Shown: piece after piece, positions 1 through 64,000 of the stretch
How positions within the stretch are numbered: position 1 is the stretch's first letter
Layout of the letters: each line of letters opens with the position of its first letter
Assembly: GCA_964448405.1 (NCBI GenBank)
Contig: CAYUVW010000001.1
Location: forward strand, 17,795 to 81,794
Source of the DNA: an uncultured Candidatus Peribacteria bacterium
GTDB lineage: Bacteria; Patescibacteriota; Gracilibacteria; Peribacterales; Peribacteraceae
DNA: 64,000 nt
Reading direction: 5' to 3'
The notes under the pieces: model-generated
Told to the model about the DNA's origin: nothing
Database searches by the model: none
Seen by the model: the letters and a program-made list of their open reading frames with translations, nothing else
Translations under genes and position numbers: made by a program

Positions 1-1101
1 GAGCTCAGGGCGCTTGTAGGCCACCACGCGGCGCGCACTGGCGATGGTCAGCGTGTTTTCATCCAACGGGATGACCGAGTACTTGTTTGCTTCTTGAATC
101 AAACGGCGCTTGGAAACCCGATGCGCCTCCCACAGCGCTTGATCGGGAATGTCGTGCGAAGCCTTGGAAAGTACCGACGGATTCTCGCGCCACCCTGTGC
201 AGTAACGATCCAGCAGATGACGCATGTCTTCACTTGCCCAGTGTTCGGCGTGCACGCCGTTGGTAATGTGGTCGATATTTTCACCAGGAAACATCGCACG
301 GGATACCATGCCGTGTACGCGTGCCACGCCGCAGGTGTAACGGCTGAGGTGCATGGCGAGCAGCGTCATCGACAAGCTGTCTTCTCCAGCGATCTTGCGG
401 ATGTGCCACGGCAGCATGTCGCCCACCACTTTGTAGGCCATGTCGTAAGGGAATACGTCGTGGCCGGCCTTTACGGGTGTGTGCGTGGTGAATGCGCAGC
501 TTGGACGAACGTTGTCGTCTTTGTAGTCGCGTTCACGCAGCAGCTCGAGCGTAAGGAACGCAGCATGTCCTTCGTTCATGTGGAACGTGCCGACGTTCTG
601 GTAGCCGAGTTTGCGCAACATGCGCACGCCGCCGATGCCCAGCACCACTTCCTGCTTCAGGCGCATGTAGCCGTCGCCGCCGTACAAATACTTGGTGATG
701 TCGCGGTCCCACGGCTGGTTCTCCGGCAGATTCGTATCCAAAAAATAGACCGGCACCGTGTGGCCGCGGCTTTCGAGTTCGAGTACCCACACACCTACTT
801 TCACCTGGCGTCCTTCAATGGTGACTTCCACGGTCTGCGGCAGCTTTTTCAATACCTCGGACGGATTCCAGTTCATTTCGCTGTACTGCTGCGAGCCGTC
901 GGCATTGATCGATTGCTTCATGTAACCGTGCTGCCAACACATCGTCATGGCGGCGGCCTTTACGCCCAAGTCGGTGGCCGAACGCATGATGTCTGCGGCC
1001 AGTACGCCCAACCCACCGGCAAACGTGGGAATTTGGCGCGAGAAGCCGATCTCCATTGTGAAGTATCCGACGGTGAGATCCTTAGCGATGGGTGTCGCCA
1101 T
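1..1101 (-). CDS. glgP: alpha-glucan (glycogen/maltodextrin) phosphorylase, GT35 family, N-terminal part; the gene runs off the window start
   Basis: Absent from the ORF track because it is open at the edge. The reverse complement from 1101 reads MATPIAKDLTVGYFTMEIGFSRQIPTFAGGLGVLAAD. Further on it reads QNVGTFHMNEGHAAFLTLEL and AFTTHTPVKAGHDVFPYD. These are the hallmark N-terminal blocks of alpha-glucan phosphorylases. Confidence 0.85.
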   Translation of the reverse strand, partial: MATPIAKDLTVGYFTMEIGFSRQIPTFAGGLGVLAADIMRSATDLGVKAAAMTMCWQHGYMKQSINADGSQQYSEMNWNPSEVLKKLPQTVEVTIEGRQVKVGVWVLELESRGHTVPVYFLDTNLPENQPWDRDITKYLYGGDGYMRLKQEVVLGIGGVRMLRKLGYQNVGTFHMNEGHAAFLTLELLRERDYKDDNVRPSCAFTTHTPVKAGHDVFPYDMAYKVVGDMLPWHIRKIAGEDSLSMTLLAMHLSRYTCGVARVHGMVSRAMFPGENIDHITNGVHAEHWASEDMRHLLDRYCTGWRENPSVLSKASHDIPDQALWEAHRVSKRRLIQEANKYSVIPLDENTLTIASARRVVAYKRPEL

Positions 1102-1119
1102 GGGACGTATGCGAAAAGA

Positions 1120-1725
1120 TTAATTTTGGTTGATTTGCGGCGCAATCACCTCGCCGAAATTCGCGGGCTTTGCGATAATATCGCCGATACGCTTAATAAT
1201 TTCCTGCTGCGTCGGACGAGCACCTGCAGCGCCGATTTCAAAGCTCTTTGCTACAAAGACGCGTCCGTCGGCCGTGTTGTACATCAGGGTTGCCGTATTA
1301 TCTGCACCCAGAGTGACACGGTAGCTGTTGTTTGCATTCAAGCGACGGAATCCCGGGTCGCTGTTTGCGTTCTTCAGGGCGCTTTTCAATGCGAGGTTCA
1401 ATCGCAACTTGAATGCCTGTTGCTCCGTAGCATTTCGAACGTCGGGGTTTCCACGCAGTGCGTCGGCAACCATCTTGAGCTTTCCTCCTGCACGGTCACT
1501 CGGCGTTTCATTCGATGGCGGAAGTATGAGCTCAGGGTCGTTGTTCGCGGCCAGATCTGCATGGGCCTTATCAACCATTTCCTGCTTCCGGACATTGTCG
1601 GCTCTATTGCTCGCAGTAGCCGAGTCGCCCGTTGGCAGAACAAGCGGAAGTTCTTGCCAAATGCATCGCGCTTCACGCAGTGAAAACTCCTTTCGGGAGT
1701 TCTGGAATAAGGAAAGCTTCTGCAT
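1120..1725 (-). CDS. hypothetical protein (201 aa), directly upstream of glgP on the same strand
   Basis: ORF of ordinary amino-acid composition, 18 nt upstream of the glgP start. No motif recognised. Confidence 0.55.
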   Translation of the reverse strand: MQKLSLFQNSRKEFSLREARCIWQELPLVLPTGDSATASNRADNVRKQEMVDKAHADLAANNDPELILPPSNETPSDRAGGKLKMVADALRGNPDVRNATEQQAFKLRLNLALKSALKNANSDPGFRRLNANNSYRVTLGADNTATLMYNTADGRVFVAKSFEIGAAGARPTQQEIIKRIGDIIAKPANFGEVIAPQINQN

Positions 1726-1829
1726 AAAAGAAATGGGAATGGATATTTTTCTTATTGATATTATAACATATTAATACTTATTTGACAATAACCTGTCTCA
1801 GCCGGAAGGCTTATCGTAGGTGCCAATCC

Positions 1830-3227
1830 ATGGCCATTGATCCGCACATCTTTCGGGCATACGACATCCGCGGCAAGGCGTATACGCAACTGAATGCAGA
1901 AGCATGTTGGTGGATTGCCGCCGCATTCGGATCCATAGTTCGCGAGAACTATGCCAACGATACGAACACTCCCACCGTGGTCGTCGGGCACGATGCGCGA
2001 ACGCACAGCCCCGAATTTATGGAGGAAGTGGTTTCCGGCCTTATGGCTTCCGGTTGCAGTGTAAAGCGCATTGGCCAAACGCCGAGTCCGTTGAATTACT
2101 TTACGGTGTGCAACCGCGGTTTCGATGCGGGCATCCAGATTACGGCCAGTCACAACCCCAAAGAAGACAATGGACTGAAGCTGCACCTGCGGGGCGCCGA
2201 GGCGTATGCAGGCGAAGATTTGCAGCGACTGCGTGAACGCATTGAAGCGAAGAACACGCTTACCGGCACCGGCTCAGTGGAAGATATAGAAGCCGAAATG
2301 ACGTATCTCGAATACCTAGAGCAGTTGTTCCCGGCTGCAGGAGGTCGTCGCCACGTTATCGTCGATGGCGGCAACGGCGTCGCGGGTCCGACCTATGCGT
2401 TGGCGCTCAAGCGAATTAAAGCCAAGGTGACGGGCATGTATCTCAAGCCCGACGGCACGTTCCCAAATCATCCGGCGGATCCCAGTAAATATTCCACGCT
2501 GGTGGATTTGCAGCAGAAAGTCGTGGAGCTGAAAGCCGACTGCGGATTTGCATTCGACGGCGACGGCGACCGTCTGGGCGTGGTGGACGAGAAAGGCCAG
2601 ATCGTGACCGCCGACCAGCTCTTGCTCTTACTCGCGAAGGATCACCTCAGTCGCAATCCAGGAGCTCCGGTTATTTTCACAGTGAGCAATTCAGGGTTGC
2701 TGGAAAGCGAAATAACCAAGTGGGGTGGCAAGCCGGTCATGTGCAAAGTCGGCCATTCGTTCGTGGAACATGCCATGCGTGACCACAACGCCAAGTTGGG
2801 AGGTGAGCAGTCGGGTCACTTTTTCTGCGGCGAGGCATACTACGGCTTCGATGACGCGTTAGTGGCTGCCATGCGCGTGCTGAGCATTTTGAGTGCCAAC
2901 AAGAAGGCCAAGCTGTCCGAACTCATCGCGGAGTTTCCGAAAGTCTTCCAGGCACACGAGTTGCGTCCGCATTGTGACGATACCAAGAAAAAGGACGTGG
3001 TCGACCGCGTGTCGAAGTTCTTTGCAGCAAGTCACCCGGTGAATACGTTGGATGGCGCGAGAATTGATTTCGGTGACGGTGCTTGGGCGGGCGTGCGGTA
3101 CAGCAATACAAGTCCGTGCCTTTCGGTTTGCATTGAGGCCCGGAGCGAGGAGAAATTACAGGCGGTGGAGGCCGAGGTTCTGGGGCATTTGAGAACGTAC
3201 GAAGAGGTCCAGTTGGAGACGAAATAG
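1830..3227 (+). CDS. phosphomannomutase/phosphoglucomutase (alpha-D-phosphohexomutase)
   Basis: Active-site loop ITASHNPKEDNGLK, Mg site FDGDGDRLGVVD and sugar loop GGEQSGHFF. Start moved to ATG 1830 (MAIDPHIFRAYDIRG). Confidence 0.9.
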   Translation: MAIDPHIFRAYDIRGKAYTQLNAEACWWIAAAFGSIVRENYANDTNTPTVVVGHDARTHSPEFMEEVVSGLMASGCSVKRIGQTPSPLNYFTVCNRGFDAGIQITASHNPKEDNGLKLHLRGAEAYAGEDLQRLRERIEAKNTLTGTGSVEDIEAEMTYLEYLEQLFPAAGGRRHVIVDGGNGVAGPTYALALKRIKAKVTGMYLKPDGTFPNHPADPSKYSTLVDLQQKVVELKADCGFAFDGDGDRLGVVDEKGQIVTADQLLLLLAKDHLSRNPGAPVIFTVSNSGLLESEITKWGGKPVMCKVGHSFVEHAMRDHNAKLGGEQSGHFFCGEAYYGFDDALVAAMRVLSILSANKKAKLSELIAEFPKVFQAHELRPHCDDTKKKDVVDRVSKFFAASHPVNTLDGARIDFGDGAWAGVRYSNTSPCLSVCIEARSEEKLQAVEAEVLGHLRTYEEVQLETK

Positions 3228-3233
3228 CGGCAG

Positions 3234-3280
3234 GAGTCCAAGGATTTCAAAGAGTTCAAGGAGTCCAAGGAAGATTCCCT
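3234..3280 (+). repeat. intergenic array of ~9-nt units (GGAGTCCAA GGATTTCAAA GAGTTCAA GGAGTCCAA GGAAGATTCC); family 1, forward orientation
   Basis: Read directly. It starts 7 nt after the PMM stop. Its inverted partner lies at 3654-3698. Confidence 0.85.
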
Positions 3281-3296
3281 CATTTATTCTGAGGGT

Positions 3297-3653
3297 ATGC
3301 ATATTCGTCTTCATGAACGGCTTGTTGTCTGGCAAGAGGCATACAAATTGTGCCTATCGATATACCGGATGACTTCGGATTTTCCCTCCTACGAGAAATT
3401 TGGATTAACCAGTCAGCTTCGGCGTGCAGCTGCCAGCATCGCGCTCAATATCGCCGAGGGAAACGCAAAAAGAACCAAGGGTGATAAATGTAGATTTCTC
3501 GATATTGCGTTTGGATCACTGGAGGAGGTGCATTGTGCAACGCGCCTCAGTCGTGATTTGGAATACATTGATACGGCAAAGTTCGAGCAGGTCGATCGTC
3601 ATGTCCATAGGACAAGCTTTCTTTTGAATCGGCTCCGCAGAACCCTTGCATAA
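3297..3653 (+). CDS. four-helix-bundle protein (23S rRNA intervening-sequence protein family)
   Basis: LVVWQEAYKLCLSIY...FGLTSQLRRAAASIALNIAEGNAKRTKGDKCRFLDIAFGSLEEV matches the family pattern as I recall it. Confidence 0.85.
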   Translation: MHIRLHERLVVWQEAYKLCLSIYRMTSDFPSYEKFGLTSQLRRAAASIALNIAEGNAKRTKGDKCRFLDIAFGSLEEVHCATRLSRDLEYIDTAKFEQVDRHVHRTSFLLNRLRRTLA

Positions 3654-3698
3654 GATTCCTTGGACTCTTTGGAATCCTTGGTTTCTTTGGACTCCTAG
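3654..3698 (-). repeat. family-1 9-mer array, inverted orientation (the reverse complement reads GGAGTCCAAA GAAACCAA GGATTCCAAA GAGTCCAA GGAATC)
   Basis: Read directly. It begins 1 nt after the four-helix-bundle stop. Confidence 0.85.
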
Positions 3699-3727
3699 GC
3701 CACTATGTCCTCATCAGCAACCTACTC

Positions 3728-5365
3728 ATGACCTCCCCGCTCTCCCTCACCGGCCGCCAATGGGTCATGCGCCGCGATGCAGTACCCGATCTTATCGAAA
3801 CACTGGCGAAAGAAAGAGGTTTGGACGATGTGGTAACAGGGAAGCCATTAAAACTTTCCGACCCCCTCAAATTTCCCGAGGCCTCCAAAGCCGTCGAACG
3901 CATCGAGCACGCGATGAAATCCGGAGAAACCATCGGCATTTTCGGCGACTACGACGCCGATGGTATTACCGGCTGCGCCCAGCTCGTACGCTACTTTCGT
4001 CGTCACAATATCGAGCCTGTCGTGCATCTGCCGCACCGCGCCACCGAGGGGTACGGCATGAAAATCAGCAGCTTGAACGCATTGCATGCCAAAGGCGTGA
4101 GGGTGCTCATCACCGTGGACACCGGCATTGCCGCCACCGCCGAAATCGCGCACGCCAAGACACTCGGCATGGACGTCATCGTTACCGATCACCACGCCGC
4201 CCCCCAAGGCCGCCCCGACGCATACGCCGTGCTGCATCCGCTCATCCCAACGCCGTTTCCCAACCAGCATCTTTCAGGGTCCGGCGTAGCACTCATGCTG
4301 GTACGTGCGCTCGAACACGGCAAGCCGTGGCCGGGGATAGAACAAGACATTATCCTGGCCGCCATCGGCACTATCGGGGACCTGGTCCCGCTTACCGGTG
4401 AGAACCGCGGACTTGTCATTCACGCGCTGCGCCTGCTTTCTAAATTGCCAGATTCGCCGCTGAAAGATTTTGCCGATGCCGTGCGCGGCCAGAGCGCCCA
4501 GGCGCTTACCAGCACCGATATCGCATTCCGTATCGTGCCGCGCATTAATGCCAGCGGCCGTATCGATCATCCAATTGTGGCGCTGCAAGCATTGCTCGAC
4601 GGAGGAGACTCGCTCGAAAAATTGCATGCGCTGAATACCGAACGCCAGGGCATCACCGGCAAGATGGTCGAGCTGGCCGTGTCGCTGATCGACCCAACGC
4701 AGCCGTTTTTGTGTGTGGCCAACAGCGAGTTCCACTCCGGTGTCGTGGGCCTCATTTCCGGTGCGCTCACAGAACGCTATGGCCGTCCCAGCCTGGTGGC
4801 CGCCGTCACCGGCGACATCTGCACCGCGTCGCTACGCAGTATCCCCCAGGTGAACGTTGCGGCACTGCTGAATATGCCTGGCGTCCGCGACTTGCTTATC
4901 ACGTACGGCGGACACGCGCAGGCCGCCGGTTGCACGTTCAACATTGCCAACCTTGCCGCAGTGCAGACGGCGTTGAATACATGCATGCGCGAACAAGGTT
5001 TTACCGGCGATGCCATGCGACCGGTCCTGCACATCGACGCAACGCTGCCACTGACAAGCGTCACCATCCCGTTCACCGAATCCATTCAGCGACTGGAGCC
5101 ATTCGGCATGGGCAACGATCAGCCGGTTTTCCTATTGCAAGGCCAGTCCATTGAATGGGTTCGCACCGTCGGTGCCGATGGTAAGCACCTGCAATGCCGC
5201 GTGGGTGGCAAGAAAGCGGTGGGCTTTGGCCTGGGAGCGCATGCGCAGTCGCTCACCGACAAAGAGTGTTGGGACGTTGCGTGTACGCTCAGTATCAGCG
5301 ATTGGAACGATAAGCGCGAAGTGCAGCTCATGATGAAAGATATCCGGCCGCTGAAAAAGAGCTAA
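3728..5365 (+). CDS. recJ: single-stranded-DNA-specific exonuclease RecJ
   Basis: DHH-family motifs GIFGDYDADGITG and VIVTDHH, plus overall RecJ length and architecture. Confidence 0.9.
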   Translation: MTSPLSLTGRQWVMRRDAVPDLIETLAKERGLDDVVTGKPLKLSDPLKFPEASKAVERIEHAMKSGETIGIFGDYDADGITGCAQLVRYFRRHNIEPVVHLPHRATEGYGMKISSLNALHAKGVRVLITVDTGIAATAEIAHAKTLGMDVIVTDHHAAPQGRPDAYAVLHPLIPTPFPNQHLSGSGVALMLVRALEHGKPWPGIEQDIILAAIGTIGDLVPLTGENRGLVIHALRLLSKLPDSPLKDFADAVRGQSAQALTSTDIAFRIVPRINASGRIDHPIVALQALLDGGDSLEKLHALNTERQGITGKMVELAVSLIDPTQPFLCVANSEFHSGVVGLISGALTERYGRPSLVAAVTGDICTASLRSIPQVNVAALLNMPGVRDLLITYGGHAQAAGCTFNIANLAAVQTALNTCMREQGFTGDAMRPVLHIDATLPLTSVTIPFTESIQRLEPFGMGNDQPVFLLQGQSIEWVRTVGADGKHLQCRVGGKKAVGFGLGAHAQSLTDKECWDVACTLSISDWNDKREVQLMMKDIRPLKKS

Positions 5366-5460
5366 CCGCAACTGCGACGCAGCGTCGCAGACGGCCGCAG
5401 GCCGAAATCATATCCCCGGAACGCGGCGTTCCGGCTGCGGGCGTTATTGGATTGGATACA

Positions 5461-5481
5461 AAAAAGACCCCTTTCGGGGTC
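5461..5481 (-). terminator. intrinsic terminator for the XRE gene
   Basis: Hairpin GACCCC-TTTC-GGGGTC (5466-5481). On the minus strand it is followed by a U run (plus-strand AAAAA, 5461-5465). Confidence 0.6.
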
Positions 5482-5509
5482 CTTGGATTCTTAAAGTTGG
5501 GGTCGCGGC

Positions 5510-5734
5510 CTAGACCGGAACCAAGCTTCCCTCGACGGAGAAGACTTCGGTCACCGGAGCATTCAGAGCCATGGAAATCTTGTAGGCAAGCAGCACCGAC
5601 GGGTTCGTAGCACCGCGCTCGATGGACATGATCGTCTGGCGGCTGACACCGACGCGCAGCGCAAGTTCCTCCTGCGTCATCCCGCGCTCGAAGCGCAGGC
5701 GGCGGATGTTGTTCCTGAGGGTTGCGGTCGGCAT
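5510..5734 (-). CDS. XRE-family helix-turn-helix transcriptional regulator (74 aa)
   Basis: [32 protein letters not shown] is a classic Cro/C1-type HTH. Confidence 0.85.
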
Positions 5735-5761
5735 CGTAGGGAAGGGGGAGAAACCGTTCGT

Positions 5762-5785
5762 CTACTCACTACGGTAGTCGAGTAG
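5762..5785. promoter_or_regulatory. candidate operator: near-perfect 11-bp-arm palindrome CTACTCACTAC-G-GTAGT(C)GAGTAG
   Basis: Read directly. It lies 28-51 nt upstream of the XRE start, inside the XRE/hsp20 divergent region. Confidence 0.4.
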
Positions 5786-5985
5786 GCGCGGGAATTGTAC
5801 TCATCTTCTCCTATGCGGCAAGTCTATTTTCCATAGATCTAGCGCCAGAGTCTCACGGCCCTGTCCATGCCCGAATGCCGCATCATTGACGAATTAAAAA
5901 AATAGTATGACTACTTTCTCGTACCAATGAGGGCAGTTTCGAACGCTACCATCTCATAAATAAGAGAATTTGCCATACGGCATTT

Positions 5986-6015
5986 TTGCCGAATACAAGC
6001 GACATTCGCTACATT
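5986..6015 (+). promoter_or_regulatory. sigma70-like promoter of hsp20: TTGCCG-N18-TACATT, with the -10 ending 7 nt before the ATG
   Basis: Hexamers read at 5986-5991 and 6010-6015; ATG at 6023. Confidence 0.45.
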
Positions 6016-6022
6016 GGACGCC

Positions 6023-6496
6023 ATGATCCCCTCTCCGTTCCACGGCATTTTCTCGGCGTCGACCGAGGCCGATGCCGATGGAGCAGTCGAGCGACGCAGT
6101 CCAGTGCATGCGCATGCCAAGTCCCATGCGGTGAAGCCGGTTGCCCCCGTGAACTCCACGCAGCCGCAAACGGGCGGCCAGGTCGCTTTGGATATTTTCG
6201 AATTCGACAATTACTACATTCTGAAAGCGCCGATGGCCGGCGTAAAATTGGCGGATCTGGATATCGAAATCACCGACAACGTCATTACCATTCGCGGCCA
6301 GCGCAAACAGACCGACGACATTCCGCAGAATCAGTATTACCTGCAGGAATGTTTTTGGGGTGAGTTCAGCCGGTCGGTGACGCTGCCGTGCTCCATTGAT
6401 CCAAAGAAAGTGAAGGCCACCTTCAACAAAGACGCCATCTTGAAAATTTTGGTGCCGAAAGAAGAGCGCGTGAAAATCATCCGTATCAGCGAATAA
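6023..6496 (+). CDS. Hsp20/alpha-crystallin small heat-shock protein
   Basis: LDIFEFDNYYILKAPMAGVKLADLDIEITDNVITIRGQR...FSRSVTLPCSIDPKKVKATFNKDAILKILVPK. The track start at 6014 is a TTG, so I prefer ATG 6023. Confidence 0.9.
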   Translation: MIPSPFHGIFSASTEADADGAVERRSPVHAHAKSHAVKPVAPVNSTQPQTGGQVALDIFEFDNYYILKAPMAGVKLADLDIEITDNVITIRGQRKQTDDIPQNQYYLQECFWGEFSRSVTLPCSIDPKKVKATFNKDAILKILVPKEERVKIIRISE

Positions 6497-6584
6497 AGGA
6501 AAGAGTCCGAAGAATCCGCTGAAGAAGTCGTTCATCCTCTTCTTTGGTTTCCTTGGCGGCAGCTGCATCGTGTAGTCTGTCGAC

Positions 6585-7247
6585 ATGAAGCACCCTTTTC
6601 TTGTGACAGGCATTCTCTCGTTGCTGCTGCTCTCTGCTTGCAATGGCGCAAGTGAGGCCGCAACGCAGTACCAACAAGGCCTGAAATACTGGCAGGGAGA
6701 TGGTGTCGTTGCCGACGGAGCGAAGGCGGTGCAATTGTTCACGAGCGCAGCCGATGCCGGAAATGCCGATGCTCAGCTGACTCTTGGCTATCTGTATATG
6801 AAAGGCGAAGGCGTGGAGATGAACGCGGAAAAAGCCACCGAGTTATTCGTGAAGGCAGCCAAGCAGGGTGGACGCGATGCTCAGTACAACGCCGGTCTTG
6901 CCTATGCGCGCGGAACGGGTTCGACGCTGAATTATGTCGAGGCCCTCAAATGGTTCAAGCTTGCTGCCGAACAAGGTGATGTCGGCGCGCAGTACAACGT
7001 TGGTGTCATGCTTGCCAATGGCGAAGGCGCCCCCAAGGATCTCGTAGGATCGTATGTCTGGTTTACGTTGGCCGTTGAAGGAGGCGATGCCGAGGCTTCT
7101 GAAAGCCAAAAGAGCATTGAGTCTGCACTGACGCAGGAGCAAATGAAAGAAGCGGAAACACTCCTGGAGCAACTGCGTGAAAGTGTGCGTCGCGCGTCAC
7201 CTCCGGGATCCAAGCCCACGGTGCAAGTGAAGACGCAGTCGCTGTAA
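6585..7247 (+). CDS. Sel1-repeat (TPR-like) lipoprotein
   Basis: Lipobox LLLLSAC after an N-terminal signal. About 5 Sel1 units (A..LF..AA..G.A.AQ..LG..Y..G.GV). Confidence 0.85.
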   Translation: MKHPFLVTGILSLLLLSACNGASEAATQYQQGLKYWQGDGVVADGAKAVQLFTSAADAGNADAQLTLGYLYMKGEGVEMNAEKATELFVKAAKQGGRDAQYNAGLAYARGTGSTLNYVEALKWFKLAAEQGDVGAQYNVGVMLANGEGAPKDLVGSYVWFTLAVEGGDAEASESQKSIESALTQEQMKEAETLLEQLRESVRRASPPGSKPTVQVKTQSL

Positions 7248-7326
7248 GCGTATCGGACGACGAGGAACTCACTTTCGCGGTCTGCGGGGAGTGCTAGGCT
7301 AATCCATGCCCGCAAGGGCGAATGTC

Positions 7327-7360
7327 CTCCGACGCCCATGGGAAACCACGGGCGTCGGAG
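7327..7360. terminator. 11-bp perfect hairpin between convergent genes
   Basis: CTCCGACGCCC-12 nt loop-GGGCGTCGGAG. There is no clear U run, so it is terminator-like only. Confidence 0.4.
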
Positions 7361-7411
7361 TGATACTGAGAACACTCCTTCCTTGGAGCTGAACGTCGCG
7401 AGCGTCCCGGC

Positions 7412-7519
7412 TCACGACACGTTGGCAACCTTGAGCTTGCGGCGGAGCATCTTGCGCTTCCACTTCTTGAGCGCGCGACGCTTCTTGCGCTGTTCCAGGT
7501 TTGCCTTACGCAGATTCAT
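7412..7519 (-). CDS. 35-aa highly basic protein, possibly bS22 / AURKAIP1-COX24-like
   Basis: MNLRKANLEQRKKRRALKKWKRKMLRRKLKVANVS. It is preceded by GGAGG plus 7 nt (7527-7531). The KKRR..KK..RK.LRR core resembles actinobacterial bS22 as I recall it. Confidence 0.4.
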   Translation of the reverse strand: MNLRKANLEQRKKRRALKKWKRKMLRRKLKVANVS

Positions 7520-7826
7520 GGGACCGACCTCCGAAAGATGTGAGTGTGACCAGATTCCACTTGCCGCTGCCCTCGAGACTACGAGAGCAAACGCGGACGA
7601 AAGCGGATTCCTTGTCGCCGGTGATGCGAATGAACGAGATGTCCGTAACGACCAAGAGCCCCCCGGGTGAGTGAGGGGTGCGTTGTGTGCGAGAGATTCA
7701 TTTCCGTTTACACAACAACACCCCGTCCACGCAGCGTGGCCTGCTTCGACATCGTGGCGGCGCAGGAGGAGTGAGAGAGTGTCATCGGTGACTCCAAACT
7801 TTATCGATCTCCTATCGAGAGTCAAT
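7520..7826 (-). promoter_or_regulatory. putative promoter (TTGACT-N16-TAAAGT at 7825-7798) plus a ~270-nt structured leader of the mini-ORF
   Basis: Hexamers read on the minus strand. Long imperfect hairpin at 7674-7723 (GGGGTGCGTTGTGT / ACACAACAACACCCC), enclosed by GCGTGGACG / CGTCCGCGT. Confidence 0.3.
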
Positions 7827-7852
7827 AATATTCTTGGGAATGTGCGTACAAT

Positions 7853-8449
7853 GTGCGCGTGCGCGTACTCCTCGTCGACAACTACGACTCGTTTACCTAC
7901 AACTTGTACCAGCAGCTCTGCTCGCTGGGCGCCGAGGTGATCGTGGCAAAAAACGACGAGGTCAATGCAGCCGCCATCCACGCGCTGTCGCCGACGCACA
8001 TCGTGCTCTCTCCCGGCCCCGGCACACCCGATGACGCAGGTGCCAGCAACGATGTCATCCGCACGTTTGCAGGTGTAATCCCCTTGCTTGGCGTGTGTCT
8101 TGGGCACCAGTGCATCGGACAGGTATTTTCGCCGTACGGAGCCAAAAACGTTATACATGCGCCCGAACTTCTGCATGGAAAAACCAGTGCTGTCTCGCAC
8201 GAGAGAAAAGGATTGATGCGCGGCGTTCCGTCGCCGTTCACCGCTGCGCGGTATCATTCGCTCATCGTGAAAGAAGTGCCGCCAATGTTCCATGCCATGT
8301 GCTGGACGACCGCAAAAAACGGAACGAAGATTCTCATGGGCCTGATGCACGAATCGCTGCCCGTGTTCGGCGTGCAGTTCCATCCCGAGTCCTTCCTCAC
8401 CAAGCACGGCGATGTGATTCTGAAAAATTTTCTCGCTTGCCGCACATGA
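7853..8449 (+). CDS. pabA: glutamine amidotransferase subunit of aminodeoxychorismate/anthranilate synthase
   Basis: LLVDNYDSFTYNLYQ, the catalytic Cys in LLGVCLGHQ, and VFGVQFHPES. GTG start at 7853 or 7859. Assigned to pabA because of its downstream partner. Confidence 0.8.
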   Translation: MRVRVLLVDNYDSFTYNLYQQLCSLGAEVIVAKNDEVNAAAIHALSPTHIVLSPGPGTPDDAGASNDVIRTFAGVIPLLGVCLGHQCIGQVFSPYGAKNVIHAPELLHGKTSAVSHERKGLMRGVPSPFTAARYHSLIVKEVPPMFHAMCWTTAKNGTKILMGLMHESLPVFGVQFHPESFLTKHGDVILKNFLACRT

Positions 8450-10431
8450 AGACGACGTTGCAGTTTTCCGCCGGCGATCCGCTCGAGTTTTTCGCGCGCA
8501 TGCGTGCGTCCGAACGAAACATCGCGTACGTCACCGACGGCGGTGTCACGATCGTCGCGTGGAATCCGGTCCGTACGGCTTTTCGTCTGGAGGACATCGA
8601 AGGCGAGCACCGCCTTTGCATTGGTTACGTCGGCTATGACGATGGCGCGGCAATGATCGGCGTGCGCACGCATGCGAAGGACGATCAGCGCGTCCGGGGT
8701 ACTTGCTTCCATGTCTATACGAACGCTGTGGCCATTGAAGGCCGGAGCATCAGGGTGATGGGCGACGCGCCTTTTGCCGCGCAAGTCCGCGTCATTCTCA
8801 AGCGTCCGCTCCCCGACCCGTCGCATATTTCCGTCCCGCGCTTCCGCGCCCGCATGACGAAGCAGGCCTACGCCAAAGCATTCGTGCGCGTGCAGCGCTG
8901 CATCCGTGACGGCGAGTTCTATCAGCTCAACCTGGCGCAACGGTTCGATGCCGCGTACGCAGGAGAGAGGCGCGAACTCTTTTCGTTGCTTGCCCGTCGC
9001 AACCCCGCCGCGTGCATGTCGTATTTCGAGGGGAAGGATTGCACGCTGTTGTCGCTGTCGCCCGAGACATTCGTGCGCATCGATGGCCGACGCATCGTCA
9101 CGTGTCCCATTAAAGGCACCCGCCCGCGCGGCGCCACACCGGAACAAGACGCTGCGTTGCGTGAGGAGCTGCTGCAGAGCGACAAGGAACGAGCTGAATT
9201 GGCGATGATCACCGACCTGCTGAGAAACGACGTCGGCCAAATCGCCCGCGTGGGCACCGTACGCGTGGAAGAAGCCCGCGCGATCCAGGCCAACCCGACG
9301 GTATGGCATACGCACTCGGTTGTGTCCGGCGAATTGGAAAGCGGCATGACGCCCGCAGACGTGCTAAGGCAGATGCTGCCCGGCGGCTCGATTACCGGTT
9401 GCCCAAAGAAGCGCGCGGTGCAGGAAATCGACGCATTGGAGCCGCTGAAACGCGGGCCGTACACCGGCGTGCTGTGCATGTTCCATGGTACGTTCCTGCG
9501 TTCCAGCATTCTCATCCGCACGTTGGTTGCGACGAAGAACAAGCTTTCGCTTTCGGTCGGCGGCGGCATCGTGGCCGATTCCACGCCGGAGAGCGAGTAC
9601 CAAGAGACTCTCGATAAAGCCAAAGCGTTTTTCGATCTCGCTCAGCCCAAGGCCATGACGTGGATCAACGGCAAGCCGGCTGATCCGCTGGACCCGCGCC
9701 TCAAGCTGCTCGATCCGCTGCATGCAAAAGGCAAGGCCGTATTCGAGACGCTGCGTACGTACGGCGGTGTGCCGTTTGAACTCGATGCACATCGCAAGCG
9801 CCTGGCCCGATCCGCACGCTTGCTGGGGTTCCATCTGCCGCCGTATTGCAACAATCTCGGCCGTGAAATTCTGGTTGCCGTACAGATCTGCGGCGTCGGA
9901 CCACTGCGCATCAAGATTCTGGCGACGAACAAAGACGTATTGATCCAGTGTGTGCCGCTTGTCATCGATCCGGCCGTCTACAAGGGCGTCTCAGCCATGT
10001 TCATACAGGCAGAGCGTGTTACGCCAATGGCCAAGGCGCTGCCGTACGACGTCTGCGCGCATGCCAATGCCGCCGCCCGCAAGCGCGGTCATGAAGAGGC
10101 ATTGCTGCTCGACTCCGTCGGCCATGTGCCCGAAGGCGCGTATTCGAATCTCTTTTGGGTGAGTCGCGGCGTACTGCACACCGCGGACGAGCGTGTGTTG
10201 CTTGGCATCACCCGCGCCGTGGTTCTGAAACTGGCCAAGCAACTGAAGCTTAAGGTCCGGTTCACCATGCCCGCACAGCGGGACTTACTGGAAGCCGACG
10301 AAGTGTTCATCACCAAGACCACCACCGGTCCGGTGCCGGTAACACGCATCGGGAAGACGAAGATTGGTTCTGGGAAACCGGGCGTCGTCACAAAAAAGAT
10401 CTTGAAGGCATACGCCGGCTACTCGGGTTAA
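8446..10431 (+). CDS. pabB: aminodeoxychorismate synthase component I fused to a class IV aminotransferase-fold ADC lyase (PabB-PabC)
   Basis: ATG 8446 overlaps the pabA TGA (ATGA). Chorismate-binding motifs SPETFVR, PIKGTRPRG, GGSITGCPKKRA, RGPYTGV and GGGIVADSTPESEYQE. The C-terminal ~270 aa have class IV features (EGAYSNLFWV, LLGITR). Confidence 0.8.
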   Translation: MKTTLQFSAGDPLEFFARMRASERNIAYVTDGGVTIVAWNPVRTAFRLEDIEGEHRLCIGYVGYDDGAAMIGVRTHAKDDQRVRGTCFHVYTNAVAIEGRSIRVMGDAPFAAQVRVILKRPLPDPSHISVPRFRARMTKQAYAKAFVRVQRCIRDGEFYQLNLAQRFDAAYAGERRELFSLLARRNPAACMSYFEGKDCTLLSLSPETFVRIDGRRIVTCPIKGTRPRGATPEQDAALREELLQSDKERAELAMITDLLRNDVGQIARVGTVRVEEARAIQANPTVWHTHSVVSGELESGMTPADVLRQMLPGGSITGCPKKRAVQEIDALEPLKRGPYTGVLCMFHGTFLRSSILIRTLVATKNKLSLSVGGGIVADSTPESEYQETLDKAKAFFDLAQPKAMTWINGKPADPLDPRLKLLDPLHAKGKAVFETLRTYGGVPFELDAHRKRLARSARLLGFHLPPYCNNLGREILVAVQICGVGPLRIKILATNKDVLIQCVPLVIDPAVYKGVSAMFIQAERVTPMAKALPYDVCAHANAAARKRGHEEALLLDSVGHVPEGAYSNLFWVSRGVLHTADERVLLGITRAVVLKLAKQLKLKVRFTMPAQRDLLEADEVFITKTTTGPVPVTRIGKTKIGSGKPGVVTKKILKAYAGYSG

Positions 10432-10874
10432 TTTCTGCCCAGCATTGCGCGAGTCAGCTGCCGCAGCGCCACTTCCGGTCCGCCCAAACGGTCGATACGT
10501 TGACGGCTGGCATCAATTTCCAGGGTCACGGCTTCCCGAGCCGCATTTTTCAGGGCTATTAGCGCCAATCGTACGGTTTCGTTCGTATCGCCGATGGCGA
10601 GCAATCCGTCATGCACGAGTTCATCGAATGCGGCCAGCGGCATGGCGGTGGCGCTGCCCCTGGTCACCAATTCCGGCAATACGGTAAGCGCTGTTCCTTC
10701 CGCGGCGGCGGCTTCCAGGAGTTGCGTCGCCCGTCCCACGCAATTTTCAATGATGATCTGCAGCCCAATGGAGCGTTCACGGTCTTCCATGGCGCGGACA
10801 AGATCGCGCGCACGCGAAATGTGCGCGCTGAGGACGGTATCACCACTCGCCCTTGGCTGTTCGGGGATATCCAT
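10428..10874 (-). CDS. hypothetical helical protein (148 aa)
   Basis: ORF with plausible composition. Upstream promoter-like TTGACG-N19-TAGCAT-N9-ATG. Its stop overlaps the pabBC stop (TTAA). Confidence 0.45.
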   Translation of the reverse strand: MDIPEQPRASGDTVLSAHISRARDLVRAMEDRERSIGLQIIIENCVGRATQLLEAAAAEGTALTVLPELVTRGSATAMPLAAFDELVHDGLLAIGDTNETVRLALIALKNAAREAVTLEIDASRQRIDRLGGPEVALRQLTRAMLGRN

Positions 10875-10942
10875 ATAGAGAAGATGCTACACCCAAGGAG
10901 AGTACTTTCGTCAAGAATCCTGCGTGCTATACTCCCGCACCC

Positions 10943-11767
10943 ATGAAGCTCACTCAAGCAATTCTGCCCGTTGCCGGATTCGGCACGCGGTTCCTGCCGT
11001 GGACTAAAGTCGTTCCGAAGGAACTGTTGCCCATCGGCAATGTGCCCATTATCGCGCTGCTCGTCGACGAGTGCTTAAGCGTCGGCATTACCGACATTTG
11101 TTTTGTCATCAGCCGCGGAAAGGAGGCGATTCCAGAGTATTTCGAGCAGCATCGTTCACTGGAGCGCGAACTTGAAAATCGAGGCAAGTTGCACATGCTC
11201 GAAGAGCTGAAGAAGTACGATAACGTGAATTTCCACGTGGTGTACCAAAACGAAATGAAAGGCGACGGCCACGCCATTCTGCAAGCGCACTACTGGGTGA
11301 AGACCGAGCCGGTTGCCGTGCTGTTTGGCGACGACCTTATCATCGGCAAGAAGAACGGTCTCCAGCAGCTGGTCGCCGCCTACGAAGAAGTGAAGTCCAA
11401 GCGCGACAGCGCCTTTCTGTGTTTGCAAAAAGTGCCGGACAAGCTGGTTTCCAAATATGGCATCGTCGCAGTCGACGACGCCAAGTCCAAGGGCCGACTG
11501 AAGAGCATTACGGGCCTTGTGGAAAAGCCGCTGCCCAAGAATGCGCCGTCAAACCTGGGTATCGTCGGCAAGTACCTTATTCCCCGCTCCACAATCGAAG
11601 TGTTGCATCGCACGGAGGCCGGTCACTACGACAAAGAAATCCGCCTTATCGACGCACTGAAGTCGCAACTGGGTACCATGGACGTCTACGGCTACGAATT
11701 CGAAGGCCAGCGCTTGGATACAGGCACGCCGGAAGGCTACCGCGAGGCAGTGAGCGTGCTGTGCTAA
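10943..11767 (+). CDS. galU: UTP--glucose-1-phosphate uridylyltransferase
   Basis: AILPVAGFGTRFLPWTKVVPKELLPI at the N-terminus. Start moved to ATG 10943. Confidence 0.9.
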   Translation: MKLTQAILPVAGFGTRFLPWTKVVPKELLPIGNVPIIALLVDECLSVGITDICFVISRGKEAIPEYFEQHRSLERELENRGKLHMLEELKKYDNVNFHVVYQNEMKGDGHAILQAHYWVKTEPVAVLFGDDLIIGKKNGLQQLVAAYEEVKSKRDSAFLCLQKVPDKLVSKYGIVAVDDAKSKGRLKSITGLVEKPLPKNAPSNLGIVGKYLIPRSTIEVLHRTEAGHYDKEIRLIDALKSQLGTMDVYGYEFEGQRLDTGTPEGYREAVSVLC

Positions 11768-11824
11768 TTTGGCCTCCAGATAGGAGAATCCATTCTTTTG
11801 TGGTATACTGAGGGGTATATTCTT

Positions 11825-13444
11825 ATGTCCAAAAAAAACACACCAGAAACACCCAAAAGCGGACCGCGCCACTTTGGCGAAACACTGCCGGATTTGAAAG
11901 CGGAGCAAGGCAAGAAATTGCCGACCGGTTCCGCGAAGTTGATTGCCATCGAGGCCGCCAAGGAGATTGGAAAACTGGGGTATGACCTGGTGAAATCAGG
12001 CGGTTTACTGACACCGGTAAAGCTCGTGACGATGGCTTGGACTGCCTGGAAGGTCTACAGCACGGCCAAGGCCGAGGCGCTGCGCAAGCTGAATGAAACC
12101 TACCTCACCGGTCGTGACGTGTGGGCCCAGGACATCATGGGCAATGTGGAAGGCGGCGAGTTCAACGTCTCGGGAAACGAGCCTGTGAAGCAGGACATCC
12201 GCGATTACTTGCACGGTACTCCGCCTGCGCCCAGTTCACCGCTCCGTCTGCAGGTACGCACCCAGTATCGTAAGCAAAAAGAGTACGAGGCCGTCGTTGC
12301 ACATCTGGAGCAACTGGAACAAGGTGCAGCTGCCGTTGCCGAGTCTCTGGCAGCCAATCCGCCGGAGCAGTCCGATGTCGCCGCGCGAGCCGAGGAGCTG
12401 AAAGCATCGCTGACACAAGGCGAGCAGGCGTTGACGCGTGTGGCCGAAACAGCCGAAAGCACTGACTCGGCCTCGTCGGACCAGAACACCGGTGAAGACA
12501 AGCAGAAGGAGAATCGTGAAATGTTCCTTCGTCGAATCGCGGACCCCGACCGCAATCTGAGGGACAAGATGACCGAATTGCTGAGCTGGGTCGGTAACGA
12601 CTTCAAGGGATACGGTGTGAGGCTCCCCGGTGTTACACGTACGGCGAATGTGTCGCCGACCTACCGCGGTGACAGTACGCCGAGTAATACGTTTCACCAA
12701 TTCTCCCGTCTCGATGGCACCTTCGAGCGCAATGGAGTGCGCATTGTCTTGGACGGGGTGATTGTCGACCAGCATGGCAGTTGGTATCAAAGCGACAGTG
12801 TTCCCAGCAAAATCACCATAACGACGCCCGATGGGCAGCTTGTCGCCGAGCACCAGTTCGCCCCCGTCCGTATCTTGAAGCAAGGGCAGGAGGCGGTTAC
12901 GAGTGACCATCCGGCGATGCACCGGGAACTTTTGCAGGTGGCACAGGCCGTGGCGCAAGGCGAGCAGCCAGAGCGCCAGACCGACGCCGTCAAACGGCAC
13001 ACGGAAACATTGGAGCATGCACGGGATCGTATTGCAGAGCCGCTCGACCTCACGAAAATCCTCGCCAATCACGCGGCCGATGCGCGCCATACCGTTCCCG
13101 GACTATCTATCAAGACTGCCGAACGCCCTACCTCGATCGACGCCGAATATGCCGATACAAACGGCTATCGTCGGATCGACGGTACGGTCCGGGGTGCCGA
13201 CGGCGTCACCGTTGTCTTCGACGGAGTGATTGTCGATCATTTCGGCGATTGGATGGGCAATACCAAGACTCCCAGCAAGATCACGATTACGACCCCGGGT
13301 GGCGCACTGGAAATCCAGTGCTCGCACGGCCAAAAATATTTCATCGCGAACGAACGGTATTACGATTATCACAGGGACACACCAGAGGCGAACTACTCGG
13401 CGGGCATCATCTTCAAGGCGCTTGAGGCGATGCGTCCTGCGTAG
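11825..13444 (+). CDS. hypothetical protein with an internal ~50-aa duplication
   Basis: No motif recognised. The module R.DGT...GV.(I/V)V(L/F)DGVIVD..G.W......PSKITITTP.G occurs twice (~12700-12850 and ~13165-13315). Confidence 0.6.
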   Translation: MSKKNTPETPKSGPRHFGETLPDLKAEQGKKLPTGSAKLIAIEAAKEIGKLGYDLVKSGGLLTPVKLVTMAWTAWKVYSTAKAEALRKLNETYLTGRDVWAQDIMGNVEGGEFNVSGNEPVKQDIRDYLHGTPPAPSSPLRLQVRTQYRKQKEYEAVVAHLEQLEQGAAAVAESLAANPPEQSDVAARAEELKASLTQGEQALTRVAETAESTDSASSDQNTGEDKQKENREMFLRRIADPDRNLRDKMTELLSWVGNDFKGYGVRLPGVTRTANVSPTYRGDSTPSNTFHQFSRLDGTFERNGVRIVLDGVIVDQHGSWYQSDSVPSKITITTPDGQLVAEHQFAPVRILKQGQEAVTSDHPAMHRELLQVAQAVAQGEQPERQTDAVKRHTETLEHARDRIAEPLDLTKILANHAADARHTVPGLSIKTAERPTSIDAEYADTNGYRRIDGTVRGADGVTVVFDGVIVDHFGDWMGNTKTPSKITITTPGGALEIQCSHGQKYFIANERYYDYHRDTPEANYSAGIIFKALEAMRPA

Positions 13445-13450
13445 CGTGCT

Positions 13451-15526
13451 CTAGAGCTCCCGCTTGAACAGCTCGATTTCATCGCGCAGATCGGCCGCTT
13501 TCTCGAATTCCATGTTCTTGGCGGCCAGGTCCATTTGGGCTTCCAGCTCTTCGATCATGCGCTTCTTTTCGTCCTTGGGGATCTTCACGTGGTCGTACTT
13601 CTTCTTGCTGAGCTTCAGTTTGCTGTGTTCCTCGGCAATATCCTTAATGGCCTTAATAATGGTTTTCGGAGTAATGCCATGCTTCTTGTTGTAGGCCTCT
13701 TGAATGGTGCGACGGCGGTTGGTTTCGCCGATTGCACCCTCCATGGCGGGGGTCATTTTGTCGGCGTACAGCACGACGTGGCCACTGATGTTGCGGGCGG
13801 CGCGGCCGATGGTCTGCAACAGCGCATCTCGTGAGCGCAGGAATCCCTGCTGATCGGCGTCCAAAATGGCGATGTAACTGACCTCCGGAAGGTCCAAACC
13901 TTCGCGCAGCAGGTTGATGCCGACCAGAATGTCGATCTCTCCGCTGCGGAGCTGGCGCAGGATTTCCACGCGTTCCATGGTTTCAATATCGCTGTGCAGC
14001 CAGCGCACTTTGTAATCGGCATTCTGGAAATACGTGGCCAAATCCTCGGCGCTCTTTTTGGTCAACGCCGTAATCAGCACGCGCTCGCCGCGCTTAATGG
14101 TTTCGTTGATTTCCTTGGTGATGTGGTCGATCTGGTGCTTCTTCGGATGAATGGTCACCTGCGGATCGACCAATCCGGTCGGACGGATGATTTGCTCCAC
14201 GATCAGATTCTTCTTGGCCTCGCCCTTGGGCGGCAATGCAGTGTGGCGGAATTCGTACGGACCGGGTGTTGCCGACACGTACACGGCCTGATTGATGCGT
14301 TCTTCAAACTCCTTGAACTTCAGCGGGCGGTTATCGTGCGCGCTTTCCAGGCGGAAGCCGTAGTCGATGAGCGTGGATTTGCGCTGGAAGTTCCCCTCGT
14401 GCATGCCGCCGATTTGCGGAATGGAAATGTGCGACTCGTCCACGAACAGCAGGTAGTCGTCCGGGAAGTAGTCCATGAGCGTTTCCGTCGGCTCGCCTGG
14501 CTCTCGGTTGCCCAAATAACGCACGTAGTTCTCGATACCCGTGCAGTAGCCGGTCTCCTTCAGCATTTCCATGTCGTACTCGGTGCGCTGGCGGATACGC
14601 TCGGCCTTGGCGTGCTCGCCTTTCTCCAAGAAAAACTTCTCGCGAACTTCCATTTCCGCCTTAATCCTTTCTATGGCTCCGTCGATTTTCTCCTTGGTCG
14701 TCACGTTATGGGCGGCTGGGAAAATCTTGATTTCATCCATCTCGCCGATCAATTCCCCGGTGAAACTGTCCACCTCCTGAATGGAATCGATTTCATCGAA
14801 CGGCATCTCGATGCGAATGACGGTGTCGCCGCTCGGCGGGAAGATTTCAATCACGTCGCCGAGAACGTGGAACATACCCTGCTTGAACTGCATGGCGCTG
14901 CGGCGGTACTGAATGTCCGTCAGCAGGCGTAGCAGACGCTGGCGCTGGAACGGCATGCCGCGCTTCAGGGTAATCGCCAAGAGCGAGTAATCCTCCACGC
15001 TGCCAAGGCCGTAGATGCACGATACCGACGCCACGATCAGCACGTCGCGGCGTGTGAGCAAGTTGTGCGTGGCGGCGTGACGGAACTTGGCGATCTCTTC
15101 GTTAATGCTGGCGTCTTTTTCAATGTACGTGTCGGTGGTGGGAAGGTATGCCTCGGGTTGGTAGTAGTCGTAGTACGACACGAAGTAGCTGACTGCGTTC
15201 TCCGGGAAGTACTGTTGAAACTCGCTGCACAGCTGGGCGGCCAGCGTCTTGTTGTGGGCCAACACCAATGTTGGGCGCTGCAGCTGTTGCACGATGTTGG
15301 CCATGGCGAAGGTCTTACCCGTTCCCGTAGCGCCAAGCAGCGTCTGGTGGCGCTCTTTCCCCTTCAGTCCTTTGACCAGCTGCTCAATTGCGGCCGGCTG
15401 GTCGCCGGTCGGTTTATACTGCGACACCAAGTTGAACTTCCGCTGTTCAATGGGCGCCATGGGTTTGCCTTGGCTGGCATCCAACGTTGCTTTCGCCTTT
15501 GGTGGATCTACCGGATTCGTCGCCAT
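13451..15526 (-). CDS. uvrB: excinuclease ABC subunit B
   Basis: YKPTGDQPAAIEQL, Walker A GATGTGKTF, helicase motifs, and a C-terminal UVR domain (EFEKAADLRDEI). Confidence 0.95.
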   Translation of the reverse strand: MATNPVDPPKAKATLDASQGKPMAPIEQRKFNLVSQYKPTGDQPAAIEQLVKGLKGKERHQTLLGATGTGKTFAMANIVQQLQRPTLVLAHNKTLAAQLCSEFQQYFPENAVSYFVSYYDYYQPEAYLPTTDTYIEKDASINEEIAKFRHAATHNLLTRRDVLIVASVSCIYGLGSVEDYSLLAITLKRGMPFQRQRLLRLLTDIQYRRSAMQFKQGMFHVLGDVIEIFPPSGDTVIRIEMPFDEIDSIQEVDSFTGELIGEMDEIKIFPAAHNVTTKEKIDGAIERIKAEMEVREKFFLEKGEHAKAERIRQRTEYDMEMLKETGYCTGIENYVRYLGNREPGEPTETLMDYFPDDYLLFVDESHISIPQIGGMHEGNFQRKSTLIDYGFRLESAHDNRPLKFKEFEERINQAVYVSATPGPYEFRHTALPPKGEAKKNLIVEQIIRPTGLVDPQVTIHPKKHQIDHITKEINETIKRGERVLITALTKKSAEDLATYFQNADYKVRWLHSDIETMERVEILRQLRSGEIDILVGINLLREGLDLPEVSYIAILDADQQGFLRSRDALLQTIGRAARNISGHVVLYADKMTPAMEGAIGETNRRRTIQEAYNKKHGITPKTIIKAIKDIAEEHSKLKLSKKKYDHVKIPKDEKKRMIEELEAQMDLAAKNMEFEKAADLRDEIELFKREL

Positions 15527-15589
15527 GAGCCATGCAGTGTACCGCAGCGCGCCTGCAAAAGGAAGGGTAGCTCCTGCGGCAGAGCCTTT

Positions 15590-16543
15590 TTACGCCGACT
15601 GTTTCGCCATGCCGATCCGGTCGAAGAGCCACAACATCGCCATGAGCATGGCAATGCCAATGAGTCCGTGGAACAAATCCACCGCCACTTCGCGGGAGAA
15701 GATCCCGATGATCATAATCATCGCAATGCGAGCGCCGTTCAGGAAAAACAGCAACAGTGCACCAATGATTGCGGCAACCGCCGCGCGCCACGGCTGGACG
15801 CCGGACCGTTGCCACCACAGCGCTCCGGCCAGCAGGAGAAACAGCATGACGCCATCCAGTGCTGCGCACTGTGGCCCGATGCGCACGGTAAATGCATGGA
15901 ACGTAATCAGCGCATGGTGCGCATCCACCGACACAGCCGATGCATCGACGAGTTGCAGCAGCCAAGCCGCCAGATCCAGCGCCGGGCGAACCAATGGCAA
16001 ATGCCAGACCGACGCGAGAACCCCGGTTGTCACGAAGCCCAATGCCAGCAGTACACAGGCCAGAATCGCCGGGATGCAACGACGCAACGTCGCCCAAGGG
16101 AAGCAGAGTCCGTACGCGGCCGCAGCCGGCAGCAGGAGGCATGCGTATGACAGCGCGGTGAACAGCAGGCCGCGTGTTTGGTCGAGCGCCCTGAGTTGCA
16201 CCAATTGTTCGGTCGAAGGATGCGTGACCACCAGTGCAGCAACGGATGCAATCGCAACCAGCGCTCCGGATACGATGCGCTCGCGACGTGATGGCATTCC
16301 GATCTGCGCCATGCGTTTATCGTTTGCCAGCCACAATCCAAACAAGACTAACAACAATGCGAAATGATGTTGCTGCGGAGGCAGAGGCAAAAATCCCAGC
16401 GCGACAGGTCCGACGTATGCGCGCCCGATCAACGCGCTGAGCCCGGGGCTTTGCAGTAGAACCGGTATGCCAATGGCCACGGCAAAGAGCGTAACCGCTT
16501 TGCGGATCAGCGGAACCGATGGGTCCGCTGCGCGCGAGTGCAT
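15590..16543 (-). CDS. exosortase/archaeosortase-family membrane protein (putative)
   Basis: Polytopic hydrophobic protein. It has the ordered blocks RIGPQCAALDG (Cys), FFLNGARIAM (Asn/Arg) and DLFHGLIG (His), as in exosortase transpeptidases. Confidence 0.55.
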   Translation of the reverse strand: MHSRAADPSVPLIRKAVTLFAVAIGIPVLLQSPGLSALIGRAYVGPVALGFLPLPPQQHHFALLLVLFGLWLANDKRMAQIGMPSRRERIVSGALVAIASVAALVVTHPSTEQLVQLRALDQTRGLLFTALSYACLLLPAAAAYGLCFPWATLRRCIPAILACVLLALGFVTTGVLASVWHLPLVRPALDLAAWLLQLVDASAVSVDAHHALITFHAFTVRIGPQCAALDGVMLFLLLAGALWWQRSGVQPWRAAVAAIIGALLLFFLNGARIAMIMIIGIFSREVAVDLFHGLIGIAMLMAMLWLFDRIGMAKQSA

Positions 16544-16732
16544 TTAGAGGCGGTCGGAATCTTTGCTCTTTTTCTTTTGTAACAGCTTCTGCCCCGCCAC
16601 TGCGACTATGGGTACCGCCAGCCAACCGAAAAACGGCGCATCGGGCGGCGGCGGTGCCTCTATTGCAAACGCAACGGCGGGCATAAGCCAAGATACCGAG
16701 ATCACCAGCGATGCATGCACCAACCGTTTCAT
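16544..16732 (-). CDS. 62-aa secreted mini-protein with a PEP-CTERM-like sorting signal
   Basis: Signal peptide MKRLVHASLVISVSWLMPAVAFA, then IEAPPPPDAP, then helix FFGWLAVPIVAVAG, then QKLLQKKKSK. Its TAA directly abuts the exosortase ATG. A GGTGA motif lies 6 nt upstream of its ATG. Confidence 0.45.
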   Translation of the reverse strand: MKRLVHASLVISVSWLMPAVAFAIEAPPPPDAPFFGWLAVPIVAVAGQKLLQKKKSKDSDRL

Positions 16733-16882
16733 TGGTCGTCACCTTACCATGAAGGCTTTGAACGGACCAAAAATTTCTCAGCGATGTTTTTGCACTACTC
16801 CCAAGTGAGCCGACCTTGGCGCATCTATTTTTTCCCCATGACACTATACTGGTGGCATGGGTCGGTCTGGTACCGTAGCGCT

Positions 16883-17824
16883 ATGGAGCACGCATGGAAT
16901 CCGTCGCAGATGAACGTGCCGTGGACCGAGTCGCCGTTCTTCAGTGATCTATTGGCGGCATCGGAATTGAGCGGAGATCACCGCGATGTTGCCGAGCGTT
17001 TTTCGCGCGACGGCTATGTGGTGCTTACGCCGAACGACACGGCGTTCCCCTCGTTTGTCGAAGCCCTGCGTGCCAGTCCACCTGCGTTCGAGGCCGACCG
17101 TGGTACAGACTTGTGGCGTACCGATGAGCGCGTAAAACGACTCGCTATCCACCCGGAAATTCTGACGACGCTCGCCATGTTGTATCGGCGCGAGCCGATT
17201 GCATTCCAGACGCTCAATTTCGCGCACGGCACCGAGCAGTGCACACACAGCGACGCGGTGCATTTTCATTCCTACCCGCAACGGTTTTTGTGCGGCGTGT
17301 GGACGGCGCTGGAAGATATCGACGATAACAACGGCCCATTGCACGTCTACCCGGGGAGTCATCGGCTGCCCTTGTACGATATGCACGATTTTGGCCTGCC
17401 GTCCTCGCGCGATTGCTATCCGGACTACGAGGAAGCTATCGGCCAATTGGCTGCCAAGCTTGGCCTGCAAAAACACGTCGTGACCGTGAAGGCCGGGCAG
17501 ATCGTAGTGTGGGCCGCCAACTTGCTGCACGGCGGGGACGTGATTCGCGATCGTTCACGAACGCGCATGAGCCAGGTGACGCACTATGTCTTTAAGGACT
17601 GTCTTTACTACGTCCCCATTCTTTCCGACCCGTTCGCCGGTTCGGTTCGACTGCGCAATATCACCGATATTTCCACCGGACTGTCTGTACCGCATGTCTA
17701 CAGAGGCAAGCTACTCAAGGTGTCGCCTGAGCAGGAGTTTTGGCAGCGGCCGTCGTTCGGGAAGTTCCTCCTCGCGGTGCTCGGTCGTTGCCGCGTGGGA
17801 GTCGCGAAGTTTCTGAAGCGTTAA
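16883..17824 (+). CDS. PhyH-family Fe(II)/2-oxoglutarate dioxygenase
   Basis: H-x-D in CTHSDAVHFHS, a distal His in NLLHGG, and overall PhyH-like size. The start is uncertain (16838 or 16883). Confidence 0.6.
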   Translation: MEHAWNPSQMNVPWTESPFFSDLLAASELSGDHRDVAERFSRDGYVVLTPNDTAFPSFVEALRASPPAFEADRGTDLWRTDERVKRLAIHPEILTTLAMLYRREPIAFQTLNFAHGTEQCTHSDAVHFHSYPQRFLCGVWTALEDIDDNNGPLHVYPGSHRLPLYDMHDFGLPSSRDCYPDYEEAIGQLAAKLGLQKHVVTVKAGQIVVWAANLLHGGDVIRDRSRTRMSQVTHYVFKDCLYYVPILSDPFAGSVRLRNITDISTGLSVPHVYRGKLLKVSPEQEFWQRPSFGKFLLAVLGRCRVGVAKFLKR

Positions 17825-17867
17825 GCTGGAAGTGGCGCACAGTGCGCGTTTGGGCTATCGTCGGCGC

Positions 17868-19172
17868 ATGATCGACCTCGCAGATTTCCGCAAGCGCCCC
17901 GAAGCCTACCGCGATGCCGCCAAGAAGAAGCGTGTCAATATCGACATCGACGCCTTCCTGAAGCTGGACGAAGAGCGCCGCGCATTATTGCATGCGGTGG
18001 AAACCAAGCGCGCCGAGAAGAACAAAGTCAGCGCCGAGGTGCCGAAGATGAAAGGTGATGAAAAAGCCAAGGCCGTGGCCGCCATGAAGGAACTGGGCGC
18101 CGAGCTGAAAGCCAGCGAAGAGCGCCTGAAAGAAGTGGAGGTACTCTGGAACGATCAGCAGCTGCGCTTGCCCGGCATTCCGTTGCCGCAGGTTCCGGAA
18201 GGCAAAGACGACACCGAGAATAAGGAGATCCGGAAGTGGGGTGAGTTGCCGAAGTTTGCGTTCGAGCCAAAAGACCACGTCACGCTCGGTGCCGATTTAG
18301 ACATTGTCGATATCCCGCGCGGTGTGAAGGTGGCCGGCAGCCGCAGCTACATTCTGAAAGGCGATGGCGCCCGTCTCGAACTGGCCATCCATTTGTTCGC
18401 ACTCGACTTGCTGTACAAGAAAGGCTTCACTCAGCTCAATCCGCCGGTGCTGGCCAGCTACGACGCCATGATGGGCACCAGTTACTTTCCGGGCGGCGAA
18501 GAGCAGGCGTACGCGGTCGGTGTTCAACAGAAGCGTGCCGAGCCCATTGTCCCAGATGATCTCTACCTCATCGGCACCGCGGAAGTTCCGGTGACCAGTT
18601 ACCACAGCGGCGAGGTATTGAAGCTTTCGGAATTACCCAAGCGCTACGTTGGTTTCTCCAGCGGGTTCCGGCGCGAGGCCGGTACCTACGGCAAGGACAC
18701 CAAGGGTCTGTACCGCGTGCATCAGATTCAGAAAGTCGAACAAGTCATCCTGTGTGAAGGCGATGCCGCAGTCAGCGCGAAGATGCATGCCGAAATTCTC
18801 GCCAATGCCGAAGCAGTCATGCAGGCGCTCAAGCTGCCGTACCGCGTGGTGGATGTCTGCACCGGCGACATGGGCCTGGGTCAGGTCTACAAGAACGATA
18901 TCGAGACCTGGATGCCCAGCCGCAACGGCTACGGCGAAACGCACAGTTGTTCTACTTTCCACGACTTCCAGTCGCGCCGTTTGAACATCAAATACGAGGC
19001 TGCCGACGGCACCAAGAAGTTCGTTCACACCCTTAACAACACTTGCATCGCCACGCCGCGCGTACTTATTCCCATCCTCGAACTCTACCAGAACGCCGAC
19101 GGCTCCGTGACCGTTCCAGAGGTGTTGCGTCCGTACATGGGCGGCCAGGAGAAAATCGCGCGTAAGGGCTAG
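17868..19172 (+). CDS. serS: seryl-tRNA synthetase
   Basis: N-terminal coiled coil plus class II core ([21 protein letters not shown]-type, [11 protein letters not shown]). Start at ATG 17868. Confidence 0.95.
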   Translation: [434 protein letters not shown]

Positions 19173-20389
19173 TCGACCTTCCGCCGCACGTAGTGCCACT
19201 TGCTCACGACGGGCACCGGCATCTCCGTCGCCTGCGACCCGTCGCCGGTGGTGTCGGTCGGTTCTTCGCATGCGCCGTGCTTGCGACAACGCTCCCAGAC
19301 CAGCGCGAAATCCACACCCTTCTTTTCTTGCTCGGTCATGCGCCGGCGCCAGCGCATCACGCGTTTGTCCAAATTCAGCGTGCGTGCCAGCGCGTTCATG
19401 GTTCGCACATAGTTCAAGCCGTTCAGTGTATCGATCACGTCCGCCCGTTCGTTGCCGCCGCTCCGTTCCGATGACAGCCGTATGAGTGCATCCGGCAGAC
19501 GACCGAGGCAGCGCGGAGTCGGGTGGAGGGCATCCAGCAACACCGGCGTGCACTGCTCGCGTCCGTGCACGTTTTTGCGCGTCAGCAGCACGTTGTCTCC
19601 TTCGCCGAGAATATCGATGATTTCATCCGTTTCATCGCTGTACGCAATCGCCCGTTCAATGAAGGTCCGCATCGTCGCGCGCAAGCCGCCGTCGCGCCGC
19701 AGGGCGTTCATCAGGCTCGCAAGCGGCTTCGATTGCTGTGTCTGCAGAAATTCGTCGCGCCCCACCGGGATGTCGTTTTCATCGCCGCAGTCCAGCACGA
19801 GGTGCGTATTGACCCTGGCGTACCGCTGGACGTGGGGGTGCGTGCGCGGCAGAAGTGGCAGTCCGCTGGCATGGGTAGCGGGCTGGCACAACGTGCCGAT
19901 CTCCCGCTGGCTCCAGTCCGTGCGCAGTTCGGCGTATCCGCACGACAGGCGTTGTGCACCTTCCAGCTTCACGGGTTGCTGCACGATGATCAATCGCTGC
20001 CTGCCGTCCGGACTGGCATGCAGCATGGCGTGTTCGTTGGGCATCCAATGCGCATCGCGCATGTACTCGCGCAGCAGTCGCATGCGTGCGCGATGGTCAT
20101 GCAGCGCTTCGTCGGATGCCTCATGCAGTCCGACCTTCAGCACGAACGGCAAATCGTACGGCATGCCTTCCAAAGGAAGGCGCATGCCCGACAGCACGAC
20201 GTTTTCGCCGCCGTGTCCCACCGGGTGAAACAACATGGGTTGCTTTCCGCTCGCGACCGAAACGCGGTCCATCATCCCGGTACGGATCTGCCGAATCAGA
20301 TCATCCAGAAATGCCCGGTGCAAACCGGCGTGTTCCGCCTGTTCTTGCTGCACATCGGGTTGCTCCGTTGGATCAAGCGTTTCCGCCAT
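19169..20389 (-). CDS. hypothetical protein (406 aa), orphan
   Basis: Long ORF with ordinary composition and no signal peptide. No convincing motif. Confidence 0.6.
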   Translation of the reverse strand: MAETLDPTEQPDVQQEQAEHAGLHRAFLDDLIRQIRTGMMDRVSVASGKQPMLFHPVGHGGENVVLSGMRLPLEGMPYDLPFVLKVGLHEASDEALHDHRARMRLLREYMRDAHWMPNEHAMLHASPDGRQRLIIVQQPVKLEGAQRLSCGYAELRTDWSQREIGTLCQPATHASGLPLLPRTHPHVQRYARVNTHLVLDCGDENDIPVGRDEFLQTQQSKPLASLMNALRRDGGLRATMRTFIERAIAYSDETDEIIDILGEGDNVLLTRKNVHGREQCTPVLLDALHPTPRCLGRLPDALIRLSSERSGGNERADVIDTLNGLNYVRTMNALARTLNLDKRVMRWRRRMTEQEKKGVDFALVWERCRKHGACEEPTDTTGDGSQATEMPVPVVSKWHYVRRKVD

Positions 20390-20493
20390 ACTATATTTAT
20401 GACAGAAAAATAAAATCCAGCAACTTCTCGGTGCTACGTCACTGATTGAGAGCGATTGGATGCGAAAAGATCGCGGTGCCGTATACTGCGCTC

Positions 20494-21606
20494 ATGCGAA
20501 TCCTGTTCACTCGTTTCCCGCTGGAGAGCGCGTTCGGCGGCGCCGAAGTGCAAACGCTGTCGCTCATGCGCGAACTACTGAAGCGCGGACATGCGGTGGA
20601 ATTCCTGGGCAGCTGCCCGGTCTTGTTGGCCGAGGCACCCAAGATCGGCGTGCGCGCCACGCGCCTGGACATCGGCCCACCACCCGTCACGCAGGTCGCC
20701 GCGGCAACCTTCGCATGGCGCAGATTCGCCATGCAACGAGCCTTGATTCAGGCCATGGAAAGCATGTCGCAATTACCGGATGCCGTTTGCATGCTCAGCC
20801 TTTCGGAGAAAGTGTTGCTGACCGATTGGCTGGCGCAGCACGACGTGAAAACCTTCTGGATTGAGCACGACCGCGTCGGGCGTTGGCTGCGCTGGAATCC
20901 GTGGTTACCGGCACTCAGGCGTGCTGCCAGGAGTGCGAAAATCATCTGCGTTTCCGAGCTCAGCCGAGCGCTGTACGGTCGCATGGGATTCCGCATCGAG
21001 AACATCGTCGCCATTCCGAACGGTATCGATACCGAACGTCTGCAAGGCACCGTGACGCCCGTCGTTTCCCGCGCCGGACAGATGAGAATCGGTTGCGTCG
21101 CCCGGCTCTCGGAAGAGAAAGGTGTGGATGTGCTCATTCATGCCATGCGCGCAGTGCCGCATGCCACGCTCGACATCGTCGGCACCGGCCCCCAAGAAGG
21201 CTTCCTACACAAAATCATTTTGGAAATTGAGCAAGCAGAGCACCAGACAGGCCGCATTCGTATCGTCTCGCATGTCGAAGATTTGGCTGCCTTCTACCGT
21301 TCGCTCGATGCATTCGTGCTGCCATCCACCGAGAATGATCCGTTCGGGCTGGTCGTGGGTGAAGCCATGGTGCTTGGCATACCGACCGTCGTTACGGATC
21401 AATGCGGTATTGCCGGCTATCTCCACAATGGACGCGATGCACTCGTCGTGCCGGCCGGGTCGGTCGAAGCATTGTCCAAAGCCCTGTGCTCGCTCAGCGA
21501 CCCTGCGCTACATGCATCACTTTCAGCTGCGGGTCCGACGCGCGTGGCTGCCACGCTGTCCATTGCGGCCATGGTCGATTCCTACGAAAAACTCCTGAAA
21601 GCATAG
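20494..21606 (+). CDS. glycosyltransferase family 4
   Basis: MRILFTRFPLESAFGGAEVQTL and the E-x7-E region PSTENDPFGLVVGEAMVLGIPTVVTD. Confidence 0.85.
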   Translation: MRILFTRFPLESAFGGAEVQTLSLMRELLKRGHAVEFLGSCPVLLAEAPKIGVRATRLDIGPPPVTQVAAATFAWRRFAMQRALIQAMESMSQLPDAVCMLSLSEKVLLTDWLAQHDVKTFWIEHDRVGRWLRWNPWLPALRRAARSAKIICVSELSRALYGRMGFRIENIVAIPNGIDTERLQGTVTPVVSRAGQMRIGCVARLSEEKGVDVLIHAMRAVPHATLDIVGTGPQEGFLHKIILEIEQAEHQTGRIRIVSHVEDLAAFYRSLDAFVLPSTENDPFGLVVGEAMVLGIPTVVTDQCGIAGYLHNGRDALVVPAGSVEALSKALCSLSDPALHASLSAAGPTRVAATLSIAAMVDSYEKLLKA

Positions 21607-21643
21607 GGCGTGCTCACCGCGTGAGGTATACTCGCACCCTCAG

Positions 21644-24172
21644 ATGCGACGCCACGCCTTTCTGCTTACGGCGGTCTTCTTGTCGTCGCTCGTTCCGCCG
21701 CTTCCATCCGGAGCTGCAAGCGAGCCGATCGAGCATTTTGCCAATCCCATCGACGCCATCAGCTTTGGGCTTCCTGGAGCCGATATCGACTTGGATGTGA
21801 GTTACAAGAACCACGCCGGACAGTGGAGTGAGTGGCAGACATTGGCGCTGGAAAACGAGCAGGATCCCACGCTGACCGAAACGAATATGATGATGTTTCC
21901 AACATCCGTTTCCGATATCCGCGTGCGCGGCGCCGACCATGGGTACGTTGCTCATCCCATTCGGGTCGCCAAGGGTCCGGCCAAAGTAGAGGTGGCATCC
22001 ACGTCGCCGATGGGCATTCCGAAGATTCTTTCCCGTGGCCAGTGGGGTGCGGATGAATCGCTGTTGTTCGAAAGTCCGGATGCCGCATCACCCGAAACAA
22101 ACGTTTCCGCCGGAGACAACAGCGCCGCCGCGACCACGTCATCGCAACGTATTCGAGATTGCCAGGACGCGCAGAAAAATTATCCCGAGCAATTCGAAAC
22201 ACAGAACACCGTGAAACAAGACGCTTCCGGCAAGAAGTACCACTGGCCGTTGTCGTACAGCAAAGAAGTGCACCTGCTCGTTGTGCACCACACCGCGTTG
22301 TACATTAGCGATGACGACCGCGATCCCGCCGAGCGCATGCGTGCGTTATACCATTACCACGCCGAAAACAGGGGTTGGGGCGACGTTGGGTACAACTATG
22401 TCATCGACGAAAAAGGTCAGATTTACGAAGGGCGCACCGGGGGGCGTTACGTTGTAGCGGGTCATGCGTACTGCAACAACGTCGGTACCATCGGCATCTC
22501 GCTCATGGGCAATTTCGATTTGGAGCAACCCAGCCAGTCGCAGGTGCAAAGTCTGCAATGGCTGCTGAAGGAATTGTCGACCGTCTACAACATTAATCCG
22601 GCAACTGGCGTGGAGCATCATGGCAAAAAGTTCCTTACCCCGTTCGTCGGTCACCGCGATTTGGTTTCCACCGATTGTCCCGGCTACTACATGTACGGTG
22701 CCATGGGTCAGGTGACGGCCAACGTGCGCAGCGGCAACGTCGCCGCCACAGTCAAATTCCTGGGTGCACCAACCAAAGCCGCCGACAAGCCGAAGACCAC
22801 ACCGAGTGTGCCGGTTCCGGTTGCGCGCGGAATCACCAAGGCAGCCGAAGGATTGTCCGCAGTCGGACGCACCGGCTTGGCGCTGGCCCCCGGAGGTAAG
22901 CAGCGCTTCATGCTCACATACGTCGCGCCGCAGACCGGCATTCATGCCAACGGACGCATCGCGCAGGTCGCACTCTCCAGCAACGACATCCAGCTGTTCC
23001 AGGAATCCGGCAAGGAACTCATTCCGGTAAAGACCAGTCTCGCGTCGCAGTACGACGTGCCAGGTGGTGAAGTGCTGCAGATCAATTTGTTGCTGCAGGC
23101 GCCGTGGGACGCAGGCTCGTACTGGTTCGAGATCGGCGGTATTAAGTACGACTTGCAAGCCACCGGCCGTCGTTCACGCGTGGAGTCGTATGCCAACCCG
23201 TTCGAGGGCCGCGCCGCCGTATCGTCTTCCTCTTCGTCGTCCATCGCGCCGGTGCGCCGAATCCGCCCGGTCGTCACGCAGCCAACGCCACCGCGCCCGG
23301 TATCATCCAGCCGCTCGTCATCGGTTCCTGCATACGTGCCGCCTGCCAACGTTTCGGTCGCGCGCATCCGCCTGTCCGCTTCCGCCGCTCCAACCGCCTG
23401 GTTCGAGAACGGCGGCACGGCGAATGGCATGCGGGTCGCGGCCAGCGACAAGGTTCGCTTGAGTGTGAATGGGAACAATTGCCGAGCACAAGCCACCGGT
23501 ATCGACACTTCTGCCGCCACACTCGCACTCGCCCCATCGGCATCGGTTGGCGTGACTTCGGTTGATTCGGTCGCCAACAAACTGCGCCGCTACCGCGGTA
23601 GCATTGAATGCCGTGTGATCGACGGCCAACTCGTGCTTATCAATAGCATTTCGCTGGAAGACTACTTGCGCGGCCTGGCCGAGGAGCCAGACACCGAGCC
23701 GTACCAGAAGCAGCGCGCATTCGCCGTAGCCGCGCGCAGCTACATGGCCTACTGGATGCAGCCGGACAAACGGAAGTTCCCAGGTATGCCGTACGACGGC
23801 ACCGATAGCCCGGCTACGTTCCAAGCCTATGGCGGCTATGATCTGGAGGTTGGTAACCCCATGTGGGTGAAGGCGGTCAATTCCACGAACGGTCAGGTGA
23901 TGACGTACGCCGGTCAAATTGTTCGTGCGCCGTACTTCAGCAGCGATGACGGCATTACTCGTACGCCGGAGCAGGCGGGTTGGAATAATTTTCCATTTTC
24001 ACAGGAGCTCTTCCGCGCCAAAGATGACCCATGGTGCAAGGGATTCCCAATGGCTGGCCATGGCGTGGGCATGTCTGGCTGCGGCTCGGAAGGACAGGCC
24101 AACGAGGGCAAAACCGCCGAGCAAATCTTGCAGTACTACTATCCCGGTGTGGCGTTGCAGTCACTGCGCTAA
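21644..24172 (+). CDS. secreted N-acetylmuramoyl-L-alanine amidase (amidase_2/PGRP) fused to a SpoIID/LytB domain
   Basis: Signal peptide. LVVHHTA, GWGDVGYNYVIDEKGQIYEGR, TIGISLMGNF and DCPG. C-terminus EDYLRGLAEEP...QRAFAVAARSYMAYW...RAPYFSSDDGITR. Confidence 0.85.
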   Translation: MRRHAFLLTAVFLSSLVPPLPSGAASEPIEHFANPIDAISFGLPGADIDLDVSYKNHAGQWSEWQTLALENEQDPTLTETNMMMFPTSVSDIRVRGADHGYVAHPIRVAKGPAKVEVASTSPMGIPKILSRGQWGADESLLFESPDAASPETNVSAGDNSAAATTSSQRIRDCQDAQKNYPEQFETQNTVKQDASGKKYHWPLSYSKEVHLLVVHHTALYISDDDRDPAERMRALYHYHAENRGWGDVGYNYVIDEKGQIYEGRTGGRYVVAGHAYCNNVGTIGISLMGNFDLEQPSQSQVQSLQWLLKELSTVYNINPATGVEHHGKKFLTPFVGHRDLVSTDCPGYYMYGAMGQVTANVRSGNVAATVKFLGAPTKAADKPKTTPSVPVPVARGITKAAEGLSAVGRTGLALAPGGKQRFMLTYVAPQTGIHANGRIAQVALSSNDIQLFQESGKELIPVKTSLASQYDVPGGEVLQINLLLQAPWDAGSYWFEIGGIKYDLQATGRRSRVESYANPFEGRAAVSSSSSSSIAPVRRIRPVVTQPTPPRPVSSSRSSSVPAYVPPANVSVARIRLSASAAPTAWFENGGTANGMRVAASDKVRLSVNGNNCRAQATGIDTSAATLALAPSASVGVTSVDSVANKLRRYRGSIECRVIDGQLVLINSISLEDYLRGLAEEPDTEPYQKQRAFAVAARSYMAYWMQPDKRKFPGMPYDGTDSPATFQAYGGYDLEVGNPMWVKAVNSTNGQVMTYAGQIVRAPYFSSDDGITRTPEQAGWNNFPFSQELFRAKDDPWCKGFPMAGHGVGMSGCGSEGQANEGKTAEQILQYYYPGVALQSLR

Positions 24173-24238
24173 ACGACAACCCAGATATGCATTCTGTCAT
24201 GCCGAACTGACATTTTTGGTGAAAAAAGTGCAGTTCGA

Positions 24239-24559
24239 TTAACTATCGTAGCCCGTTTCGCCCGGACGAGGTCCCACCGCAGGTGGCAGAGCTGGCCCGT
24301 TCGAGCGGTTGGTATCGCTGTCATGGCCCCCGCCGCCTCTTCCAGAGTGCATCTGACGCATCCCCGCCACGTACGCCGGCTGCGCGTCATGCGTGAACAG
24401 GGCGTTGCTGCACAGCATGCGCGTGCGTGCGATCTGCTCGTCGGACATGTAGTGCAATCCCGTGCGCAGAATGGATTCCAGTGTCAGCCGCTGGTTTGCG
24501 TCGGCTCCGTTGGCCAGACGGTCGAGCGCATCGTCGATGTGTTCCGACATGAGCGGCAT
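24239..24559 (-). CDS. hypothetical protein (106 aa)
   Basis: ORF only. The C-terminal third is Gly/Pro-rich. Confidence 0.4.
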   Translation of the reverse strand: MPLMSEHIDDALDRLANGADANQRLTLESILRTGLHYMSDEQIARTRMLCSNALFTHDAQPAYVAGMRQMHSGRGGGGHDSDTNRSNGPALPPAVGPRPGETGYDS

Positions 24560-24732
24560 ACGGAGAGGGGGAAGTATTCATGCATGATAGGCAGATTCGT
24601 CGGCACCGCAAATTCTGCGAGTTGCCGGAACCCGCGTGGACCGCTGCTAGCCCCCATGTCGCCTGCTCTCCATTTGGCACCAGGCATTCTTTTGACACGC
24701 GTCCCCGATCGGCTACCATTCCCCTCCTCCCT

Positions 24733-26712
24733 ATGAACACTCCTGCATCCCTGGAACAGGCTCGCGAAGTACGTACGCAGTACACGGTGCGAGAATTACT
24801 GGATCGAGTGCAGCGCGGACGATTCGTTTTGGATTGTTCGCTGGAAGCTTTCTTAGAGGGATTGAAAGGCGATGCGCAGGCTGCGCATGGCGCGGGTGGC
24901 CTTGGTTTTTTGGAAGGCGAGACCTACGGTGCGTACGAAAAAGCAGGTGTGAACGCAGCCGGATGCATTCCCGGATACAGCACCCTGCGCAAAGGCGATG
25001 TCCAAGTTGACGTTCCTTGGGAAGGCAGCGGCGCGGTTCCGCTCACCGATGACGACGGCCAGGTTGTGCGGTGCGATGTGCCGTTGAACGGACATTCTCT
25101 ACCGGCCGAATTTTGGATTGTGGAAGAAGGGACAACTCCGGTGCTGCTTATTCGGCAGCCGCAGATTTTCCATGTGCGCTACCCCGACGATGCCGCCGAA
25201 AAACTCAAGCAGTACATGTTCTTCGGTCGCGCTGTCGTGGAAATGTGCAAGCGGCTCCGCATCGACCCGTCGGTGATTCGTATCAACGAAGCGCAGCTCG
25301 TACCGGTCATCATGGCGGTGGATCATCACCGTGAGCAGACTCGCGGACAAATCGGCGCATTGCTCGATAGCACGAAATTCGCCTTCACAAACCATACACA
25401 GGAGCGTGCGGCGCTGCCATCGTGGGCCAATCGTCGGTGGGTGGAAGGTGTTGTGGGCCACGATACCGTTCCACGCAATGCTTGGTCGCAACTGCCGCAG
25501 TATCATCCCATGGTGCAGGCAGACGAGCGGCAGGGTTATTTGGGGCCTCCTGCGCGCGAGGGTGAAGGAGGTGTGAAGTACTATGACTACATTGAGCCGT
25601 TGAACTACGGTCTGCACAGAGCAAGTGCGGTCAACATGGTGTCCAAAGAACACGGAACGATCAGTCGTGAAGTCATCTTCCCGACGCAATCGCCGGATCA
25701 GCGTTTGGCTCCGGATATCCAGGCAAAATTGCTCACCATTACCAATGGTTCCGATCGTGAGCGATGGACGAGCCCTGCATTGCGCGCGATTCAGGCGAGC
25801 AAGACATCGTTAGACGATGTGACCGGTGAAGAATTGCTGGAGGCACGCTTGCAGACAAAAGGAGAGCTGAATGCCTACCTTGAGAAAAACGGCCTGCCGG
25901 CACTGAATGCCATCGGCGAAAAACCGCTCATCGCGCTCACGCGCAGACATGTGGAATACAAAGAAATCGGAGCACTCATCCCACTCATTCGCTGGATGTG
26001 CGGAGACCCGACGCAAGAGTATGACGTTCCCGGCGGCCGAAGGGCCGGCCTCGGTGCGAACGTGCTCATCGGCGGTGTTGCAAGCGATACGGTTGGTCGA
26101 TCATGGAAGGATCAATTCAATGAGCTGCAATCCGACCCCGCGCTCAGCGGGCGGTTCGTGTTTGCTCCACGCACCGGTATTGAATTCATGCGCTTGTGCA
26201 CCGGTTCGGCCGACTTCTGGATTCATGGCCCACGCCCTACCCGCGAGGCTTGCGGCACGTCCTACGAGCGTGCGGTGTTCTCCGGCGGCTGGAATATTTG
26301 CACTGCCACGGGAGGCCCCATGGAACACATCCGCGATGACGAGAACGGATCGATTGTGAACCTGTTCCCCGATATGAGCCCCGAGATGGTGACCAGAATC
26401 TTCGACGGCGAACACGGCGAAGATGTGCAGCGACGCCTTGTTGCTCGTTTCCAAGAGCGATGGCAACAGTACCTGCTCAACAAGCTCACCGAACTTACTG
26501 CGCGCCGCGCCGCTCCCGGCGGTGCCGCAGAAATGGCAAAAGAGGTCTACGGCACGTCCGACTCCATGGGTATCGATCGCATGGCCCATACGTACAAATT
26601 GCTGTTCCGTGCCATTATGGACAATGCATTGCAGGACCGCCTGAAAGACGGAACCCTGCAGCCCGCAGAGCCGTTCGAGAAGCATGCAGACGTTGCATCG
26701 CTGTTAGATTAA
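24733..26712 (+). CDS. highly divergent alpha-glucan phosphorylase (GT35)-like protein lacking the PLP lysine
   Basis: It aligns block by block with the glgP in this window and with the family: AGGLGFLEGE (vs GGLGVLAGD), INEAQLVP (vs MNEGHAAF), FAFTNHTQE, ITNGSDRERW and RPTREACGTSYER (vs RP.EASGTSGMK). Confidence 0.7.
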   Translation: MNTPASLEQAREVRTQYTVRELLDRVQRGRFVLDCSLEAFLEGLKGDAQAAHGAGGLGFLEGETYGAYEKAGVNAAGCIPGYSTLRKGDVQVDVPWEGSGAVPLTDDDGQVVRCDVPLNGHSLPAEFWIVEEGTTPVLLIRQPQIFHVRYPDDAAEKLKQYMFFGRAVVEMCKRLRIDPSVIRINEAQLVPVIMAVDHHREQTRGQIGALLDSTKFAFTNHTQERAALPSWANRRWVEGVVGHDTVPRNAWSQLPQYHPMVQADERQGYLGPPAREGEGGVKYYDYIEPLNYGLHRASAVNMVSKEHGTISREVIFPTQSPDQRLAPDIQAKLLTITNGSDRERWTSPALRAIQASKTSLDDVTGEELLEARLQTKGELNAYLEKNGLPALNAIGEKPLIALTRRHVEYKEIGALIPLIRWMCGDPTQEYDVPGGRRAGLGANVLIGGVASDTVGRSWKDQFNELQSDPALSGRFVFAPRTGIEFMRLCTGSADFWIHGPRPTREACGTSYERAVFSGGWNICTATGGPMEHIRDDENGSIVNLFPDMSPEMVTRIFDGEHGEDVQRRLVARFQERWQQYLLNKLTELTARRAAPGGAAEMAKEVYGTSDSMGIDRMAHTYKLLFRAIMDNALQDRLKDGTLQPAEPFEKHADVASLLD

Positions 26713-26715
26713 GCA

Positions 26716-27012
26716 CTATTTCTTGCAGTTCAGTGCTTTACGCCAACCCGCATTGAGCGCGTCTTTCTCCGTGCAGAACCACCGCTCGCCGGCGGCGGTA
26801 TCGATGACGGTCTGCTTATACGAAGCGCACGTTGGCAGGTGGTAAATCTTCTCGTCCTTCTTGGACGAAATATTTCCCTTAATGATGCACGCCGCCGCCG
26901 AACTCGAGCTGGAGGATGCTTTTTTCTTGGCTGCGGCAAAGGCGACGCCACCACTTCCAAACATCAGCGTGGCGATCAATGAAAGATTCAGCAGGGTGCG
27001 CATGGACTCCAC
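26716..27012 (-). CDS. small secreted Cys-containing protein (sunset-type domain as I recall the pattern)
   Basis: Signal peptide, Ser-rich linker, then [27 protein letters not shown]...[18 protein letters not shown]. Confidence 0.55.
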
Positions 27013-27021
27013 TGTACTCCG

Positions 27022-27059
27022 AAAAAACCGCGAGGGAGAAATGGGTCCCCCGCGGTTTT
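27022..27059 (-). terminator. intrinsic terminator after metK
   Basis: Stem CCGCGAGGGA / TCCCCCGCGG (one mismatch) at 27028-27055. On the minus strand it is followed by UUUUUU (plus-strand A run, 27022-27027). Confidence 0.65.
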
Positions 27060-27069
27060 GGACAAAACA

Positions 27070-28224
27070 CTACTTGGCTGCCTTCTTCAGATCCTCGAGG
27101 CGCGTGCACTTCTCCCACGCGACGTCGGTGTCTTCACGGCCCATGTGGCCGTAGGCGGCGATTTTCTGGTACTGCGGCTTCAGCAGGTCCAAGTCCTTAA
27201 TGATGTGCGCCGGGCGCAAATCAAAGGTCTTCTGCACGGCCTCGGCCAGCTTGGCGTCCGAGACGGTGCCGGTGCCGAACGTGTCGACGCGGATGCTCAC
27301 CGGAGCGGCCACGCCGATGGCGTAGGCCACCTGGACTTCACACTTCTTTGCCAAACCTGCCTTCACCACGTGCTTGGCGACCCAGCGTGCGGCATAGGCT
27401 GCCGAGCGGTCTACCTTGCTTGGGTCCTTGCCCGAGAAGGCACCTCCACCGTGGCGGCTGTATCCGCCGTAGGTGTCCACGATGATCTTGCGTCCGGTCA
27501 CGCCGCAGTCGCCCGGAGGACCTCCGATAACGAAGCGTCCGGTCGGGTTGATGTGGTACACGGTCTTGGCGTCGAGCCACTTGCCGCAGACGGGCTCGAT
27601 AATGAATTTCTTCACGTCCTTGCAGATCTGTTCATGCGACACGTCCTCGGCGTGCTGCGTGGAAATAACCACTGCGTGTACACGCTTCGGGAGTCCGTCC
27701 TCGCCGTACTCGACCGTCACCTGGCTCTTGCCGTCCGGACGCAGGTACTTGAGTCCGCCGGCCTTGCGCACCTCCGAGAGCTTGCGCGTGAGCTTGTGGG
27801 CTAATGAAATCGGCAGCGGCATCAACTCCGGAGTCTCGTCGCAGGCGTAACCGAACATCAGACCCTGGTCGCCGGCGCCCTGCTCTTCTTTCTTCTTGCC
27901 TTCGGCCACACCCTGGTCGATGTCGGCGGACTGTTCGCCGACGCAGATCATGACGGCGCAGGCCTTGTGATCGAAGCCGTACACGGCGTCGTCGTAACCG
28001 ATCTGACGGATGGTCTCACGGGCGATGTCGGCCATCGGGATGTAGGTCTTGGTCTTGATTTCGCCGGCCACGACCACCAAACCGGTGGTCACAAGGCACT
28101 CGCAGGCGACGTGCGAAGCGGGGTCCTTGGACAACGCATAGTCCAGGATCGCGTCGCTGATCTGGTCACAGACTTTGTCGGGGTGACCCTCGGTCACCGA
28201 TTCCGACGTGAACAGGGAGGACAT
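27070..28224 (-). CDS. metK: S-adenosylmethionine synthetase
   Basis: [40 protein letters not shown] and the GGGAFSGKD motifs. Start at ATG 28224. Confidence 0.95.
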
Positions 28225-28229
28225 GGGAT

Positions 28230-28410
28230 AAAAAGGGGGAAGAGAGACACACCGCGAAATGGTCACTCTCTTCCGTGGAGAGATGAAGTGAACTGAGTGG
28301 TCACTATCTGTCCCCGGAAGGGGGCTGGATTTCCCACCGTCCTCCGGGCTCGGAGAGGTTGGGGGACATCGTATCGGGCCAGTTCCCACGATGTCACTCG
28401 TGATAGCGGT
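28230..28410 (-). promoter_or_regulatory. SAM-I (S-box) riboswitch with terminator-type expression platform
   Basis: The minus-strand RNA shows these elements. P1: CUAUCA...AGAUAG. P2: GACAUCGU / ACGAUGUC around GGGAACUGGCCCGAU. Then CCAACC. P3: CUCCG-AGCC-CGGAG. Then GGUGGGAAAUCCAGC. P4: CCCC-CUUCC-GGGG. Finally GAAGAGAG...CUCUCUUC followed by CCCCCUUUUUAU just before the metK AUG. Confidence 0.85.
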
Positions 28411-28422
28411 GATGTACGGGTC

Positions 28423-28450
28423 AGACTAGCAGGAACTTTTTCGCGTGCAA
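28423..28450 (-). promoter_or_regulatory. promoter of the riboswitch-metK transcript: TTGCAC-N16-TAGTCT
   Basis: Hexamers read on the minus strand (plus 28445-28450 and 28423-28428), ~15 nt upstream of P1. Confidence 0.45.
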
Positions 28451-28452
28451 GT

Positions 28453-29481
28453 TCAGCCGTGTTTTCGAAACTCCGGCCGAGTCAGGACATCGTCGATGAT
28501 GTCTCGAAATTCTTCGTGATCCAGACGTCCCGGCCAGTAGCCTCCGAGCATACGTACGGGCTGCAGCTCCAGTTCCGCGTAGCGCCTGCGTGCAAAGCGC
28601 CGGCCGAGATTCTCGTCGTCCAGCACATCGCGTTCCACACGTTCGGAAAGCTTGTACACACCGCCGGGCATCACCGAGTGGCGACCCGCCCCGTCGATGA
28701 CGGTGCGCAGCCCCAGCATGCTCGGGTAGCCGTCCCATTTTATGGAACCGACCGGCGTGCCATCGTCGGCTTCCACGATTGTCAGACGTCCGTAGCCGTC
28801 GCCATGATCGGCCAGCGCGCGCTGGTGGAACACCTCCGCGTTGTCACATTCACCTTTGTCGGTCGGATCCAGGTAGCGCCGTGGCGTCACCATGTCGCTC
28901 GCTACGACCCTGGCCGAAGTCGCCTCCTCGATCGGTCCGCGGTCCAGGTAGTCCGGCAGTTCCTCGGGTGCAATAAACGAGAGCACCGGAGGCAGTGCGC
29001 GGTAGCATGCGATGACGTCCCAAATTCGTCGCACTACACGCGTGTTTGCGGGCGAGTCGAAGTGCCGCAGGATTTTGCCGAACTGCTTACCGAATTCCAG
29101 TGCGGTCATCGGGTCGTTTCGCAACCGCTTGGCCGTCGTCAATGCCTCGATCAGACGTGCTTGTATGCCCATATCCGCGTGATCCGCAATGATCTCCAAG
29201 TGCCGCAGCGTCTGGCGCGCGGCGTCGCGCGCGGAGAAAATGACATCCCGCTTCGCGTCGATCAGGCGCAGCAAATGGGCGGGGTCGTGGTCCTCCAGTA
29301 GGGCCGGCAGATAGCGCAACAAGAGGTCGACGCCGTAGCGCGTGTCGTTCGGGTCCATCGCGATGTCCAGCATCAGGTCGCGTTCGGCCATGGTGTACAA
29401 CTCCTCCGAATGCCACTCGGCGAATTCTTCGTCGCAGCCTTCCACGGCCACCAGGTGCCGGCGGTAGTGTTCTTGCTTCAT
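28453..29481 (-). CDS. hypothetical protein (~342 aa), translationally coupled to NAT-like A
   Basis: ATG 29481 overlaps the TGA of the upstream gene (ATGA). No motif recognised. Confidence 0.6.
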   Translation of the reverse strand: MKQEHYRRHLVAVEGCDEEFAEWHSEELYTMAERDLMLDIAMDPNDTRYGVDLLLRYLPALLEDHDPAHLLRLIDAKRDVIFSARDAARQTLRHLEIIADHADMGIQARLIEALTTAKRLRNDPMTALEFGKQFGKILRHFDSPANTRVVRRIWDVIACYRALPPVLSFIAPEELPDYLDRGPIEEATSARVVASDMVTPRRYLDPTDKGECDNAEVFHQRALADHGDGYGRLTIVEADDGTPVGSIKWDGYPSMLGLRTVIDGAGRHSVMPGGVYKLSERVERDVLDDENLGRRFARRRYAELELQPVRMLGGYWPGRLDHEEFRDIIDDVLTRPEFRKHG

Positions 29482-30320
29482 GATTGCGGTTCGTCGTAAT
29501 CCGGGTGCAGTCTTTTGTAATATCCCCAACCTTCCTGGAACAGCTCCATGAGCATGCAGCGGTCGGCGCCAATGAGCCTGGCAACTCGGTTGAATTCGTC
29601 GGCGAATCCCGCCTCGCGCTCGAATCGGGCGTATGTTTGGCCTTCGCCGATCCGTCCGGCTTCCATGGCTCCCGTTGCAGTTTTCAGAGCCACGTACGAT
29701 TTCGATCCATCTGCTCCAAGTGCGTGCAACACCAGTTCGTCCACCGGAGTGCGTGCCATTGTCTCATTGAACGGGTGATCTTCCTCATCGTCGGGCAACG
29801 CTATGGCCCGGCGCATATTCAATATTGCCTGACGTCCGAACCAATCATTGCGCTCACTGACCAGCATGGTGGAAAGCATCCGCCCGTCACCCACCCACTT
29901 GGAAAACAGCAGTCGTCCTTTGCCCGGCATAATCGGAAACGTGCGTACAAGCGCATGCTGCCCCAGTCCCATTGGCAATTGATCCAGTGGCACGGGCTGA
30001 GTCGCAAGCTCGGTGATTTCATGCAGCAGCGTGCCGCGTTCCGAGTACGTTACCGGCATAACGTGGCCGTCGGTACTGACGCCGCTTTGGTTATACAGTC
30101 CTACGATGACCTGCGAATCGCCGTCGCGCAGCATCTGTCGAAAGACGTGTGCTTGGTACAGGCAGTCGCCGCCAAGCGTTCGATAGACGGTTTCACCGTA
30201 GTAGCGAAACAGCCTGGCGATGTTCGTGAACGGTACCGATCGTTGCACCTCCAACAGCGCGTTGGATTCCGGGGTATCCAAGCGTTCCACTCCGCCGAAT
30301 GAACGGGTGCGATGATCCAT
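29478..30320 (-). CDS. arylamine N-acetyltransferase / transglutaminase-fold-like Cys-His protein, paralog A
   Basis: VPFTNIARLF (cf. NAT IPFENLD), LGGDCLYQAHVF (cf. RGGYCFELN, catalytic Cys) and DGHVMPVTY (cf. THLLLLV, catalytic His). About 30% identical by eye to 32165..32947. Confidence 0.55.
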   Translation of the reverse strand: MDHRTRSFGGVERLDTPESNALLEVQRSVPFTNIARLFRYYGETVYRTLGGDCLYQAHVFRQMLRDGDSQVIVGLYNQSGVSTDGHVMPVTYSERGTLLHEITELATQPVPLDQLPMGLGQHALVRTFPIMPGKGRLLFSKWVGDGRMLSTMLVSERNDWFGRQAILNMRRAIALPDDEEDHPFNETMARTPVDELVLHALGADGSKSYVALKTATGAMEAGRIGEGQTYARFEREAGFADEFNRVARLIGADRCMLMELFQEGWGYYKRLHPDYDEPQS

Positions 30321-30331
30321 TTTTAATACGC

Positions 30332-30360
30332 ATTTAAAAACATTTAATTAAATATGTCAA
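30332..30360 (-). promoter_or_regulatory. near-consensus sigma70 promoter TTGACA-N17-TTAAAT, 11 nt before the NAT-like A ATG
   Basis: Read on the minus strand (plus TGTCAA 30355-30360 and ATTTAA 30332-30337), in a local AT-rich island. Confidence 0.55.
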
Positions 30361-30381
30361 GAAACACCCGATTCGGGGGTG
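30361..30381 (-). terminator. terminator of the 134-aa gene
   Basis: Minus-strand CACCC-CCGAAUC-GGGUG followed by UUUCUU. The U tract runs into the -35 of the next promoter. Confidence 0.45.
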
Positions 30382-30407
30382 GCGCGGAAGATCGGCGATG
30401 GCTTTCG

Positions 30408-30812
30408 CTAGGCCGCGCGGCGCTGGTCGCCGGGGCGCTCAATCTGTTCAGTTTTGGGGGTGTCCAGAGCTGCCAGAACCTGGCTCTGCGTAGTTTTGAG
30501 TGCAAGCAGACCTTCCACATCGCCAGCCTCCTTCAGCGTGTCTTGGGCTTTCTTGAACGAGGTCTCCAAGAACAGGCGCACTTTGGCGCCGTTGGCGTTC
30601 ATTAAGAACGTGCGGACGGGGTTGTTCGGGTCATCCAAGTGCGTTTTCAATCCCATGGCGTCCACCACCGTGTCGGCAGCGTCGGACTCGGCAATAAGGT
30701 TCAGCGCTTCTGCCACGCGCTTCTGCTGCTCGGCGTTGTTCTGCAGGCGCAGGGTGTTTGCCTGTTCGCCATCGGGTCCGCGATCGGGTGCGATTTCAAT
30801 GTGATTGACCAT
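30408..30812 (-). CDS. hypothetical protein (134 aa)
   Basis: ORF with ordinary composition. TATACT-type -10 about 40 nt upstream. Confidence 0.5.
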   Translation of the reverse strand: MVNHIEIAPDRGPDGEQANTLRLQNNAEQQKRVAEALNLIAESDAADTVVDAMGLKTHLDDPNNPVRTFLMNANGAKVRLFLETSFKKAQDTLKEAGDVEGLLALKTTQSQVLAALDTPKTEQIERPGDQRRAA

Positions 30813-30875
30813 ACAACGAGTGGGAATTGAGTGTGGGTATTTCTGCTCAGTATAGCATAGAAACGCGTTTTGCCG

Positions 30876-31895
30876 CTACTCTGCCGTTTTGGTGACTTGC
30901 TCGCGGGCAACCTTCACCTTATCGGCATTCTGCGCCAACCATTCCTTGAATTTCGGCAGTGTCTCGGGAGTGGTGACGGGGTCCTTCACCAGCATGTTGC
31001 CGTAGTCTTTTAGCAACACCGCACGCACATTTTTATCGATTCCACTGGCGCCGCTTTCTTCGCAATACGCGAGTGCATCATCGAATTTTTCTGCCAACAC
31101 GTTGAACTTCTTGGCCGCGTTGCGTTCGGCTTCGGTTTTGGGTGGCTCAAGGGTCAGGCGGTCGTAACGCACCTTATCTGGAGTTTCGGCTTTGTAGATG
31201 GCGTTGCGGAATTCACGCATGGAATTTCGTCCACGTGGACCAATAGCTCGATCGCTCGGCGCCCCGCGAACAGTGCGGACCTGCTCCCCGGAAGCTTCGC
31301 GCTTCCCTTGCTCCTCTTCGGGATTTTCTACGCCTTTCTCCTTCAGCGCCTTGACGATGTTCGTCTTCACGATTTGCAGTGACTTGAGCATGGCGCTCTT
31401 CACGAAATCAATCGCCTTGTTGGAGTCGGCGCCCTGCATGCCGCCAACAGTGGCGTCATTGGGTTGCTCAGCTTTGTACTTCTCGAACGCATTCTTCAGT
31501 TCGCGCTGCAAAGCACTGCCCAAACTTTCCGGCGTGTGACTGGAGACATACTTTTCAGAGCCGTTAACGCGCGCCAAATCACTGCGCAGACGGTCGGGCT
31601 CACGTTTTGAAAAATCAGTGTTCACGTTCATGTCCAAGCCCTGTTGCATGCTTGGTTCGAGTTCCTTGATCAAAAGCTCCTCCAGGCGTTCGGAGCCCTC
31701 CTTCTTCTCCTTGCCGTCTTCACCGCCTTCGGCGGCAATCACTTTTTCCAGCTTTTGGTTACGAGCTTTCTCGCTGGCAATCTGCTTGCGCAGCGCATCG
31801 GGGTTGTCCTGGCTCGACTGATCAGCGCTTTCCTTTTTTTCACGCTGCTCAACATTGTCGGGCTCGGCCTGTGGCTGTTCCTGGTCGGGCATCAT
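30876..31895 (-). CDS. hypothetical charged (Glu/Lys-rich) protein (339 aa)
   Basis: Its ATG overlaps the upstream TGA (ATGA at 31892-31895). No motif recognised. Confidence 0.6.
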   Translation of the reverse strand: MMPDQEQPQAEPDNVEQREKKESADQSSQDNPDALRKQIASEKARNQKLEKVIAAEGGEDGKEKKEGSERLEELLIKELEPSMQQGLDMNVNTDFSKREPDRLRSDLARVNGSEKYVSSHTPESLGSALQRELKNAFEKYKAEQPNDATVGGMQGADSNKAIDFVKSAMLKSLQIVKTNIVKALKEKGVENPEEEQGKREASGEQVRTVRGAPSDRAIGPRGRNSMREFRNAIYKAETPDKVRYDRLTLEPPKTEAERNAAKKFNVLAEKFDDALAYCEESGASGIDKNVRAVLLKDYGNMLVKDPVTTPETLPKFKEWLAQNADKVKVAREQVTKTAE

Positions 31896-32122
31896 GCCTT
31901 TGGCTGGGAAGCGGGAAGATCCTCAAGAGTTTCAAGCAATTGCAATGCCGCCGCCGAGTCCTTCTCGGCCTGCGTTTTTTCCACGCGGTGCGCCTTGTCT
32001 ACCAACACGCGGTGGCGGTCTTTTTCCACTTGCAGCTCGGCTTTCAGCCGCGCCACTTCCTCGGAATCGCCGCCAGAAACCTTGGCGCCGAATATGCCGT
32101 CTGCAGCAGGAGAAGTTGCCAT
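31892..32122 (-). CDS. hypothetical coiled-coil protein (76 aa)
   Basis: Heptad-like EEVARLKAELQVEKDRHRVLVDKAHRVEKTQAEKD. Coupled to the next gene. Confidence 0.45.
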   Translation of the reverse strand: MATSPAADGIFGAKVSGGDSEEVARLKAELQVEKDRHRVLVDKAHRVEKTQAEKDSAAALQLLETLEDLPASQPKA

Positions 32123-32164
32123 CTCCTCATTGTACCAGAAAACGACGTTCGAGGCTACTCCTCC

Positions 32165-32947
32165 CTAGAGAAAACCCTGGAGCTCCCGCTCCATTTTCCA
32201 GCCTTCTTGGAAGAATTCCATCAGCTGCGCACGCCGCACGCCAACCGATTGTGCTACATACTCGAACGCCTGTTCAAAGCGCTTGCTGCCGCCATGCGCC
32301 GTCTCGCTTCCCACAATCTGCGCTGTCATCGCACCGTCGATCGGGTCCAGCGTCACCGCCACTTTGCCGAAGTCGGCATCCAGTGCATGCAGGCGCAGCG
32401 GTTTGCGCGGTATGCGGGCCATCATGTCGTCGATGGGGTGCGTGCTGTCCGGCAGCTCGATTGGCGAATCGGTTGCAATGCGGTGGTGCAACAAGCCGCC
32501 GTCGCAGCCGCTGATCATACTGATGTTCAGTTGCTCCAAATGCGGCAACCAAAAGCACGACAGCGCCCGGTCGCCACGCGGTGGCAATGGAAACGTGCGT
32601 ATACGCTTCTCGTTGGCACGTCCGCGAATATCGGCCAGTGAAATCGGTTCAGCTGCCAATTGGGTAATCTCGAAGATCTGGCGTTCATCGCCGTCACCGG
32701 TGATGGGCACGATATGCCCGCTGGTGCCCTCACCTTCGGAATTGTGGAACCGTACCGGTACGCCGGATATCGCCGCGCGAAAACGTTCGCCAAACAAATA
32801 TGCCTGGTACAAACAATCGCCGCCGAAGCGCGGGTTGGGCCGCTCGCCATTCAGTAGATACAGATTCGAAACGTTGTTGTACGGCACGGCCAACTCGGTC
32901 GCATGGAGTACGCGTGTGAAGGTCGGTGGTGCGTGGCGAGTGGCCAT
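32165..32947 (-). CDS. NAT / transglutaminase-fold-like Cys-His protein, paralog B
   Basis: VPYNNVSNLY, FGGDCLYQAYLF, SGHIVPITG, FEITQLA, RTFPLPP and MEFFQEGW. Each block matches paralog A. Confidence 0.55.
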   Translation of the reverse strand: MATRHAPPTFTRVLHATELAVPYNNVSNLYLLNGERPNPRFGGDCLYQAYLFGERFRAAISGVPVRFHNSEGEGTSGHIVPITGDGDERQIFEITQLAAEPISLADIRGRANEKRIRTFPLPPRGDRALSCFWLPHLEQLNISMISGCDGGLLHHRIATDSPIELPDSTHPIDDMMARIPRKPLRLHALDADFGKVAVTLDPIDGAMTAQIVGSETAHGGSKRFEQAFEYVAQSVGVRRAQLMEFFQEGWKMERELQGFL

Positions 32948-32958
32948 GGCCGACGATT

Positions 32959-33474
32959 CTACAGCTCTGTCGCGGCGGGTTCCACCGCTCTCTGTGGGAT
33001 CGTACGTACCGTGAATGCGTGGCCTGTGTGCTTGGTGAATGCCTCGAAGCCGGCACGATCGACAATGAGCGTCGCGGTGTTGATGAGCGGGTGAAAGCGG
33101 AACTGCCCGACGTTCCAGGCGTCTTCATCCACGATCACTTCCACGGTGTGGCTCTTGTCGAACATCAGTCCGAACGGCGTTACCGATCCGGGTTCCACGC
33201 CAAGCAATTCCTTCAACAATTCCGGTGACGCAAAACTGAAGCTCTGCACACCGTACTCTTTCGCCAGCGCACGCGTGTCCACGCGCTTGTCATGCATCAC
33301 GATCGCAAGTACGTGTTTGTCGCGTTTCTTGCTCCGCAGCAGCAGTTGTTTGGTGTGGGCGCCCGGCATCGGCTGGCAGATCTTGTCGGATTCCTCGCAG
33401 GTGAAGACCGCCGGGTGGTCGAAGCGCTGGAACGGTATTGAAAGTTTAGCGAGAAGCTGCAGAAGGGTATCCAT
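32959..33474 (-). CDS. YbaK/ProX-type aminoacyl-tRNA deacylase domain protein
   Basis: HPAVFTCEES...AHTKQLLLRSKK...LAIVMHDKRVD...LGVEPGSVTPFGL. Start at ATG 33474. Confidence 0.75.
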   Translation of the reverse strand: MDTLLQLLAKLSIPFQRFDHPAVFTCEESDKICQPMPGAHTKQLLLRSKKRDKHVLAIVMHDKRVDTRALAKEYGVQSFSFASPELLKELLGVEPGSVTPFGLMFDKSHTVEVIVDEDAWNVGQFRFHPLINTATLIVDRAGFEAFTKHTGHAFTVRTIPQRAVEPAATEL

Positions 33475-33477
33475 GGG

Positions 33478-33582
33478 GCAGTAGTCAGTAGGCAGAGCGC
33501 ACTGATGAGTAGACAGTACGTCTCGGAAAGTTGAAAGAGAAAAGCAATCAATCACGCACTGTTTACTGCCTACTGACTACTG
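33478..33582. repeat. 17-bp perfect inverted repeat built from CAGTAGK heptamers (family 2)
   Basis: GCAGTAGTCAGTAGGCAG (33478-33495) pairs with CTGCCTACTGACTACTG (33566-33582). The right arm fills the spacer of the zwf promoter. Confidence 0.8.
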
Positions 33583-33595
33583 ATACACTTCGCGC

Positions 33596-35056
33596 ATGTT
33601 ACGTGCCGAGCGTCCGTTCTCGCTCATCCTCTTCGGCGCTTCGGGTCACCTGGCCAAGATCAAAATCTTTCCGGCGCTCTATTTTCTGGCGCTGAAGAAG
33701 CGGCTCCCGGAGCAGTATTCCATCGTTGGGTATGCACGCACCGCCATGTCCGATGACGTCTTTCGTGCAGACTTTGCCGATGCTGTTCGCGCGAATGTCT
33801 TGGAAGTGAACGAGAAGGTGTTGTCCGAATTGCTTACCCATGTCACGTACCAGGCCGGACAGTACGACAAGGTTGCCGATTTCAAGACGTTGGCTGCCAA
33901 ACTGCAAACGCTCGAAGGAGGCGAAAAGCGCGTGCGCTTGGCCTATTTCTCCATTCCGCCGGCCGTCTTCGGCGCCGTTATCGATAACCTGTGCGCGGGT
34001 GGATTGCATCGCCACGCCGACGGGGAACAGAGCGATTTCCGCTGCATTGTGGAAAAGCCGGTCGGTCACGATGCCAAGAGTTTTCAGGAGCTTCGCGACA
34101 AACTGTATTCCTGTTTCGACCCCAACGAGGTCTACATCTTGGATCACTACCTGGGCAAAGAGGCCGTGCGCAATATCTACTATTTGCGTTACGCGAATCC
34201 GGTCATCGAGGCGCTGCTCAAAAACACGCTCATTACCAACGTGCAAATCACCGCATCCGAAAGCGCAGGTTTGGAAGGTCGCGCCGGATACTTCGATGCC
34301 GTCGGCACGTTTCGCGATATGTTCCAGAGCCACCTCATTCAGATTGCCGCGCTGGTGTGCATGCGCGTGCAGAGTGACGGCGAGGCGCTGAAGGCCGCGC
34401 GCCTAGACGCCATCAGCAAGTTCTATCTGCCACCTGCCGCAAGTTTGGGTGACATCGTTTTGCAAGGGCAGTACGGCAAGGGAACCGCGGGCGGCAAAGA
34501 TGCCCCGGCATACAGCGCCGAAGAAGGTGTGGCCAAGGGGTCGCGCACGCCGACATTCGCCGCCATGAAGCTTGCCAGTCGCAGTTCGCGCTGGGAGGGC
34601 GTGCCGTTCTTCTTCCGTTCCGGCAAACGACTGAAGTCCAAGGAAACGCGCATCAGCGTGGAGTTCCAAGATTCACTCGCCATGCTCGGCAAGACCGGCG
34701 GCGCCAAGCGCAATCGTCTGGATATCATCTTGCAGGGCGAAGCCGGCATGAAGCTCCACCTGCAGACCAAACTTGGTGGCAGCGAGCCGCAATTCCGTCC
34801 GCTGGTCATGGAAGACCCGCTCGTCTGCATGGGTGATTGTATGGTGGAGCACAGCTTGTTGTTGCTCGAAGCGATCAACGGCAACCAGCAATGGTTCTTG
34901 GATCCGGCCGAAGTACAGGCATGCTGGAATCTCATCGATCCCCTGCAGCGTTACTTGGATGACACTTCCACGCCGTTGGCGCTCTATGCATCGGGTTCCG
35001 GCGGCCCCGCCGAAGCGGATGCGTTCATACAGAAGCACGGCTTCCATTGGTTCTAA
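33596..35056 (+). CDS. zwf: glucose-6-phosphate 1-dehydrogenase
   Basis: LILFGASGHLAKIKIFPALY, DHYLGKE, RYANPVIE and RAGYFD. Confidence 0.9.
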   Translation: MLRAERPFSLILFGASGHLAKIKIFPALYFLALKKRLPEQYSIVGYARTAMSDDVFRADFADAVRANVLEVNEKVLSELLTHVTYQAGQYDKVADFKTLAAKLQTLEGGEKRVRLAYFSIPPAVFGAVIDNLCAGGLHRHADGEQSDFRCIVEKPVGHDAKSFQELRDKLYSCFDPNEVYILDHYLGKEAVRNIYYLRYANPVIEALLKNTLITNVQITASESAGLEGRAGYFDAVGTFRDMFQSHLIQIAALVCMRVQSDGEALKAARLDAISKFYLPPAASLGDIVLQGQYGKGTAGGKDAPAYSAEEGVAKGSRTPTFAAMKLASRSSRWEGVPFFFRSGKRLKSKETRISVEFQDSLAMLGKTGGAKRNRLDIILQGEAGMKLHLQTKLGGSEPQFRPLVMEDPLVCMGDCMVEHSLLLLEAINGNQQWFLDPAEVQACWNLIDPLQRYLDDTSTPLALYASGSGGPAEADAFIQKHGFHWF

Positions 35057-35745
35057 TGCGCATTGAAAACGTGACCGCCGGCGAATTTCCGTCCAAAGCC
35101 GCCACCATGTTGGCGGTGCGGATCAAGCGTGCCATCGATCAGCGCGGGCGCTGCGTCATTGGGTTGTCGGGCGGCTCCACGCCGATACCCGTCTACACGC
35201 TGCTCGGTACGGATACGTCCATCGATTGGACCAAGGTCGGTATCTTTCTGTACGACGAACGCTACGTGCCTACCATCGACCCCAACAGCAACCAGCGCCT
35301 TATCCGCGATACTCTGTTAAAGAGCGCCGCCATTCCGCCCGAGGCGTGGGTCTTCCCAGATACCTCGTTGCCTATCGACCAATGTTTGGCCGATTACGCC
35401 GAGCGCGTGAAGGAGCTGTGGGATGATCATTTTCCCGACATTGCCATTCTTGGCATGGGTGATGACGGCCACATTGCGTCGCTGTTTCCACCATTGTCCG
35501 ATGTTGCGCTCTCGGACTCGCTGTTCGCGCTACACACCACAACGAACACGTTCGCGGTACAAGACCGCCTGTCGCTTACGCTCAATGTGGTGGCTGCCGC
35601 ACAATCGCACGTATTCTTGTTCAAGGGCCAGAAGAAGTTCGAGGTGTGGAACGAGATGCTGCAGAGCACCGAAGACGAACGCCGCTGGCCGGCGAAGCGG
35701 GTGATTGATTCCAGTCCGGACTTGACGGTGGTGTTCGGCATGTGA
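35056..35745 (+). CDS. pgl: 6-phosphogluconolactonase
   Basis: GLSGGSTP and GMGDDGHIASLFP. ATG 35056 overlaps the zwf TAA (TAATG). Confidence 0.85.
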   Translation: MRIENVTAGEFPSKAATMLAVRIKRAIDQRGRCVIGLSGGSTPIPVYTLLGTDTSIDWTKVGIFLYDERYVPTIDPNSNQRLIRDTLLKSAAIPPEAWVFPDTSLPIDQCLADYAERVKELWDDHFPDIAILGMGDDGHIASLFPPLSDVALSDSLFALHTTTNTFAVQDRLSLTLNVVAAAQSHVFLFKGQKKFEVWNEMLQSTEDERRWPAKRVIDSSPDLTVVFGM

Positions 35746-35815
35746 GGATTCCAACGAGTTCAGCGAACCCCTGCATTCCTTGGAATCCTTGGTTTCTTTG
35801 GACTCTTTGGAATCC
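35746..35815. repeat. family-1 9-mer array (mostly inverted orientation: CCTTGGAATCCTTGGTTTCTTTGGACTCTTTGGAATCC)
   Basis: Read directly. It starts immediately after the pgl stop. Confidence 0.85.
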
Positions 35816-35818
35816 GCG

Positions 35819-36832
35819 TTATTTCAAGTACAGCGTCGGATTCTTCTTGTTGCCGTTCACGCGGACCTCGAAGTGCAGGTGAATTCCGGTCGGTCCGTGC
35901 ACGCGTCCGGTGTTACCCATGAACGCAATTGCCTGGCCGCGCGTCACGACGTCGCCGTTTTTCACATACATTTCTTTGTTGTGGGCATACAACGTTACCA
36001 GGCCGTTGCCATGGTCGATTTCCACCACGTTTCCATAACCGCCGTTCCAGCCGTATTCGGCACGGATGACCGTTCCCGCCTCGGCTGCGAAAATCGCGCT
36101 GCCGCCTTTATGCTGCATGTCCACACCGAAGTGACTGGAGCCGAAGTACTGGGTGAAGTAACAGTCGCAAGGGTTCTGCAGCACGCCATACGTCGGCTCG
36201 ATGACATAGGTTTTGGGCGGCGTAGTCGGAGTGGCCGGGGGTTTGCTGCCAGGAGTCGTCGGCGGCTTTATGGCAACCACTGGCTTGGGTGCTTCAACAA
36301 TCGGCTTGCCACCCGGAACGATCAATTGTTGTCCGGCCAAAATATAGCCCCCCTTCAGCTTGTTCTGCGTTGAAATTTTCTCGGGGGCAACGGAGTACAA
36401 CTCGGCGATGGCAGACAAGCTCTGGCCGCGCTTTACCGTGTGAATCACGCCGTCGACCGGCAAAATCAGCAGCTTCTGGCCGGGCTGCACCGTTGCACCG
36501 TCGGTTAAGTTGTTGGCCCAACGAATCGTTTCGGGCTTCACGCCTGCGCTCTTGGCGATTGCGCCGATACTCTCGTTCGGCTCGACCGTGTGCAGGATTC
36601 CCTCACTGAAGGCGCTGCGGGTCCCTTGTTCCGTCAGCGACGATGTTTTCATCAGAAAGCCGTCTTCAATGAAAACGATTTGCCCTTCTTCTTGGTCGGT
36701 GAATTCCTGTGGTGCGCTTTGAACGTCGCTCACGTACGGCGGCAGAAACAGCGAGACCACGAACACCACTCCGCAGAGAAGGCGGATGCGCAGGGAGAGC
36801 CAATGCTGAGCGGGGGTGCGTAACGGTCTCAT
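35819..36832 (-). CDS. LysM-LysM-M23 peptidoglycan metalloendopeptidase
   Basis: Two LysM units (HTVEPNESIGAIA..., HTVKRGQSLSAIA...). M23 core HFGVDM...YGNVVEIDHGNGLVTLYAH...GIHLHFEV. Confidence 0.9.
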   Translation of the reverse strand: MRPLRTPAQHWLSLRIRLLCGVVFVVSLFLPPYVSDVQSAPQEFTDQEEGQIVFIEDGFLMKTSSLTEQGTRSAFSEGILHTVEPNESIGAIAKSAGVKPETIRWANNLTDGATVQPGQKLLILPVDGVIHTVKRGQSLSAIAELYSVAPEKISTQNKLKGGYILAGQQLIVPGGKPIVEAPKPVVAIKPPTTPGSKPPATPTTPPKTYVIEPTYGVLQNPCDCYFTQYFGSSHFGVDMQHKGGSAIFAAEAGTVIRAEYGWNGGYGNVVEIDHGNGLVTLYAHNKEMYVKNGDVVTRGQAIAFMGNTGRVHGPTGIHLHFEVRVNGNKKNPTLYLK

Positions 36833-36841
36833 ACGAAGGGC

Positions 36842-37702
36842 CTACAAAGCTTCTTGCACTGCTTGAAGAACATTCAAGGCGTCAGTATACCTGTCCGCCG
36901 ATTTAAGAATCACTAAGAGATACGAGCGCTCTCCTGCAACGAATGCCACAATAAGACATTCACCCGCAGAATCGGTCGTACCGGTCTTCAGACCGAAGAC
37001 GCTGTCGTTGTAGTGCAGCATTTCATTCGTATTCGACAACGCGAATTGCATGCCGTCGCTGCTGGTGATATTCGCAAAACGCATGCCTACCGTCGCACGG
37101 AATGCCGGTTGCCGCAGTGCTGCAACAGAGAGCCAGGCCAAATCTCGCGGCGAGGAATACTGTTGCTGGCTATCCAATCCGGCCGGATTGCCAAAGTGTG
37201 TGTTCGCCATGCCAAGCGCCGTTGCACGCTCATTCATTTCCGCTACGAATTTCGCCACGCTGCGGCTGTGATGCACGGCCAAGGTGTAGGCCGCATCGTT
37301 TGCCGATGGCAGCAGGAGTGCCTTCAGCATGGCGCTCAACTTGAACTGCTGACCTGATTTTGCCTTGAGCGAGCTGCCGCCGATTTCGTCGGCGATTGCC
37401 GGTACGGTCACGGTTTCATCGAGCGAATGATGTTCCAAAACTATCAGGGCGGTCATGATCTTCGTCAGGCTTGCCATGGGTCTGGGTGTATCCGGATTCA
37501 CCGAAAAGAGCTCCTCGCCGCTATCTAAGTCTATGAGCATGACACCCGAAGCACTGAGCGCAGGGACGTTCAGGTGTTCCTGAATCTTTGATGGCGCAGT
37601 TACCTGCACGACTTCGATACTCGGCAACGATGCCAAGTGGACGCTGTCGGCGGTCGGAGGGACCATGCCGAGCAGCAAGAGGGAAGCGATGGCGCGAAGC
37701 AT
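36842..37702 (-). CDS. D-alanyl-D-alanine carboxypeptidase (peptidase S11)
   Basis: SxxK (MASLTKIM), SxN (PSANDAA) and KTG (LKTGTT). Confidence 0.85.
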   Translation of the reverse strand: MLRAIASLLLLGMVPPTADSVHLASLPSIEVVQVTAPSKIQEHLNVPALSASGVMLIDLDSGEELFSVNPDTPRPMASLTKIMTALIVLEHHSLDETVTVPAIADEIGGSSLKAKSGQQFKLSAMLKALLLPSANDAAYTLAVHHSRSVAKFVAEMNERATALGMANTHFGNPAGLDSQQQYSSPRDLAWLSVAALRQPAFRATVGMRFANITSSDGMQFALSNTNEMLHYNDSVFGLKTGTTDSAGECLIVAFVAGERSYLLVILKSADRYTDALNVLQAVQEAL

Positions 37703-37733
37703 GCGTGCGGAAGGGGGAGGGGCGCGTTGGCGC

Positions 37734-38651
37734 TCACTTGTAAATCACTCGATCGGAGATACGCAGGTCGACGTACTCCTTCACCTGATCCAGCGGGACG
37801 GTTTTGAGGAAATCCCGGAAGCGCTGGAATTGTAGTGCCAACGGACTTGTTAGATCAAACCACAAAGAGACCTTATTTGCACGGACGTGGAACTCTTGAG
37901 CGCGGATGAACACCGTAATATCCGTGACCGTAAACCCGAAGTTTTCGGACAGCATGTCCCTGGCTTGGAAAATGGTATGCAGGAATTCCGGTCCGATCAA
38001 AAACGTGCGGTTGGTCGGCTTTACGCCCCAGTCCGTAATGCGTAATTTTGGCAGCGTATCGCCGTCGGTGAGTGCAATGGGGGTGAATATCGCATACCCG
38101 TCTGATGTCACGTATGCATGGCTGCCCGATCCACTCACGGCGCCGCTGCCGACAAAGGGTTCATCCAATTTCAATTCGGCCGCCACCGTATCCAGGTAGG
38201 CGGAAATAATGAGCGTCGAAGGGTATTGCTTAGCAATCTCAATGCGACGAATGTCGGGGTATTGGTCGGCCAGCAGTTCGAATACCTGGTTCTTGGTAAT
38301 GAATGGCAAACGTGTGCGGAACAAGGGCTTGAGCACCTCTTGTACCTCTTCTATATCCAGGCGCGCATCTTGGCGACGGACCTGAATTTGTTTCACGTCG
38401 AAGATCGGCGAAAACATCAAAATGCCGATGACCGCCAGTATCGTGAGCATGAGCGCGATACCCGCCCACACCTTGAACTCCGATCCGATCGCCGATGCGA
38501 CCTTGGTCCACTTGCGGGTGCCGTGAGAAATATTGCGCATGCGACGCCGTACCATCGTCGTGCGATAGTACTTCTTGGCCATGGTGCGCACGAACGGGCT
38601 TGCCGTGCGGTTTAAGTGCTTCGGCAACCTGCTCGGTTTCTTGAGCGGCAT
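37734..38651 (-). CDS. ftsQ: FtsQ/DivIB-like cell-division protein (TM + POTRA)
   Basis: Single TM helix, then FDVKQIQVRRQDARLDIEEVQEVL...YPDIRRIEIAKQYPSTLII. The start may instead be ATG 38582. Confidence 0.7.
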   Translation of the reverse strand: MPLKKPSRLPKHLNRTASPFVRTMAKKYYRTTMVRRRMRNISHGTRKWTKVASAIGSEFKVWAGIALMLTILAVIGILMFSPIFDVKQIQVRRQDARLDIEEVQEVLKPLFRTRLPFITKNQVFELLADQYPDIRRIEIAKQYPSTLIISAYLDTVAAELKLDEPFVGSGAVSGSGSHAYVTSDGYAIFTPIALTDGDTLPKLRITDWGVKPTNRTFLIGPEFLHTIFQARDMLSENFGFTVTDITVFIRAQEFHVRANKVSLWFDLTSPLALQFQRFRDFLKTVPLDQVKEYVDLRISDRVIYK

Positions 38652-38697
38652 GGACGACAGTGTACCAGCAGAGCGGACGGCTGTTTTGGCCTAGAAA

Positions 38698-38786
38698 GGG
38701 ATTCCAAGGAGTCCAAAGAAACCAAAGAGTCCAAGGAAAGTAGGGCATTCTTGGAATCGTCGGAATCCTTGGTTTCTTTGGAATTT
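38698..38786. repeat. family-1 9-mer arrays in both orientations, forming a long imperfect hairpin
   Basis: ATTCCAAGGAGTCCAAAGAAACCAAAGAGTCCAAGGAA ... TTCTTGGAATCGTCGGAATCCTTGGTTTCTTTGGAAT, between the divergent ftsQ and GT4 genes. Confidence 0.85.
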
Positions 38787-38840
38787 CTCAGGTGCAAGAA
38801 CGGCCTTTGGCCAACTCAGTTTCTCTCGTACCATGGGCCC

Positions 38841-39941
38841 ATGCGCCTCGCCCTTGTCGCCGACTGGCTGCCCACGTTCGGCGGCGCCGAACATGTCATT
38901 GCCGCGCTGCACCGCATGTGGCCCGATTCGCCATTGTTCACGACGGTGTACAACAAGAAGAAACTTCCGGCATTGGCAAAAGCCGATGTGCGCACCGTGC
39001 CGCGTTTGCAGTGGCTGTACGGCATCCTTGGACGGCATCAATTCTTGTTGCCGTTGCTGCCGCGCGCAGTGGAGGACATCGATCTCTCCGGCTACGACGT
39101 GGTCTTCAGTTCATCGCATGCGGTCGGCAAAGGTGTGGTCCCGCCGTCGGGCGCCGTTCATGTCTGCTACTGCCACACGCCCATGCGTTACGCCTGGGAA
39201 ATGGAAGCCGAGTATTTAAAGGATTTTCGCATGCGAGGTTGGCTCAAGAAAAAAGTGCAACAGCAACTCAAGCGCCTGCGTCGATGGGATCTGTCCACCG
39301 CACGTCGAGTGGATGTGTTCATTGCCAATTCCACTGAAACCCAGAGTCGTATCGCACGCATTTACGGACGCGACAGCGTCGTTATTCCGCCACCGGTCGA
39401 TGATCGCTTTTTCCAGACTCCACTCGGAGCACAAGGCGGCTATTACCTGGCGCTGGGACGACTGGTCCCCTACAAGCGTTTCGATCTGCTGATTGATCTT
39501 GCCAATGCGCTCAAAATCAATCTCGTTATTGGCGGCACCGGACACGAGGAAGCCCGTCTGCGAGCCATGGCTGGGCCTACAGTGAGGTTCAAGGGCTTCG
39601 TTCCGGATGCCGATCTGCCGCGCCTGTACGCCGACGCGAAAGCGGTGTTGTTTCCGCAGGTCGAAGACGCCGGCATCGTTCCGCTGGAAGCTCAAGCCAG
39701 CGGTGCGCCCGTCATCGCCTTCGGCAAGGGCGGCGTGCTCGACGTGGTGGAGAACGGACGCACCGGTGTACTGGCTACAGCACAAACCGTGGAGTCCTTC
39801 TCGACAGCGGTACTGGAGTGCGAAGCGAAGTCGTGGGACCGCGCTGCCATCCGCGAGAGTGCCCGCAAATTCTCGCAGCAAAAATTCAGCGAGCGCATCG
39901 AGGCCGCCGTCGCCGACGCGGTGAAGAGGTTCGGCAAGTAG
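38841..39941 (+). CDS. glycosyltransferase family 4
   Basis: MRLALVADWLPTFGGAEHV and FPQVEDAGIVPLEAQASGAPVIAFGKGG. The track's N-terminal extension is translated repeat. Confidence 0.85.
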   Translation: MRLALVADWLPTFGGAEHVIAALHRMWPDSPLFTTVYNKKKLPALAKADVRTVPRLQWLYGILGRHQFLLPLLPRAVEDIDLSGYDVVFSSSHAVGKGVVPPSGAVHVCYCHTPMRYAWEMEAEYLKDFRMRGWLKKKVQQQLKRLRRWDLSTARRVDVFIANSTETQSRIARIYGRDSVVIPPPVDDRFFQTPLGAQGGYYLALGRLVPYKRFDLLIDLANALKINLVIGGTGHEEARLRAMAGPTVRFKGFVPDADLPRLYADAKAVLFPQVEDAGIVPLEAQASGAPVIAFGKGGVLDVVENGRTGVLATAQTVESFSTAVLECEAKSWDRAAIRESARKFSQQKFSERIEAAVADAVKRFGK

Positions 39942-39972
39942 GAGTCCAAGGAGTCTTCGGAGTCCCCTCGCA
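39939..39972 (+). repeat. family-1 array, forward (GGAGTCCAAGGAGTCTTCGGAGTCCCC)
   Basis: Overlaps the GT4 stop. Its inverted partner is at 40796-40853. Confidence 0.8.
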
Positions 39973-40003
39973 ATCTACGCAACCGGGGGTATAGACTCTC
40001 TTC

Positions 40004-40792
40004 ATGCAACGCTCAGCCGACTCGCACAAAGGCGATAACGGCAAAGTCGCCGTCATCGGTGGCTCGCTCCATCAGCACGGTGCGCCGCTCTTTTCCGCAC
40101 TCGCGGCAGAAGCGGGCGGAGCGGATTTGGTGTACGTACTGGTGCCGTCCGTCCACGTGGAGGTGACGAAGCAGGCGTCGCCCAATCTGCAAGTCTATTG
40201 GTTCGGTACCGCTACTGCGCCGGATGTCTTCACGCCCAAAGATCACGCTGTGCTTTTGGAATTACTGGCGACCATCGATTGCGCCGTCATCGGTCCCGGC
40301 TTGGCTCGCACGCCTGCCATGCTTTCCGCATTGCAGACCATCTTCGACTCCTCCACCTGCCCGCTCGTAGTAGATGCCACCGGATTGCAGTCATTCACGC
40401 TCTCCGCACTCAAGGGTCGTAACGCGGTGCTCACACCGCACCTGGGCGAACTAGAGCGCATGGAACTGGATCCTGCCCGTGCAGTGGATGCAGCCAAAGA
40501 AGCGAAAGCCACGCTGCTCATCAAAGGCGTTATCGATCGCGTTATTTCCGAGACCGGACTCGAACGCGAGATCCCCGGCGGTAACCCTGGCCTTACCGTT
40601 GGCGGCACCGGTGACGCGCTTGCCGGGCTGACTGCCTCGCTCATCGCTCAAGGCATGCCGCACTTCGACGCGGCCGTCACTGCCAGCACGGTCATCAAAC
40701 GCGCCGGAGCCCTGCTCTTTAACGAATACGGCCATGCCTACGGAACGCGGCGCGTGATCGAATGCATCCCCCGCATCCTGAAGTCGCTCTAA
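40004..40792 (+). CDS. nnrD: ADP-dependent NAD(P)H-hydrate dehydratase (YjeF C-terminal type)
   Basis: HKGDNGKVAVIGGS, AVIGPGL, LTPHLGE and GGTGDALAGL. Confidence 0.85.
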   Translation: MQRSADSHKGDNGKVAVIGGSLHQHGAPLFSALAAEAGGADLVYVLVPSVHVEVTKQASPNLQVYWFGTATAPDVFTPKDHAVLLELLATIDCAVIGPGLARTPAMLSALQTIFDSSTCPLVVDATGLQSFTLSALKGRNAVLTPHLGELERMELDPARAVDAAKEAKATLLIKGVIDRVISETGLEREIPGGNPGLTVGGTGDALAGLTASLIAQGMPHFDAAVTASTVIKRAGALLFNEYGHAYGTRRVIECIPRILKSL

Positions 40793-40795
40793 GCA

Positions 40796-40853
40796 GGGGT
40801 TCTTCGGACTCCTTGGACTCCTTGGATTCTTTGGTTTCTTTGGAATCCTTCCC
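40796..40853 (-). repeat. family-1 array, inverted (GGGGTTCTTCGGACTCCTTGGACTCCTTGGATTCTTTGGTTTCTTTGGAATCC)
   Basis: Starts 4 nt after the nnrD stop. Confidence 0.85.
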
Positions 40854-40867
40854 GCTATGCTTCTCTC

Positions 40868-41539
40868 ATGATCGATCATCCTTTTGCCAACCTCCGGCCG
40901 TTTGCGAAACAGCTGGATGTGTTGTTCTTGGACAGAGCTGACAACGTCGCCTCGGATGCCGACATTAAGCGCGTGACGGCCGTTGACACACTCACGAGCT
41001 TGCACCAGAAGCACGGCAAGAACGTGGTCGTTGTGCGCGAGGAATCCTCGCGAACGCTGCAAGCCGACGGACTCATCACCGATGTCAAAGGCCTGAGTCT
41101 ACTTATTCGTTTTGCCGACTGCCAAAACTTCGTAGTCTACGCGCCCAAGCACAACGTGGTCGGGCTCATTCATGCCGGATGGAAAGGCGTGGTGGCCGGC
41201 GTCATCCCCGAATTCTTTGCCGTGCTCAAACGCGAGTGGGGCATCGGCGCTGCGGACGTCGTCGTTGGTGCTGGGCCGTCGCTGTGCACCGCATGCGCCG
41301 ACTTCACCGATCCAAATACCGAAGTGCCCACGCTGAAGCCGTTCATCGGTGGTCGCTGCGTGGATTTGATTGCCGCTGCCAACAAACAATTTGCCAATGC
41401 CGGTGTGCCCGCAGCCAACATCGAGCGCATGTCCGAATGCACCCGCTGCAACCCCGAAACACTCTGGACCTACCGCGGCGGACATCGTGAAGAGGTGAAG
41501 AACGGCTTCACCAATTGCCTGGTCGCCACACTCCGATAA
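40868..41539 (+). CDS. pgeF: YfiH/PgeF-family (DUF152, laccase-domain) peptidoglycan editing factor
   Basis: LHQKHGKNVVVV, DGLITD, FADCQNFVVY, GLIHAGWKG and GPSLCTACADF. Confidence 0.85.
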   Translation: MIDHPFANLRPFAKQLDVLFLDRADNVASDADIKRVTAVDTLTSLHQKHGKNVVVVREESSRTLQADGLITDVKGLSLLIRFADCQNFVVYAPKHNVVGLIHAGWKGVVAGVIPEFFAVLKREWGIGAADVVVGAGPSLCTACADFTDPNTEVPTLKPFIGGRCVDLIAAANKQFANAGVPAANIERMSECTRCNPETLWTYRGGHREEVKNGFTNCLVATLR

Positions 41540-41619
41540 TTCCGGTCATTTTCCTCGCCCGATATCCGGCCGCGTGGTAGCATTCCCGACTGTCTCGACG
41601 ACCCGTCAGCCCGCGCATA

Positions 41620-41897
41620 CTTTTTCTCTGACTTATCTTACGGGAGACCAAATCACCTCGGCCCGTGGGCCGAGGATGCGGTCACCCACCTGGCGTACCA
41701 GGGATAGAGTCACGCGGAGCAACGGCCGTTTGGACATATCTACACTCACGAAAGGAAACCTCCGGCTCCCAACGACAAGCTCTTGAGCGGAGCGAAAGGC
41801 TTGGCGTGCAGTCCCCTTTGGGGATTCCCTCTCGTGGACTCTCCTTCGGAAAAGGTGCGTCTCCAGGCAGGCAGAGCCTGCCTTCGACGCGTTTTTA
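41620..41897 (+). ncRNA. candidate structured non-coding RNA, class unknown
   Basis: No credible ORF in 427 nt. Nested helices: GGGAGAC (41642) with GUCUCC (41859), and GAGUCACG (41707) with CGUG(G)ACUC (41833). Perfect hairpins at 41656-41675 (8 bp, CGUG loop) and 41689-41702 (UACG-type loop), plus UCCCC-UUU-GGGGA. It ends in a long terminator stem at 41857-41890 followed by GUUUUUAU. Confidence 0.45.
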
Positions 41898-41923
41898 TGA
41901 AAGTTGCCATGGGGCATATATCC

Positions 41924-41954
41924 CCGTAGGCGCGACGCGACGTCGCGCCTACGG
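41924..41954 (-). terminator. 14-bp perfect hairpin 12 nt after the ssb stop
   Basis: CCGTAGGCGCGACG-CGA-CGTCGCGCCTACGG. No strong U tract. Confidence 0.5.
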
Positions 41955-41966
41955 AATAAGAGCTCC

Positions 41967-42368
41967 TTATTTTTGCTCGACTGCCACTTCTTCGGCAGGG
42001 ACTTCGTCGTCCTGCAACTTCGGGGCCTCGGCTTCGGCCTTGGGTCCAATGAGCACCAGGTTTTCCACCACCACTTCGGTGCGGTACTGCTTGGTGCCGT
42101 TCTCGGCCTCCCAGCTGCGGGTGTGCAAATAGCCCTCTACGTAGAGCGGTTTGCCCTTGCGGATGTACTCGGCGCAGAAGCCGGCAAGCTTGCCCCACGC
42201 GACAAGGTTATGGAATTCGGCGACGCTCTGGCGTTCGCCTTGGGCGTCTTTCCACACGCGGTTCGTTGCCAAACCGAACGTGCAGACGTCTCTGCCACTG
42301 GGCAGTTTCTTGTGTTCGGCATCGCGCGTGGCGTTGCCGAGCAGCATGGTCCTGTTGACCGTTTTCAT
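41967..42368 (-). CDS. ssb: single-stranded DNA-binding protein
   Basis: MKTVNRTMLLGNATRDAE...FGLATNRVWKD...EFHNLVAWGKLAGFCAEYIRKGKPLYVEGYLHTRSWE, with an acidic tail. Start at ATG 42368. Confidence 0.9.
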   Translation of the reverse strand: MKTVNRTMLLGNATRDAEHKKLPSGRDVCTFGLATNRVWKDAQGERQSVAEFHNLVAWGKLAGFCAEYIRKGKPLYVEGYLHTRSWEAENGTKQYRTEVVVENLVLIGPKAEAEAPKLQDDEVPAEEVAVEQK

Positions 42369-42574
42369 AGAGAAAAGGGGGAAGAAATACAGGAGGAACA
42401 TGATGAATTCGCGGCCCCTGCCGTCGCTATCCCCTGACGGGGCCATATCCGGTCGCCAGTCGTTCTTTCCTGAAATGTAAGCCAATCATCCGGTTCCGGC
42501 TCGTCGAAGAATCCCAGCCCAGCGACCGGCTTTGTGGTTGCTGCGCAAGAGACGATGTATGCTGCCGTATCCAG

Positions 42575-43681
42575 ATGCTCCCCATCTCCCAGCGCATGTC
42601 ATCGGCCAATACCCTGCTCATGCCGTACGCCGTACCGCACGGCGGCGGGTTGGGACGCATTCACCCCGAACCGGAAGACTCCACGCGCTTCCCGTTTCAA
42701 CGTGACCGCGACCGCATTCTGCATACGCAGTCGTTCCGGCGCCTGAAACATAAGACGCAGGTGTTCGTCACCGGTACCGGCGACCACTACCGCACGCGCA
42801 TTACCCACACGCTGGAGGTCGCCCAGGTCGGCCGGGACATCGCCCGTACCATGGGATTGAACGAAGATTTGGCCGAGTCCATCGCTTTGGCCCACGACCT
42901 TGGTCACACGCCATTCGGACACGCCGGTGAAGAGGCATTGAATGAATGCGTTCAGCCCTTTGGTAAGCGCTTTGAGCACAATCTTCAGTCACTGCGCATC
43001 GTCACGTTCCTCGAGCAGCGCAGCAAGCATTACGACGGACTCAACTTGAATCGCGAAGTGCTGGAAGGACTCATGAAACACCGCACGCCCCACGATATGC
43101 CCGAGGACCTGGTGCTCGAACGCTCTCCATCGCTGGAAGCACAAGTCGTCAACCTGGCCGACGAAATCGCCTACACCGCCCACGATACCGACGACGGCTT
43201 ACGCGCCGGCATCATCACCACCAATGAACTTCGCATGCTCAAATTGGGGGAACTGGCTTCGGAAAGGGCGAAAGAAACCGGTACGGAAATCCGTGGCGCC
43301 ATTGTGCAGGCGTTGATTCATGACCTCTACATCGCCACCGAGCAAGCGATTGCCGATCGAGGCATTCGCACCCTCGCAGATGTGTACGCCGCACACGATG
43401 ACATCGTTCAGTTCACTGCGGGCATGCGAGAGATGATGAAAGAACTTCGCACATTTCTCTGGACTCGGCTCTACATGAATCCCGGCGTGCAGGCCCAGGC
43501 CAATCAGGGCAAGCAGGTCATCCGAGATGTCTTCGCGGCATACCTAGCCCGCCCGCCCGACAAGGTTCTTGCGCTGCAGAAGAAACACGGCGGAGCCCTG
43601 GAGGAAGCCGTAAAAGACTACGTCGCCGGTATGACGGACGTGTTTGCGTTTGAGCAATGGCGAGCGATCACTAAACAGTAA
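42575..43681 (+). CDS. dGTPase-like HD-domain triphosphohydrolase
   Basis: FQRDRDRILHTQSFRRLKHKTQVF, RTRITHTLEVAQVGR and LAHDLGHTPFGHAGE. Confidence 0.85.
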   Translation: MLPISQRMSSANTLLMPYAVPHGGGLGRIHPEPEDSTRFPFQRDRDRILHTQSFRRLKHKTQVFVTGTGDHYRTRITHTLEVAQVGRDIARTMGLNEDLAESIALAHDLGHTPFGHAGEEALNECVQPFGKRFEHNLQSLRIVTFLEQRSKHYDGLNLNREVLEGLMKHRTPHDMPEDLVLERSPSLEAQVVNLADEIAYTAHDTDDGLRAGIITTNELRMLKLGELASERAKETGTEIRGAIVQALIHDLYIATEQAIADRGIRTLADVYAAHDDIVQFTAGMREMMKELRTFLWTRLYMNPGVQAQANQGKQVIRDVFAAYLARPPDKVLALQKKHGGALEEAVKDYVAGMTDVFAFEQWRAITKQ

Positions 43682-43699
43682 ACAGTAGGCAGTAGTCAG
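43674..43699 (+). repeat. family-2 heptamer array (ACAGTAA ACAGTAG GCAGTAG TCAG) spanning the dgt-like stop
   Basis: Read directly. It uses the same words as the inverted repeat at 33478-33582. Confidence 0.7.
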
Positions 43700-43767
43700 C
43701 TGGGTTCCAGCAAGATGCAGAACTACCTTTTTTGCAAAGGCAGACAATGTTGTTCTCCTTCATCCAC

Positions 43768-44616
43768 CTACTCATCTCCGTTCACCATCCTCACCAAATA
43801 CTGCAGCGGGTCAACAAGCACTCCGTCTTGTCGAACGGCGAAATGCAAATGCGGTCCGGTCGTGAGTAAGCCTGCGCCTTCGGAACCCGGACGTCCGCCG
43901 GAAAGACCAATGGGCGAACCCATGCGCACCTTGTCGCCCTCTTGGACGAGCGAACCGCTCACGTGGCCGTAAATCGTCTGTACGCCGTCGGCATGATCAA
44001 TGGCGATATAGCTGTAGCCGAGGCCATTGAGCGATACCTTCGCCACCGTGCCATCTGCCGGTGCAAGAATGACCGTTCCCTGTTCAACGGGAATGTCCAC
44101 GGCGTGGTGCGGCATGCCGAACTTTGCTTCGTATCCGTCATCTTCGAAGTGCGCCGAAATGCCGTACGTCGGTTCCACCGGCCAGCGAAGAATCAGCGGC
44201 TTCTCCGGAGCGTTTTTACTGAAGGTCGTTCCTTGTGCATCCCAGAGCTCGGACAACGATGACGCAAGCAATTGTTCCGATGCTTTTCGCTGACTCAGAA
44301 TACTGATCAGTACTTTCCGATTCTCCGTCAGTTGAGCCATTTTCTTCGGGTCCTGTGTGCGCTGCGCCTCATCCTCCAATACTTGCACTTGGTAGCGCAA
44401 AATCTCTTCGCGCTGTGCAAGAACTGCCTGCGTAATCCGTTCACGCTCCACGCTTTGCTGTGCACGCGCAATTTCCACGCCGCTGTGTACGCCGCCCACT
44501 CCGTCGTTCGATGCATTCGCCCAGTGCGGACCGAATGGACCCGTGATCCAGAAGAACACGAGCAGGAGTCCAAACAGGGTTTGCCAGGGCCGCGGAATAT
44601 GGACGTGAATTTCCAT
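43768..44616 (-). CDS. coiled-coil + M23 peptidase (EnvC-like)
   Basis: Signal/TM segment and a coiled coil. PHHAVDIP...YIAIDHADGVQTIYGH...GPHLHFAV. Confidence 0.85.
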   Translation of the reverse strand: MEIHVHIPRPWQTLFGLLLVFFWITGPFGPHWANASNDGVGGVHSGVEIARAQQSVERERITQAVLAQREEILRYQVQVLEDEAQRTQDPKKMAQLTENRKVLISILSQRKASEQLLASSLSELWDAQGTTFSKNAPEKPLILRWPVEPTYGISAHFEDDGYEAKFGMPHHAVDIPVEQGTVILAPADGTVAKVSLNGLGYSYIAIDHADGVQTIYGHVSGSLVQEGDKVRMGSPIGLSGGRPGSEGAGLLTTGPHLHFAVRQDGVLVDPLQYLVRMVNGDE

Positions 44617-44852
44617 GAAATCCGTTCAGTATACCTCATTTCAGTTTTTCTGGCTTGTTCGCGAGATTGACTGCATTACAAGAGTATTTTCTTTTATTAA
44701 TATTCGATTGCTCGAACATTCCAAAAGATTACTTCACGTCATTTAATAGATATTTGCAAATATAAAGCCCGGTCAAAACACTCGTTTTCTGGTATACTTA
44801 TAGGATTTTGTTCTCCCACAAACACCAATATCGGCACGCACATGGTATTGCG

Positions 44853-46880
44853 ATGAGTATCGCGAGCGTTCTGTTGTTCCTTGCGATGCGCGTACCTGCA
44901 TACGCAGCGAGTGCGTGGAACCCCACGTTGCTGGTGAACACCGAGGCGTTCCAGATCATCGATAATTCCGATACAGCGGCAACGCAATTAGAAATTCGTT
45001 TCGGCGACGTCGTAGGCCAGCGTCTGTTCTACGACCGCACCAACCTCCGCTTCCAGTTCACGCGTAACATCTTCGTTGCGGGTGATGTGACTGCCACCGG
45101 TTCCATTACCGCAATGCGCGTGTTGTCGGGCCAGTCTCTGCGCGTAAGCGATGGCGGCGCAGCTATCCATGGGCCCCTTGCCGTTACGGGCGCAATCCGC
45201 ACAGACAACAACCTGGTATTGAACGATGATGCCGACAGTAGCAATGTTGTACTGACGTTTGGTAGCGATGCTGTCAACGAATCGCTGACGTGGTTGAACA
45301 CCGCGGACAAATTCTATTTTTCAGATGATGTAGATGTGGGAGGCACGCTATCCGGTGCGTCCATCCACGCGGCTGGAGGGAATGTGCAGATCGCTGAAAA
45401 CGGCGGTAGCGTGTTCAATATTTACCGCAATCCAGACGCCGACTTCCAGGTCGACGCGCCTGCGACGCCGAAATTATTCTTCGTCAATTCTGGCACGCAG
45501 CGTGTGGGTGTTTTAAGTACAGTAACCGATCCAGAATACAAGTTTGACGTGTGGTGGAGCGGCGCGAGTGATTGGGTGGCAAAATTCGGAGGAACAGACG
45601 CCTCAGGCGATGCACAGACAAGGATTGGCCTCGGGAAAATCGGTGCATTTACCACTGGCGCACCGTCTCAGTTGTTGCTGAACCCTGACGGCGGAAACGT
45701 AGGGATTGGAGTGACGACACCGAAAGCCACGCTTGCAGTTCAAGGGATTATGTCCGGTGTCACTCTCTATTCCACCCGCTCATTCTCCGGTGCCGGTCTT
45801 ACAGATTGTGACATTGGCGCTTCCAATAAGCTTCTCTGGGATGCCACGACCGGCCGCTTCTCCTGTGGCACCGATCAAACCGGTGGCGGATCCGGTGGCA
45901 ACTGGTCCAATACGGGCTCATTGCAAGGCTTCTTCGATACCAAGTACGTGAATGTGTCCGGCGATACCATGACCGGCGCATTGGTCATCGACGTGAAAGA
46001 TACGACCACTGGCACCGGTCTTATTTTGCGCGAAAAAGCATACTTCGGCAGCGGCGCGGTCTTGTCTGGAGCCCTATTGCTTCAGGGTAACCAAAATTCC
46101 AGGATGCCGTCGCAAGCACCGGCCGGCATGTTGAAGACGTACTCACAAGATATCGCCAACAGACAAATGTTTTCCGCTCGCAGCCAGTTCGGTTCTGGGT
46201 ACAGCTTGCAGCCGGCGCTCTTTAGCAAAATGGTCATGATGCTTAGCACCGGAGGCGGCACGACGGTGAACGGCTATGGCACGACCGTCACGAACGACAC
46301 TACGGTTTCGCATCCGGCAGCCGACCAGACCTTCGGCTACATGACGAACTTCGCAACTGCTGCAACCCTGAACGATACCGCCGGAACCAGCTCGGTGAAC
46401 ACCACGTTCTTCCGCGGCTCTACCGGCGTTGCCAACGGCTTCTTCTTCCATGCTCGCGTGGGCGTGGTGGATGTTACGTCCATTCGCACGTTCGTCGGTT
46501 TGGCCAACCAAACCATTGCCACCATGGTGGGTAACGATAACCCGGCCGGACACACCATTGGCTTCCAGTTCTCCACCAACCGTGCGGATGCCAACTGGCA
46601 GTTCCAAACCAAAGACAACACCACGCAAAACGTTATCAATACCACCATTCCGTTTACAGCGAACCACGTCTACGATTTGTCGTTCTACTGCAGCAACACC
46701 TGCACGACCGTGTACTGGCAGGTGGATGACGTGACGTTTGGCACTACGGCAGAAGGTTCCACTGCATCCAACCTGCCGGGGGCGTCTACATCCCTGCGCC
46801 AAGTTCTTGGCGTTTCCGCGCTTACGGCGACTGCCAAAAATATTCGCATGCAACACGTCTATACCGAAGCCGACCGCTAA
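44853..46880 (+). CDS. secreted fibre-like surface protein A (shared N-terminal fibre module + C-terminal jelly-roll-like domain)
   Basis: Signal peptide ending AYA/AS. AWNPTLLVNTEAFQIID..., then LSGQSLRVSDGGAAIHGPLAVTGAIRTDNNLVLNDDADSSNVVLTFGSDAVNESLTWLNTADKFYFSDDVDVGGTLSG. This module is also present in 46884.. and 55500.. Confidence 0.75.
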   Translation: MSIASVLLFLAMRVPAYAASAWNPTLLVNTEAFQIIDNSDTAATQLEIRFGDVVGQRLFYDRTNLRFQFTRNIFVAGDVTATGSITAMRVLSGQSLRVSDGGAAIHGPLAVTGAIRTDNNLVLNDDADSSNVVLTFGSDAVNESLTWLNTADKFYFSDDVDVGGTLSGASIHAAGGNVQIAENGGSVFNIYRNPDADFQVDAPATPKLFFVNSGTQRVGVLSTVTDPEYKFDVWWSGASDWVAKFGGTDASGDAQTRIGLGKIGAFTTGAPSQLLLNPDGGNVGIGVTTPKATLAVQGIMSGVTLYSTRSFSGAGLTDCDIGASNKLLWDATTGRFSCGTDQTGGGSGGNWSNTGSLQGFFDTKYVNVSGDTMTGALVIDVKDTTTGTGLILREKAYFGSGAVLSGALLLQGNQNSRMPSQAPAGMLKTYSQDIANRQMFSARSQFGSGYSLQPALFSKMVMMLSTGGGTTVNGYGTTVTNDTTVSHPAADQTFGYMTNFATAATLNDTAGTSSVNTTFFRGSTGVANGFFFHARVGVVDVTSIRTFVGLANQTIATMVGNDNPAGHTIGFQFSTNRADANWQFQTKDNTTQNVINTTIPFTANHVYDLSFYCSNTCTTVYWQVDDVTFGTTAEGSTASNLPGASTSLRQVLGVSALTATAKNIRMQHVYTEADR

Positions 46881-46883
46881 ATC

Positions 46884-49800
46884 ATGCGCACCGCACAACG
46901 CATCATCGGCTCTCTGCTCCTGGTAGCCCTGCTACTGACTAACGTCGAGCCTGTCTTCGCCTCTACCTACGACAGCCTTACGGGTACCGCATTCGAGACG
47001 GTCGACGATGCTGGTCTAGGAGAAACAATTTATGCCCTGCGCTTTGGCAGTACCGTGCAACAGCAGCTCAGTTACAACACCACGCTCAATACGTTTATCT
47101 TTGCAGCGGGTCTAAAAGTCATCGGTACGCTGTCGGGCTCCAACTTGGTCATCGACCGCAATGCCAACCTTGGCGGAGCGCTGACTGCGACCGGCAATAT
47201 TCTCACAAAATCAACGCTTTCCGGACGCACGCTTATTATCTCCGGCGTGGCGTCATTCTCTGGCGCCGCTGTCTTTAAAAACGGCGTTACCCTGAAGAGT
47301 GGAACAGTCCTCTCTGGTCAGACGCTGCGCGTGTCCGGCAACTCCGATGTCCACGGTGCATTGTCTGTCACCGGAGCAGTACGTACAGACAGCAACCTCA
47401 CAATCAACGACGATGCCGATGCCAACAACGCAGTACTGACGTTCGGCAGTGACACCACCAACGAAACACTGACGTGGTTCAACTCGGCCGACCGATTCCA
47501 ATTCAGCGACGACGTCAGCATTGTCGGCAGCATTTCCGGTTCGTCATTGCGCGTAGACGGTGCCACCAGCATCTACGGCGCACTCGGCGCATCCGGCGCC
47601 ATTGTTAAAGGAACTGCTTCCGGACGCACATTACGCGTATCTGGCAATGCCGATATCCACGGCGCACTCGCGGTCACTGGTTCCATTGTTACCGATGGAG
47701 ACCTGACGTTGGGTGGCGACGACGCTGCAGCGAACGTGACGTTGACCTTCATGAATTCTGGTATCGACGAAACACTGACGTGGCTCGACACGACGAATAA
47801 ATTTTCGTTCTCCGATAACCTGGATATTATCGGCACCATCTCGGGTACTACCATTCGCAGCTGGGGCGCAATTGCCAACACCTTCTCCGGCTCGATTATC
47901 ACAGACTCTTCCTTCTCCGGTACCAGCTTCTTTGGCGCTGGTCTTGGGTCGTGCAGCAACGGTACCACCGACAAATTGCTCTATAACCCCTCCACAGGCA
48001 GATTCAGCTGTGGAACGGACCAGTCCGGCGGCTCGACCGGCGGAGGCGGCATTAGCTATGCGGCTGCCGAAGGCATGTTCGTCAACCAGGGCGGCGACAC
48101 CATGACCGGTGCGCTGAACGTAAACGTTACGAGCGCCGACGTCGTAAAAACGACCACTGGCGTCGCTAACGCTACGGATTTTTCCATTGCCGGCTCGACG
48201 TTGCTGAACGTGACGTCGGTCAACGACTCCCTTGTTATTAGCGATGGCACGGTGCCCAGTTCCGGACAAGGCACCATGGCCACATCCACTACCGTTACGT
48301 CCGCAAATGCCGGAGCCGGTGCGCATACCATTATTCGCGACGATGGAAAGTACGTCATTTTCCTTGGCAACAGCACGACGACGGTGAACATTTGGGATGG
48401 TATTGCCGGTGGAACTATGACCGCCGGAACCGCAACCAATGCCGCGCTTGGTGCTGGCGCTATTTCTCTGCGACGTTCGGACGGCAGGTACCTGGTGGTC
48501 CATGGCGGCGCAGCCACCACATCCACGCTGTACGATCCCTTTAACATCACCACTGTTGCCGGACCCACGCTGACCAGCTGTACTGCAACTACCGGAACCA
48601 ATGCATTCCTTGCGGCATCCGGTTCGTACGTCATCATGTGCGGAGGCTCCGGTAACTGGGGTTTGTATAACGGCACCACAAACATCTACAGCGCACAGGC
48701 TGCTGTGGGCGGTACATTCGCTGCTGGCGCACATGCCATTCAGCGCGACGACGGCAGCTTCCTTGTATTTGCCGGTGGCAACACCACAACGCACTGGCTG
48801 TACACACCGTACAACAACCAGTGGCAGCTGAACCCCATCACCACCAATGCTCCCACGATTACGACTGGAGCTTTTTCCATTCGTCGTCCGGACGGCATGT
48901 TCTTGGTAGTTCCGGGTGCTCAAAACAGCTCGTATATTTATGACCCGCGTCCCACAGCTGCGGATCGCGGAGCCGGTAGCATGACACAACAGTCCGGAGC
49001 GGGTTTTGGTCCAACCGTCGCACTTGCAGACGGTGCTCAGGCAATCTGGCGCCAGGACGGTAAGTATTTGGTGATGATCGGCGGCTCTACCACTACGAAC
49101 ATCCTGGATACCACGCGTACCGATGCCAACCAGTTCACGACCGGTCCAGCTATTCAAGGTGGTGCGCTCGGTGCCGGTGCGCACTCTTTCATCCGCACCG
49201 ATGGTAAAGTGCAAATTATCCGCGGAGGCGTCACCACAACTACAAGCACTTACGATATGGGTTACGTCGTCGGTGGGCCGTCTACCTCCACCGGCGCTAT
49301 TTACGAAAGCGAATGCATCACTTCTCCTTTGCTCGGTACGGGCTCGCGCATGGAATGGAACGTGAATGCCGAAGCCGGTTTAATGACCTTCCAAGTACGC
49401 ACTGGCAACGGCAGCTGTTCCGGTAACTACCGGGACATTCAAACGAACGGTGAGCTCGTCCGTCCCACTCCAGGCCATAACAGCGTCCAAATGCGGGTTA
49501 TTTTTAAGCGGACACTGCCGAAGTTCGTCGACCAAGAATGGGGTCTGCGCCGTGGCTTAAGCCAAACCCGCTACCGCCGTACGAACAAAGATCCCACGCT
49601 CTACGATATTGCCATTCGCAATACTGTGCTGCTGCACCGCACGCAGTTTGAATTCGGCGGATCAACAGATCCGTCGGGTCCGATTGCGGTGAATATCCAG
49701 AATGACCGCAATAAGAACCTGCAAATCGCGCTGGCGAACCAGGTGACGTACGGCACCACGTACAATACATCCCAGCAAGGTTACTATAACGGTGCGTTTA

Positions 49801-51740
49801 CCACACATCCGGTGCTGCCCACGGCCGCCAGTATTGGCACCATTGTGCTGAAGCGCCCGGATCGTAAATACATCATTCTGCCCGGTTCCGTAGCTTCCGG
49901 AGGAGCGGGTGTAGCCATGCTCTACGACGCCAACACCTATACGATCAACACCCAGGCAACAGCGCCCGCAACACGTACCTCCACCGGTGCGTTGGCATTC
50001 AAGCGTCCGGACGGGAAGTTCTTCATTGTCCATGGCGGCACCACTAAAACCACCACTATTTACGACCCCGTGGCAAATACCTACACGCCGGGTCCGCTGA
50101 TGACCCAGAACGTAGGAGAAGGTTCGCAGCCCATTCCGCTGCCGAACGGCAACGTGCTTATTCTGCATGGCGGCTTCCGTCGTACCACCACCATTTACAA
50201 CCCGTTCCAGAATACGACCATGACCGGTGCTCTTGCAACGAACATCATCGGTCGCGGTTCCATCGTCATCCCGCGTCCGAACGGCCAATATTTCATTGCT
50301 CCCGGCACCACGACGCATCTCTGTGCACCGCAAACGCCGACCATGCTTTACGATACGTATACGGGCATGTTCGTGAACAACAGTGCCGCGGCCATGGTGA
50401 CGGGTACCGGGCCCGGTGCGCTGACATTTGAGCGTAGCGACGGACAGTGGGTCATCATCAAGGGTGGAGGAACAACGAGCACGTGTGCCGGTCTGGCGAC
50501 TACGAACATCTATAACCCGTTCACCAATCAAATGGTCGTCGGTCCTGTGCCGACCGGTACCCGCTTTGGTACGCAGGCATTGCCTAGACCCGATGGCTCC
50601 TGGCTGATTGTGAACGGCAACGGTACGACTGCGTCCCAAATTTACTACGAGAAAACGGGTTTGTATTCCACCGGTCTTGCCGGACCCAACGGTATCGGTG
50701 CCTTCGTTGCAGGCCCCACGTTGCCCACCGCTACTGGTACGGGTTCAGTGGCGTTCCAGCGCGAAGATGGAAAGTTCGTCGTGCTTGCGGGCAGCAACAC
50801 GCCGGGCTCTGCCGGAACTACCACCGTCATGCAGTACGACGCCGGTTGGGTGACCAGCGGTTTCTATCGCAGCGAACACATCAATATTCCCAACTTAGAC
50901 AGTACGGCCACGCTCTCGTGGAAAGCATCACCAAGTTATGCCGGTATTTCTGCTGCTGTGCGGACCGGCACGTCGTCGTTGTCGTTGCAGGCAAACGACG
51001 AGCGTGAAATCAATCGTCCGGGCGACGCCATCAACCCGGGCGCCGGCCATACCTGGCTGCAGGTGACGTTCAACCTTGCACGCACCATTCCTACCTATAC
51101 GGGCATTGCTCAAGACGTCTGGTGGAACGGAGGAAGCACGAACCTCGTGACACAGCGCACCATCACCACGCCCACCATAACCGAGTTCTGGGTCGGCAAA
51201 GATGCCAATATGATTGACCTGAAAGCAGATAATCTTTCACTGTTCCGCGTGAACAGCAACGGCGATATTTACACCGGTAACAAAGGCTCGGTAAATACCG
51301 GAGGCGCCGACTTAGCAGAGCGCTATTCCTCGCCGGACGATCTGCAACCTGGCGAAGTGGTGACAATCGACTTCACCGACAGTCATGGCGTTCGTCGTTC
51401 TACCTCTGCGTATCAGCCTGAAGTGCTGGGTGTAGTCTCCACCAATCCCGGTTTCGTCGCCGGTGCGTTCACCAAGGGCTCGTACCCCATCGCTCTTGTC
51501 GGACGTGTTCCGGTAAAAGTAAGCCTGGAGAACGGCCCGATTCTTACGGGTGACCGCCTTATTGCCAGCAGTCTGCCCGGCTATGCAGCCAAGGCTCTGC
51601 GTGCAGGCCGCACGGTGGGCATGGCACTGGAGAGCGTAGACATTGCCAAAACAGAGCCCTGCGCCGCAGATAAACGCAAGCAGTGCGGCAGCGTGATGAT
51701 GTTCGTGAACCTGAGCGATTACGCCGGACCCGCAAAATAG
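46884..51740 (+). CDS. giant secreted protein (1618 aa): fibre modules, two Kelch-like propeller arrays, C-terminal fibre-end domain
   Basis: Starts 3 nt after gene A. Three copies of the fibre module, then ~8 plus ~7 repeats of the type GA.A..R.DGK.L...GG.T.TT..YDP..N. C-terminus GGADLAERY...VLGVVS.NPG...ALVGRVPVKV...GDRLIAS. Confidence 0.75.
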   Translation: MRTAQRIIGSLLLVALLLTNVEPVFASTYDSLTGTAFETVDDAGLGETIYALRFGSTVQQQLSYNTTLNTFIFAAGLKVIGTLSGSNLVIDRNANLGGALTATGNILTKSTLSGRTLIISGVASFSGAAVFKNGVTLKSGTVLSGQTLRVSGNSDVHGALSVTGAVRTDSNLTINDDADANNAVLTFGSDTTNETLTWFNSADRFQFSDDVSIVGSISGSSLRVDGATSIYGALGASGAIVKGTASGRTLRVSGNADIHGALAVTGSIVTDGDLTLGGDDAAANVTLTFMNSGIDETLTWLDTTNKFSFSDNLDIIGTISGTTIRSWGAIANTFSGSIITDSSFSGTSFFGAGLGSCSNGTTDKLLYNPSTGRFSCGTDQSGGSTGGGGISYAAAEGMFVNQGGDTMTGALNVNVTSADVVKTTTGVANATDFSIAGSTLLNVTSVNDSLVISDGTVPSSGQGTMATSTTVTSANAGAGAHTIIRDDGKYVIFLGNSTTTVNIWDGIAGGTMTAGTATNAALGAGAISLRRSDGRYLVVHGGAATTSTLYDPFNITTVAGPTLTSCTATTGTNAFLAASGSYVIMCGGSGNWGLYNGTTNIYSAQAAVGGTFAAGAHAIQRDDGSFLVFAGGNTTTHWLYTPYNNQWQLNPITTNAPTITTGAFSIRRPDGMFLVVPGAQNSSYIYDPRPTAADRGAGSMTQQSGAGFGPTVALADGAQAIWRQDGKYLVMIGGSTTTNILDTTRTDANQFTTGPAIQGGALGAGAHSFIRTDGKVQIIRGGVTTTTSTYDMGYVVGGPSTSTGAIYESECITSPLLGTGSRMEWNVNAEAGLMTFQVRTGNGSCSGNYRDIQTNGELVRPTPGHNSVQMRVIFKRTLPKFVDQEWGLRRGLSQTRYRRTNKDPTLYDIAIRNTVLLHRTQFEFGGSTDPSGPIAVNIQNDRNKNLQIALANQVTYGTTYNTSQQGYYNGAFTTHPVLPTAASIGTIVLKRPDRKYIILPGSVASGGAGVAMLYDANTYTINTQATAPATRTSTGALAFKRPDGKFFIVHGGTTKTTTIYDPVANTYTPGPLMTQNVGEGSQPIPLPNGNVLILHGGFRRTTTIYNPFQNTTMTGALATNIIGRGSIVIPRPNGQYFIAPGTTTHLCAPQTPTMLYDTYTGMFVNNSAAAMVTGTGPGALTFERSDGQWVIIKGGGTTSTCAGLATTNIYNPFTNQMVVGPVPTGTRFGTQALPRPDGSWLIVNGNGTTASQIYYEKTGLYSTGLAGPNGIGAFVAGPTLPTATGTGSVAFQREDGKFVVLAGSNTPGSAGTTTVMQYDAGWVTSGFYRSEHINIPNLDSTATLSWKASPSYAGISAAVRTGTSSLSLQANDEREINRPGDAINPGAGHTWLQVTFNLARTIPTYTGIAQDVWWNGGSTNLVTQRTITTPTITEFWVGKDANMIDLKADNLSLFRVNSNGDIYTGNKGSVNTGGADLAERYSSPDDLQPGEVVTIDFTDSHGVRRSTSAYQPEVLGVVSTNPGFVAGAFTKGSYPIALVGRVPVKVSLENGPILTGDRLIASSLPGYAAKALRAGRTVGMALESVDIAKTEPCAADKRKQCGSVMMFVNLSDYAGPAK

Positions 51741-51771
51741 CCCCCCATTTCCACGAAGCGGAAATGAGGGG
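51741..51771. terminator. hairpin between convergent giant genes
   Basis: CCCCCCATTTCC-ACGAAGC-GGAAATGAGGGG (one mismatch). Confidence 0.45.
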
Positions 51772-51783
51772 CGTGACGTGGTT

Positions 51784-54216
51784 CTAGTTTTCAAATTCCA
51801 AGATCAACTTCGGCGCCAGCGACAAATCGCCGACAGCGCCTTCCTTGGAATAGAATTTAATGTTTCCCGAGTGATTCTCGTGTGTTTTTTGGATCAGCCA
51901 TCCATTGTTTGCGCCTGCCAACACATCCTGCGTGACATCAAACGACACTTCACCGCTCATGCCATTGGTAATGGTCATCGTCGGCGCAGTGCGCGGCGCT
52001 ACAGAGGCATCGCCGCCATCCCAGTTGCCATTGCAATCTTTCTCGGTATTGGCAATCTCCGAATCCGTTGCGCATTTCCATGTCACACCGGGTCCGTTGC
52101 CGCGCGTGGAGTCGGCTTCCGGTACGTCCAGGTCTTTGCCATTACCTTCGGACCAACTCGAAAGCAATCGGCGCACCTCAATCGGACTGCCGCCGTTCTT
52201 CCAGTTCGACGGGGGCATGGAGCCAATGGTCAACACCAGCGTCGCCTTCTGCAGACCCGATAAATTTTGTCCGGCCAAATCGAATCCGACAAGCGAGCGA
52301 ATGTCGCCTTTTTTCCGTACGAGCAGCATGGGATTTATACCCTCATTCGTGTTCGACTTTCCCTCTCGCAAGAAGGCGTCTTGGGTCAGTGTGATCAGCC
52401 GGATGGTCCGACCGGGGCCAATGACCTGCTCCGTCGAACCGATATTCACCGTAATTTCATCGGGATTCGCTTCAGCGGCGGTGAATGCCGAGTAGCCGTC
52501 GAAGGCAAGAGTATTGCCCACATCGTAGCTGGTTGTGGTGGTGATGCCGTCGGGTGCTACGAAGGTGGTGTCGACGCTGCCACTTTTCACGCCGATGTGC
52601 GCGCTGCCGCACAGCACTTCAATCGCATCGCCGGATTCCAGCTGACTTTCGGCGAGTCCGTTGCACATGCTCACGTCGGCGGGCTCTTCCGCATCACCCA
52701 GCTTTGCCTCTATCACGATGCCGGCTGCAGATTCCTCCTCATCACTATCGACAATAATCAAGTTTTGATCAGCTCGATCCACGACCGTTCCGATGGTTGT
52801 GCCCTCATGCAGCATTGCATCACTGAATTCATTGGTGAAATCATCCGGAGCAATATCCACTTCGTTGTAAATACCGTCGCCGTCATTGTCTTGTTTGTAT
52901 TTCACAACGAACGCATCCGAACCGCCGCTGTTGGTTTGCCCTGGTAATGCGCCTAGGGTTTCTCCCATGGCGAAAATATGATGCAGCGTCGGGTCCAGAC
53001 CAACGGCACGCGCAGCGTCATCGAACGCGGTACCGAATTGCGTATACCAGCGCAACTGGCCATCGTAACTGTAGTACTGCAATAAAAAGGCATCGGTCCC
53101 GCCCGCGTTTGTATAGTTGGGCAAAGCGCCGGTAGTTGTACCGCTGACGTACGTCAGGCGATTCCCGGCAAACGCGGCACCACTGACGATGTCATCGCCG
53201 CTGGTGCCGAACTGCGTCAGCCATTCAGGCGAGGCGCCGATATTAATTGGGAAGCCGCGCAGAAAGGTGTCTGCGCCGCCGGCATTCGTAAAGCCCGGCA
53301 TGCTGCCATAGGTGGTTCCTGCAACCACGGCATCTTCTTCCAGGCTGTTCGCCGCCGCATTCGCTTCATCGTACTGCGCGGTGCCGAATTGTACAGTAAG
53401 GTTTTCATTGCCGGTCGTCACGTCGATGCGGCGCATGAATGCATCTGTGCCTCCCGCACTGACCTGGTCTGGCAAAGTACCTGCTGTGGCGCCCGAGACA
53501 ACCACCTCCGTTGAGGCACCGAAATCCACTCCGGTGGCCCAGTCGTCAGCATCCGACCCCCACTGATCGATCCAGCGGATGCTCAGATCCGACCCCAGTC
53601 GTGCCGTGAATGCGTCGAAGCCACCGATGTTCGTTTTCCCAGGAAACGCGCCGCTCGTTTTGCCGGCAATCAACGATCCCGCCTGTTCTCCGTCCGCGCC
53701 CAGCGCATAGTCGTCGCCATCGGTACCGAATTGCAACATGCTCGTGTGCTGCGGCTCCAGGCCCGGGTCGTATTTTCGTACAAAAATATCCACGCCGCCG
53801 GCGCTCGTTTGTCCTGCGAAGGTTGCGTTTGTGTAGCCGACGACGTGAATTCCCGTCTGCTCAATGGCAACGCCGGTCACCACGTCATCTCCGCTGGTGC
53901 CGAATTGCTCAACAAACAGAAGGTTGCCGTGGCGGTCGTATTTTCGGATCCAGCCATCGGTTCCACCTGCACTGCTCTGCCCCGAAAGCACCCCGTCCGT
54001 TGTACCGGCAACGAAAGTGTTGCCGTCGTCATCTACGGCACGGGCTGCCTCGTTGCTCGCCGTGGCGGTTCCGAACTGGCGTATCCAGGAGAGCTCTGGT
54101 GTTCCTGCTGCAAAGACATTCCCGGCTGGCAGCAGCATGCTCAGCGCGAGCGAGGCGGCGACAAGAACGCGCGAAGTGCGCTTTCTTGCCGTAACGACAT
54201 TTTTACTAGAAAACAT
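51784..54216 (-). CDS. secreted SBBP-type beta-propeller repeat protein with C-terminal carbohydrate-binding-like domains
   Basis: Signal peptide. About 8 repeats of FGT.GDD.(A/V).G.A......(V/I)(V/A)G.T.G.(L/F)PG....GG.D.F(V/L)(R/K). The tail contains AFLREG..NTNEG (the DNRLRE-type pattern as I recall it). Confidence 0.75.
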   Translation of the reverse strand: MFSSKNVVTARKRTSRVLVAASLALSMLLPAGNVFAAGTPELSWIRQFGTATASNEAARAVDDDGNTFVAGTTDGVLSGQSSAGGTDGWIRKYDRHGNLLFVEQFGTSGDDVVTGVAIEQTGIHVVGYTNATFAGQTSAGGVDIFVRKYDPGLEPQHTSMLQFGTDGDDYALGADGEQAGSLIAGKTSGAFPGKTNIGGFDAFTARLGSDLSIRWIDQWGSDADDWATGVDFGASTEVVVSGATAGTLPDQVSAGGTDAFMRRIDVTTGNENLTVQFGTAQYDEANAAANSLEEDAVVAGTTYGSMPGFTNAGGADTFLRGFPINIGASPEWLTQFGTSGDDIVSGAAFAGNRLTYVSGTTTGALPNYTNAGGTDAFLLQYYSYDGQLRWYTQFGTAFDDAARAVGLDPTLHHIFAMGETLGALPGQTNSGGSDAFVVKYKQDNDGDGIYNEVDIAPDDFTNEFSDAMLHEGTTIGTVVDRADQNLIIVDSDEEESAAGIVIEAKLGDAEEPADVSMCNGLAESQLESGDAIEVLCGSAHIGVKSGSVDTTFVAPDGITTTTSYDVGNTLAFDGYSAFTAAEANPDEITVNIGSTEQVIGPGRTIRLITLTQDAFLREGKSNTNEGINPMLLVRKKGDIRSLVGFDLAGQNLSGLQKATLVLTIGSMPPSNWKNGGSPIEVRRLLSSWSEGNGKDLDVPEADSTRGNGPGVTWKCATDSEIANTEKDCNGNWDGGDASVAPRTAPTMTITNGMSGEVSFDVTQDVLAGANNGWLIQKTHENHSGNIKFYSKEGAVGDLSLAPKLILEFEN

Positions 54217-54385
54217 AAAAGAAAAAAGTAAAAAAATAAAAAAGCAAAGTTAAACAGACAATACTAAGCTTTTTCTTTTAAAATAAACAAATGACGAACG
54301 ACATAAAAAGTATAATACGCAAATTCTACTTAACATTTTTGTTGCCTCAATGCGCTACTTGCGCAAGCGCTCCCTCTGGAGGATC

Positions 54386-55417
54386 ATGGGCGGTAACCTC
54401 CGTATGAACCGCCTCTTTTCGTCTCGCATTTTCATCGCCTGCGCTGCCGCACTTCTGGCGGGCTCCATCAGCGGGTTTGCGGTACTAAAATTGCACGGGC
54501 ATTTCGATGTGCGCTGCCTCCAGCGATTTCCATTACTCAGTCCGTTTGTTCCATGTGAATCGCAGGAGCCACTCGTGTTCATGCCTGAGTACGAAGAGTT
54601 TCAGGCCAACCTGAGCGATTGGATCGATACACAAAAACAGGCCGGCCTCATTACAGAGGGCGCCGTGTATTTCCGTGACCTTGTTGGCGGACCGTGGTTC
54701 GGTATTCGCGAAACAGCGGAATTCGTTCCTGCCAGCTTGTTTAAGGTACCGGTAATGATCGCCATCCTTCGTGCCTCGCAAGATGTCCCCGGACTTCTTG
54801 AACAGCAGGTGGTCATGTCCGGCTCCTATACCGGACTCATGAATGTCGAGCATCCCAGTGAGTCGCTGGAGTCGGGAGTTCCGTATACCGTCAATCAACT
54901 TCTGGAAAAGATGATCGTGTATTCGGACAATGCCTCGTCCGATTTACTGAAAGACGTGCTGCGTTCCATTGATGAAACAGGCAAGTCCGTCGAAACCATT
55001 TATCGCCAGCTTGGTATGTATTCCGCGGCCACTGAACATCGTTTGTCCGTGAAGAACTATTCATCACTGTTCCGCGTGTTGTTTAACGGCAGGTATTTGA
55101 GCTACGAAATGTCCGAGAAGGCGTTGGAATTACTCAGTCGCTCAGCCTTTACCGATGCGCTGGTTGCAGGAATTCCTAAGGGGACAAAAGTCGCACATAA
55201 ATTCGGCATTCGCGATGTTCCAGGCGAAGATATAAAGCAATTCCACGATTGCGGGATTGTGTACTATCCCAAGCGTCCGTACCTCTTGTGTATTATGACT
55301 CGAGCATCGGATACGGAGAGTGCCATTATGTTCATTCGCGAGGTGTCGCGACGCGTGTATAAGCAAGTCGATGACCGCATGAGTGCGAATGAAGAGTCAT
55401 TGTACGACATGCGGTAA
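54386..55417 (+). CDS. class A beta-lactamase-like serine hydrolase
   Basis: SxxK (ASLFKVP), SDN (YSDNASS) and a KTG-position HKFG. N-terminal TM/signal. Start at 54386 (GGAGG upstream) or 54404. Confidence 0.7.
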   Translation: MGGNLRMNRLFSSRIFIACAAALLAGSISGFAVLKLHGHFDVRCLQRFPLLSPFVPCESQEPLVFMPEYEEFQANLSDWIDTQKQAGLITEGAVYFRDLVGGPWFGIRETAEFVPASLFKVPVMIAILRASQDVPGLLEQQVVMSGSYTGLMNVEHPSESLESGVPYTVNQLLEKMIVYSDNASSDLLKDVLRSIDETGKSVETIYRQLGMYSAATEHRLSVKNYSSLFRVLFNGRYLSYEMSEKALELLSRSAFTDALVAGIPKGTKVAHKFGIRDVPGEDIKQFHDCGIVYYPKRPYLLCIMTRASDTESAIMFIREVSRRVYKQVDDRMSANEESLYDMR

Positions 55418-55435
55418 ACAACACGTAAAAGAAAA

Positions 55436-55457
55436 ACCCCTCTTGGTGCAGAGGGGT
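55436..55457. terminator. bidirectional intrinsic terminator
   Basis: ACCCCTCT-TGGTGC-AGAGGGGT, with an A run upstream and a T-rich tract downstream, between convergent genes. Confidence 0.65.
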
Positions 55458-55499
55458 TGTTCTCGTTTGAAGAAAGTGTTCGCGAGTGTTCGGTCAGGC

Positions 55500-57152
55500 T
55501 TACGGGAGCGTCGATTCGAAGTTCAGGTTAATGAATCCGGCTGCGGCATAGGCGTTGGCGGTGTTGTTTGCGGCCAGCTTCACGTAGAGGGTGACGTAGC
55601 CCTTGGGCGTCCAGGTGCCTCCGGTTTCAGGTCCTTTGATACTTGCGGTGGTAAAGGAGGTGCTGGCGAGGTTATCTGCGCCTGTCAGGTCGCGCATGAC
55701 TCCTGCGGTGTCGCGGATACGAAGGGTCACGTGGTTGTTGGCGGTAGAGGCGACACCGGTCTTGTAGCGCAGTTCAATCGGCTTGGTCACGTCCCATGTG
55801 CTGAAGTTGTCCGGCAGGCGGACGCGGACGGAGATCCAGTAGTCGTTCAAGGCGGCCTTGGTGGAGGTCCACTTGAAGGTGTTGTCCAGGCCGGTCGTGC
55901 CACCCGACAAGGACATTTGGCCTACGAACACGGCACCGCTGGCGAAGTAGATTGCGCCTGGGTATTCGGGGTGCAGCGAGAGAATCTGTCCGCTACCGTT
56001 GCTGCCTGCACCAGTCTGGTCCGTAGCACATTCGAACTTACCGGTTGCCGAGTTGTAGACGACCTTCTGGTTCGTTCCGTTACACGTTGCCAGTCCAAAG
56101 CCCTGGATCGTGGAGCCGGACAAGGCGCCTTCGATCGTGAGCGAGCCGGACATAGTGTGCGTACCGTTGCCGGAAATCTTGAGCGTGGTGCCCGAAATGG
56201 TGCCGTTCACGTCCAAGTCATCGGACAGGTAGAACTTATCGGTGGTATCGAGCCAGGTGAATGTTTCGTCGGTACCCGAATTCATGAAGGTCAATGACAC
56301 GTCCGCTGCAGCGTCATCGCCACCCAACGTGATGTTGCCCTCCGTAAGGATGGAACCCGTCACGGCAAGTGAGCCATTGATGTCTGCGTTACCAGACACA
56401 CGCAATGTGGTGCCGGACAAGACCGTCTTGGCGGTAATGGTCGATACACCAACTATGGCGCCAGTGACGGTAAGCGTTCCGCCCACAGTGGCGTTACGAT
56501 CCACGTTCAGAGCCGAGCCGGAAATGGTTCCCAGCACGGAAATACCCCTGCTGAACTGGAACTTTTGAGCGGAGTTCAAGAAGGTGATGCTTTGGTTGCC
56601 CGAGGTGTTACCGAACGTCAACACGGCGTTGTTCGAGTCGGCATCATCATTAATAGTAATATTTCCATCCGTGCGGATCGCTCCAGAAGCAGTCAGCGCT
56701 CCCTGGACGTCTGCATTACCGGACACACGCAACGTGGTACCGGACAACACCGTCTTCGCAGTAATAGTCGACATACCCAGCACGGCGCCGGTGACAGTCA
56801 ACCTTCCACCCACGGTGGCGTTGCGATCAACGTTCAAGTTGGAACCCGACAGTGTGCCAAGAACACTCAAGCCCGCGGAGAATTGGAATTTTCCGTTGGT
56901 CAGGTATTTCAAGGTGATACCGCTGCTTCCGAAGCGCAGCTCGATGTCGGTGCTGCCGTCTCCACCATCAATTTGCTGGAACGATTCCGTGTTCACCAGC
57001 AATGTTGGTGCCCAGCTGCCCGCGGCCGACGCCAGTGGCGCCAGTGCAGCGAAAGCAATCGAACCAAACGCGATTCCAGCAATGAATTTGCTGGCCCGTG
57101 CGTAGCTGCGGGGAAGTGTGTATGTGAACATAAATATTTGTTGGTATCGCAT
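55500..57152 (-). CDS. secreted fibre-like surface protein C (paralog of A)
   Basis: SWAPTLLVNTESFQQIDGGDG and three fibre modules (LSGTTLRVSGNADVQGALTASGAIRTDGNITINDDADSNNAVLTFG...). The C-terminal beta-sandwich-like domain is shared with 57341..59647. Confidence 0.75.
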   Translation of the reverse strand: MRYQQIFMFTYTLPRSYARASKFIAGIAFGSIAFAALAPLASAAGSWAPTLLVNTESFQQIDGGDGSTDIELRFGSSGITLKYLTNGKFQFSAGLSVLGTLSGSNLNVDRNATVGGRLTVTGAVLGMSTITAKTVLSGTTLRVSGNADVQGALTASGAIRTDGNITINDDADSNNAVLTFGNTSGNQSITFLNSAQKFQFSRGISVLGTISGSALNVDRNATVGGTLTVTGAIVGVSTITAKTVLSGTTLRVSGNADINGSLAVTGSILTEGNITLGGDDAAADVSLTFMNSGTDETFTWLDTTDKFYLSDDLDVNGTISGTTLKISGNGTHTMSGSLTIEGALSGSTIQGFGLATCNGTNQKVVYNSATGKFECATDQTGAGSNGSGQILSLHPEYPGAIYFASGAVFVGQMSLSGGTTGLDNTFKWTSTKAALNDYWISVRVRLPDNFSTWDVTKPIELRYKTGVASTANNHVTLRIRDTAGVMRDLTGADNLASTSFTTASIKGPETGGTWTPKGYVTLYVKLAANNTANAYAAAGFINLNFESTLP

Positions 57153-57340
57153 TACTATAGCACACAGAGAGAAGAAGGTGTAGAGCGTTCATCTTGACCA
57201 TTATGTATTTTGTGGCGTGATATATTCGCTCAGAAAAGTGGTTTGAAGTGGATCTTTGCTTATATAAATGCCAAAAAGTCGACCGCGGCAAAAATTGGAC
57301 AAAATAGAATAATGTATTCCTTATAGTATAAAGGAAGCGC

Positions 57341-59647
57341 TTACTCTCGTCGGAGCTCCACGTACTGCATTTTCAGGCTGCCGATATGCACCTGGAAGTT
57401 GTCTTTTGCGGACGCGCGGATGCGGATCAAGAAGTCTTGTCCCGGAGTCCATGTTCCACCGCTGCCGATGTCGATACCGCTGGTGGTCCAGCTGGTATTC
57501 GCAAGGTTGGAAACAGAGCCGGACAAGGTGACCGGTACGCCGTTGGTATCGTAGACTTGAATGTCCACTTTGTTCGCGGCATTGCTGGCATTGGTCGTGC
57601 GGTAATCCAGGCTCAGCGGATTTTCGGCACCACCCGCCTTCCAGCGGACGAAGTTCGGCGACAGATGTGCCTTCAACAAGATGTCGTAGTCCTGCAGCAC
57701 TGGGCGCGTGCTCGACCAATCATAGAAGTTTATCTTTGTTGTATTGTCGTGACTGACCTGCAACTGACCGATGTTATCGGTACCGTCGCCCTGGTAGCTG
57801 GCATGTTCGAACTCCGGATTGAAGACGGTTTGCACCGTGGTTTCACGGTCGTCACTATTCAGGATGCGACGATCGGTGATGGTCAGCACGTTCGAGCCGT
57901 TGGTCGTTACTTCGGCAACCGGAATGTACGACTCGTCGGTCGGGTAGCCGAGCGTAGTCACAGTCAGTCCTCCGGAGCCGAAGAACACGTAGCTGGAGGT
58001 GCTGGCGGGAACAGCCACGCCGCTGGCGCCTGCATAGTTGGTGACGACTCCATTCAAGCGGTAGCTTCCACCGGAAACCATAATCGTCAGTCCGGCACCG
58101 GCGTATGCTTTCAGTGCGCCGGTGGAACTCTGCAGCGAACCCAGGTTGACGCCGTTCACCAGACCGGTGACGGTCAAGTCTCCTTGAATGCGCACATCGT
58201 CATTGAAGTTGAACCAGCCGTTCACGCTGTCGTAGCTCAGTTGCTTGGACAGCGCGTTACCGAATTGCAGCACGACTTCGGTGGCGGCGCTGTCGTCGTT
58301 GTTCAGTACGAAGGTGTTTGCATTCGTGCCGCCGGGGATGGTGCTCTTGGGCAGCAAGCCGCTCAGGTCCAACACCGGAATATTGAAGCTGCCGGTTCCA
58401 GTGTCGTGCTGGTCGAGCAACTCGGCGTTGTTTGCAAACGGTACGGTGGTCACGCGCGAGCGATCCAACGCAGTATCGCTCGGGTTGGTGTCCAGCAACT
58501 CATACGAGGTATCCGGATCGCCGGCCATCTTCACCTCTACTTGCAGGTGGAGGTTCTTCAGGGTGTCCACCGGCAGCGTGCTGAAGTCGATGAGCGGCGT
58601 GACTTTGCCGAGTTCAACCGAGAAGTAACCCTGTGCGGTCGGCGTGACGGTTTGTACTTCGTTCCAGCTGACATAGTTGGTGGCACTCGTATTGATTGCG
58701 CCGCCGCCCGTAAGATCCGAAGTCACGAAGTCGGAGCTCTTCCAGTAGCTGAAGCGAATGGTGACCGCCGTCGTAATAGGTGTGCCGCTGGCGTTCAAGA
58801 GGTTGCCCTTATAGGTGCTCAAGAGCGGAGTGGTCGTGTTGGCGGCGTGTGCGGTGAACGGCATGCCGAGGAGCAGCAGTCCCAGCGCAAGCGAGAACAG
58901 TGCCAGCAACACGCTCATGGCAACCGTGCGATTGCGCTTCTTTTTCAAGAACGTGCGGATGCGCTTGTGCAGCACGTACGTCATGGCGCTGCTGCCGGCA
59001 ATCGCAATGCAGAACAGTGAGATCCACATCCAGACCCATGTGGCGGTTTCCGTTGCTGCACCGTGCAGCGTTTCTGCAGGAGGACAGAGCGGATCAACCG
59101 CACCGAAGTACCGCAGATTCAGTGCCGTACCGTCGATCGACGACGTATCGTATGTCGTTTCCGTCCATGCCGAGCTCGACAGATCGGTCGTTGTTTCTTC
59201 GGCCGATGCGCTGCTTGCCGAACTTGCAATCGGATACGTCTGCGGTACACGCGGGCCACGAGAACTCGTGCTGCTCGAATGCGTGCTTGCACTTGCACTG
59301 CTTGCCGCAGGATGCGGTCGGGAACCGCCGCCGCTCGTACCGGCATTACCTCCGGTGCTTCCGCCGCCGGTCGTGCCACCCGCGCCGGTCGACGAACTGC
59401 TGCTTGTGCCGGCAGTCGTTGCGGGTCCGGTCGTCAGGATGAAGTTGTTTCCAGTGAGGACCGAATCGTTCCACGTCACGCCGTTGTTCATGTGCTGGAA
59501 CGACGTGCTTACGCCCGGATCTCCGGTAGCGTTGTCGCCCATGCTTTCTTGCAGCTGGAACGACGTGCTCACCTGAGCCATGGCGACCGGTGCGCTCAGA
59601 GTGAGCGCCAGGAGTGCCAAGCCGATGCTGGTGACGAAGCGTCGCAT
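57341..59647 (-). CDS. surface protein D: signal peptide, Ser/Thr/Gly-rich domain, internal TM hairpin, fibre module, shared C-terminal domain
   Basis: See finding at 58844-59038. The C-terminal ~170 aa parallel those of protein C (..GGTWTP(G/K)..). Confidence 0.7.
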   Translation of the reverse strand: MRRFVTSIGLALLALTLSAPVAMAQVSTSFQLQESMGDNATGDPGVSTSFQHMNNGVTWNDSVLTGNNFILTTGPATTAGTSSSSSTGAGGTTGGGSTGGNAGTSGGGSRPHPAASSASASTHSSSTSSRGPRVPQTYPIASSASSASAEETTTDLSSSAWTETTYDTSSIDGTALNLRYFGAVDPLCPPAETLHGAATETATWVWMWISLFCIAIAGSSAMTYVLHKRIRTFLKKKRNRTVAMSVLLALFSLALGLLLLGMPFTAHAANTTTPLLSTYKGNLLNASGTPITTAVTIRFSYWKSSDFVTSDLTGGGAINTSATNYVSWNEVQTVTPTAQGYFSVELGKVTPLIDFSTLPVDTLKNLHLQVEVKMAGDPDTSYELLDTNPSDTALDRSRVTTVPFANNAELLDQHDTGTGSFNIPVLDLSGLLPKSTIPGGTNANTFVLNNDDSAATEVVLQFGNALSKQLSYDSVNGWFNFNDDVRIQGDLTVTGLVNGVNLGSLQSSTGALKAYAGAGLTIMVSGGSYRLNGVVTNYAGASGVAVPASTSSYVFFGSGGLTVTTLGYPTDESYIPVAEVTTNGSNVLTITDRRILNSDDRETTVQTVFNPEFEHASYQGDGTDNIGQLQVSHDNTTKINFYDWSSTRPVLQDYDILLKAHLSPNFVRWKAGGAENPLSLDYRTTNASNAANKVDIQVYDTNGVPVTLSGSVSNLANTSWTTSGIDIGSGGTWTPGQDFLIRIRASAKDNFQVHIGSLKMQYVELRRE

Positions 59648-59651
59648 GGGG

Positions 59652-60239
59652 CTACGCGGTCGGCAGGGGAGGAAGTGGGAGCATGGAGAGCGGGTCCTCG
59701 TCAGTTTCCGAAGCAGACGCAGGAGTGAGCTGCGTCGTGTTGATTGCCGTGGTGGTGTCCTGCTCCGTGCTCGTTACGATTTCCGTTTCGCCACGCTTCT
59801 GCATGTGCGATGCCTTTTCACCGAAGAACAATTTGTGACGAGCGATAACGCGGCCGACGGTCGACACAGACACTTCGATGCCGTAGATCTCGCGCAGCAT
59901 GGCGTGAATGCCGACCTTGCCCGTGGTCGGGTGAGCCATGCGCAGTTCGCGAATGGCGGCTACCGTTCGGGCATCGGTTTCGGGCGCGCGTACGGCATGC
60001 GGCCGACGCGACGTTTCCTCCAGGCTCGACACGTTCTGCGCGTCGAAGCGATTCCACCAACGCATGAACGTCGAGCGTGCAATGCCGAAGTGTCGGCATG
60101 CCAAGCTGACGTTGTTGTCATGTTCGAGTGTGTACAAAAACCACTTCAAACGCTGCACCGCTCCGGCACTCAATTCCAACTCGACGGCCTGCTTCAGCAG
60201 GCGTCGTACATCGGCCAATCGTGTATCGCGGGCGGACAT
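59652..60239 (-). CDS. transposase-derived helix-turn-helix protein (IS481-type N-terminus, no catalytic core)
   Basis: CRHFGIARSTFMRWWNRF...LEETSRRPH...IRELR...VSVSTVGRVIARH matches the N-terminal DNA-binding region of IS481-type transposases. The ORF ends after 195 aa without a DDE domain. Its stop is 4 nt before the start of protein D. Confidence 0.7.
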   Translation of the reverse strand: MSARDTRLADVRRLLKQAVELELSAGAVQRLKWFLYTLEHDNNVSLACRHFGIARSTFMRWWNRFDAQNVSSLEETSRRPHAVRAPETDARTVAAIRELRMAHPTTGKVGIHAMLREIYGIEVSVSTVGRVIARHKLFFGEKASHMQKRGETEIVTSTEQDTTTAINTTQLTPASASETDEDPLSMLPLPPLPTA

Positions 60240-60409
60240 GAATTTTGATTTTTGTTTTTGGTGCGCGTTAGTGCGTACCTTGTTCTTGTAACTTTACTAT
60301 GCTTAATTTTAGCAGAGTTGGCACAAAATGTCTATGTGCTGCAGTGTAAGTTTCTGAGCTTCCGTTTCACAGTGCCAAAAAGCCCGATTTTGCTGCTTGC
60401 AGAATGGCT

Positions 60410-61400
60410 TTCGCATCTGTTTGAACTTTGCCCTAGTCACGGCCAATCGTTTTCAAGACCACAATCGCGAATGGGCTGACGTTGCTTTGGCTTCAAAAAT
60501 CGCATCTGTCTGATCTTCTCCCATCCCGCATTGTCGCCGCCGTGGAGGGAGGAATTTGGCGCTGCATGGTACCGAAAACCGTATGCAGATCTGCCTGAAC
60601 TTTCGTCAGGAATCCAGGTCCTGTGATCACCTTCCGCTGCTTGAAAACCGCATTGCGATCGACAGGGGTGAGCGCGCATCTGTTCGAGCTTCTGCCTGTT
60701 TTGGCTGTGGACATCATCGAATGACGGCTTCAGCGCGAAACAAAGTCTTCTGCGTAGCGCATGTATTCGAGCTTGTGACGTGCTGTCAGTATTTTGTTTT
60801 TTAAAAATTATTTATAGTTTTTGTCAATGAAGCATGTGCATATGAACTTTGGCCTGTTCGTCGGCTTTTGTTCAAAAAATCACACTGCATTCTGAGTCGT
60901 AGCGATTGCCTGTGATCTTCTCGCAATCCACCAAGAGCATTCTTGCCTTTTTCGCTGCAGCAAGGGCTCGGCATCTCTTTGAACTTGGGCCTGCACAAGC
61001 CGTAGGAGCGGCGCTTCATCGGGCTTCAGGGACGAGGGTATTGCAGCGTTCTGCTTGGCATTGTTTCAGATGTGTGTGAGCTTCTTTTTCCCGCAGCGAG
61101 ACGGATGCTTTTTTGCTATTGTTTCGCCAGTCGACTGCAGCGCATGCATCGGAACTGAGGGCTTGAGCATTGACTGAAATGTAAAAAATACTTGTCGTAA
61201 CAAAAATGACGGAAACTCTGTGCATCGGAGAGCAGAGGTGTTGCAGAAGTGTTCGAACTTACGACGTCTGCATGGGCTCTTTTCCAGACCATGCAAATTA
61301 TTGACGCATGCAGCACGTGAACGAGAGCCCTTTCTGAAGCCAAAAATAGCAATTGATGTCGCATGCGTGCATGGTTGTACGCATGTGATTGAACTTATGG
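60410..61400 (+). repeat. degenerate ~85-bp direct repeat tract (>=11 units) with the 19-nt core GCATCTGTTYGARCTTNNG
   Basis: Cores read at 60423, 60512, 60597, 60686, 60769, 60844, 60914, 60981, 61078, 61255 and 61391, all in the same orientation. The region is visibly lower in GC and has no credible ORF. Confidence 0.75.
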
Positions 61401-61475
61401 CATACAGATGCGATTCGCTTGTGGTTCGATCACGGATTTTGTACCATTGCGAATACTCGTTTCCTACGTTTACAC

Positions 61476-62540
61476 ATGTCTAAAACTCCCCTCTCCAGGT
61501 TTGCCAGCGCATGGTTGGTAGTTTCACTCCTGGTCGGCTCCGTTCCATTTGCAGCGGCACAGAGCCAGCCGCAATCGTTCACCGATGTGCCGCCGTCACA
61601 CGCTGCGTTCTCTGCGGTGGAGTATCTGAAGAGCAAGGGCATGGTGCAGGGCAATGCCGGTGGAACGTTCGGTCCCAACGACAAACTGACACGCGCTGCA
61701 GCAATTAAAATTCTGGTCTCCGGTTTGCTGAGTGCGGGCGAGACAATCGATGCCGGTGCAACCAGTTCATTCAACGACATGGCCGGCACGCCGTGGGCGA
61801 TTCCGTACGTCGAGTTGGCGCTCAAGAAATACAAACTGATCGATGGTCCGCCGGCAAAGCCGTCGTTCAATCCGGGTGTCGTGGTGAAGAAGGCGGAGTT
61901 CATCAAAATGGCTCTTGCCTCCAAGCAGATCGATGCCAAGTCCGCGTTCAGCGAAATCAATTCGCCGCTTGCTACGGACGTTGCCAAAACCGACGACTGG
62001 TTCTACCCGTTCATGCGCTATTCGCTCACGTCGTCCATGACCAGCGTGAGCACCGACGGCACGCTGAATCCGGCCAAGGAAATCACCCGCGCTGAAATGG
62101 CACTGTTGCTCTACCGCCTGGATATGTACCGCGCAGGACGCCGAACGCAAGCCCTGCTCTCGCAGACCGAAGGTGACATCGTCAACTTGCTGAAAATGCT
62201 GGATGCCAAAGACATCAACCAGGCCAAGTACGCTTCGGCACGTGCGATTCTTACATCGCGCGGAGCGCTTGCCAGCAAGCCGAACGAAGCAGTGGTGAAA
62301 GGTGCCGTGAAGACAGCCGAAGGATTCGGATTGTTGGTGCAGGCCTACGAAGCAGGTACGGCCGGGCAGTACGACACCGTCATTGCCTTGGCAAAAGAGG
62401 CTTATGCCGCCGCCGACAAAGCTCGCGCATTCAGCCCGAATTTGGAATCCATCGCCGCGCAGATGCAGTCCATTGCCAAGAAGATGGCCGACGACGCACG
62501 CACGCTGAAGGCCGGAGGCACGCCTGCACCCGTTCAGTAA
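61476..62540 (+). CDS. S-layer-homology (3x SLH) domain protein with helical C-terminal half
   Basis: Signal peptide. FTDVPPSHAAFSAVEYLKSKGMVQGNAGGTFGPNDKLTRAAAIKILV plus two further SLH-like units. Start at ATG 61476. Confidence 0.8.
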   Translation: MSKTPLSRFASAWLVVSLLVGSVPFAAAQSQPQSFTDVPPSHAAFSAVEYLKSKGMVQGNAGGTFGPNDKLTRAAAIKILVSGLLSAGETIDAGATSSFNDMAGTPWAIPYVELALKKYKLIDGPPAKPSFNPGVVVKKAEFIKMALASKQIDAKSAFSEINSPLATDVAKTDDWFYPFMRYSLTSSMTSVSTDGTLNPAKEITRAEMALLLYRLDMYRAGRRTQALLSQTEGDIVNLLKMLDAKDINQAKYASARAILTSRGALASKPNEAVVKGAVKTAEGFGLLVQAYEAGTAGQYDTVIALAKEAYAAADKARAFSPNLESIAAQMQSIAKKMADDARTLKAGGTPAPVQ

Positions 62541-62544
62541 TCGC

Positions 62545-64000
62545 TTACAAGCTCAGCATCGCCTCTACCGGCGCGTAGTCGTCGGTGAGTGCGGCGACCT
62601 GCGGCATGGTTGCGGTATTGATACGATTGGCAAGCATTGCAGCCAGAGCGGTGTCTTGCGAATGGCTGAGCGCCTCTTCGGAAAGGAGTTTTTTACTGGC
62701 GACCAGCGTGATGTTCGACAGTGATTGCGGATCTGCAAACCCATTGTCCATACCAACGCGAAATGCGAAGACACTCGGAAAGACTGCGCGCAACGTCGCC
62801 AATTCTGCCCTGAGAATTTGGCTGCGCTTTCCTTCCTCGGAGGCAATAATGTTCAACACATACACGCCGTCGTCATCCAGCAGTGCGGCAATGCGCTGCA
62901 CTGCCTCCAATGAGGCTAAATGAAACGGGATGTTGTACTCCGAACGAAAGGCATCGCCGTAGACGACGTGGTACGAACCTTCGCGACTGCCGGGCGCACC
63001 TTCAGGACCGCCGCGATTTAAAAAACGACGGGCATCTTCATGCGTAATGGACAGCCGGGGGTCATCCTGCAAATCGAAGTACTGCCTTGCCAACGCGGTT
63101 ACTGCAGGGTCTATTTCCACGACGTCGATTGCCCCCTTGGGGTGCCGCGATAAGAAGTCTCGGGCCACGGTATAACCGCCGCCGCCCATCAGTAGCGCTC
63201 GTGTTGCATCGGGTCGGAAGACGTCGGATAACTGGTAATACCGCGTGTAGGCAAAGACATGGTTGTCGGGTTGAGCTGGAGTGTATGCGGAATGGTTTCC
63301 GTGATCGATCTGCAGGAAGAGCGTTTCCAAATGACTGATCGCATTTTCGGCGGGAATGCGGCGTACGCGAAGAGTGCTGTATGGCGAATCTATTTCCGCC
63401 ACGATGCCATGGCGAGCCATCCTGCGGTCACGCAGAAAGTGTTCAGCTTTGCTGAAGACAAGCAGGAGGAAAAAAAATGCCGCACATGCAACGACCGACC
63501 GCATCGTTGGGCGTGCCAATGCAACGAAACCCAGAACTGCGGCACAGCCGAACAGAATGCCGTTTGTACCGAGTGCCGGAATCAAAATGAGACCGGCGGC
63601 AAACGTGCCGAGAATCGACCCCGCAGTAGAGATTGCCGACAGGTTGCCTGCAACGCGACCAACATGTTCCACATCGTTCGAAACCAGGCGTACCGCATAC
63701 GGAGTCACGCTTCCCAAGACAATGCTCGGTACGAGCAGGAGGCTGACTGTCGCCACGATGGACAGTGTGATTCGCGATGGAACGACGGATGCATAGGCGC
63801 CGATCATCGGCTCATGCAGTACGGCCAACAGCCCGATCCACAGTGCTGCCGCAAAGACCAAGAGTCGCAATTGCGACAACGAGCGCCACTTGTCGCCAAG
63901 CATGCCACCAAGGACATAGCCGGCACTCAGTCCGGTCATAATGACGCCGATGACACTGGTCCATACCGCAATGGACGTACCGATGTACGGCGCGAAAAAT
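62545..64000 (-). CDS. fused polytopic membrane domain + spermidine synthase-like methyltransferase-fold protein; N-terminus beyond the window end
   Basis: LMGGGGYTVARDFL, IDVVEIDPAVTALARQYF and VVYGDAF. The N-terminal half is hydrophobic helices. The reading frame stays open to 64000. Confidence 0.75.
   Translation of the reverse strand, partial: FFAPYIGTSIAVWTSVIGVIMTGLSAGYVLGGMLGDKWRSLSQLRLLVFAAALWIGLLAVLHEPMIGAYASVVPSRITLSIVATVSLLLVPSIVLGSVTPYAVRLVSNDVEHVGRVAGNLSAISTAGSILGTFAAGLILIPALGTNGILFGCAAVLGFVALARPTMRSVVACAAFFFLLLVFSKAEHFLRDRRMARHGIVAEIDSPYSTLRVRRIPAENAISHLETLFLQIDHGNHSAYTPAQPDNHVFAYTRYYQLSDVFRPDATRALLMGGGGYTVARDFLSRHPKGAIDVVEIDPAVTALARQYFDLQDDPRLSITHEDARRFLNRGGPEGAPGSREGSYHVVYGDAFRSEYNIPFHLASLEAVQRIAALLDDDGVYVLNIIASEEGKRSQILRAELATLRAVFPSVFAFRVGMDNGFADPQSLSNITLVASKKLLSEEALSHSQDTALAAMLANRINTATMPQVAALTDDYAPVEAMLSL

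Follow-up and report, generated by a model that had tools for sequence, protein, structure and literature searches.

A probable dedicated exosortase system with a nearly passenger-less candidate target in Candidatus Peribacteria

Introduction

What does an exosortase process when the gene directly upstream of it encodes little more than sorting signals? This question was raised by a locus of Candidatus Peribacteria located in a 64-kb stretch of DNA, the whole of which was analyzed and is called the window below. The locus comprises an exosortase-family gene, a 62-aa mini-ORF, and a divergent gene for a PhyH-family dioxygenase. Exosortases are widespread, and to our knowledge what they attach their substrates to is known to no one.

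Results

An exosortase-family enzyme with an intact catalytic signature

The 317-aa protein encoded at 15590..16543 (-) is a member of the exosortase/archaeosortase superfamily with an intact Cys/Asn-Arg/His signature, and it is predicted to be a polytopic membrane Cys protease/transpeptidase. It scored 34.1 bits against PF09721 (cut-off 25.7) and 40.9 bits against TIGR04178 (cut-off 23). Its motifs were RIGPQC226AALDG, FFLN269GAR272IAM, and DLFH292GLIG, so that Cys, Arg, and His of the signature region appear in the order expected for the superfamily. Across 49 relatives with 22-28% identity to the window protein, C226, N269, R272, and H292 were the sole invariant columns, and the alignment matched them to the invariant C237, N281, R284, and H304 of XrtE. 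The corresponding codons lie on the (-) strand at 15866..15868 for Cys226, the predicted catalytic nucleophile (GPQC), at 15728..15739 for the N-x-x-R block Asn269-Gly-Ala-Arg272, and at 15668..15670 for His292 of the FHG block. With both models passed and Cys, Arg, and His in the catalytic columns, the family assignment proposed in an earlier sequence-only reading of this DNA was borne out.

The AF2 model of the enzyme (pLDDT 88.1, pTM 0.81) contained about eight TM helices, in agreement with the hydropathy and charge pattern. K/R-rich loops were located at residues 75-85, 148-155, and 243-253, and together with the modelled helices they suggest that the catalytic residues are placed on the outer side.

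The comparison with XrtE by hhalign gave 99.4% probability (E = 1e-21) for the exosortase half. The match spanned only columns 74-322 of 548 in XrtE, and the 317-aa protein stops after the His helix. The XrtE model TIGR04162 did not match the window protein at E ≤ 1, and the more distant relatives, referred to here as second-tier, scored 26-47 bits, below its cut-off of 150. Weak matches to the relatives were all that the artC and artE models produced. Within the 64-kb window, neither a homologue of the CPBP half nor a second exosortase was detected. A PDB sequence search and Foldseek returned no solved homologue or similar fold for the enzyme, and the Rfam and PADLOC scans of the region returned no matches. 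Based on these profiles and alignments, XrtE/VPEID-CTERM is the closest named family, and the enzyme belongs to an unnamed XrtE-like subfamily without the CPBP domain.

A 62-aa mini-ORF composed of sorting signals

The mini-ORF, a dedicated candidate target of the exosortase, is located at 16544..16732 (-), immediately upstream of the enzyme gene. Its product reads MKRLVHASLVISVSWLMPAVAFA, then IEAPPPPDAP, then FFGWLAVPIVAVAG, and then QKLLQKKKSKDSDRL. The TAA stop codon (16546-16544) directly abuts the exosortase ATG (16543-16541) to give TAAATG. A Shine-Dalgarno-like AAGGTGA, read from the sequence, was located at 16739..16745 (-), 6 nt 5' of the mini-ORF ATG. The exosortase itself has no comparable Shine-Dalgarno, which fits translational coupling to the mini-ORF. 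The sequence-only reading had already given the extent of the exosortase ORF, its Cys, Asn/Arg, and His blocks, the TAA/ATG junction, and the 62-aa layout, and all of these hold.

Residues 1-23 form a predicted Sec signal peptide (16664..16732, (-)) with a Lys/Arg n-region and a hydrophobic core as judged by inspection. At the putative signal peptidase I site, P18 (-6) and A23 (-1) were invariant, and position -3 was A, T, or G in 12/12 mini-ORFs (Ala here). The sole 'passenger' is the 10-residue Pro-rich spacer IEAPPPPDAP (16634..16663, (-)). A spacer length of 10 was kept in 11 of the 12 mini-ORF copies, with P27 and P33 invariant and P28 and D31 nearly so.

The candidate tripartite sorting signal, supported by its conservation and by related tails, extends over 16547..16645 (-). 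It consists of the motif P-D-A-P-F-F-G-W, a TM helix (LAVPIVAVAG…LL), the QKKKSK Lys cluster, and a tail. Residues D31, P33, F35, and W37 of the motif were invariant or nearly so. The motif is followed by a TM stretch of about 14-18 residues, K/R-rich positions 52-55, and 0-10 residues to the stop codon. The FFGW+TM stretch showed the highest mean pairwise identity in the mini-ORF, 77%, compared with 56% for the spacer.

[quoted passage not shown] The C-terminal location, the order of motif, TM stretch, and basic cluster, and the N-terminal signal peptide of the dedicated type were all found in the mini-ORF. A further criterion of that section, homologous systems whose signal sits on other proteins, is matched by the neighbours of the second-tier exosortases described below. 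Judged from its sequence, the mini-ORF has all the features of a cognate target that carries a tripartite sorting signal and virtually no passenger, as the sequence-only reading had suggested; motif, TM helix, basic tail, and signal peptide are all conserved.

Conservation and selection of the mini-ORF

The mini-ORF is a genuine gene under purifying selection that always adjoins the exosortase. It was found directly upstream of the enzyme in 9/9 related loci and was conserved at the protein level, with a tandem pair at three of the nine (L001, L002, and L008). The dN/dS values ranged from 0.12 to 0.33 at dS > 1. The intergenic DNA upstream had diverged with indels, and the DNA alignment of the mini-ORF displayed a coding substitution pattern. 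The junctions between mini-ORF and enzyme were TAAATG or ATGA. Enzyme identity across the lineages bearing the mini-ORF was only 45-57%. In addition, an identical 62-aa protein had been called by JGI on five contigs (P0165).

Search for other targets of the enzyme

Among 185,579 genomes searched with the back-translated motif, this locus was the only one recovered, in the genomes of four Peribacteria species. A profile search of the mini-ORF domain against 5.8 billion proteins matched only proteins of 55-67 aa. The mini-ORF was the sole match in a hydropathy-based scan of the 64-kb window for C-terminal tails. Two further motif matches were dismissed as chance: one (L012) lies in a non-coding frame, and the other (L013) is part of a TM segment in the interior of an unrelated protein. 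A similar element had been proposed at 58.9-59.0 kb; this is an internal TM segment followed by KKKRNR in a 768-aa ORF, where it is not C-terminal and the P-D-x-P-F-F-G-W core is missing, and it was rejected as the same signal. Since the Peribacteria genomes were read as fragments only, there may be larger substrates whose tails diverge further. The best explanation, which we regard as probable, is that the two genes constitute a translationally coupled, dedicated exosortase system of Candidatus Peribacteria (CPR).

Second-tier exosortases were found with adjacent or overlapping proteins of 307-895 aa that carry a related P-D…W/TM/basic tail. Their endings were AAPDLSTW-TM-ERKG, SDIPWW-TM-KKKK, EVPDIRGW-TM-R, and NIPVFPPW-TM-RRLKK, and one of the exosortases with such a neighbour was from a Peribacteraceae MAG. 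Because substrates of normal size with a related tail occupy the same slot beside distant Peribacteria exosortases, the mini-ORF corresponds to a substrate minus its passenger. This finding points to an origin of mini-targets through loss of the passenger, with strong selection retained on the signal.

The same data bear on a different role, in which the mini-protein would not be consumed but would remain with the exosortase as a stable partner, a small membrane protein serving as subunit, pseudo-substrate, decoy, or primer. Seated in the substrate groove, it would regulate or prime the enzyme, and the true substrates would be encoded at other loci and have a more divergent tail. Within the mini-protein, conservation peaks in the FFGW+TM helix (77%, compared with 56% in the spacer), so a stable partnership between helix and enzyme fits this pattern as well as tight one-to-one recognition does. 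The coupled TAAATG or ATGA junctions suggest stoichiometric production, and the tail searches, which covered the exact motif in the genomes and the profile in predicted proteins, leave room for divergent tails. However, no other candidate substrate emerged from the window, from the exact-motif matches in the four species genomes, or from the 5.8 billion proteins searched with the profile. Both the P-D at the helix boundary and the conservation of the signal peptidase site suit a cleaved target rather than a subunit, and bona fide passenger substrates occupy the identical slot in relatives. A partner role is therefore unlikely, though it is the best surviving of the alternatives considered.

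The neighbouring PhyH-family dioxygenase

A PhyH-family Fe(II)/2OG dioxygenase is encoded divergently at 16883..17824 (+). It scored 60.4 bits against PF05721 (cut-off 22), and the HxD…H triad residues H122, D124, and H216 were invariant in six orthologues. The longest version of the ORF begins at 16715 and overlaps the mini-ORF. In all homologues the start is the Met corresponding to 16883 (MEHAWNPSQM); the divergent spacer is then 150 bp long, in agreement with the distance and orientation noted previously.

The proximity of this enzyme invites a RiPP-like pathway, in which PhyH would hydroxylate Pro/Asp of the decapeptide and the exosortase would act as maturation protease or cyclase, yielding a modified peptide that is secreted or anchored. 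PhyH adjoins the cassette in 9/9 tight-clade loci with its iron triad intact, the tandem mini-ORFs resemble the precursor multiplicity of RiPP clusters, and at two XrtE loci the neighbours likewise include a gene of hydroxylase type (JmjC/Cupin_8 and FA_hydroxylase). However, the adjacency falls inside a syntenic block of at least ten genes including SerRS and UvrB and hence carries no specific information. PhyH was absent from the second-tier exosortase loci, and the XrtE loci of Salipiger and Rhodobacter lacked it as well. The metagenome scan for orthologues yielded a single further homologue, on a 2-kb contig (40% identity), with a methyltransferase beside it and no exosortase on the contig. 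The nearest solved relatives, EctD, PhyH, PHYHD1, and SnoN, act on small molecules, and PhyH has no signal peptide, yet the core would be exposed only after export. A RiPP-like pathway is thus very improbable.

Since PhyH is one gene of the syntenic block, the functional link to the cassette that had been proposed is unsupported, and the dioxygenase most likely has no relation to the cassette beyond synteny. The trio of peptide, protease, and dioxygenase stays together throughout the tight clade, as do SerRS and UvrB; it does not extend to the second-tier loci. The idea of a hydroxylase as a recurring neighbour of dedicated exosortases was also dropped, as the Salipiger and Rhodobacter XrtE loci contained none.

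Two other readings are extremely improbable, namely that a former passenger substrate left the mini-ORF as a remnant without function, kept solely as an upstream coupling ORF whose translation brings ribosomes to the exosortase start, or that the mini-ORF encodes an unrelated small holin- or toxin-like membrane peptide: its stop codon and the exosortase start abut or overlap, the exosortase has no obvious Shine-Dalgarno, and the architecture resembles a truncated second-tier substrate, but its amino acids are conserved although the enzymes are only 45-57% identical, its motif residues are invariant, tandem duplicates are kept in three lineages in which the distal copies are unable to act as coupling ORFs, the dN/dS of 0.12-0.33 largely refutes a remnant, and the strict coupling to the enzyme together with the conserved signal peptidase and motif residues speaks against a holin or toxin.

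Discussion

The preferred reading, a dedicated exosortase with a consumed mini-target, can be set out as a sequence of steps. Sec would export the precursor, and signal peptidase I would cleave it behind AFA, which would leave a 39-residue single-pass peptide oriented N-out/C-in. Cys226, Arg272, and His292 of the 8-TM exosortase would face the outer leaflet, and the enzyme would cleave at the outer end of the helix, where it would recognise the motif. By analogy with ArtA and rhombosortase, the Pro-rich peptide of 8-10 residues (IxAPPxPD…) might then form a thioacyl intermediate and be transferred to an acceptor in the envelope that bears an amine, with a lipid head group or a glycan as candidates; alternatively, the exosortase might release it. 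The TM helix and basic tail would be discarded. Critical residues Cys173/Arg214/Arg253 and lipid attachment have been described for ArtA (PMC9263693), and a Cys/Arg/His triad has been described together with suspected transpeptidation (10.1101/2023.06.07.544157). Our literature search found no experimental paper on XrtE-type systems and nothing relevant on exosortases in Peribacteria. An AF2 pseudo-complex, with the mini-ORF fused to the enzyme as one sequence, had pLDDT 51 and pTM 0.31 and was uninformative.

It was also observed that FFGW+TM, the part to be discarded on the cleavage model, is better conserved (77%) than the supposed product (56%).

A more speculative extension, tentative and on balance doubtful, is that this CPR exosortase has turned from protein anchoring to peptide maturation, with a length-fixed Pro-rich peptide ([I/V]-x-x-P-P-x-P-D…, 8-10 residues) as the product. 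The peptide may be transferred to a scavenged lipid or a cell-wall glycan to form a surface lipo- or glycopeptide, or its own N-terminus may resolve the thioacyl intermediate to form a cyclic peptide. If peptide maturation were true, the same would hold for the XrtE mini-targets, and, with an acyl donor of no more than about 1 kDa, mass spectrometry could read out the acceptor of exosortase transpeptidation directly. In general, passenger-less targets are the simplest handle on exosortase chemistry because the product would be a peptide-acceptor adduct of that size.

The arrangement of a dedicated exosortase with a mini-target is already catalogued as XrtE/VPEID-CTERM and is little studied. 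On the preferred reading, the present locus places the mini-target design also outside XrtE and Proteobacteria, in a member of the CPR whose envelope is minimal and which lives by scavenging, and indicates that it works without a fused CPBP protease. The locus further provides an evolutionary series, given the sister Peribacteria with substrates of 307-895 aa in the same slot. It would define an exosortase subfamily that existing models do not cover, as well as a new sorting signal, P-D-x-P-F-F-G-W-CTERM, whose proteins are at present labelled 'hypothetical' or missed by annotation pipelines.

Comparison with known systems

AgrB of Staphylococcus is a polytopic membrane Cys endopeptidase encoded beside its precursor AgrD of about 46 aa. 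AgrD has an 8-9-residue core and a membrane-targeting N-terminal leader cut by signal peptidase, and its C-terminal recognition tail is removed via a thioacyl-enzyme intermediate. The likeness to the window pair is an analogy only, with no homology, and AgrD has no TM sorting helix. The window core contains no Cys to form a thiolactone of the AgrD type, and no histidine kinase or response regulator was found near the locus.

ArtA/PGF-CTERM of Haloferax volcanii is the only experimentally grounded mechanistic model of the superfamily; the enzyme is polytopic with critical Cys and Arg residues and removes a C-terminal TM helix in a step coupled to lipid attachment (PMC9263693). Unlike the window enzyme, ArtA is archaeal, belongs to a different subfamily, and acts on large S-layer and other glycoproteins.

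The PEP-CTERM systems of XrtA and XrtB (TIGR02595) share with the window locus the enzyme superfamily, a Pro/acidic motif followed by a TM helix and a basic tail, and N-terminal signal peptides. They are tied to EPS loci in diderm bacteria and serve dozens of unrelated passengers in a one-to-many relationship, whereas the window locus has one or two adjacent passenger-less targets. The PEP-CTERM models did not match at the window locus.

The closest likeness was found with XrtE/VPEID-CTERM, a dedicated exosortase system (TIGR04162 with TIGR04161/PF27847) reportedly described by Haft et al. in 2012. Its targets measured 43 aa (JGI locus), 64 aa (Rhodobacter sp. CZR27), and about 86 aa (Salipiger, L023), and carry spacers of 11-30 aa; the earlier statement that known exosortase substrates are real passenger proteins was thereby corrected. 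The two systems differ in several respects. XrtE has a C-terminal CPBP/Rce1-like (CAAX protease) half that is missing from the window enzyme. Its target signal is V-P-E-I-D instead of P-D-x-P-F-F-G-W, with an Arg-rich rather than a Lys-rich basic cluster, and its host is an alphaproteobacterium rather than a CPR bacterium. TIGR04161/PF27847 gave no match at E ≤ 10 for four to six mini-ORFs, compared with 29.7 bits for the Rhodobacter control target. Both systems pair one enzyme with one adjacent target gene directly upstream, and both targets combine a signal peptide, a spacer, an acidic Pro motif, a TM helix, and a basic cluster. The exosortase domains are homologous (hhalign 99.4%) with identical catalytic columns. 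The passenger-less design of the Peribacteria locus converges on, or is common to, XrtE/VPEID-CTERM.

Exosortase family assignment and relatives

The ORF at 15590–16543 (-) encodes a hydrophobic exosortase-family protein of 317 aa. The sequence-only reading had described Cys, Asn/Arg and His blocks, and all were present as described (RIGPQC226AALDG, FFLN269GAR272IAM and DLFH292GLIG). The profile-HMM search it had proposed gave 34.1 bits on PF09721 (cut-off 25.7) and 40.9 bits on TIGR04178, the exosortase/archaeosortase signature model (cut-off 23), and both cut-offs were passed. None of the named Xrt/Art subfamilies was reached (XrtR, 21.7 against 150; XrtX, 20.7 against 170).

The window exosortase is rare. 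Seven close homologues were recovered by word-indexed search of 5.8 billion proteins, and nine with a profile. When 1.84 billion cluster representatives were searched exhaustively with an HMM, the tight clade of closest relatives appeared as a single representative at 500 bits. Scores then fell sharply to about 110 bits for a second tier of full-length relatives of about 320 aa, followed by XrtE proteins of about 550 aa. Genome titles assigned the tight clade to Candidatus Peribacteria, and one second-tier exosortase came from a Candidatus Peribacteraceae MAG.

An alignment of 49 sequences from both tiers, whose members were 22–28% identical to the window protein, contained only four invariant columns, namely C226, N269, R272 and H292. 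The expected alignment of the catalytic columns was borne out, as BLASTP and hhalign paired these residues with C237, N281, R284 and H304 of XrtE, which are XrtE's own invariant residues. The hhalign match (99.4% probability, E = 1e-21, 234 columns) was confined to the exosortase half of XrtE (columns 74–322 of 548). The CPBP/Rce1 half was absent from the window exosortase and from the whole 64-kb window, and no second exosortase was present in the window. Family membership and the catalytic signature are established.

An AF2 model built from the 49-sequence alignment was confident (pLDDT 88.1, pTM 0.81), with about eight TM helices and, immediately ahead of Cys226, a small β-sheet. Nothing resembling the protein was found among solved structures. 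Because K/R-rich loops lie at residues 75–85, 148–155 and 243–253, both termini are predicted to be cytoplasmic, with Cys226, Arg272 and His292 near the outer leaflet.

The mini-ORF is a conserved gene

The mini-ORF at 16544–16732 (-) encodes 62 aa, arranged as MKRLVHASLVISVSWLMPAVAFA, the spacer IEAPPPPDAP, FFGWLAVPIVAVAG and QKLLQKKKSKDSDRL. A Shine-Dalgarno sequence (AAGGTGA) lies upstream with a 6-nt spacer. As had been claimed, the exosortase ATG comes directly after the mini-ORF TAA. This strict adjacency was established in the relatives as well: at every related locus with upstream sequence (L001, L002–4, L005–7, L008, L009, L014, L015 and L016), the mini-ORF was directly upstream of the enzyme and its stop abutted or overlapped the enzyme start. 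Three lineages (L001, L002 and L008) carried two tandem copies.

The 12 distinct copies gave the consensus MKxxL…AAWLVPxAAFA|IxAPPLPDxPFFGWLAVPVVGVAGHKLLKKKR. The signal peptidase I site was canonical, with Pro at -6 and Ala at -1 invariant and Ala, Thr or Gly at -3. The spacer had 10 residues in 11 of the 12 copies; P27 and P33 did not vary, and P28 and D31 were almost invariant. The last residues of the signal peptide (W-L-x-P-x-A-A-F-A) loosely resemble the first residues of the second helix (W-L-A-V-P-V-V-A-V-A).

Conservation and dN/dS in relatives had been proposed as checks, and both came out in favor of the gene, which was kept at all of these loci with dN/dS mostly 0.12–0.33 (dS saturated or >1). 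DNA alignment displayed third-position changes within the mini-ORF versus indel-ridden divergence just upstream. Therefore, the mini-ORF is a real gene under purifying selection.

The mini-ORF as a candidate substrate

The signal architecture of the mini-protein has the features published for tripartite sorting signals of dedicated systems (section 5 of 10.1101/2023.06.07.544157). Among 185,579 species genomes, its back-translated core, PFFGWLA[VI]P, was found in just four, all from Peribacteria, and at this locus only. Two further matches in that set were dismissed as chance. A profile of the mature mini-protein matched only seven clusters among 5.8 billion proteins at E ≤ 10, all of 55–67 aa and one identical to the window mini-ORF. 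No other protein with a tail of this type was present in the 64-kb window.

Second-tier exosortases adjoin or overlap genes for ordinary secreted proteins with related C-terminal tails, and these tails are the strongest positive evidence that the mini-ORF is a substrate. In L018, both members of a tandem pair (333 and 307 aa) carry …AAPDLSTW-ALLLLLPACVYVL-ERKG. In L020, the gene abuts the exosortase gene and its tail is …SDIPWW-TIFAGITIALPLCYLV-KKKK. The 444-aa protein of L021, whose gene overlaps the exosortase start, ends in …NIPVFPPW-SLVLLVPGGWLML-RRLKK, and the 895-aa FG-GAP protein of L017 ends in …EVPDIRGW-FLLLIGCTSALYFW-R. The homologous slot and signal are established in these relatives, and they suggest that the mini-ORF occupies the ancestral substrate slot and keeps the ancestral type of signal, minus the passenger.

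The tandem paralogous substrates of L018, a Peribacteraceae MAG (2618–3619 and 3661–4584), contain a PT-HINT/intein-like region and a C-terminal '…DHIRMTVTYT' module ahead of the sorting tail. In L020 and L021, too, this module lies before the tail.

Proposed processing

The mini-protein would be exported by Sec and cut by signal peptidase I after AFA, leaving a 39-residue peptide oriented N-out/C-in. The exosortase would then recognize and cut P-D-x-P|FFGW at the outer leaflet via Cys226. The resulting Pro-rich peptide of 8–10 residues may either be passed to an acceptor in the envelope or be set free. Transfer is proposed by analogy with ArtA, for which lipid attachment is described and Cys173, Arg214 and Arg253 are critical (PMC9263693), and with the transpeptidation suspected for the exosortase superfamily (10.1101/2023.06.07.544157).

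The mean pairwise identity of the mini-ORF segments was 77% for FFGW+TM (16592–16633), which cleavage would discard, versus 56% for the spacer, the putative product; the basic cluster reached 50%, the signal peptide 42% and the tail 18%. That the best-conserved segment is the discarded helix is the chief weakness of the cleavage model. This same observation keeps alive another reading, in which the mini-protein is a stable partner or pseudo-substrate of the exosortase, and which we consider unlikely.

The PhyH dioxygenase neighbor

The PhyH dioxygenase (+) matched PF05721 at 60.4 bits with an intact HxD…H triad. Its longest ORF starts at 16715, but every orthologue (66–90% identical to one another) begins with the Met that corresponds to 16883. 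With this conserved start, the reported 150-bp divergent spacer to the mini-ORF holds. The 168-nt 5' extension of the longest ORF (16715–16882, +) would overlap the opposite-strand 5' end of the mini-ORF, so gene callers may mis-start PhyH or suppress the mini-ORF.

A conserved peptide/protease/dioxygenase trio had been proposed, and it stood only in part. PhyH adjoins the cassette at all tight-clade loci but is absent from second-tier loci. At least 10 genes form a block common to the tight clade (NTP-transferase, hypothetical, UvrB, exosortase, mini-ORF, PhyH, SerRS, hypothetical, GT4 and SpoIID/amidase). Therefore, PhyH adjacency reflects block synteny and is no more telling than that of SerRS or UvrB. 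The sole other PhyH homologue recovered adjoins a methyltransferase, and the nearest solved relatives of PhyH are small-molecule enzymes. A link between PhyH and the exosortase/mini-ORF system is thus unsupported, although one may exist.

Hydroxylase-type neighbors occurred at two XrtE loci and were absent from two others (Salipiger and Rhodobacter). In the XrtE locus L023, a JmjC/Cupin_8 oxygenase lies at 5679–6599 (-), and at the other, the P0010 locus, an FA_hydroxylase occurs alongside an AMP-binding enzyme and a γ-glutamyltranspeptidase. These genes may be coincidental or represent subgroup-specific tailoring.

Other ORFs in the window

The 768-aa ORF at 57341–59647 (-) has no Pfam match. 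Its parts are a signal peptide, about 190 aa rich in S/T/G, an internal TM segment (WVWMWISLFCIAIAGSSAMTYVL) that leads into HKRIRTFLKKKRNR, another segment resembling a signal peptide (MSVLLALFSLALGLLLLGMPFTAHA|ANTT) and a domain of some 520 aa. The protein may be processed internally, or it may be a surface protein of the 2-TM type. The similar sorting element noticed inside it at 58.9–59.0 kb lacks the P-D-x-P-F-F-G-W core.

The 548-aa ORF at 11798–13444 (+) also has no Pfam match and carries two internal repeats, …VRIVLDGVIVDQHGSWYQSDSVPSKITITTPDGQL… and …VTVVFDGVIVDHFGDWMGNTKTPSKITITTPGGAL…; relatives have unannotated hypotheticals of varying length at this position. The 406-aa ORF at 19169–20389 (-) has no Pfam or PADLOC match, and its position between SerRS and GT4 is kept in all related Peribacteria loci.

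Comparison with the XrtE/VPEID-CTERM system

All sequence features of the sequence-only reading were exact, and its family assignment and substrate architecture stood. Along with the PhyH link, its assumption that every exosortase substrate has a real passenger did not, since XrtE targets have 43, 64 and about 86 aa. One XrtE locus has an upstream gene of 43 aa annotated as PF27847 VPEID-CTERM, a mini-target like that of the window. The upstream ORF of L023 runs from a signal peptide through 17 residues, APEIDP and a TM helix to ERYRKRK. In Rhodobacter sp. CZR27, the annotated xrtE lies on a plasmid and is preceded by a protein of 64 aa (signal peptide, TDGCIALGTCS, VPEIS, TM helix and ERRRR), which scored 29.7 bits on TIGR04161. 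Likewise, the annotated xrtE of Salipiger sp. CCB-MM3 (L025, plasmid NZ_CP014598.1) has immediately upstream an ORF of about 86 aa (about 4170–4430) that carries no annotation. This ORF comprises a signal peptide, some 30 aa of spacer with Cys, SVSVPEIGGQG, a TM helix and RRREV, and is a VPEID-CTERM target missed by annotation.

The literature yielded no experimental study of XrtE-type systems. The window system belongs to a known, curated but experimentally untouched kind and is not categorically new. It carries mini-target exosortase systems into CPR, appears to display passenger loss in action and, together with XrtE, offers a tractable way to identify the exosortase acceptor.

The window system would operate like XrtE/VPEID-CTERM but falls outside it by model score, CPBP domain and motif, and the Peribacteria mini-ORFs had no match to TIGR04161 or PF27847 at E ≤ 10. 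In contrast to XrtE, it pairs a stand-alone exosortase domain with a P-D-x-P-F-F-G-W signal, in a CPR host, and this signal with its Lys-rich tail is new.

Follow-up and report, generated by a model that had tools for sequence, protein, structure and literature searches.

Two paralogous proteins with a predicted arylamine N-acetyltransferase-like fold and Cys-His-Glu triad in a Candidatus Peribacteria locus

In the Peribacteria genome group, a function has yet to be assigned to most of the genes that are specific to a lineage. The DNA analyzed here, a window of 64,000 nt, comes from an uncultured Candidatus Peribacteria bacterium (GCA_964448405.1 CAYUVW010000001.1:17795-81794). At 28453-32947 it encodes two related proteins, referred to as A and B, together with p76, p339, p134, and p342. 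The locus raises two questions: what kind of enzyme A and B might be, and whether the proteins encoded around them are their partners.

Organization and expression signals of the locus

All open reading frames listed in the original prediction were confirmed on the minus strand at the coordinates claimed (Table 1). The YbaK-type gene reported upstream of the cluster was confirmed as well, and NCBIfam models did not assign its product to a YbaK subtype. The cluster had been described as containing seven genes; six lie between ybaK and metK, and the number seven holds only when ybaK is counted. For p342, the mechanical open reading frame opens at TTG 29529, but the orthologs favor the ATG at 29481. 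The partner proteins had been predicted to lack signal peptides, and indeed no signal peptide or membrane segment was found in any of the six proteins, where the maximal 19-residue hydropathy stays below 1.4. Purifying selection acts on each of the six genes, as shown by dN/dS values of 0.05-0.12 against the closest relative.

Table 1. Features of the locus and predicted catalytic residues (positions in the window)
Feature	Position	Strand	Description
ybaK	32959..33474	-	YbaK/ProX-type aminoacyl-tRNA editing-domain gene, 171 aa from ATG at 33474; PF04073, E 6e-27
NAT-like paralog B	32165..32947	-	260 aa
Predicted triad of B	Cys45 32813-32815; His78 32714-32716; Glu93 32669-32671	-	
p76	31892..32122	-	Small Ala/Glu/Lys-rich protein
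p339	30876..31895	-	Glu/Lys-rich soluble protein
p134	30408..30812	-	Acidic soluble protein
Intergenic signal	30332..30381	-	AT-rich; hairpin and T-run 30381-30365, TTGACA 30360-30355, TTAAAT 30337-30332
NAT-like paralog A	29478..30320	-	280 aa
Predicted triad of A	Cys53 30162-30164; His86 30063-30065; Glu101 30018-30020	-	
p342	28453..29481	-	Soluble protein with conserved motifs
metK	27070..28224	-	S-adenosylmethionine synthetase; three SAM-synthetase domains (Pfam)

Because the stop codon of ybaK lies only 11 nt before the start codon of B, ybaK is probably the first gene of a transcript shared with B. The two ATGA overlaps noted earlier are present, one between p76 and p339 (ggcATGAtgc), which recurs in the gene calls of relatives, and one between A and p342 (atcATGAagc). 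The gap between p134 and A was thought to carry a terminator and a near-consensus promoter. It does contain a hairpin, CACCCCCGAATCGGGTG, followed by a T-run and then by TTGACA, a 17-nt spacer, and TTAAAT, which ends 11 nt ahead of the ATG of A. The stem of the hairpin is only 5 bp long, and a generic promoter scan made no call at the TTGACA/TTAAAT site. The hairpin and TTGACA are invariant in two relatives (L015 and L007). Judged from these sequence elements, the intergenic signal probably divides two transcription units, ybaK-B-p76-p339-p134 and A-p342, the latter transcribed from its own putative promoter.

Relation of A and B to arylamine N-acetyltransferases

A and B are 34% identical over 254 residues (BLASTP, E 1e-42), and every sequence block that had been listed as common to them is found in both, indicating that they are true paralogs. 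An exhaustive profile search of 1.84 billion cluster representatives delimited a rare family of about 68 relatives, nearly all of 240-290 aa; those with an organism name are from Candidatus Peribacteria only. Gly50, Cys53, and His86 (A numbering) are invariant in all 65 aligned sequences, and the proline of the VPY(N) motif is kept in 62 of them. At position 101, 15 residues past the histidine, 54 sequences have Asp, 10 have Glu, and one has Ala. Glu occupies this position or its equivalent in A, in B, and in all their orthologs.

No Pfam or NCBIfam model matches A or B. Neither protein reaches the curated cut-off of the arylamine N-acetyltransferase (NAT) model PF00797 or gives a match to it even at E <= 1, and only one of the 65 family members is matched, weakly (E 0.0027). 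Pfam models for the transglutaminase core and for cysteine peptidases match neither A, B, nor the 65 relatives. Since PF00797 matches neither A nor B, the link to NATs rests on profile-profile comparison and predicted structure.

When the family profile was compared with PDB sequences, the top match was the arylamine N-acyltransferase 8k51 from Streptomyces aureus (E 6.9e-4), with its GGNC, His, and Asp aligned. Weaker contacts in the same search were with proteins carrying a BtrH N-terminal domain (E 0.017) and with GdmF, an amide synthase (E 0.49). Using hhalign, the family aligned with E. coli NhoA with a probability of 80.6% (E 1.3e-5) and with nine NATs, six of them annotated as such, with a probability of 91.9% (E 7e-7), the alignment of family to NAT spanning the first ~100 residues only. 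The family Cys, His, and Glu fall on the Cys, His, and Asp of the NATs. In NhoA, the Cys of GGYC and His107 are the counterparts of the first two residues, and Glu101 of A falls on Asp122; in 8k51, the first two likewise have a Cys and a His as their counterparts. The earlier reading of the third triad position as Glu rather than Asp thus holds for both Glu101 and Glu93.

A Foldseek search with predicted structures had been proposed in the original prediction and was performed on an AF2 model of A (pLDDT 92.4, pTM 0.91). Only two PDB matches had E values below 1e-3, and both are NATs: 1w6f_D from Mycobacterium smegmatis (E 1.6e-6, prob 1.00, TM 0.50, full length) and, second, 8k56_A from S. 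aureus (E 2.7e-6, prob 1.00). The NAT matches, with TM values of 0.43-0.51 over about 300 aligned columns (rmsd 9 Å at TM 0.50), are borderline as fold matches, and an earlier, shallower model (pLDDT 82) returned no NAT match at all. In the model of A, Cys53 opens a helix (residues 53-67), His86 lies just before a strand (residues 88-93), and Glu101 lies just after another (residues 96-99). The three-domain NAT fold, composed of a helical bundle, a beta-barrel, and an alpha/beta lid, is recognizable in the model at this borderline TM. Family profile, hhalign, and Foldseek thus agree with the NAT-like character first proposed for A and B, and both are predicted to have a NAT-like fold with a Cys-His-Glu active site.

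A and B resemble NATs (PF00797), such as NhoA and 1w6f, in size (about 260-280 aa), in the full-length fold match, in the aligned triad, and in the motif order VP(F/Y)xN, GG-x-C, H, and acid with a 15-residue spacing between His and acid. They differ in remaining below every Pfam and NCBIfam threshold, in the restriction of sequence similarity to the N-terminal part, and in having GGDC and Glu where NATs have RGGYC and Asp. As cited in PMC11213898, (BACCE)NAT3 of Bacillus cereus combines NAT activity with a Cys-His-Glu triad. Because that enzyme stays active with Glu at the third position, Glu101 and Glu93 need not mean lost function. In PMC11213898, (BACCE)NAT3 is formally annotated as a NAT, whereas A and B match no Pfam or NCBIfam model.

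Gene neighborhood across relatives

The proteins p76, p339, p134, and p342 were found in a single Peribacteria clade only, throughout which the gene order from a GT4 gene to metK is unchanged. In all close Peribacteria loci ybaK adjoins B, and the downstream metK flank is likewise constant. B is present in every close relative, and B-p76-p339-p134 is constant in all five close lineages. The presence of A and that of p342 are independent of each other: A occurs without p342 at L007, L008, and L016, p342 occurs without A at L003, L004, and L018, and one genome (L001) contains an extra p342 paralog. Distant family members, among them a third paralog in a sister genome, are solitary among housekeeping genes, with no detectable partner homologs near them. 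The homologs at L009, L012, L013, and L020-L024 have no YbaK neighbor.

Because the whole GT4-metK order is retained, adjacency within the clade reflects inherited synteny and cannot count as independent support for coupling. Co-occurrence of the partners with the enzyme across independent lineages or contexts was not found. The original prediction saw each enzyme copy as tightly coupled to its partners in what looked like a modular system, and named homologs without partners as the outcome of a neighborhood comparison that would speak against it. Such homologs are what the comparison revealed. Tight coupling is not supported, given the independent variation of A and p342 and the solitary distant homologs, and neither is modularity, given the confinement of the partners to one syntenic clade. 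In these comparisons the four surrounding genes appear as clade-specific genes, not as obligate partners of the enzymes.

The neighbors are real genes, since their dN/dS values are in the range 0.05-0.12, and their products are soluble, cytoplasmic proteins of one clade. The p76 protein, which is probably helical, has an invariant motif AELQVEKDRH (dN/dS 0.10) and no family match in the databases searched. Neither a family model nor a PDB entry credibly matched p339 (12% Glu, 11% Lys; dN/dS 0.05). The p342 protein keeps the motifs G-x-C-x-x-A-E-x-x-H and DGTPxGxxKW; a search of 5.8 billion clusters gave only 7 relatives, and it has no PDB or Pfam match. Four well conserved orphan proteins are thus encoded next to NAT-like enzymes in this genome group.

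Possible reactions and roles of A and B

The constant B-p76-p339-p134 order, the ATGA overlaps with their potential for translational coupling (that of p76/p339 also in relatives), the purifying selection on every partner, and the Lys content of p339 are consistent with a functional module in which the proteins encoded alongside the NAT-fold enzymes are acted on by them or work together with them; B could acylate lysines of p339 or p76, for instance, or the partners could serve as scaffolds or regulators. We consider this fairly unlikely, because the five lineages are one clade that is collinear over the whole region, A and p342 each occur without the other, the distant homologs and the third paralog are solitary, and characterized NATs act on small molecules (PMC11213898). 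That B (and A) are NAT-fold protein acyltransferases with Peribacteria-specific proteins as substrates or scaffolds, as in lysine acylation of p339 or p76, is improbable; if true, ybaK-B-p76-p339-p134, with or without A and p342, would form a module for protein modification that is specific to this lineage, and a protein would be the substrate of a NAT-fold enzyme. The short distance between ybaK and B, and their adjacency in all close relatives, might suggest the use of aminoacyl-tRNA or joint work with the YbaK deacylase in aminoacyl transfer or editing-linked chemistry. This is very improbable, as the adjacency is limited to one syntenic clade and is missing at the eight loci named above. 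The aminoacyl-tRNA transferases known to us have other folds, and we are aware of no case in which the NAT fold is tied to chemistry on aminoacyl-tRNA. A set of orphan genes with a duplicated enzyme, and a gene content that varies at a single locus, could also recall a mobile toxin-immunity or anti-phage defense island, but this is barely conceivable: the chromosomal position between housekeeping genes is fixed in every relative, the GC content of the cluster is close to that of its surroundings, selection is strongly purifying, and there are no secretion signals and no relatives in viral contigs. A known defense or toxin-immunity system was rejected, as PADLOC gave only noise (E > 0.04), PHROGs gave nothing, and a mobile-element context is absent.

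RifF and GdmF are NAT-like amide synthases that carry out amide-bond or ring formation. Like the S. aureus enzyme (8k51/8k56), they have a NAT-like fold that takes acyl donors beyond acetyl-CoA; these enzymes belong to polyketide or terpene gene clusters, whereas A and B lie amid orphan soluble proteins and housekeeping genes. The same papain-like triad could serve A and B in a different reaction: they might hydrolyze substrates as an amidase, peptidase, or thioesterase, cross-link them in the manner of a transglutaminase, or form amide bonds or rings as RifF and GdmF do. The contacts of the profile with BtrH and GdmF point in this direction, the divergence of the family is too great for substrate specificity to be transferred, and non-acetyl chemistry is documented for NAT homologs in secondary metabolism (PMC11213898). 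Papain- and transglutaminase-like enzymes (BtrH_N, transglutaminase core) also resemble A in having Cys at a helix start and His and acid on or beside successive beta-strands. Nevertheless, a different reaction is unlikely: N-acyltransferases rank first in both the sequence and the structure comparison, the structural match is full length and fits the architecture of a NAT, A and B lack transglutaminase or peptidase Pfam matches, and the neighborhood contains no polyketide or non-ribosomal peptide genes.

The best explanation, which we hold with somewhat better than even confidence, is that A and B are acyltransferases and old paralogs, members of a rare and so far uncatalogued branch within the NAT superfamily, outside every Pfam and NCBIfam model, and that the surrounding genes are neighbors rather than demonstrated partners. 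The ybaK-metK stretch would have been passed on vertically, and the enzyme family would act as a stand-alone gene elsewhere. By analogy with NATs, A and B are most likely acyl-CoA-dependent. The computations establish a predicted fold and triad; chemistry and substrate class would follow those of the NAT family, with acyl-CoA and an amine acceptor assumed. Cys53/His86/Glu101 in A and Cys45/His78/Glu93 in B would operate by a ping-pong mechanism, in which an acyl thioester, most likely acyl-CoA, donates its acyl group to the Cys, giving an acyl-Cys intermediate from which the group is then handed to an amine acceptor. Two hypothetical proteins thereby gain a testable catalytic mechanism and residues to mutate, and natural Cys-His-Glu variants are added to the examples of the NAT triad.

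The A/B family and its predicted catalytic residues

The NAT-like proteins A and B (NAT, arylamine N-acetyltransferase; Pfam PF00797) are paralogs with 34% identity (E 1e-42), and every sequence block listed for them in the original prediction is present in both. No model in Pfam, NCBIfam, PADLOC, or PHROGs matches either protein. Their close homologs carry the NCBI name Candidatus Peribacteria, and word-indexed searching recovered no more than 4 close relatives for A and 6 for B. When 1.84 billion cluster representatives were searched exhaustively by HMMER using an A+B profile, 68 proteins were found, nearly all of 240–290 aa; 63 of these together with A and B make up the 65-sequence family alignment. 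In this alignment Gly50, Cys53, and His86 (numbering of A) are invariant, so that the expected conservation of the Cys and His holds throughout, and 62 sequences keep the VP(Y/F)N proline. Position 101, the predicted third member of the triad, is Asp in 54 sequences, Glu in 10, and Ala in 1, with Glu in A, B, and all their orthologs. On a rough neighbor-joining tree, Asp and Glu switch between adjacent branches at this position, which is what a functional acidic residue should show. A and B cluster with the stand-alone proteins P0011 and P0012 on the rough tree, which carries no support values; this grouping suggests that the A/B split predates the Peribacteria clade.

A third, more distant NAT-like paralog with an Asp-type triad (P0023) occurs at a separate site in the same assembly as the homologous locus L001, a sister Peribacteria genome. 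Peribacteria may carry three or more family members; no third copy was found within the 64-kb window. In another homolog, P0040, an unannotated N-terminal extension of ~180 residues is fused to the NAT-like domain.

Relationship to arylamine N-acetyltransferases

Comparison of the 65-sequence profile with all PDB sequences gave the arylamine N-acyltransferase 8k51 as the top match (E 6.9e-4); the aligned residues include GGNC, His, and Asp. The amide synthase GdmF and proteins with a BtrH N-terminal domain gave weaker matches. Single-sequence and 11-sequence profiles had no match among PDB sequences. Alignment of the family with Escherichia coli NhoA by hhalign yielded a probability of 80.6% (E 1.3e-5), and against nine NATs of E. 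coli or plasmid origin, of which six carry that annotation in their records, the probability reached 91.9% (E 7e-7), the family-NAT sequence alignment spanning only the first ~100 residues. The NhoA alignment pairs VPYN with IPFEN, GGxC with GGYC, His86 with His107, and Glu101 with Asp122. Published NAT motifs are VPFENL, RGGYC, THRL, and VDV (PMC11213898).

With the 65-sequence alignment as input, AlphaFold2 returned a confident model of A (pLDDT 92.4, pTM 0.91). Only two PDB matches to this model fall below E 1e-3 in Foldseek, and both are NATs: 1w6f_D from Mycobacterium smegmatis (E 1.6e-6, prob 1.00, ~300 aligned columns, with a borderline TM of 0.50) and 8k56_A, an arylamine N-acyltransferase from Streptomyces aureus (E 2.7e-6). 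The third-ranked match has an E of 0.012. In the model, Cys53 starts helix 53–67, His86 precedes strand 88–93, and Glu101 follows strand 96–99, a predicted placement that is the papain/NAT arrangement. An initial model of A from 11 sequences (pLDDT 82) gave no Foldseek match in the PDB or in a viral library, a negative that, taken alone, would have led to the fold claim being wrongly rejected. For models m72fe1c388a92 and m581a7251c601 of A, the NAT match appears only with the 65-sequence alignment (pLDDT 92).

The PDB profile search, hhalign, and Foldseek are independent tests that agree, and their agreement supports the original proposal of a NAT-like fold with a Cys-His-Glu triad for A and B, including Glu in place of Asp at the third position. 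A precedent is (BACCE)NAT3, a NAT with a Cys-His-Glu triad that is documented as active (cited in PMC11213898). Judged by Pfam, A and B lie outside PF00797; by predicted fold, motif order, and putative triad they are a new, divergent branch of the NAT superfamily. By analogy with the NAT family, A and B would most likely be acyl-thioester-dependent acyltransferases that act through an acyl-Cys intermediate.

Gene layout and candidate transcription signals

Region 28453–32947 contains six tightly packed genes; the seven claimed earlier are reached if ybaK is included. The neighbors of A and B (p76, p339, p134, and p342) are named by their length in amino acids.

Features of the window and of homologous loci
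Feature	Sequence	Position	Strand	Length (aa)	Remark
ybaK	window				YbaK-type editing domain, PF04073, E 6e-27; upstream of B
B	window	32165–32947	-	260	predicted triad Cys45/His78/Glu93
p76	window	31892–32122	-	76
p339	window	30876–31895	-	339
p134	window	30408–30812	-	134
A	window	29478–30320	-	280	predicted triad Cys53/His86/Glu101
p342	window	28453–29481	-	342
metK	window				downstream flank of the six genes
710-aa ORF	window	24580–26712	+	710
98-aa ORF	window	26716–27012	-	98
P0023	L021	6001–6870		289	NAT-like
P0040	L013	7463–8764		433	NAT-like
p342 paralog	L001	8985–10004		339	between p134 and A; L017 8973–9899

All six genes show dN/dS values of 0.05–0.12 relative to the closest relative, as for purifying selection, which indicates that they are real genes. 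The ybaK stop codon lies 11 nt from the start codon of B, and the ATGA overlaps described earlier are present at p76/p339 and at A/p342. The AT-rich gap of 87 nt ahead of A contains, in order, a short hairpin with a T-run, a perfect TTGACA, and, 17 nt on, TTAAAT. Two relatives preserve this segment almost unchanged, although their proteins share only ~57–96% identity with those of the window. This conservation fits a putative terminator and promoter that would divide ybaK-B-p76-p339-p134 from A-p342.

Two further ORFs lie nearby. The only Pfam signal of the 710-aa ORF is a weak N-terminal match to a starch-synthase catalytic domain (Glyco_transf_5, E 1e-7), and the bulk of the protein lies outside it. 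The N-terminus of the 98-aa ORF is hydrophobic and signal-like; the protein also contains a run of Ser, and its C-terminal half includes Cys residues (…YHLPTC…WFCTEKDA…GWRKALNC). This ORF may encode a small secreted protein.

Partner proteins and gene neighborhoods

As predicted, the partners contain no recognizable motif: direct family searches of the six proteins (Pfam, NCBIfam, PADLOC, and PHROGs) returned nothing credible, and p76, p339, p134, and p342 gave no family, PDB-sequence, or profile-profile signal. The expected absence of signal peptides also held, with no hydrophobic segment or signal-like N-terminus in a scan of all six. In p76 the stretch AELQVEKDRH is invariant. The p339 protein has several invariant blocks and contains 12% Glu and 11% Lys; its only PDB match, to designed PPR repeat proteins, was judged a composition/repeat artefact, as no single stretch passes. 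Profiles of p342 and p134 matched nothing in the PDB. The p342 family, with the conserved motifs G-x-C-x-x-A-E-x-x-H and DGTPxGxxKW, counts only 7 members in 5.8 billion clusters, each of them from the window's Peribacteria clade. Kinship of p342 to the NAT-like family or to p339 was rejected (hhalign probability 0.2%), as was the JGI label "DUF2249 family" on a 158-aa fragment (P0098), which Pfam scans of seven p342-family proteins failed to recover.

A mobile island is unlikely, because viral-contig scans found no relatives, the GC content equals that of the surroundings, and PADLOC matched no defence system among the cluster proteins. Neither p339 nor the A/B alignment, used as queries against metagenome contigs, recovered anything relevant. 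The 65-sequence alignment was too divergent as a locus-search query; L019 (Cognatiluteimonas) was a chance pattern match within an M16 peptidase, and L025, a similarly short, weak match, was set aside.

The original prediction also proposed a modular, possibly tRNA-linked system. Close Peribacteria genomes share the order GT4, S11 peptidase, LysM-M23 peptidase, pgl, zwf, ybaK, cluster, and metK. Comparison of gene content from ybaK to metK by gene calls and tblastn showed B, p76, p339, p134, A, and p342 in the window and L015; the same set without p342 in L007, L008, and L016, and without A in L003, L004, and L018; and the full set with an additional p342 paralog in L001 and L017. The B-p76-p339-p134 core is thus constant, and A and p342 are gained or lost independently. 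Distant family members stand alone: P0015 (L009) adjoins a LysM-M23 gene, P0012 (L012) has an ABC transporter on one side and an IF-2B-family gene on the other, P0023 is followed by a glyoxalase gene, and others likewise lie among unrelated housekeeping genes. Partner homologs were not found by tblastn in L009 to L013, and gene calls at the other distant loci showed unrelated housekeeping neighbors only. These comparisons argue against obligate enzyme-partner coupling. Because the core and its adjacency to ybaK are confined to one fully syntenic clade, they reflect inherited synteny rather than independent evidence, and neither the modular nor the tRNA-linked proposal is supported beyond it; the core is a possible functional module. 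The extra p342 paralog of L001 (27% identity) occupies exactly the site of the conserved hairpin/promoter spacer in the window and terminates in an overlap with the start codon of A.

Follow-up and report, generated by a model that had tools for sequence, protein, structure and literature searches.

The GC-rich gap of ~427 nt between the convergent yfiH-like and ssb genes of an uncultured Candidatus Peribacteria bacterium is very probably filled by two unrelated elements set end to end, a gene for 6S RNA with its own promoter and, behind it, a single copy of a dispersed structured repeat. Together with a perfect palindrome close to ssb, the interval consists of three parts: the 6S gene, a three-hairpin module and the palindrome (Table 1). 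All three lie in a 64-kb stretch of DNA (64,000 nucleotides; hereafter the window) that was analysed as a whole. The first-pass annotation had presented the gap as a candidate novel or unrecognised non-coding RNA. For the first 150 nt the word unrecognised stands and the word novel does not, since orthologues and covariation place this part in the 6S family. A match to a known family was thus essentially obtained for the 6S half, and the module half, which has no family, is the only new element of the interval.

Table 1. Features of the yfiH-ssb gap and its flanks, with positions counted from the first letter of the window.
Feature	Position	Strand	Basis and remarks
YfiH/Cu-oxidase_4 family gene	40868-41539	+	Left flank of the gap
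6S promoter, sigma-70-type (predicted)	41554-41583	+	Conserved hexamers in relatives
6S RNA (SsrS) gene	41588-41737	+	Rfam RF00013, model R1, orthologues, covariation; ends approximate
6S closing stem, 5' strand	41591-41622	+	Pairs with 41707-41736; alignment mapping, duplex predictions
6S central bubble, 5' strand (UUUUCUCUGACUUAUCUUAC)	41623-41641	+	Unpaired in the consensus, pyrimidine-rich
6S apical region	41642-41687	+	GGGAGACC/GGUCACCC (41642-49 with 41680-87) plus hairpin
6S apical hairpin, CCUCGGCC-CGUG-GGCCGAGG	41656-41675	+	Covariation
6S central bubble, 3' strand	41688-41706	+	Includes the small hairpin CCUGG-CGUA-CCAGG (41689-41702)
6S closing stem, 3' strand	41707-41736	+	Duplex predictions, covariation
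Repeat module	41747-41898	left undesignated	Starts ~10 nt after the 6S stem; three hairpins
Module hairpin H1	41747-41836		Arms CACGAAAGGAAACC (41747-60) and GAUUCCCUCUCGUG (41823-36)
Module short hairpin H2	41843-41855		CCUU-CGGAA-AAGG; read from the alignment
Module hairpin H3 and U-tract	41857-41898	+	Conserved flanks, covariation
Perfect 14-bp palindrome, 3-nt loop	41924-41954		Starts 13 nt after the ssb stop (minus strand)
ssb	41967-42485	-	Right flank of the gap

The extent and the structured nature of the gap had been described correctly. The flanking genes stop at 41539 and 41967, and the z-score of the whole gap against shuffled sequence is -4.95 on the plus strand and -3.46 on the minus strand, with 41588-41740 alone giving -4.15. 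The gap appears to contain no credible protein gene. Mechanically called open reading frames traverse 41540-41966, and compensatory changes in the interval point to constraint that would act on base pairing. Sequence from the window is contained in DNA and RNA runs from wastewater metagenomes. Four metatranscriptome runs include the region, on unstranded contigs whose depth is flat (6-9) and which extend across both convergent genes; DNA may be present in these runs, and the contigs say nothing on expression or strand.

The plus-strand z-score, and a minimum-energy fold that has an outer long-range helix, could be taken to mean that all 427 nt form a single large and novel structured RNA, held together by long-range helices. 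Such an RNA is extremely improbable: conservation splits into two independent units, most relatives have 6S with no module behind it while module copies elsewhere lack 6S, and for each strand of the proposed long-range helices there is a local partner, with covariation. For example, a closing helix had been drawn between GGGAGAC (41642-48) and GUCUCC (41859-64), where GGGAGACC in fact pairs locally with GGUCACCC; this local helix shows one-sided (wobble-type) changes at two of its eight pairs in about half of the sequences, and full compensation in isolated sequences only. A second long-range helix, GAGUCACG (41707-14) with CGUGGACUC (41833-41), comes apart in the same way, as GAGU (41707-10) joins ACUU (41619-22) to close the 6S stem and CGUG (41833-36) belongs to a separate hairpin, H1 of the module, in which it is the 3' arm pairing with CACG (41747-50). 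Long-range pairing between 6S and the module is seen in the window, L003 and L005 and is absent from L045 and L018, and it was rejected as not conserved. The proposed hairpins GGAGC/GCUCC and UCCCC-UUU-GGGGA lost their standing as well, because they fall within or next to a 62-nt insertion that the window shares with L002 alone. The hairpins at 41656-41675 and 41689-41702 and the compound hairpin at 41857-41890 with its GUUUUUAU tail are real, the first being the 6S apical stem and the other two being conserved in relatives. The suggested likeness to RNase P RNA drew no Rfam match at E≤10 in 41400-42100, and the same search gave none for tmRNA or SRP RNA; ARAGORN reported neither a tRNA nor a tmRNA for the window, and these three identities were rejected.

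The 6S element is recognised through homology. A search of the 701 nt from 41400 to 42100 returned a plus-strand match to RF00013 at 41588-41740 that spans model positions 1-187 (39.6 bits, E 1.7e-6), and this was the only meaningful match in a permissive Rfam scan of that segment. The score is below the RF00013 gathering score of 46.4 bits, which is an operational threshold and no biological feature, and the window element is absent from a gathering-threshold scan. The only Rfam match at gathering level in the window is a SAM riboswitch (RF00162; 28301-28409, minus strand), with 44.6 bits against a cut-off of 44.4 bits.

For comparison, 80 loci that surround YfiH homologues were taken from species-representative genomes, almost all of which carry the label Peribacteria or Peregrinibacteria. 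An nhmmer search with the interval matched window positions ~41575-41742 in nearly all 80 loci, just 3' of yfiH. Among 20 relatives the orthologous element scores above the RF00013 gathering score in four (L048, 50.1 bits; L061, 47.5; L037, 47.2; L051, 46.7), and these four align with the window element over its whole length. Six further loci were scanned in E-value mode; five match at 27.7-41.8 bits, all below the cut-off, and L045 has no RF00013 match at E≤1. Overall the cut-off is reached in four of 26 scanned relatives, and because the homologous element falls below it in most of them, the Rfam model under-detects Peribacteria 6S. A clade-specific model (R1), built from a 30-sequence MAFFT alignment, assigns 143 bits to window positions 41584-41744 and gives one strong match in 76 of the 80 Peribacteria loci at species level, with no match in 500 kb of unrelated contigs. 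The window holds a single 6S copy. In L059 there are two 6S-like copies, at 4311-4471 and 4850-5013, which are ~380 nt apart and score 70 and 131 bits with R1.

The predicted 6S RNA is ~150 nt long and would fold into a rod made up of a long closing stem, a large central bubble and an apical stem. In the 30-sequence alignment 85.6% of cells are paired, a share that drops to 32-46% once the partners are slid, and compensation is seen at 25 of 51 pairs; in a model-fitted alignment of 81 rows (78 copies), compensation extends to 34 of the 51 pairs. The closing stem comprises 29 pairs, 14 of them with compensatory change among the 30 sequences, and its duplex is predicted in 30 species. In the apical hairpin, eight of nine pairs are compensated in the 30 sequences and all nine in the 81. 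The bubble strands are ~19 nt each; the 5' strand has a conserved UUUCUUCUCUGA motif, and the small hairpin on the 3' strand is paired in 99% of cells, with two of its five pairs compensated.

The 5' end of the RNA was set from the promoter and the Rfam match, and the 3' end lies at or beyond the last pair of the closing stem, at 41736. In the window, the predicted promoter consists of a -35-like CTCGCC (41554-59), an 18-nt spacer, a TGn element (TGG, 41575-77) and a -10 element TAGCAT (41578-83). A TAnnnT hexamer that ends 6-8 nt 5' of a conserved GTCTCG is found in 73 of 78 6S copies, against ~10 expected from shuffles, and a TTGACA-like hexamer occurs 16-19 nt 5' of the -10 element. A generic promoter scan made no call at 41554-41583. 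By analogy with studied 6S RNAs, the transcript would mimic an open promoter and sequester the housekeeping RNA polymerase holoenzyme as growth slows, and synthesis of a short product RNA on the bubble by the polymerase would release it. The template for this product RNA would be the 5' bubble strand.

The element has the rod architecture of the known 6S RNAs (SsrS, RF00013), including SsrS of Escherichia coli and 6S-1 and 6S-2 of Bacillus subtilis. As in those RNAs, the Rfam model is matched over its full length, a small hairpin occupies the 3' strand of the bubble and the GGGAG...CACCCACCUGG core is conserved; the gene likewise has a sigma-70-type promoter of its own, occurs once in the window and is present in nearly all relatives. 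It differs in length (~150 nt versus 184 nt in E. coli, with the apical part shortened) and, along with most of the Peribacteria elements tested, in scoring below the curated threshold. The neighbouring gene is yfiH, whereas in E. coli it is ygfA (5-formyl-THF cyclo-ligase).

The shorter length and the low scores, with four of 20 relatives passing the cut-off and none of the six scanned in E-value mode, also suit an unrelated clade-specific structured RNA, or a structure in the yfiH 3'-UTR, that happens to resemble the 6S rod. Such an origin is highly unlikely, given that every match covers the model from one end to the other, that the GGGAG..CACCCACCUGG core is conserved, and that the element has its own conserved promoter and lies on the opposite strand to yfiH in three loci. 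This last arrangement also implies an independent gene, untied to the yfiH transcript. Homology to accepted members, a rod fold with covariation, a size of ~150 nt and broad conservation in the clade are all found here. The element was filed as 6S despite its sub-threshold score because the cut-off is operational, aligned orthologues pass it and these structural features are present. On this comparative evidence 41588-41737 is a 6S RNA, a member of a known family newly recognised in Peribacteria. A literature search returned nothing linking 6S RNA with the Candidate Phyla Radiation or Patescibacteria; the co-mention of '6S RNA' and 'Patescibacteria' that it did return concerns the mitochondrial SRP.

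With regard to gene order, an HD-domain gene lies directly 3' of 6S on the same strand in L006, L007, L011, L027 and other loci, and ssb does not intervene. Because the HD-domain gene directly follows 6S in many relatives, the adjoining ssb of the window is a lineage-specific arrangement. The mechanical ssb reading frame places 42 residues before the Pfam SSB domain, and the true start is probably an internal ATG (MKTVNRT...) near 42368, which would leave a gap of ~200 nt to the divergent HD-domain gene at 42575. The palindrome behind ssb is unique within the window and is therefore not a repeat there. L001 and L003 have different hairpins at its site, and it may be the 3'-end hairpin of ssb.

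Judged from its copies in related genomes, the sequence downstream of 6S behaves as a dispersed structured repeat of Candidatus Peribacteria, one that appears to be previously undescribed. No family matched 41745-41900 in the permissive Rfam scan of 41400-42100, the modules of six relatives drew no hit at E≤1, and when a clean copy was scanned by itself the only hits were hairpin matches at chance level. The family alignment has 32 members. The unit is ~105 nt long and H1 is a hairpin of 14-15 bp; the window copy is ~150 nt long because its H1 loop carries the private 62-nt insertion (41761-41822). Three A.C mismatches of the window H1 on the plus strand are G.U pairs on the minus strand. The H2 loop is UCCCU in most family members (AGGGA on the minus strand), and its register varies between copies. 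H3 is laid out as GCGUC, UCC, AGGCAGGC, AGA, GCCUGCCU, UC and GACGC, followed by GUUUUUAU (41891-98); its flanks CUCCAG and CUUCG are conserved, 97-98% of its cells are paired and seven of its 12 pairs are compensated. For the module as a whole, 14 of 27 pairs are compensated, and 91% of cells are paired on the plus strand and 95% on the minus strand, compared with 35-48% when the partners are slid. A T-rich tail follows H3 in most copies, although some tails are weak, such as GAUUAUUUC. A second H3 variant, with a longer loop in which a conserved CCCGCGAGACCC-like core replaces the AAA/AGA triloop, occurs in L142, L090, L137, L148, L080 and L052, and the family thus has at least two subtypes. 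A small protein encoded on the module minus strand was considered and rejected: Shine-Dalgarno-like AAGGAG and AGGGAAAGG are present, and neither a start codon nor a frame is conserved between copies. In the copies that were read, no consistent TAnnnT marks a conserved minus-strand promoter beside the T-rich tail.

The distribution of the module differs from that of 6S. An nhmmer search with 41745-41966 matched only a subset of the loci, and in L068 the match lay 1.4 kb away on the other strand. The module model R2 places a copy directly 3' of 6S, starting 2-12 nt after it, in ~20 of 76 loci. The module is absent from this position in most loci, including the close relative L001, and is present in L002; relatives without it have simple hairpin and T-run terminators 3' of 6S. 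The window holds one module copy and L068 holds two. A metagenome search by loose pattern scan and R2 filter, which yields a biased sample, found true copies in nine of 80 listed loci. Among the matches listed there are at least 14 copies in at least nine contigs, with three each in L142 and L090 and two in L137. R1 found no 6S in the nine listed contigs that carry the module. These contigs derive from relatives, as L148 is syntenic with the window at 67-74% protein identity. Since 6S and the module can each be found in the absence of the other, the module is a separate unit.

Copies of the module are found in several kinds of site. The diverged second copy of L068 (5222-5324) lies in frame in an HD-domain (dGTPase-like) gene, and the copy of L056 (5782-5922) lies in frame at a different site of that gene; the two add 28 and 53 residues, respectively, relative to the window homologue, both are antisense to the module plus orientation, and they are the only in-gene copies among ~36 listed. 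Beside tRNA genes, plus-orientation copies begin 4-6 nt after tRNA-Cys and tRNA-Arg (4 nt in a tRNA-Cys case), one copy abuts tRNA-Glu in the opposite orientation, and a tRNA-Arg of L090 sits between two copies of the same orientation (1328-1641). Another copy is 183 nt 3' of the end of a 16S gene. Copies also lie 0-175 nt after the stops of genes for a P-type ATPase, an ACS-like enzyme, an MFS transporter and GluRS and of a gene upstream of lexA, and behind all five of these Pfam-verified protein genes the T-rich end points toward the stop codon. The third copy of L090 (7327-7443) has on one side the duplicated, truncated 5' end of a tRNA and on the other an intact tRNA-Pro, and the resulting flanking repeat of the tRNA 5' end hints at insertion adjoining tRNA genes. 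Comparison of L001, which lacks the module, with L002, which has it, revealed no clean empty site and no clean target duplication, and in the family alignment the module ends are not inverted repeats of each other.

REP/BIME, ERIC and Correia-type elements are dispersed structured repeats of bacteria. Like them, the module is short (~105 nt), forms hairpins and is present in several diverged copies per contig or locus, mostly extragenic and just 3' of stop codons; it likewise shows an orientation bias relative to the upstream gene, can occur in tandem, keeps its structure through compensatory changes and varies in presence among close relatives. It has no sequence similarity to these elements, and it is unlike them in its three hairpins, its conserved internal loop (UCC/UC between CUCCAG and CUUCG), its T-rich tail, and its frequent position at the ends of stable RNA genes, and in showing no terminal inverted repeats. 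The Rickettsia palindromic elements (RPE) are palindromic repeats that lie in frame within protein-coding genes. The two HD-domain gene sites, at which the frame stays intact, are comparable, whereas only two of ~36 listed module copies are within genes, the host clade is not related to Rickettsia and the sequences are not similar. A literature search linked no REP or MITE-type repeats to the Candidate Phyla Radiation. The window also contains a 9-nt unit (TCCTTGGAC or its complement) in short tandem arrays at several intergenic spots (3232-3271, 3657-3696, 35777-35815, 38704-38739 and 40800-40850), and these arrays tend to form inverted pairs around gene blocks; similar short tandem arrays lie 3' of 6S in L020, L035, L037, L059 and L077.

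With a GC-rich hairpin of 13 pairs and G-UUUUU-AU directly behind it on the plus strand, H3 has the layout of an intrinsic (Rho-independent) terminator, from which it differs in its conserved 3x2 internal loop, in the larger conserved module around it and in the weak tails of some copies. A simple terminator scan did not call H3, probably because the internal loop interrupts the stem. From this layout it is plausible that H3 and the UUUUU run act as an intrinsic terminator on the plus strand, and in the window they would probably end the 6S transcript. The plus strand is also favoured by the T-rich tail, by copies directly after 6S and tRNA genes and by the simple terminators of relatives without the module. 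Both in-gene copies are antisense to their gene, as expected if the sense orientation terminated transcription.

The ~20 copies that start 2-12 nt after 6S, together with those 4-6 nt behind tRNA-Cys and tRNA-Arg and the one 183 nt past the 16S 3' end, would also suit a dedicated 3' trailer and terminator of stable RNA genes in place of a mobile repeat. A dedicated trailer is nonetheless unlikely, as some copies follow protein genes in the opposite orientation, and others precede tRNA-Arg, adjoin tRNA-Glu in antisense or sit inside a coding gene. A dispersed repeat remains the preferred description, and the evidence on its working strand conflicts. In 30-32 copies the plus strand has 35 A.C mismatches against six G.U, although many of these A.C mismatches are shared by descent and are not independent events. 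H1 pair 7-73 is A.C in 17 of 30 copies, and its pattern of G-C, G.U and A-U is the one expected of a minus-strand helix. In addition, 14 of 15 module copies fold better on the minus strand, and behind protein genes the module shows a strong orientation bias. Selection may thus act on a minus-strand RNA or on single-stranded DNA, and the terminator role for 6S could then be incidental.

In the window the module faces ssb in the orientation usual behind protein genes, and it may also mark or stabilise the 3' end of the ssb mRNA. In a stronger form of this idea, the module would work on the minus strand as a REP-like 3'-UTR element of ssb and other protein genes, protecting or defining mRNA 3' ends, with its adjacency to 6S incidental. 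This is a real possibility, if somewhat less than an even one. It accounts for the excess of A.C over G.U on the plus strand, including the fixed wobble position, for the better minus-strand folds, for the T-rich end facing the stops of the five protein genes and for the minus strand being the sense strand of both in-gene copies. It does not account for the lack of a hairpin with U-tract in the minus orientation, the conserved T-rich tail being sensible only on the plus strand, or for at least eight post-6S copies that have a co-directional downstream gene and no convergent gene. Plus-orientation copies directly after tRNA-Arg and tRNA-Cys and 183 nt 3' of 16S also argue against it, and many of the A.C mismatches would reduce to common descent. 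A broader proposal, speculative and on balance rather doubtful, is that the module is a structured family specific to the Candidate Phyla Radiation that works as RNA or single-stranded DNA on the strand opposite 6S and is recognised by a protein through the internal loop and the fixed G.U wobble. Such a family would spread to the ends of stable-RNA and protein genes, punctuate transcription in both directions there, and could even be tolerated in frame within genes.

Peribacteria are members of the Candidate Phyla Radiation, a group of small-genome bacteria with a presumed dependence on hosts. The presence of 6S in 76 of 80 species-level genomes suggests that a global regulator of RNA polymerase has been retained in Peribacteria. 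Because so few of the scanned relatives reach the Rfam cut-off, routine annotation will usually miss this RNA, and the alignment and model R1 could correct the missed annotation. Neither the 6S result nor the repeat overturns current understanding, and the repeat is a modest novelty of uncertain function. If the module is a true terminator or mobile element, it would bear on how transcript ends are marked in reduced genomes and could serve as a marker for genome rearrangement in the clade.

Follow-up and report, generated by a model that had tools for sequence, protein, structure and literature searches.

The locus described here lies on the chromosome of an uncultured Candidatus Peribacteria bacterium (CPR, ultra-small) and encodes exported phage-tail-fibre-like proteins, so far unannotated. 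Coordinates refer to the window, that is, the whole 64,000-nt stretch of DNA analysed. The genes run M23–A–B–(SBBP)–bla–C–D–HTH–SLH. Gene A (44853..46880, plus strand; 675 aa, with an alternative TTG start at 44808) is followed after 3 nt by gene B (46884..51740, plus; 1618 aa), and the divergent, AT-rich interval between M23 and A (44617..44852, 36% GC) is the presumed A-B promoter region. The convergent B/SBBP gap holds a terminator-like hairpin with a 15-bp stem (51740..51772, -20.6 kcal/mol). The SBBP gene (51784..54216, minus), missing from the same locus in congener G002, encodes an exported 810-aa beta-propeller protein with a C-terminal DNRLRE domain. A divergent promoter region (54217..54349, 23% GC), with sigma-70-like matches on both strands, separates it from bla (54350..55417, plus), whose membrane-anchored product has a class-A beta-lactamase fold with SxxK and SDN motifs. 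A bidirectional terminator-like hairpin (55435..55458, about -21 kcal/mol) occupies the convergent bla/C gap. Genes C (55500..57152; 550 aa) and D (57341..59647; 768 aa) are both on the minus strand, and the gap between them (57153..57340, 37% GC) probably provides C with its own promoter. The gene for a transposase-derived HTH protein (59652..60239, minus), with an IS481-type N-terminus and no DDE core, ends 4 nt before D; paralogues of this protein directly adjoin fibre genes at two further sites in the genome. Divergent from HTH-D lies the gene for a protein with three SLH domains (61389..62540, plus). The open reading frames of a preliminary description of this DNA were borne out, as were its AT-rich gaps (23-37% GC versus 56% in genes) and its strong hairpins, which lie in the two convergent gaps. 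Its designation as an envelope locus also stands, since exported proteins adjoin the SLH protein; "giant", however, applies to B alone.

All five large proteins (A-D and SBBP) have a single hydrophobic stretch at the N-terminus and, after it, an AxA-type site, which together we read, by rule of thumb, as a signal peptide. In protein A, the signal peptide (residues 1-18) precedes a leader (20-85; nt 44910-45107), one full module (90-182; 45120-45398), a Cys-knot (C319-C338; 45807-45878), a GDTMTG motif at residue 370 and the C-terminal domain CT_A (420-675; 46110-46877). Protein B has a signal peptide (1-26), a divergent leader (51-95), two modules (141-232, 47304-47579; 242-335, 47607-47888), a Cys-knot (357-380) and GDTMTG at residue 404. 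These are followed by two Kelch-like propeller regions, each succeeded by a beta-sandwich (the second at 50835-51143), and by the C-terminal domain CT_B (1455-1618; 51246-51737) with a D-L-A-E motif (51309-51320). Protein C comprises a signal peptide (1-43), leader (44-115; 56808-57023), two modules (133-224, 56481-56756; 242-335, 56148-56429), Cys-knot (357-379) and a C-terminal jelly-roll, CT_C (385-550; 55503-56000). The signal peptide of D (1-24) is followed by a variable Ser/Thr/Gly-rich part, a TM-basic loop-TM hairpin (205-260; 58868-59035) conserved in six genomes, an ectodomain in which a single degenerate module (444-496; 58160-58318) is found and, at the C-terminus, a domain of CT_C type (609-768; 57344-57823). 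Thus, the description of all five proteins as secreted agrees with their export signals, except that D, judging from its hairpin, is anchored in the membrane and is not a free secreted fibre.

The paralogy of proteins A, B and C is clear: BLASTP gave 34% identity between A and B (E 4e-53), 36% between A and C (E 3e-49) and 44% between B and C (E 6e-110); C and D are 25% identical (E 3e-22), chiefly in the C-terminal domain. The repeated module measures about 92 aa, with one full copy in A and two each in B and C; the N-terminal leader is a further half-module. A profile made from the five full modules recovered them at E 1e-45 to 1e-48, the leaders as half-modules at 2e-12 (C), 6.5e-7 (B) and 2e-3 (A), and the degenerate copy in D at 1.4e-6. 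Homologous leaders had been proposed for all three proteins; this holds for A and C, in which the half-module follows the near-invariant pattern SSW.PTLLVNTE.F..ID.GDG..IELRFG, whereas B lacks the W.PTLLVNTE motif and matches in the second half alone. Of the five proteins said to share modules, three do so fully and D has its single degenerate copy. The SBBP protein was ruled out as a family member, since BLASTP matched it to none of A-D at E<=1e-3 and the module HMM did not match it significantly. None of the leader, module and end domains attains a Pfam cut-off; for A-D there is no Pfam match at E<=0.01, so that dockerin and SLH domains are absent from them. The genome's genes for cohesin, dockerin and sortase proteins are found on other contigs.

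The leader was found in 732 of 1.84 billion clusters (373 at E<=1e-10), at about residues 30-120, straight after the signal peptide, in proteins with listed lengths of 106 to 6674 aa. Among the relatives listed, an N-terminus of leader plus module is almost confined to those that their sources name as Peribacteria or Peregrinibacteria. Among about 280 relatives, C-type proteins are the commonest family members. In 37 C-type proteins, conservation is highest in the leader and CT_C, and the middle is variable. The strong conservation of CT_C fits a domain with a structural or anchoring role no less well than a host-recognition tip.

As the preliminary description had it, C and D end in a common type of domain and A and B each in a different one. 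CT_A and CT_B both have phage homologues. CT_A matches phrog_13925 (E 3.8e-10) and proteins of cyanophages and Flavobacterium phages (25-32% identity over 66-99% of the domain). CT_B shares 45% identity with the C-terminal end of PA5oct gp359, which is a structural protein of the virion encoded beside tail-fibre genes; in Foldseek, the phi29 gp8.5 head-fibre base and capsid cement proteins match CT_B with a probability of 1.0. Two Pfam families were approached by CT_B paralogues from the same genome, PF11962 Peptidase_G2 (2.3e-5; 24.4 bits, cut-off 25) and PF09956 Phage_cement_2 (5.8e-4). CT_B of B itself has no Pfam match even at E<=10, so the G2 link comes from paralogues just under the cut-off, and we describe the end of B as a sub-threshold Peptidase_G2/phage-cement-like domain with a D-x-x-E motif. 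Protein C matches phrog_4549, "tail fiber protein" (E 4.5e-6). Its AF2 model (pLDDT 74.5 overall, about 80-88 in the modules) retrieved the lambda gpJ fibre, the HFTV1 turret and the Bdellovibrio Bd2133 fibre from the PDB by Foldseek (E 4e-4 to 9e-4), as well as 83 BFVD matches at E<=1e-3, and among the best of these most of the named proteins are tail fibres; CT_C resembles CBM36, CBM22 and Cry domain III. Low TM-scores against fibres (0.1-0.2) are to be expected from a comparison of flexible monomer models, which all these predictions are; the models thus suggest, and do no more than suggest, that C resembles viral fibres and its tip carbohydrate-binding modules.

We favor, with moderate confidence, the reading that A-D belong to a modular exported fibre family forming a surface fibre adhesin repertoire analogous to the Bdellovibrio MAT fibres. 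Its members are Sec-exported and share one plan: signal peptide, leader, modules of about 92 aa and Cys-knot/GDTMTG units in variable number, in some cases a payload such as propellers, and one of several C-terminal domains. They would form elongated, probably trimeric surface fibres. The common leader might dock the fibres to one envelope element, for which the hairpin-anchored D and the SLH protein are candidates, with the differing distal domains binding differing ligands on partner cells or substrates. The last 145 or so residues of B may act as an assembly (auto-chaperone) domain and perhaps be cleaved off. The proteins are plausible candidates for the means of attachment to partners in these bacteria.

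All four congeners have the genes in the same order and orientation (the order being kept genus-wide) and the core recurs in other genera, with housekeeping genes flanking the locus. The region is therefore a conserved chromosomal cell-envelope locus; it is not an acquired island, and the earlier label "island" does not fit. That SLH-D-C is the part conserved furthest, across genera, would also suit structural subunits of S-layer type, with C, D and the SLH protein building a regular surface layer in which CT_C binds the wall polymer of the cell itself and the modules serve as mere spacers. The near-invariance of CT_C and leader, the membrane anchorage of D, the prevalence of C-type proteins, purifying selection on all genes (dN/dS 0.03-0.14) and the S-layer genes reported in the Peribacteria genome paper (PMC4736985) are in keeping with this account. 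We nonetheless think it rather unlikely: A-D lack SLH or other recognized wall-binding domains, the many alternative distal domains and propeller payloads are typical of binding repertoires, and, in fold as in sequence, the links point away from S-layer lattice proteins towards phage fibres and receptor-binding regions. Those same links (phage homologues of CT_A and CT_B, fibre-like fold matches of C) could mark a prophage or tailocin-like remnant whose fibre genes stayed in the chromosome. This is highly improbable, as the fibre proteins all carry Sec signal peptides, the genes keep their order between housekeeping genes across genera, none of those scanned from 42.6 to 63.9 kb matches a capsid, portal, terminase, sheath, baseplate or integrase family, and whole C has no tblastn match among 50,697 phage records.

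Domain shuffling, proposed in the preliminary description, is real over evolutionary time. Across about 280 relatives, one and the same leader and modules are joined to various end domains in many architectures; module number differs between orthologues, and one module subtype is found in B and C here and in A and C in G001. Against congener G003 the locus is mosaic (dS 0.17 to 3.2), identity shifting in steps along it, so that the envisaged objection of an invariant locus without mosaicism fails; bla, although kept across genera, is the most diverged gene (62% aa identity, dS 3.2). One might therefore imagine a variation system in which modules some 70-80% identical, repeated within and between genes and in part inverted, let the cell reshuffle or invert fibre genes appreciably often, altering surface specificity. 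The DNA pair first estimated at about 70% identity is in fact 72% identical (45183-45314 versus 47367-47498); identity is 77% between the inverted tracts of B (47619-47851) and C (56417-56185) and 82% between the two C modules, and the best tract has 82% over 131 nt. However, the longest exact repeat in the region is 17 nt, which makes present-day RecA-type exchange doubtful, contrary to the claim that such identity suffices for homologous recombination. Three other loci gave similar values (best inter-paralogue tracts 72-76%, intragenic tandem modules about 81%). The genome has no reverse transcriptase, hence no DGR, no recombinase was found in the locus, where the HTH protein lacks a catalytic core, every gene is under purifying selection, and gene order and orientation are constant among congeners. 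Ongoing recombination is thus not supported, and a variation system seems improbable. Altogether, the earlier observations were largely real and partly confirmed, and their interpretation is supported in part.

The family differs from several known systems that it recalls. Some automatic annotations label these proteins bactofilins (PF04519), a misnomer (19.7 bits, cut-off 27.9) traceable to the short-period, beta-helix-like sequence pattern of the module. Bactofilins are cytoplasmic polymers, whereas the proteins here are exported and hundreds of residues longer. Closer to B are giant "hypothetical proteins" (900-2800 aa) of other Patescibacteria, including Parcubacteria, Saccharibacteria, Gottesmanbacteria and Nomurabacteria, which share its beta-sandwich plus CT_B cassette at 50-60% identity across CPR phyla; there the cassette is usually followed by 300-500 more residues (a helical region, a terminal domain and a Ser/Thr/Pro tail). 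A further parallel is offered by phage tail fibres and appendages that carry an intramolecular chaperone at the C-terminus (phi29 gp12, Peptidase_G2; K1F and T5 pb1, Peptidase_S74): B and two paralogues in its genome end in or contain an A-D-(L/Y)-A-E domain followed by GVVS..PGF and GRVPVKV blocks, and the near-threshold PF11962 score of the paralogues, the GDTMTG motif and the fibre-like fold point the same way. Unlike those appendages, the present proteins are chromosomal and Sec-exported, not virion parts, the score stays under the cut-off with B itself unmatched, the fold search gives capsid-cement and gp8.5-base proteins instead of a solved gp12 chaperone, and cleavage is only putative.

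The closest counterpart is the mosaic adhesive trimer (MAT) fibre superfamily of Bdellovibrio bacteriovorus, with its invariant proximal N-terminus and swappable C-terminal tips (Caulton et al. 2024, PMC10769870). Sequence homology between the two is undetectable, a profile of C retrieving no MAT chain from the PDB. The leaders differ, the fibres here have a chaperone-like domain of G2/cement-like type and not S74, and they belong to a Gram-positive-like CPR cell that has an SLH protein; trimeric state and surface location, shown for MAT fibres, we infer here. In both, however, multiple exported phage-like fibre paralogues form a repertoire, the MAT host being a bacterium that lives on other bacteria. 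Both also join an invariable N-terminal part to a repetitive beta-rich shaft and exchangeable C-terminal tips, some members having a phage-type C-terminal chaperone domain that others lack, and C finds a weak fold match in Bd2133.

The genome under study (1.46 Mb in 59 contigs, 95.8% complete) has close homologues for its fibre proteins in sources named Candidatus Peribacteraceae, Peribacteria and Peribacterales. Genes for four exported proteins of this family, A to D, are interspersed with other genes. Gene A (44853-46880, plus strand; an alternative TTG start is possible at 44808) is followed after 3 nt by gene B (46884-51740, plus). Next come genes for an 810-aa SBBP/DNRLRE protein (51784-54216, minus), a 355-aa class-A beta-lactamase-fold protein, here bla (54350-55417, plus), C (55500-57152, minus), D (57341-59647, minus), a 195-aa HTH protein whose gene ends 4 nt ahead of D (59652-60239, minus) and a protein with three SLH domains (61389-62540). 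GC content is about 56-60%, and the stretch from 44.8 to 59.6 kb is no compositional island. The AT-rich spacers of the preliminary description were confirmed, with GC contents of 36% ahead of A, 23% in the SBBP-bla gap and 37% in the D-C gap, versus 56% in the genes. Its strong hairpins were confirmed as well, one in each of the two convergent gaps at about -21 kcal/mol. A-B and HTH-D are probably transcribed as pairs, and SBBP, bla and C each on their own; a box array is located ahead of HTH-D.

The product of 51784-54216 has a DNRLRE domain (44.5 versus a cut-off of 34) and matches the SBBP lipoprotein model only in part (79.5 versus 400). That of 54350-55417 exceeds the cut-off of PF13354 (120 versus 22 bits) and stays below the equivalog level of NCBIfam bla_class_A (61.5 versus 200); judged by sequence it has a beta-lactamase/PBP fold, its identity as a beta-lactamase being only putative. 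Elsewhere in the window, a SAM riboswitch (RF00162; 28301-28409, minus) scores 44.6 bits, barely above the gathering score.

Sequence comparison supports a genuine repeat family in A-D. BLASTP among window proteins gave E-values of 4e-53 for A and B, 3e-49 for A and C, 6e-110 for B and C and 3e-22 for C and D, with weaker matches of A and B to D (4e-6 to 3e-9). An HMM built from five full copies of the module, a repeat of about 92 aa, retrieves all five at 1e-45 to 1e-48, and the N-terminal leaders score as half-modules (2e-12 in C, 6.5e-7 in B, 2e-3 in A). Thus, A has one full module and B and C two each, all three with a leader half-module, while D has one partial copy. Modules had been proposed for five proteins: they are complete in A, B and C and degenerate in D (1.4e-6) but absent from the SBBP protein, the HMM giving zero matches to the SBBP, bla and HTH products. 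Similarly, the proposed homology of the leaders holds for A, B and C as half-module matches, but B lacks the W.PTLLVNTE motif; its orthologues retain a variant, STYDS.T.TAF.TV. The module pair estimated by eye at about 70% DNA identity was found to be 72% identical. Identity reaches 77% for B versus C and 82% for the modules within C, but exact repeats are no longer than 17 nt.

The family extends well beyond the locus. Among 1.84 billion clusters, a leader profile matched 732 at E<=1e-3, including 373 at 1e-10, almost always at residues 30-120 or so of proteins whose listed lengths run from 106 to 6674 aa. Members were found at E<=1e-5 in 26 of 41 related genomes; those within the genus have 8-13 matching places each, and others have as many as 32. 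When some 280 relatives were annotated with the domains of this window, the leader and strings of modules and Cys-knots, themselves variable, were seen in combination with different ends, namely the C-terminal domains of C and D (CT_C), of A (CT_A) and of B (CT_B) and a fourth type (CT_E), with propellers or LVIVD repeats as payloads. The genome itself holds three further members: fibre gene E, directly past the window (C1:84393-85661), and two giant paralogues, each cut by a contig end (C25:3-4142 and C52:3-3362); the assembly probably breaks within these repeated giant genes. Both giants combine an LVIVD propeller, an ADYAE domain, a helical region, a terminal domain and a poly-Ser tail. After fibre gene E come two large propeller proteins built of NHL repeats (609 and about 1393 aa; C1:85693-91700), with high self-similarity and a masked N run. 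NHL giants also come after the D-C pair in a related locus (L008).

Export of A, B, C and the SBBP protein, as first proposed, was borne out: by rule of thumb, each has a single N-terminal hydrophobic segment followed by an AxA-like site (AYA|AS, VFA|ST, ASA|AG and VFA|AG, respectively). In D, a signal peptide and a low-complexity Ser/Thr/Gly region precede a first transmembrane segment, a basic loop (KRIRTFLKKKR) and a second transmembrane segment. This hairpin occupies equivalent positions in five more genomes from several genera, so D should be a membrane-anchored protein with two external parts, rather than a free fibre or a fusion of two genes; the conserved hairpin was likewise preferred over a sorting signal with a second signal peptide. 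A likeness, seen by eye, between the domain following the hairpin and the N-terminal INFQGKL domain that other CPR giants carry was dismissed (BLASTP against P0225, E 0.33). Cohesin-dockerin or sortase anchoring of A-D was also set aside, since no Pfam match at E<=0.01, and hence no dockerin, was found. A cohesin (C4:28372-28716), a dockerin-bearing ORF (C27:1447-1665) and two sortases (C4:11022-11453 and C10:10797-11201) are encoded elsewhere and could serve to anchor other surface proteins.

The locus had been taken for an envelope island, a view that did not survive comparison with other genomes. The order M23 peptidase-A-B-SBBP-bla-C-D-HTH-(gap)-SLH repeats in congeners G003 (locus L001) and G001 (approximately locus L002). 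In a third congener, G002, the order is the same without SBBP (locus L006, G002:C1:24001-44000, otherwise syntenic). A complete genome of another lineage retains SLH/HTH/D/C/bla/bla/LVIVD-type B/ATP-grasp/M23/HD, and a still more distant one SLH/D/C. No phage structural or integrase family was detected among the scanned window genes from 42.6 to 63.9 kb. The bla gene is retained in the locus across genera, with two copies in locus L007. The HTH gene, whose product is transposase-derived, has two paralogues in the genome, all three lying directly beside a fibre-family gene: one (C1:83771-84517) shares about 11 nt with the start of fibre gene E and may encode a membrane-tethered regulator, given its C-terminal transmembrane helix (WILSTIAVSAVLLAMAIGY); the other (C52:3967-4587) comes after the C52 fibre gene, at a distance of about 600 nt, where the contig ends.

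Nucleotide identity with G003 is 88-90% in the flanks, 85% in A and 76% in the block from 47.3 to 56.9 kb; D and HTH, compared in windows of 60 codons, share about 89-98% identity. By the Nei-Gojobori method, dS against this congener is 0.17 for D and HTH, 0.28-0.58 for SLH, C, M23, HD, x464 and one more flank gene, 0.84 for another flank gene, 1.0 for A, 1.1 for B, 1.3 for SBBP and 3.2 for bla, while dN/dS lies between 0.03 and 0.14 in every gene. At the protein level, too, bla is the most diverged gene by a wide margin (62% aa identity, compared with 96% for D). Positive selection on the fast-diverging middle of the locus was ruled out because dS, not dN/dS, is elevated. High dS combined with low dN/dS throughout argues for blocks that differ in ancestry and that would have arisen through allelic replacement by recombination between lineages. 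In a sliding profile of 60 codons, steps occur within A and also where B begins, the third-position difference over the first 60 codons of B being just 0.10. Conversely, the D-HTH segment (57341-60239) has a lower dS than the housekeeping flanks (0.3-0.8), suggesting a recent exchange or sweep.

The modules themselves have also been rearranged. Orthologues carry one or two full modules in A, two or three in B and two or three in C. In a module tree, the subtype GGDDAA...LTFMNSG forms a distinct clade (100/99 support) that comprises the last module of B and C here and in G003 and the first of C and A in G001, and the A module of G002 clusters with B modules (96/95). Module junction sequences suggest chimeras that may derive from unequal exchange. 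Nevertheless, near-identical tracts are absent from all four loci (maximum about 81%). Recent gene conversion was rejected, because in the three other loci paralogues share DNA tracts of 72-76% identity at best, and so was variation by a diversity-generating retroelement, no reverse transcriptase (PF00078) being present in the 95.8%-complete genome. Domain shuffling, as first proposed, is thus upheld in evolutionary terms, by module number, subtypes and mosaic structure, but not as current switching, in view of the short exact repeats, the fixed gene order and the lack of a reverse transcriptase.

Pfam and NCBIfam searches with A-D gave nothing at 0.01, with no model reaching its threshold, and Pfam searches with the isolated end domains gave nothing at E<=10. 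The only domain sign was a sub-threshold match of bactofilin PF04519 to the module (19.7 bits versus a cut-off of 27.9), which accounts for database entries named "bactofilin CcmA" and "DUF342". A bactofilin identity was rejected, both for this score and because these proteins have signal peptides whereas bactofilin is a cytoplasmic polymer; the automatic family labels "bactofilin" and "DUF342 acyltransferase" are corrected here. Sequence searches of the PDB (A, B, C profile) returned only a Kelch match for the B propellers and one unrelated tail fibre (E 0.095).

The AF2 model of C, from a 37-sequence alignment, has a pLDDT of 74.5 (about 80-88 in the modules). Among elongated viral fibres, Foldseek matched it to lambda gpJ and the HFTV1 turret; a further match was the Bdellovibrio fibre Bd2133 (E 8.5e-4, probability just 0.51). 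In BFVD, 83 proteins matched at E<=1e-3, the named ones among the best being mostly tail fibres. TM-scores were low, as is to be expected for flexible monomer models of probably oligomeric proteins, and these predicted-fold matches are supportive of a likeness to viral fibres without deciding it. The last 165 residues of C resemble the jelly-rolls of CBM36, CBM22 and Cry-toxin domain III. CT_A, the last 256 residues of A, matches phrog_13925 (3.8e-10), hypothetical proteins of Microcystis and Pseudanabaena phages (25-29% identity over almost the full length) and one of Flavobacterium phage 11b (32% over 66%); in phage Mel-JY03 its homologue is flanked by lysozyme and glycerophosphodiester phosphodiesterase genes. 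tblastn with the whole of C against phage genomes gave zero matches.

In protein B, a small beta-sandwich follows each of two propeller regions of Kelch-like type (PDB 6ryw, 1.8e-4), and the chain ends in a domain of about 165 aa beginning GGADLAERY. The beta-sandwich and this ADLAE domain form a cassette (50835-51737; B residues 1318-1618) that is 50-60% identical to its counterpart in "hypothetical" proteins of 900-2800 aa from Parcubacteria, Minisyncoccia, Paceibacterota, Saccharibacteria, Gottesmanbacteria and Nomurabacteria. It is thus conserved across CPR phyla like housekeeping proteins, on hundreds of otherwise unrelated giants. B and its orthologues stop about 143 residues past the motif; most other CPR proteins add 300-500. 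None of 120 listed proteins had a Pfam match assignable to the region, and the cassette, for which Pfam has no model, deserves a family definition of its own.

Several matches connect the end of B with phage proteins. Its model (pLDDT 65.7) matched the base of the phi29 head-fibre gp8.5 and capsid cement proteins of Sf11, TW1 and BB1 (Foldseek probability 1.0, E about 1e-2, target TM 0.47-0.58). By tblastn, CT_B is 45% identical to the C-terminus of PA5oct gp359, a virion structural protein confirmed by mass spectrometry whose gene adjoins tail-fibre genes. PF11962 (Peptidase_G2) does not match the C-terminus of B at E<=10. The giant paralogues, which have the motif ADYAE(W/R)F, come closer: that on C52 scores 24.4 bits with PF11962, just under the cut-off of 25 (E 2.3e-5), and that on C25 20.6 bits with PF09956 (Phage_cement_2; cut-off 24, 5.8e-4). 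No Pfam match to Peptidase_S74, the endosialidase-type chaperone, was obtained. In 23 aligned sequences, D1476-L-A-E1479 of B is invariant, and D-L-A-E-x-Y with the downstream blocks GVVS..PGF, GRVP and GD.L is invariant or nearly so. The acidic D-x-x-E motif would correspond to the autocleavage or catalytic site of gp12. According to the T5 pb1 paper, phage phi29 gp12 has a cleaved intramolecular chaperone and a beta-stranded body (PMC4690869). A bold and rather improbable reading would make the cassette a lineage-wide, phage-derived device for both assembly and processing in surface-fibre display, a self-cleaving trimerisation module defining Patescibacteria-specific host-recognition fibres, with the Peribacteria leader as a second, clade-specific docking tag of the same display system.

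An attached life on other microbes is assumed for Patescibacteria (CPR). To our knowledge, their partner-recognition molecules are almost unknown except for type IV pili, the only subject of the literature that we found on CPR fibre proteins, and no Peribacteria are in culture. The locus provides a concrete, conserved set of candidates for partner recognition with clear domain boundaries, among them a defined leader that recurs in some 700 protein clusters and a C-terminal cassette of pan-CPR distribution. The Peribacteria genome paper mentions "large extracellular proteins", strain variation and possible attachment roles, and does not describe the fibre family (PMC4736985).

Taken together, the signal peptides, invariant leader, variable-length repetitive shaft, phage-related ends and G2/cement-like terminus are best fitted by a surface fibre repertoire, analogous to phage receptor-binding proteins. 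The leader would be the invariant N-terminal part shared by proteins with different ends, the modules a repetitive shaft of variable length, and the ends alternative distal domains with phage relatives, in some members a G2/cement-like terminal domain. The main rival, compatible with a fibre role, assigns C and D a structural, S-layer-type function, in keeping with the deep conservation of both the SLH-D-C triad and CT_C. However, Pfam places SLH domains, expected for an SLH-anchored S-layer, in none of A-D and only in the neighbouring protein (61389-62540), which carries all three.

For the surface fibre repertoire, the closest analogue is found in the mosaic adhesive trimer (MAT) fibres of Bdellovibrio. 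These have been demonstrated to have an invariable N-terminus near the cell and swappable tips, and comprise subfamilies with and without a chaperone (PMC10769870). A search of the C profile against all PDB chains gave no sequence match to the N-terminal or shaft domains of MAT fibres, and the family is therefore classed as an analogue of MAT fibres rather than a member. While the trimeric state and surface location are known for MAT fibres and putative here, both systems display an invariable N-terminus with C-terminal tips exchangeable among paralogues. The analogy suggests that phage fibre parts may have been recruited convergently by unrelated bacteria living on bacteria.
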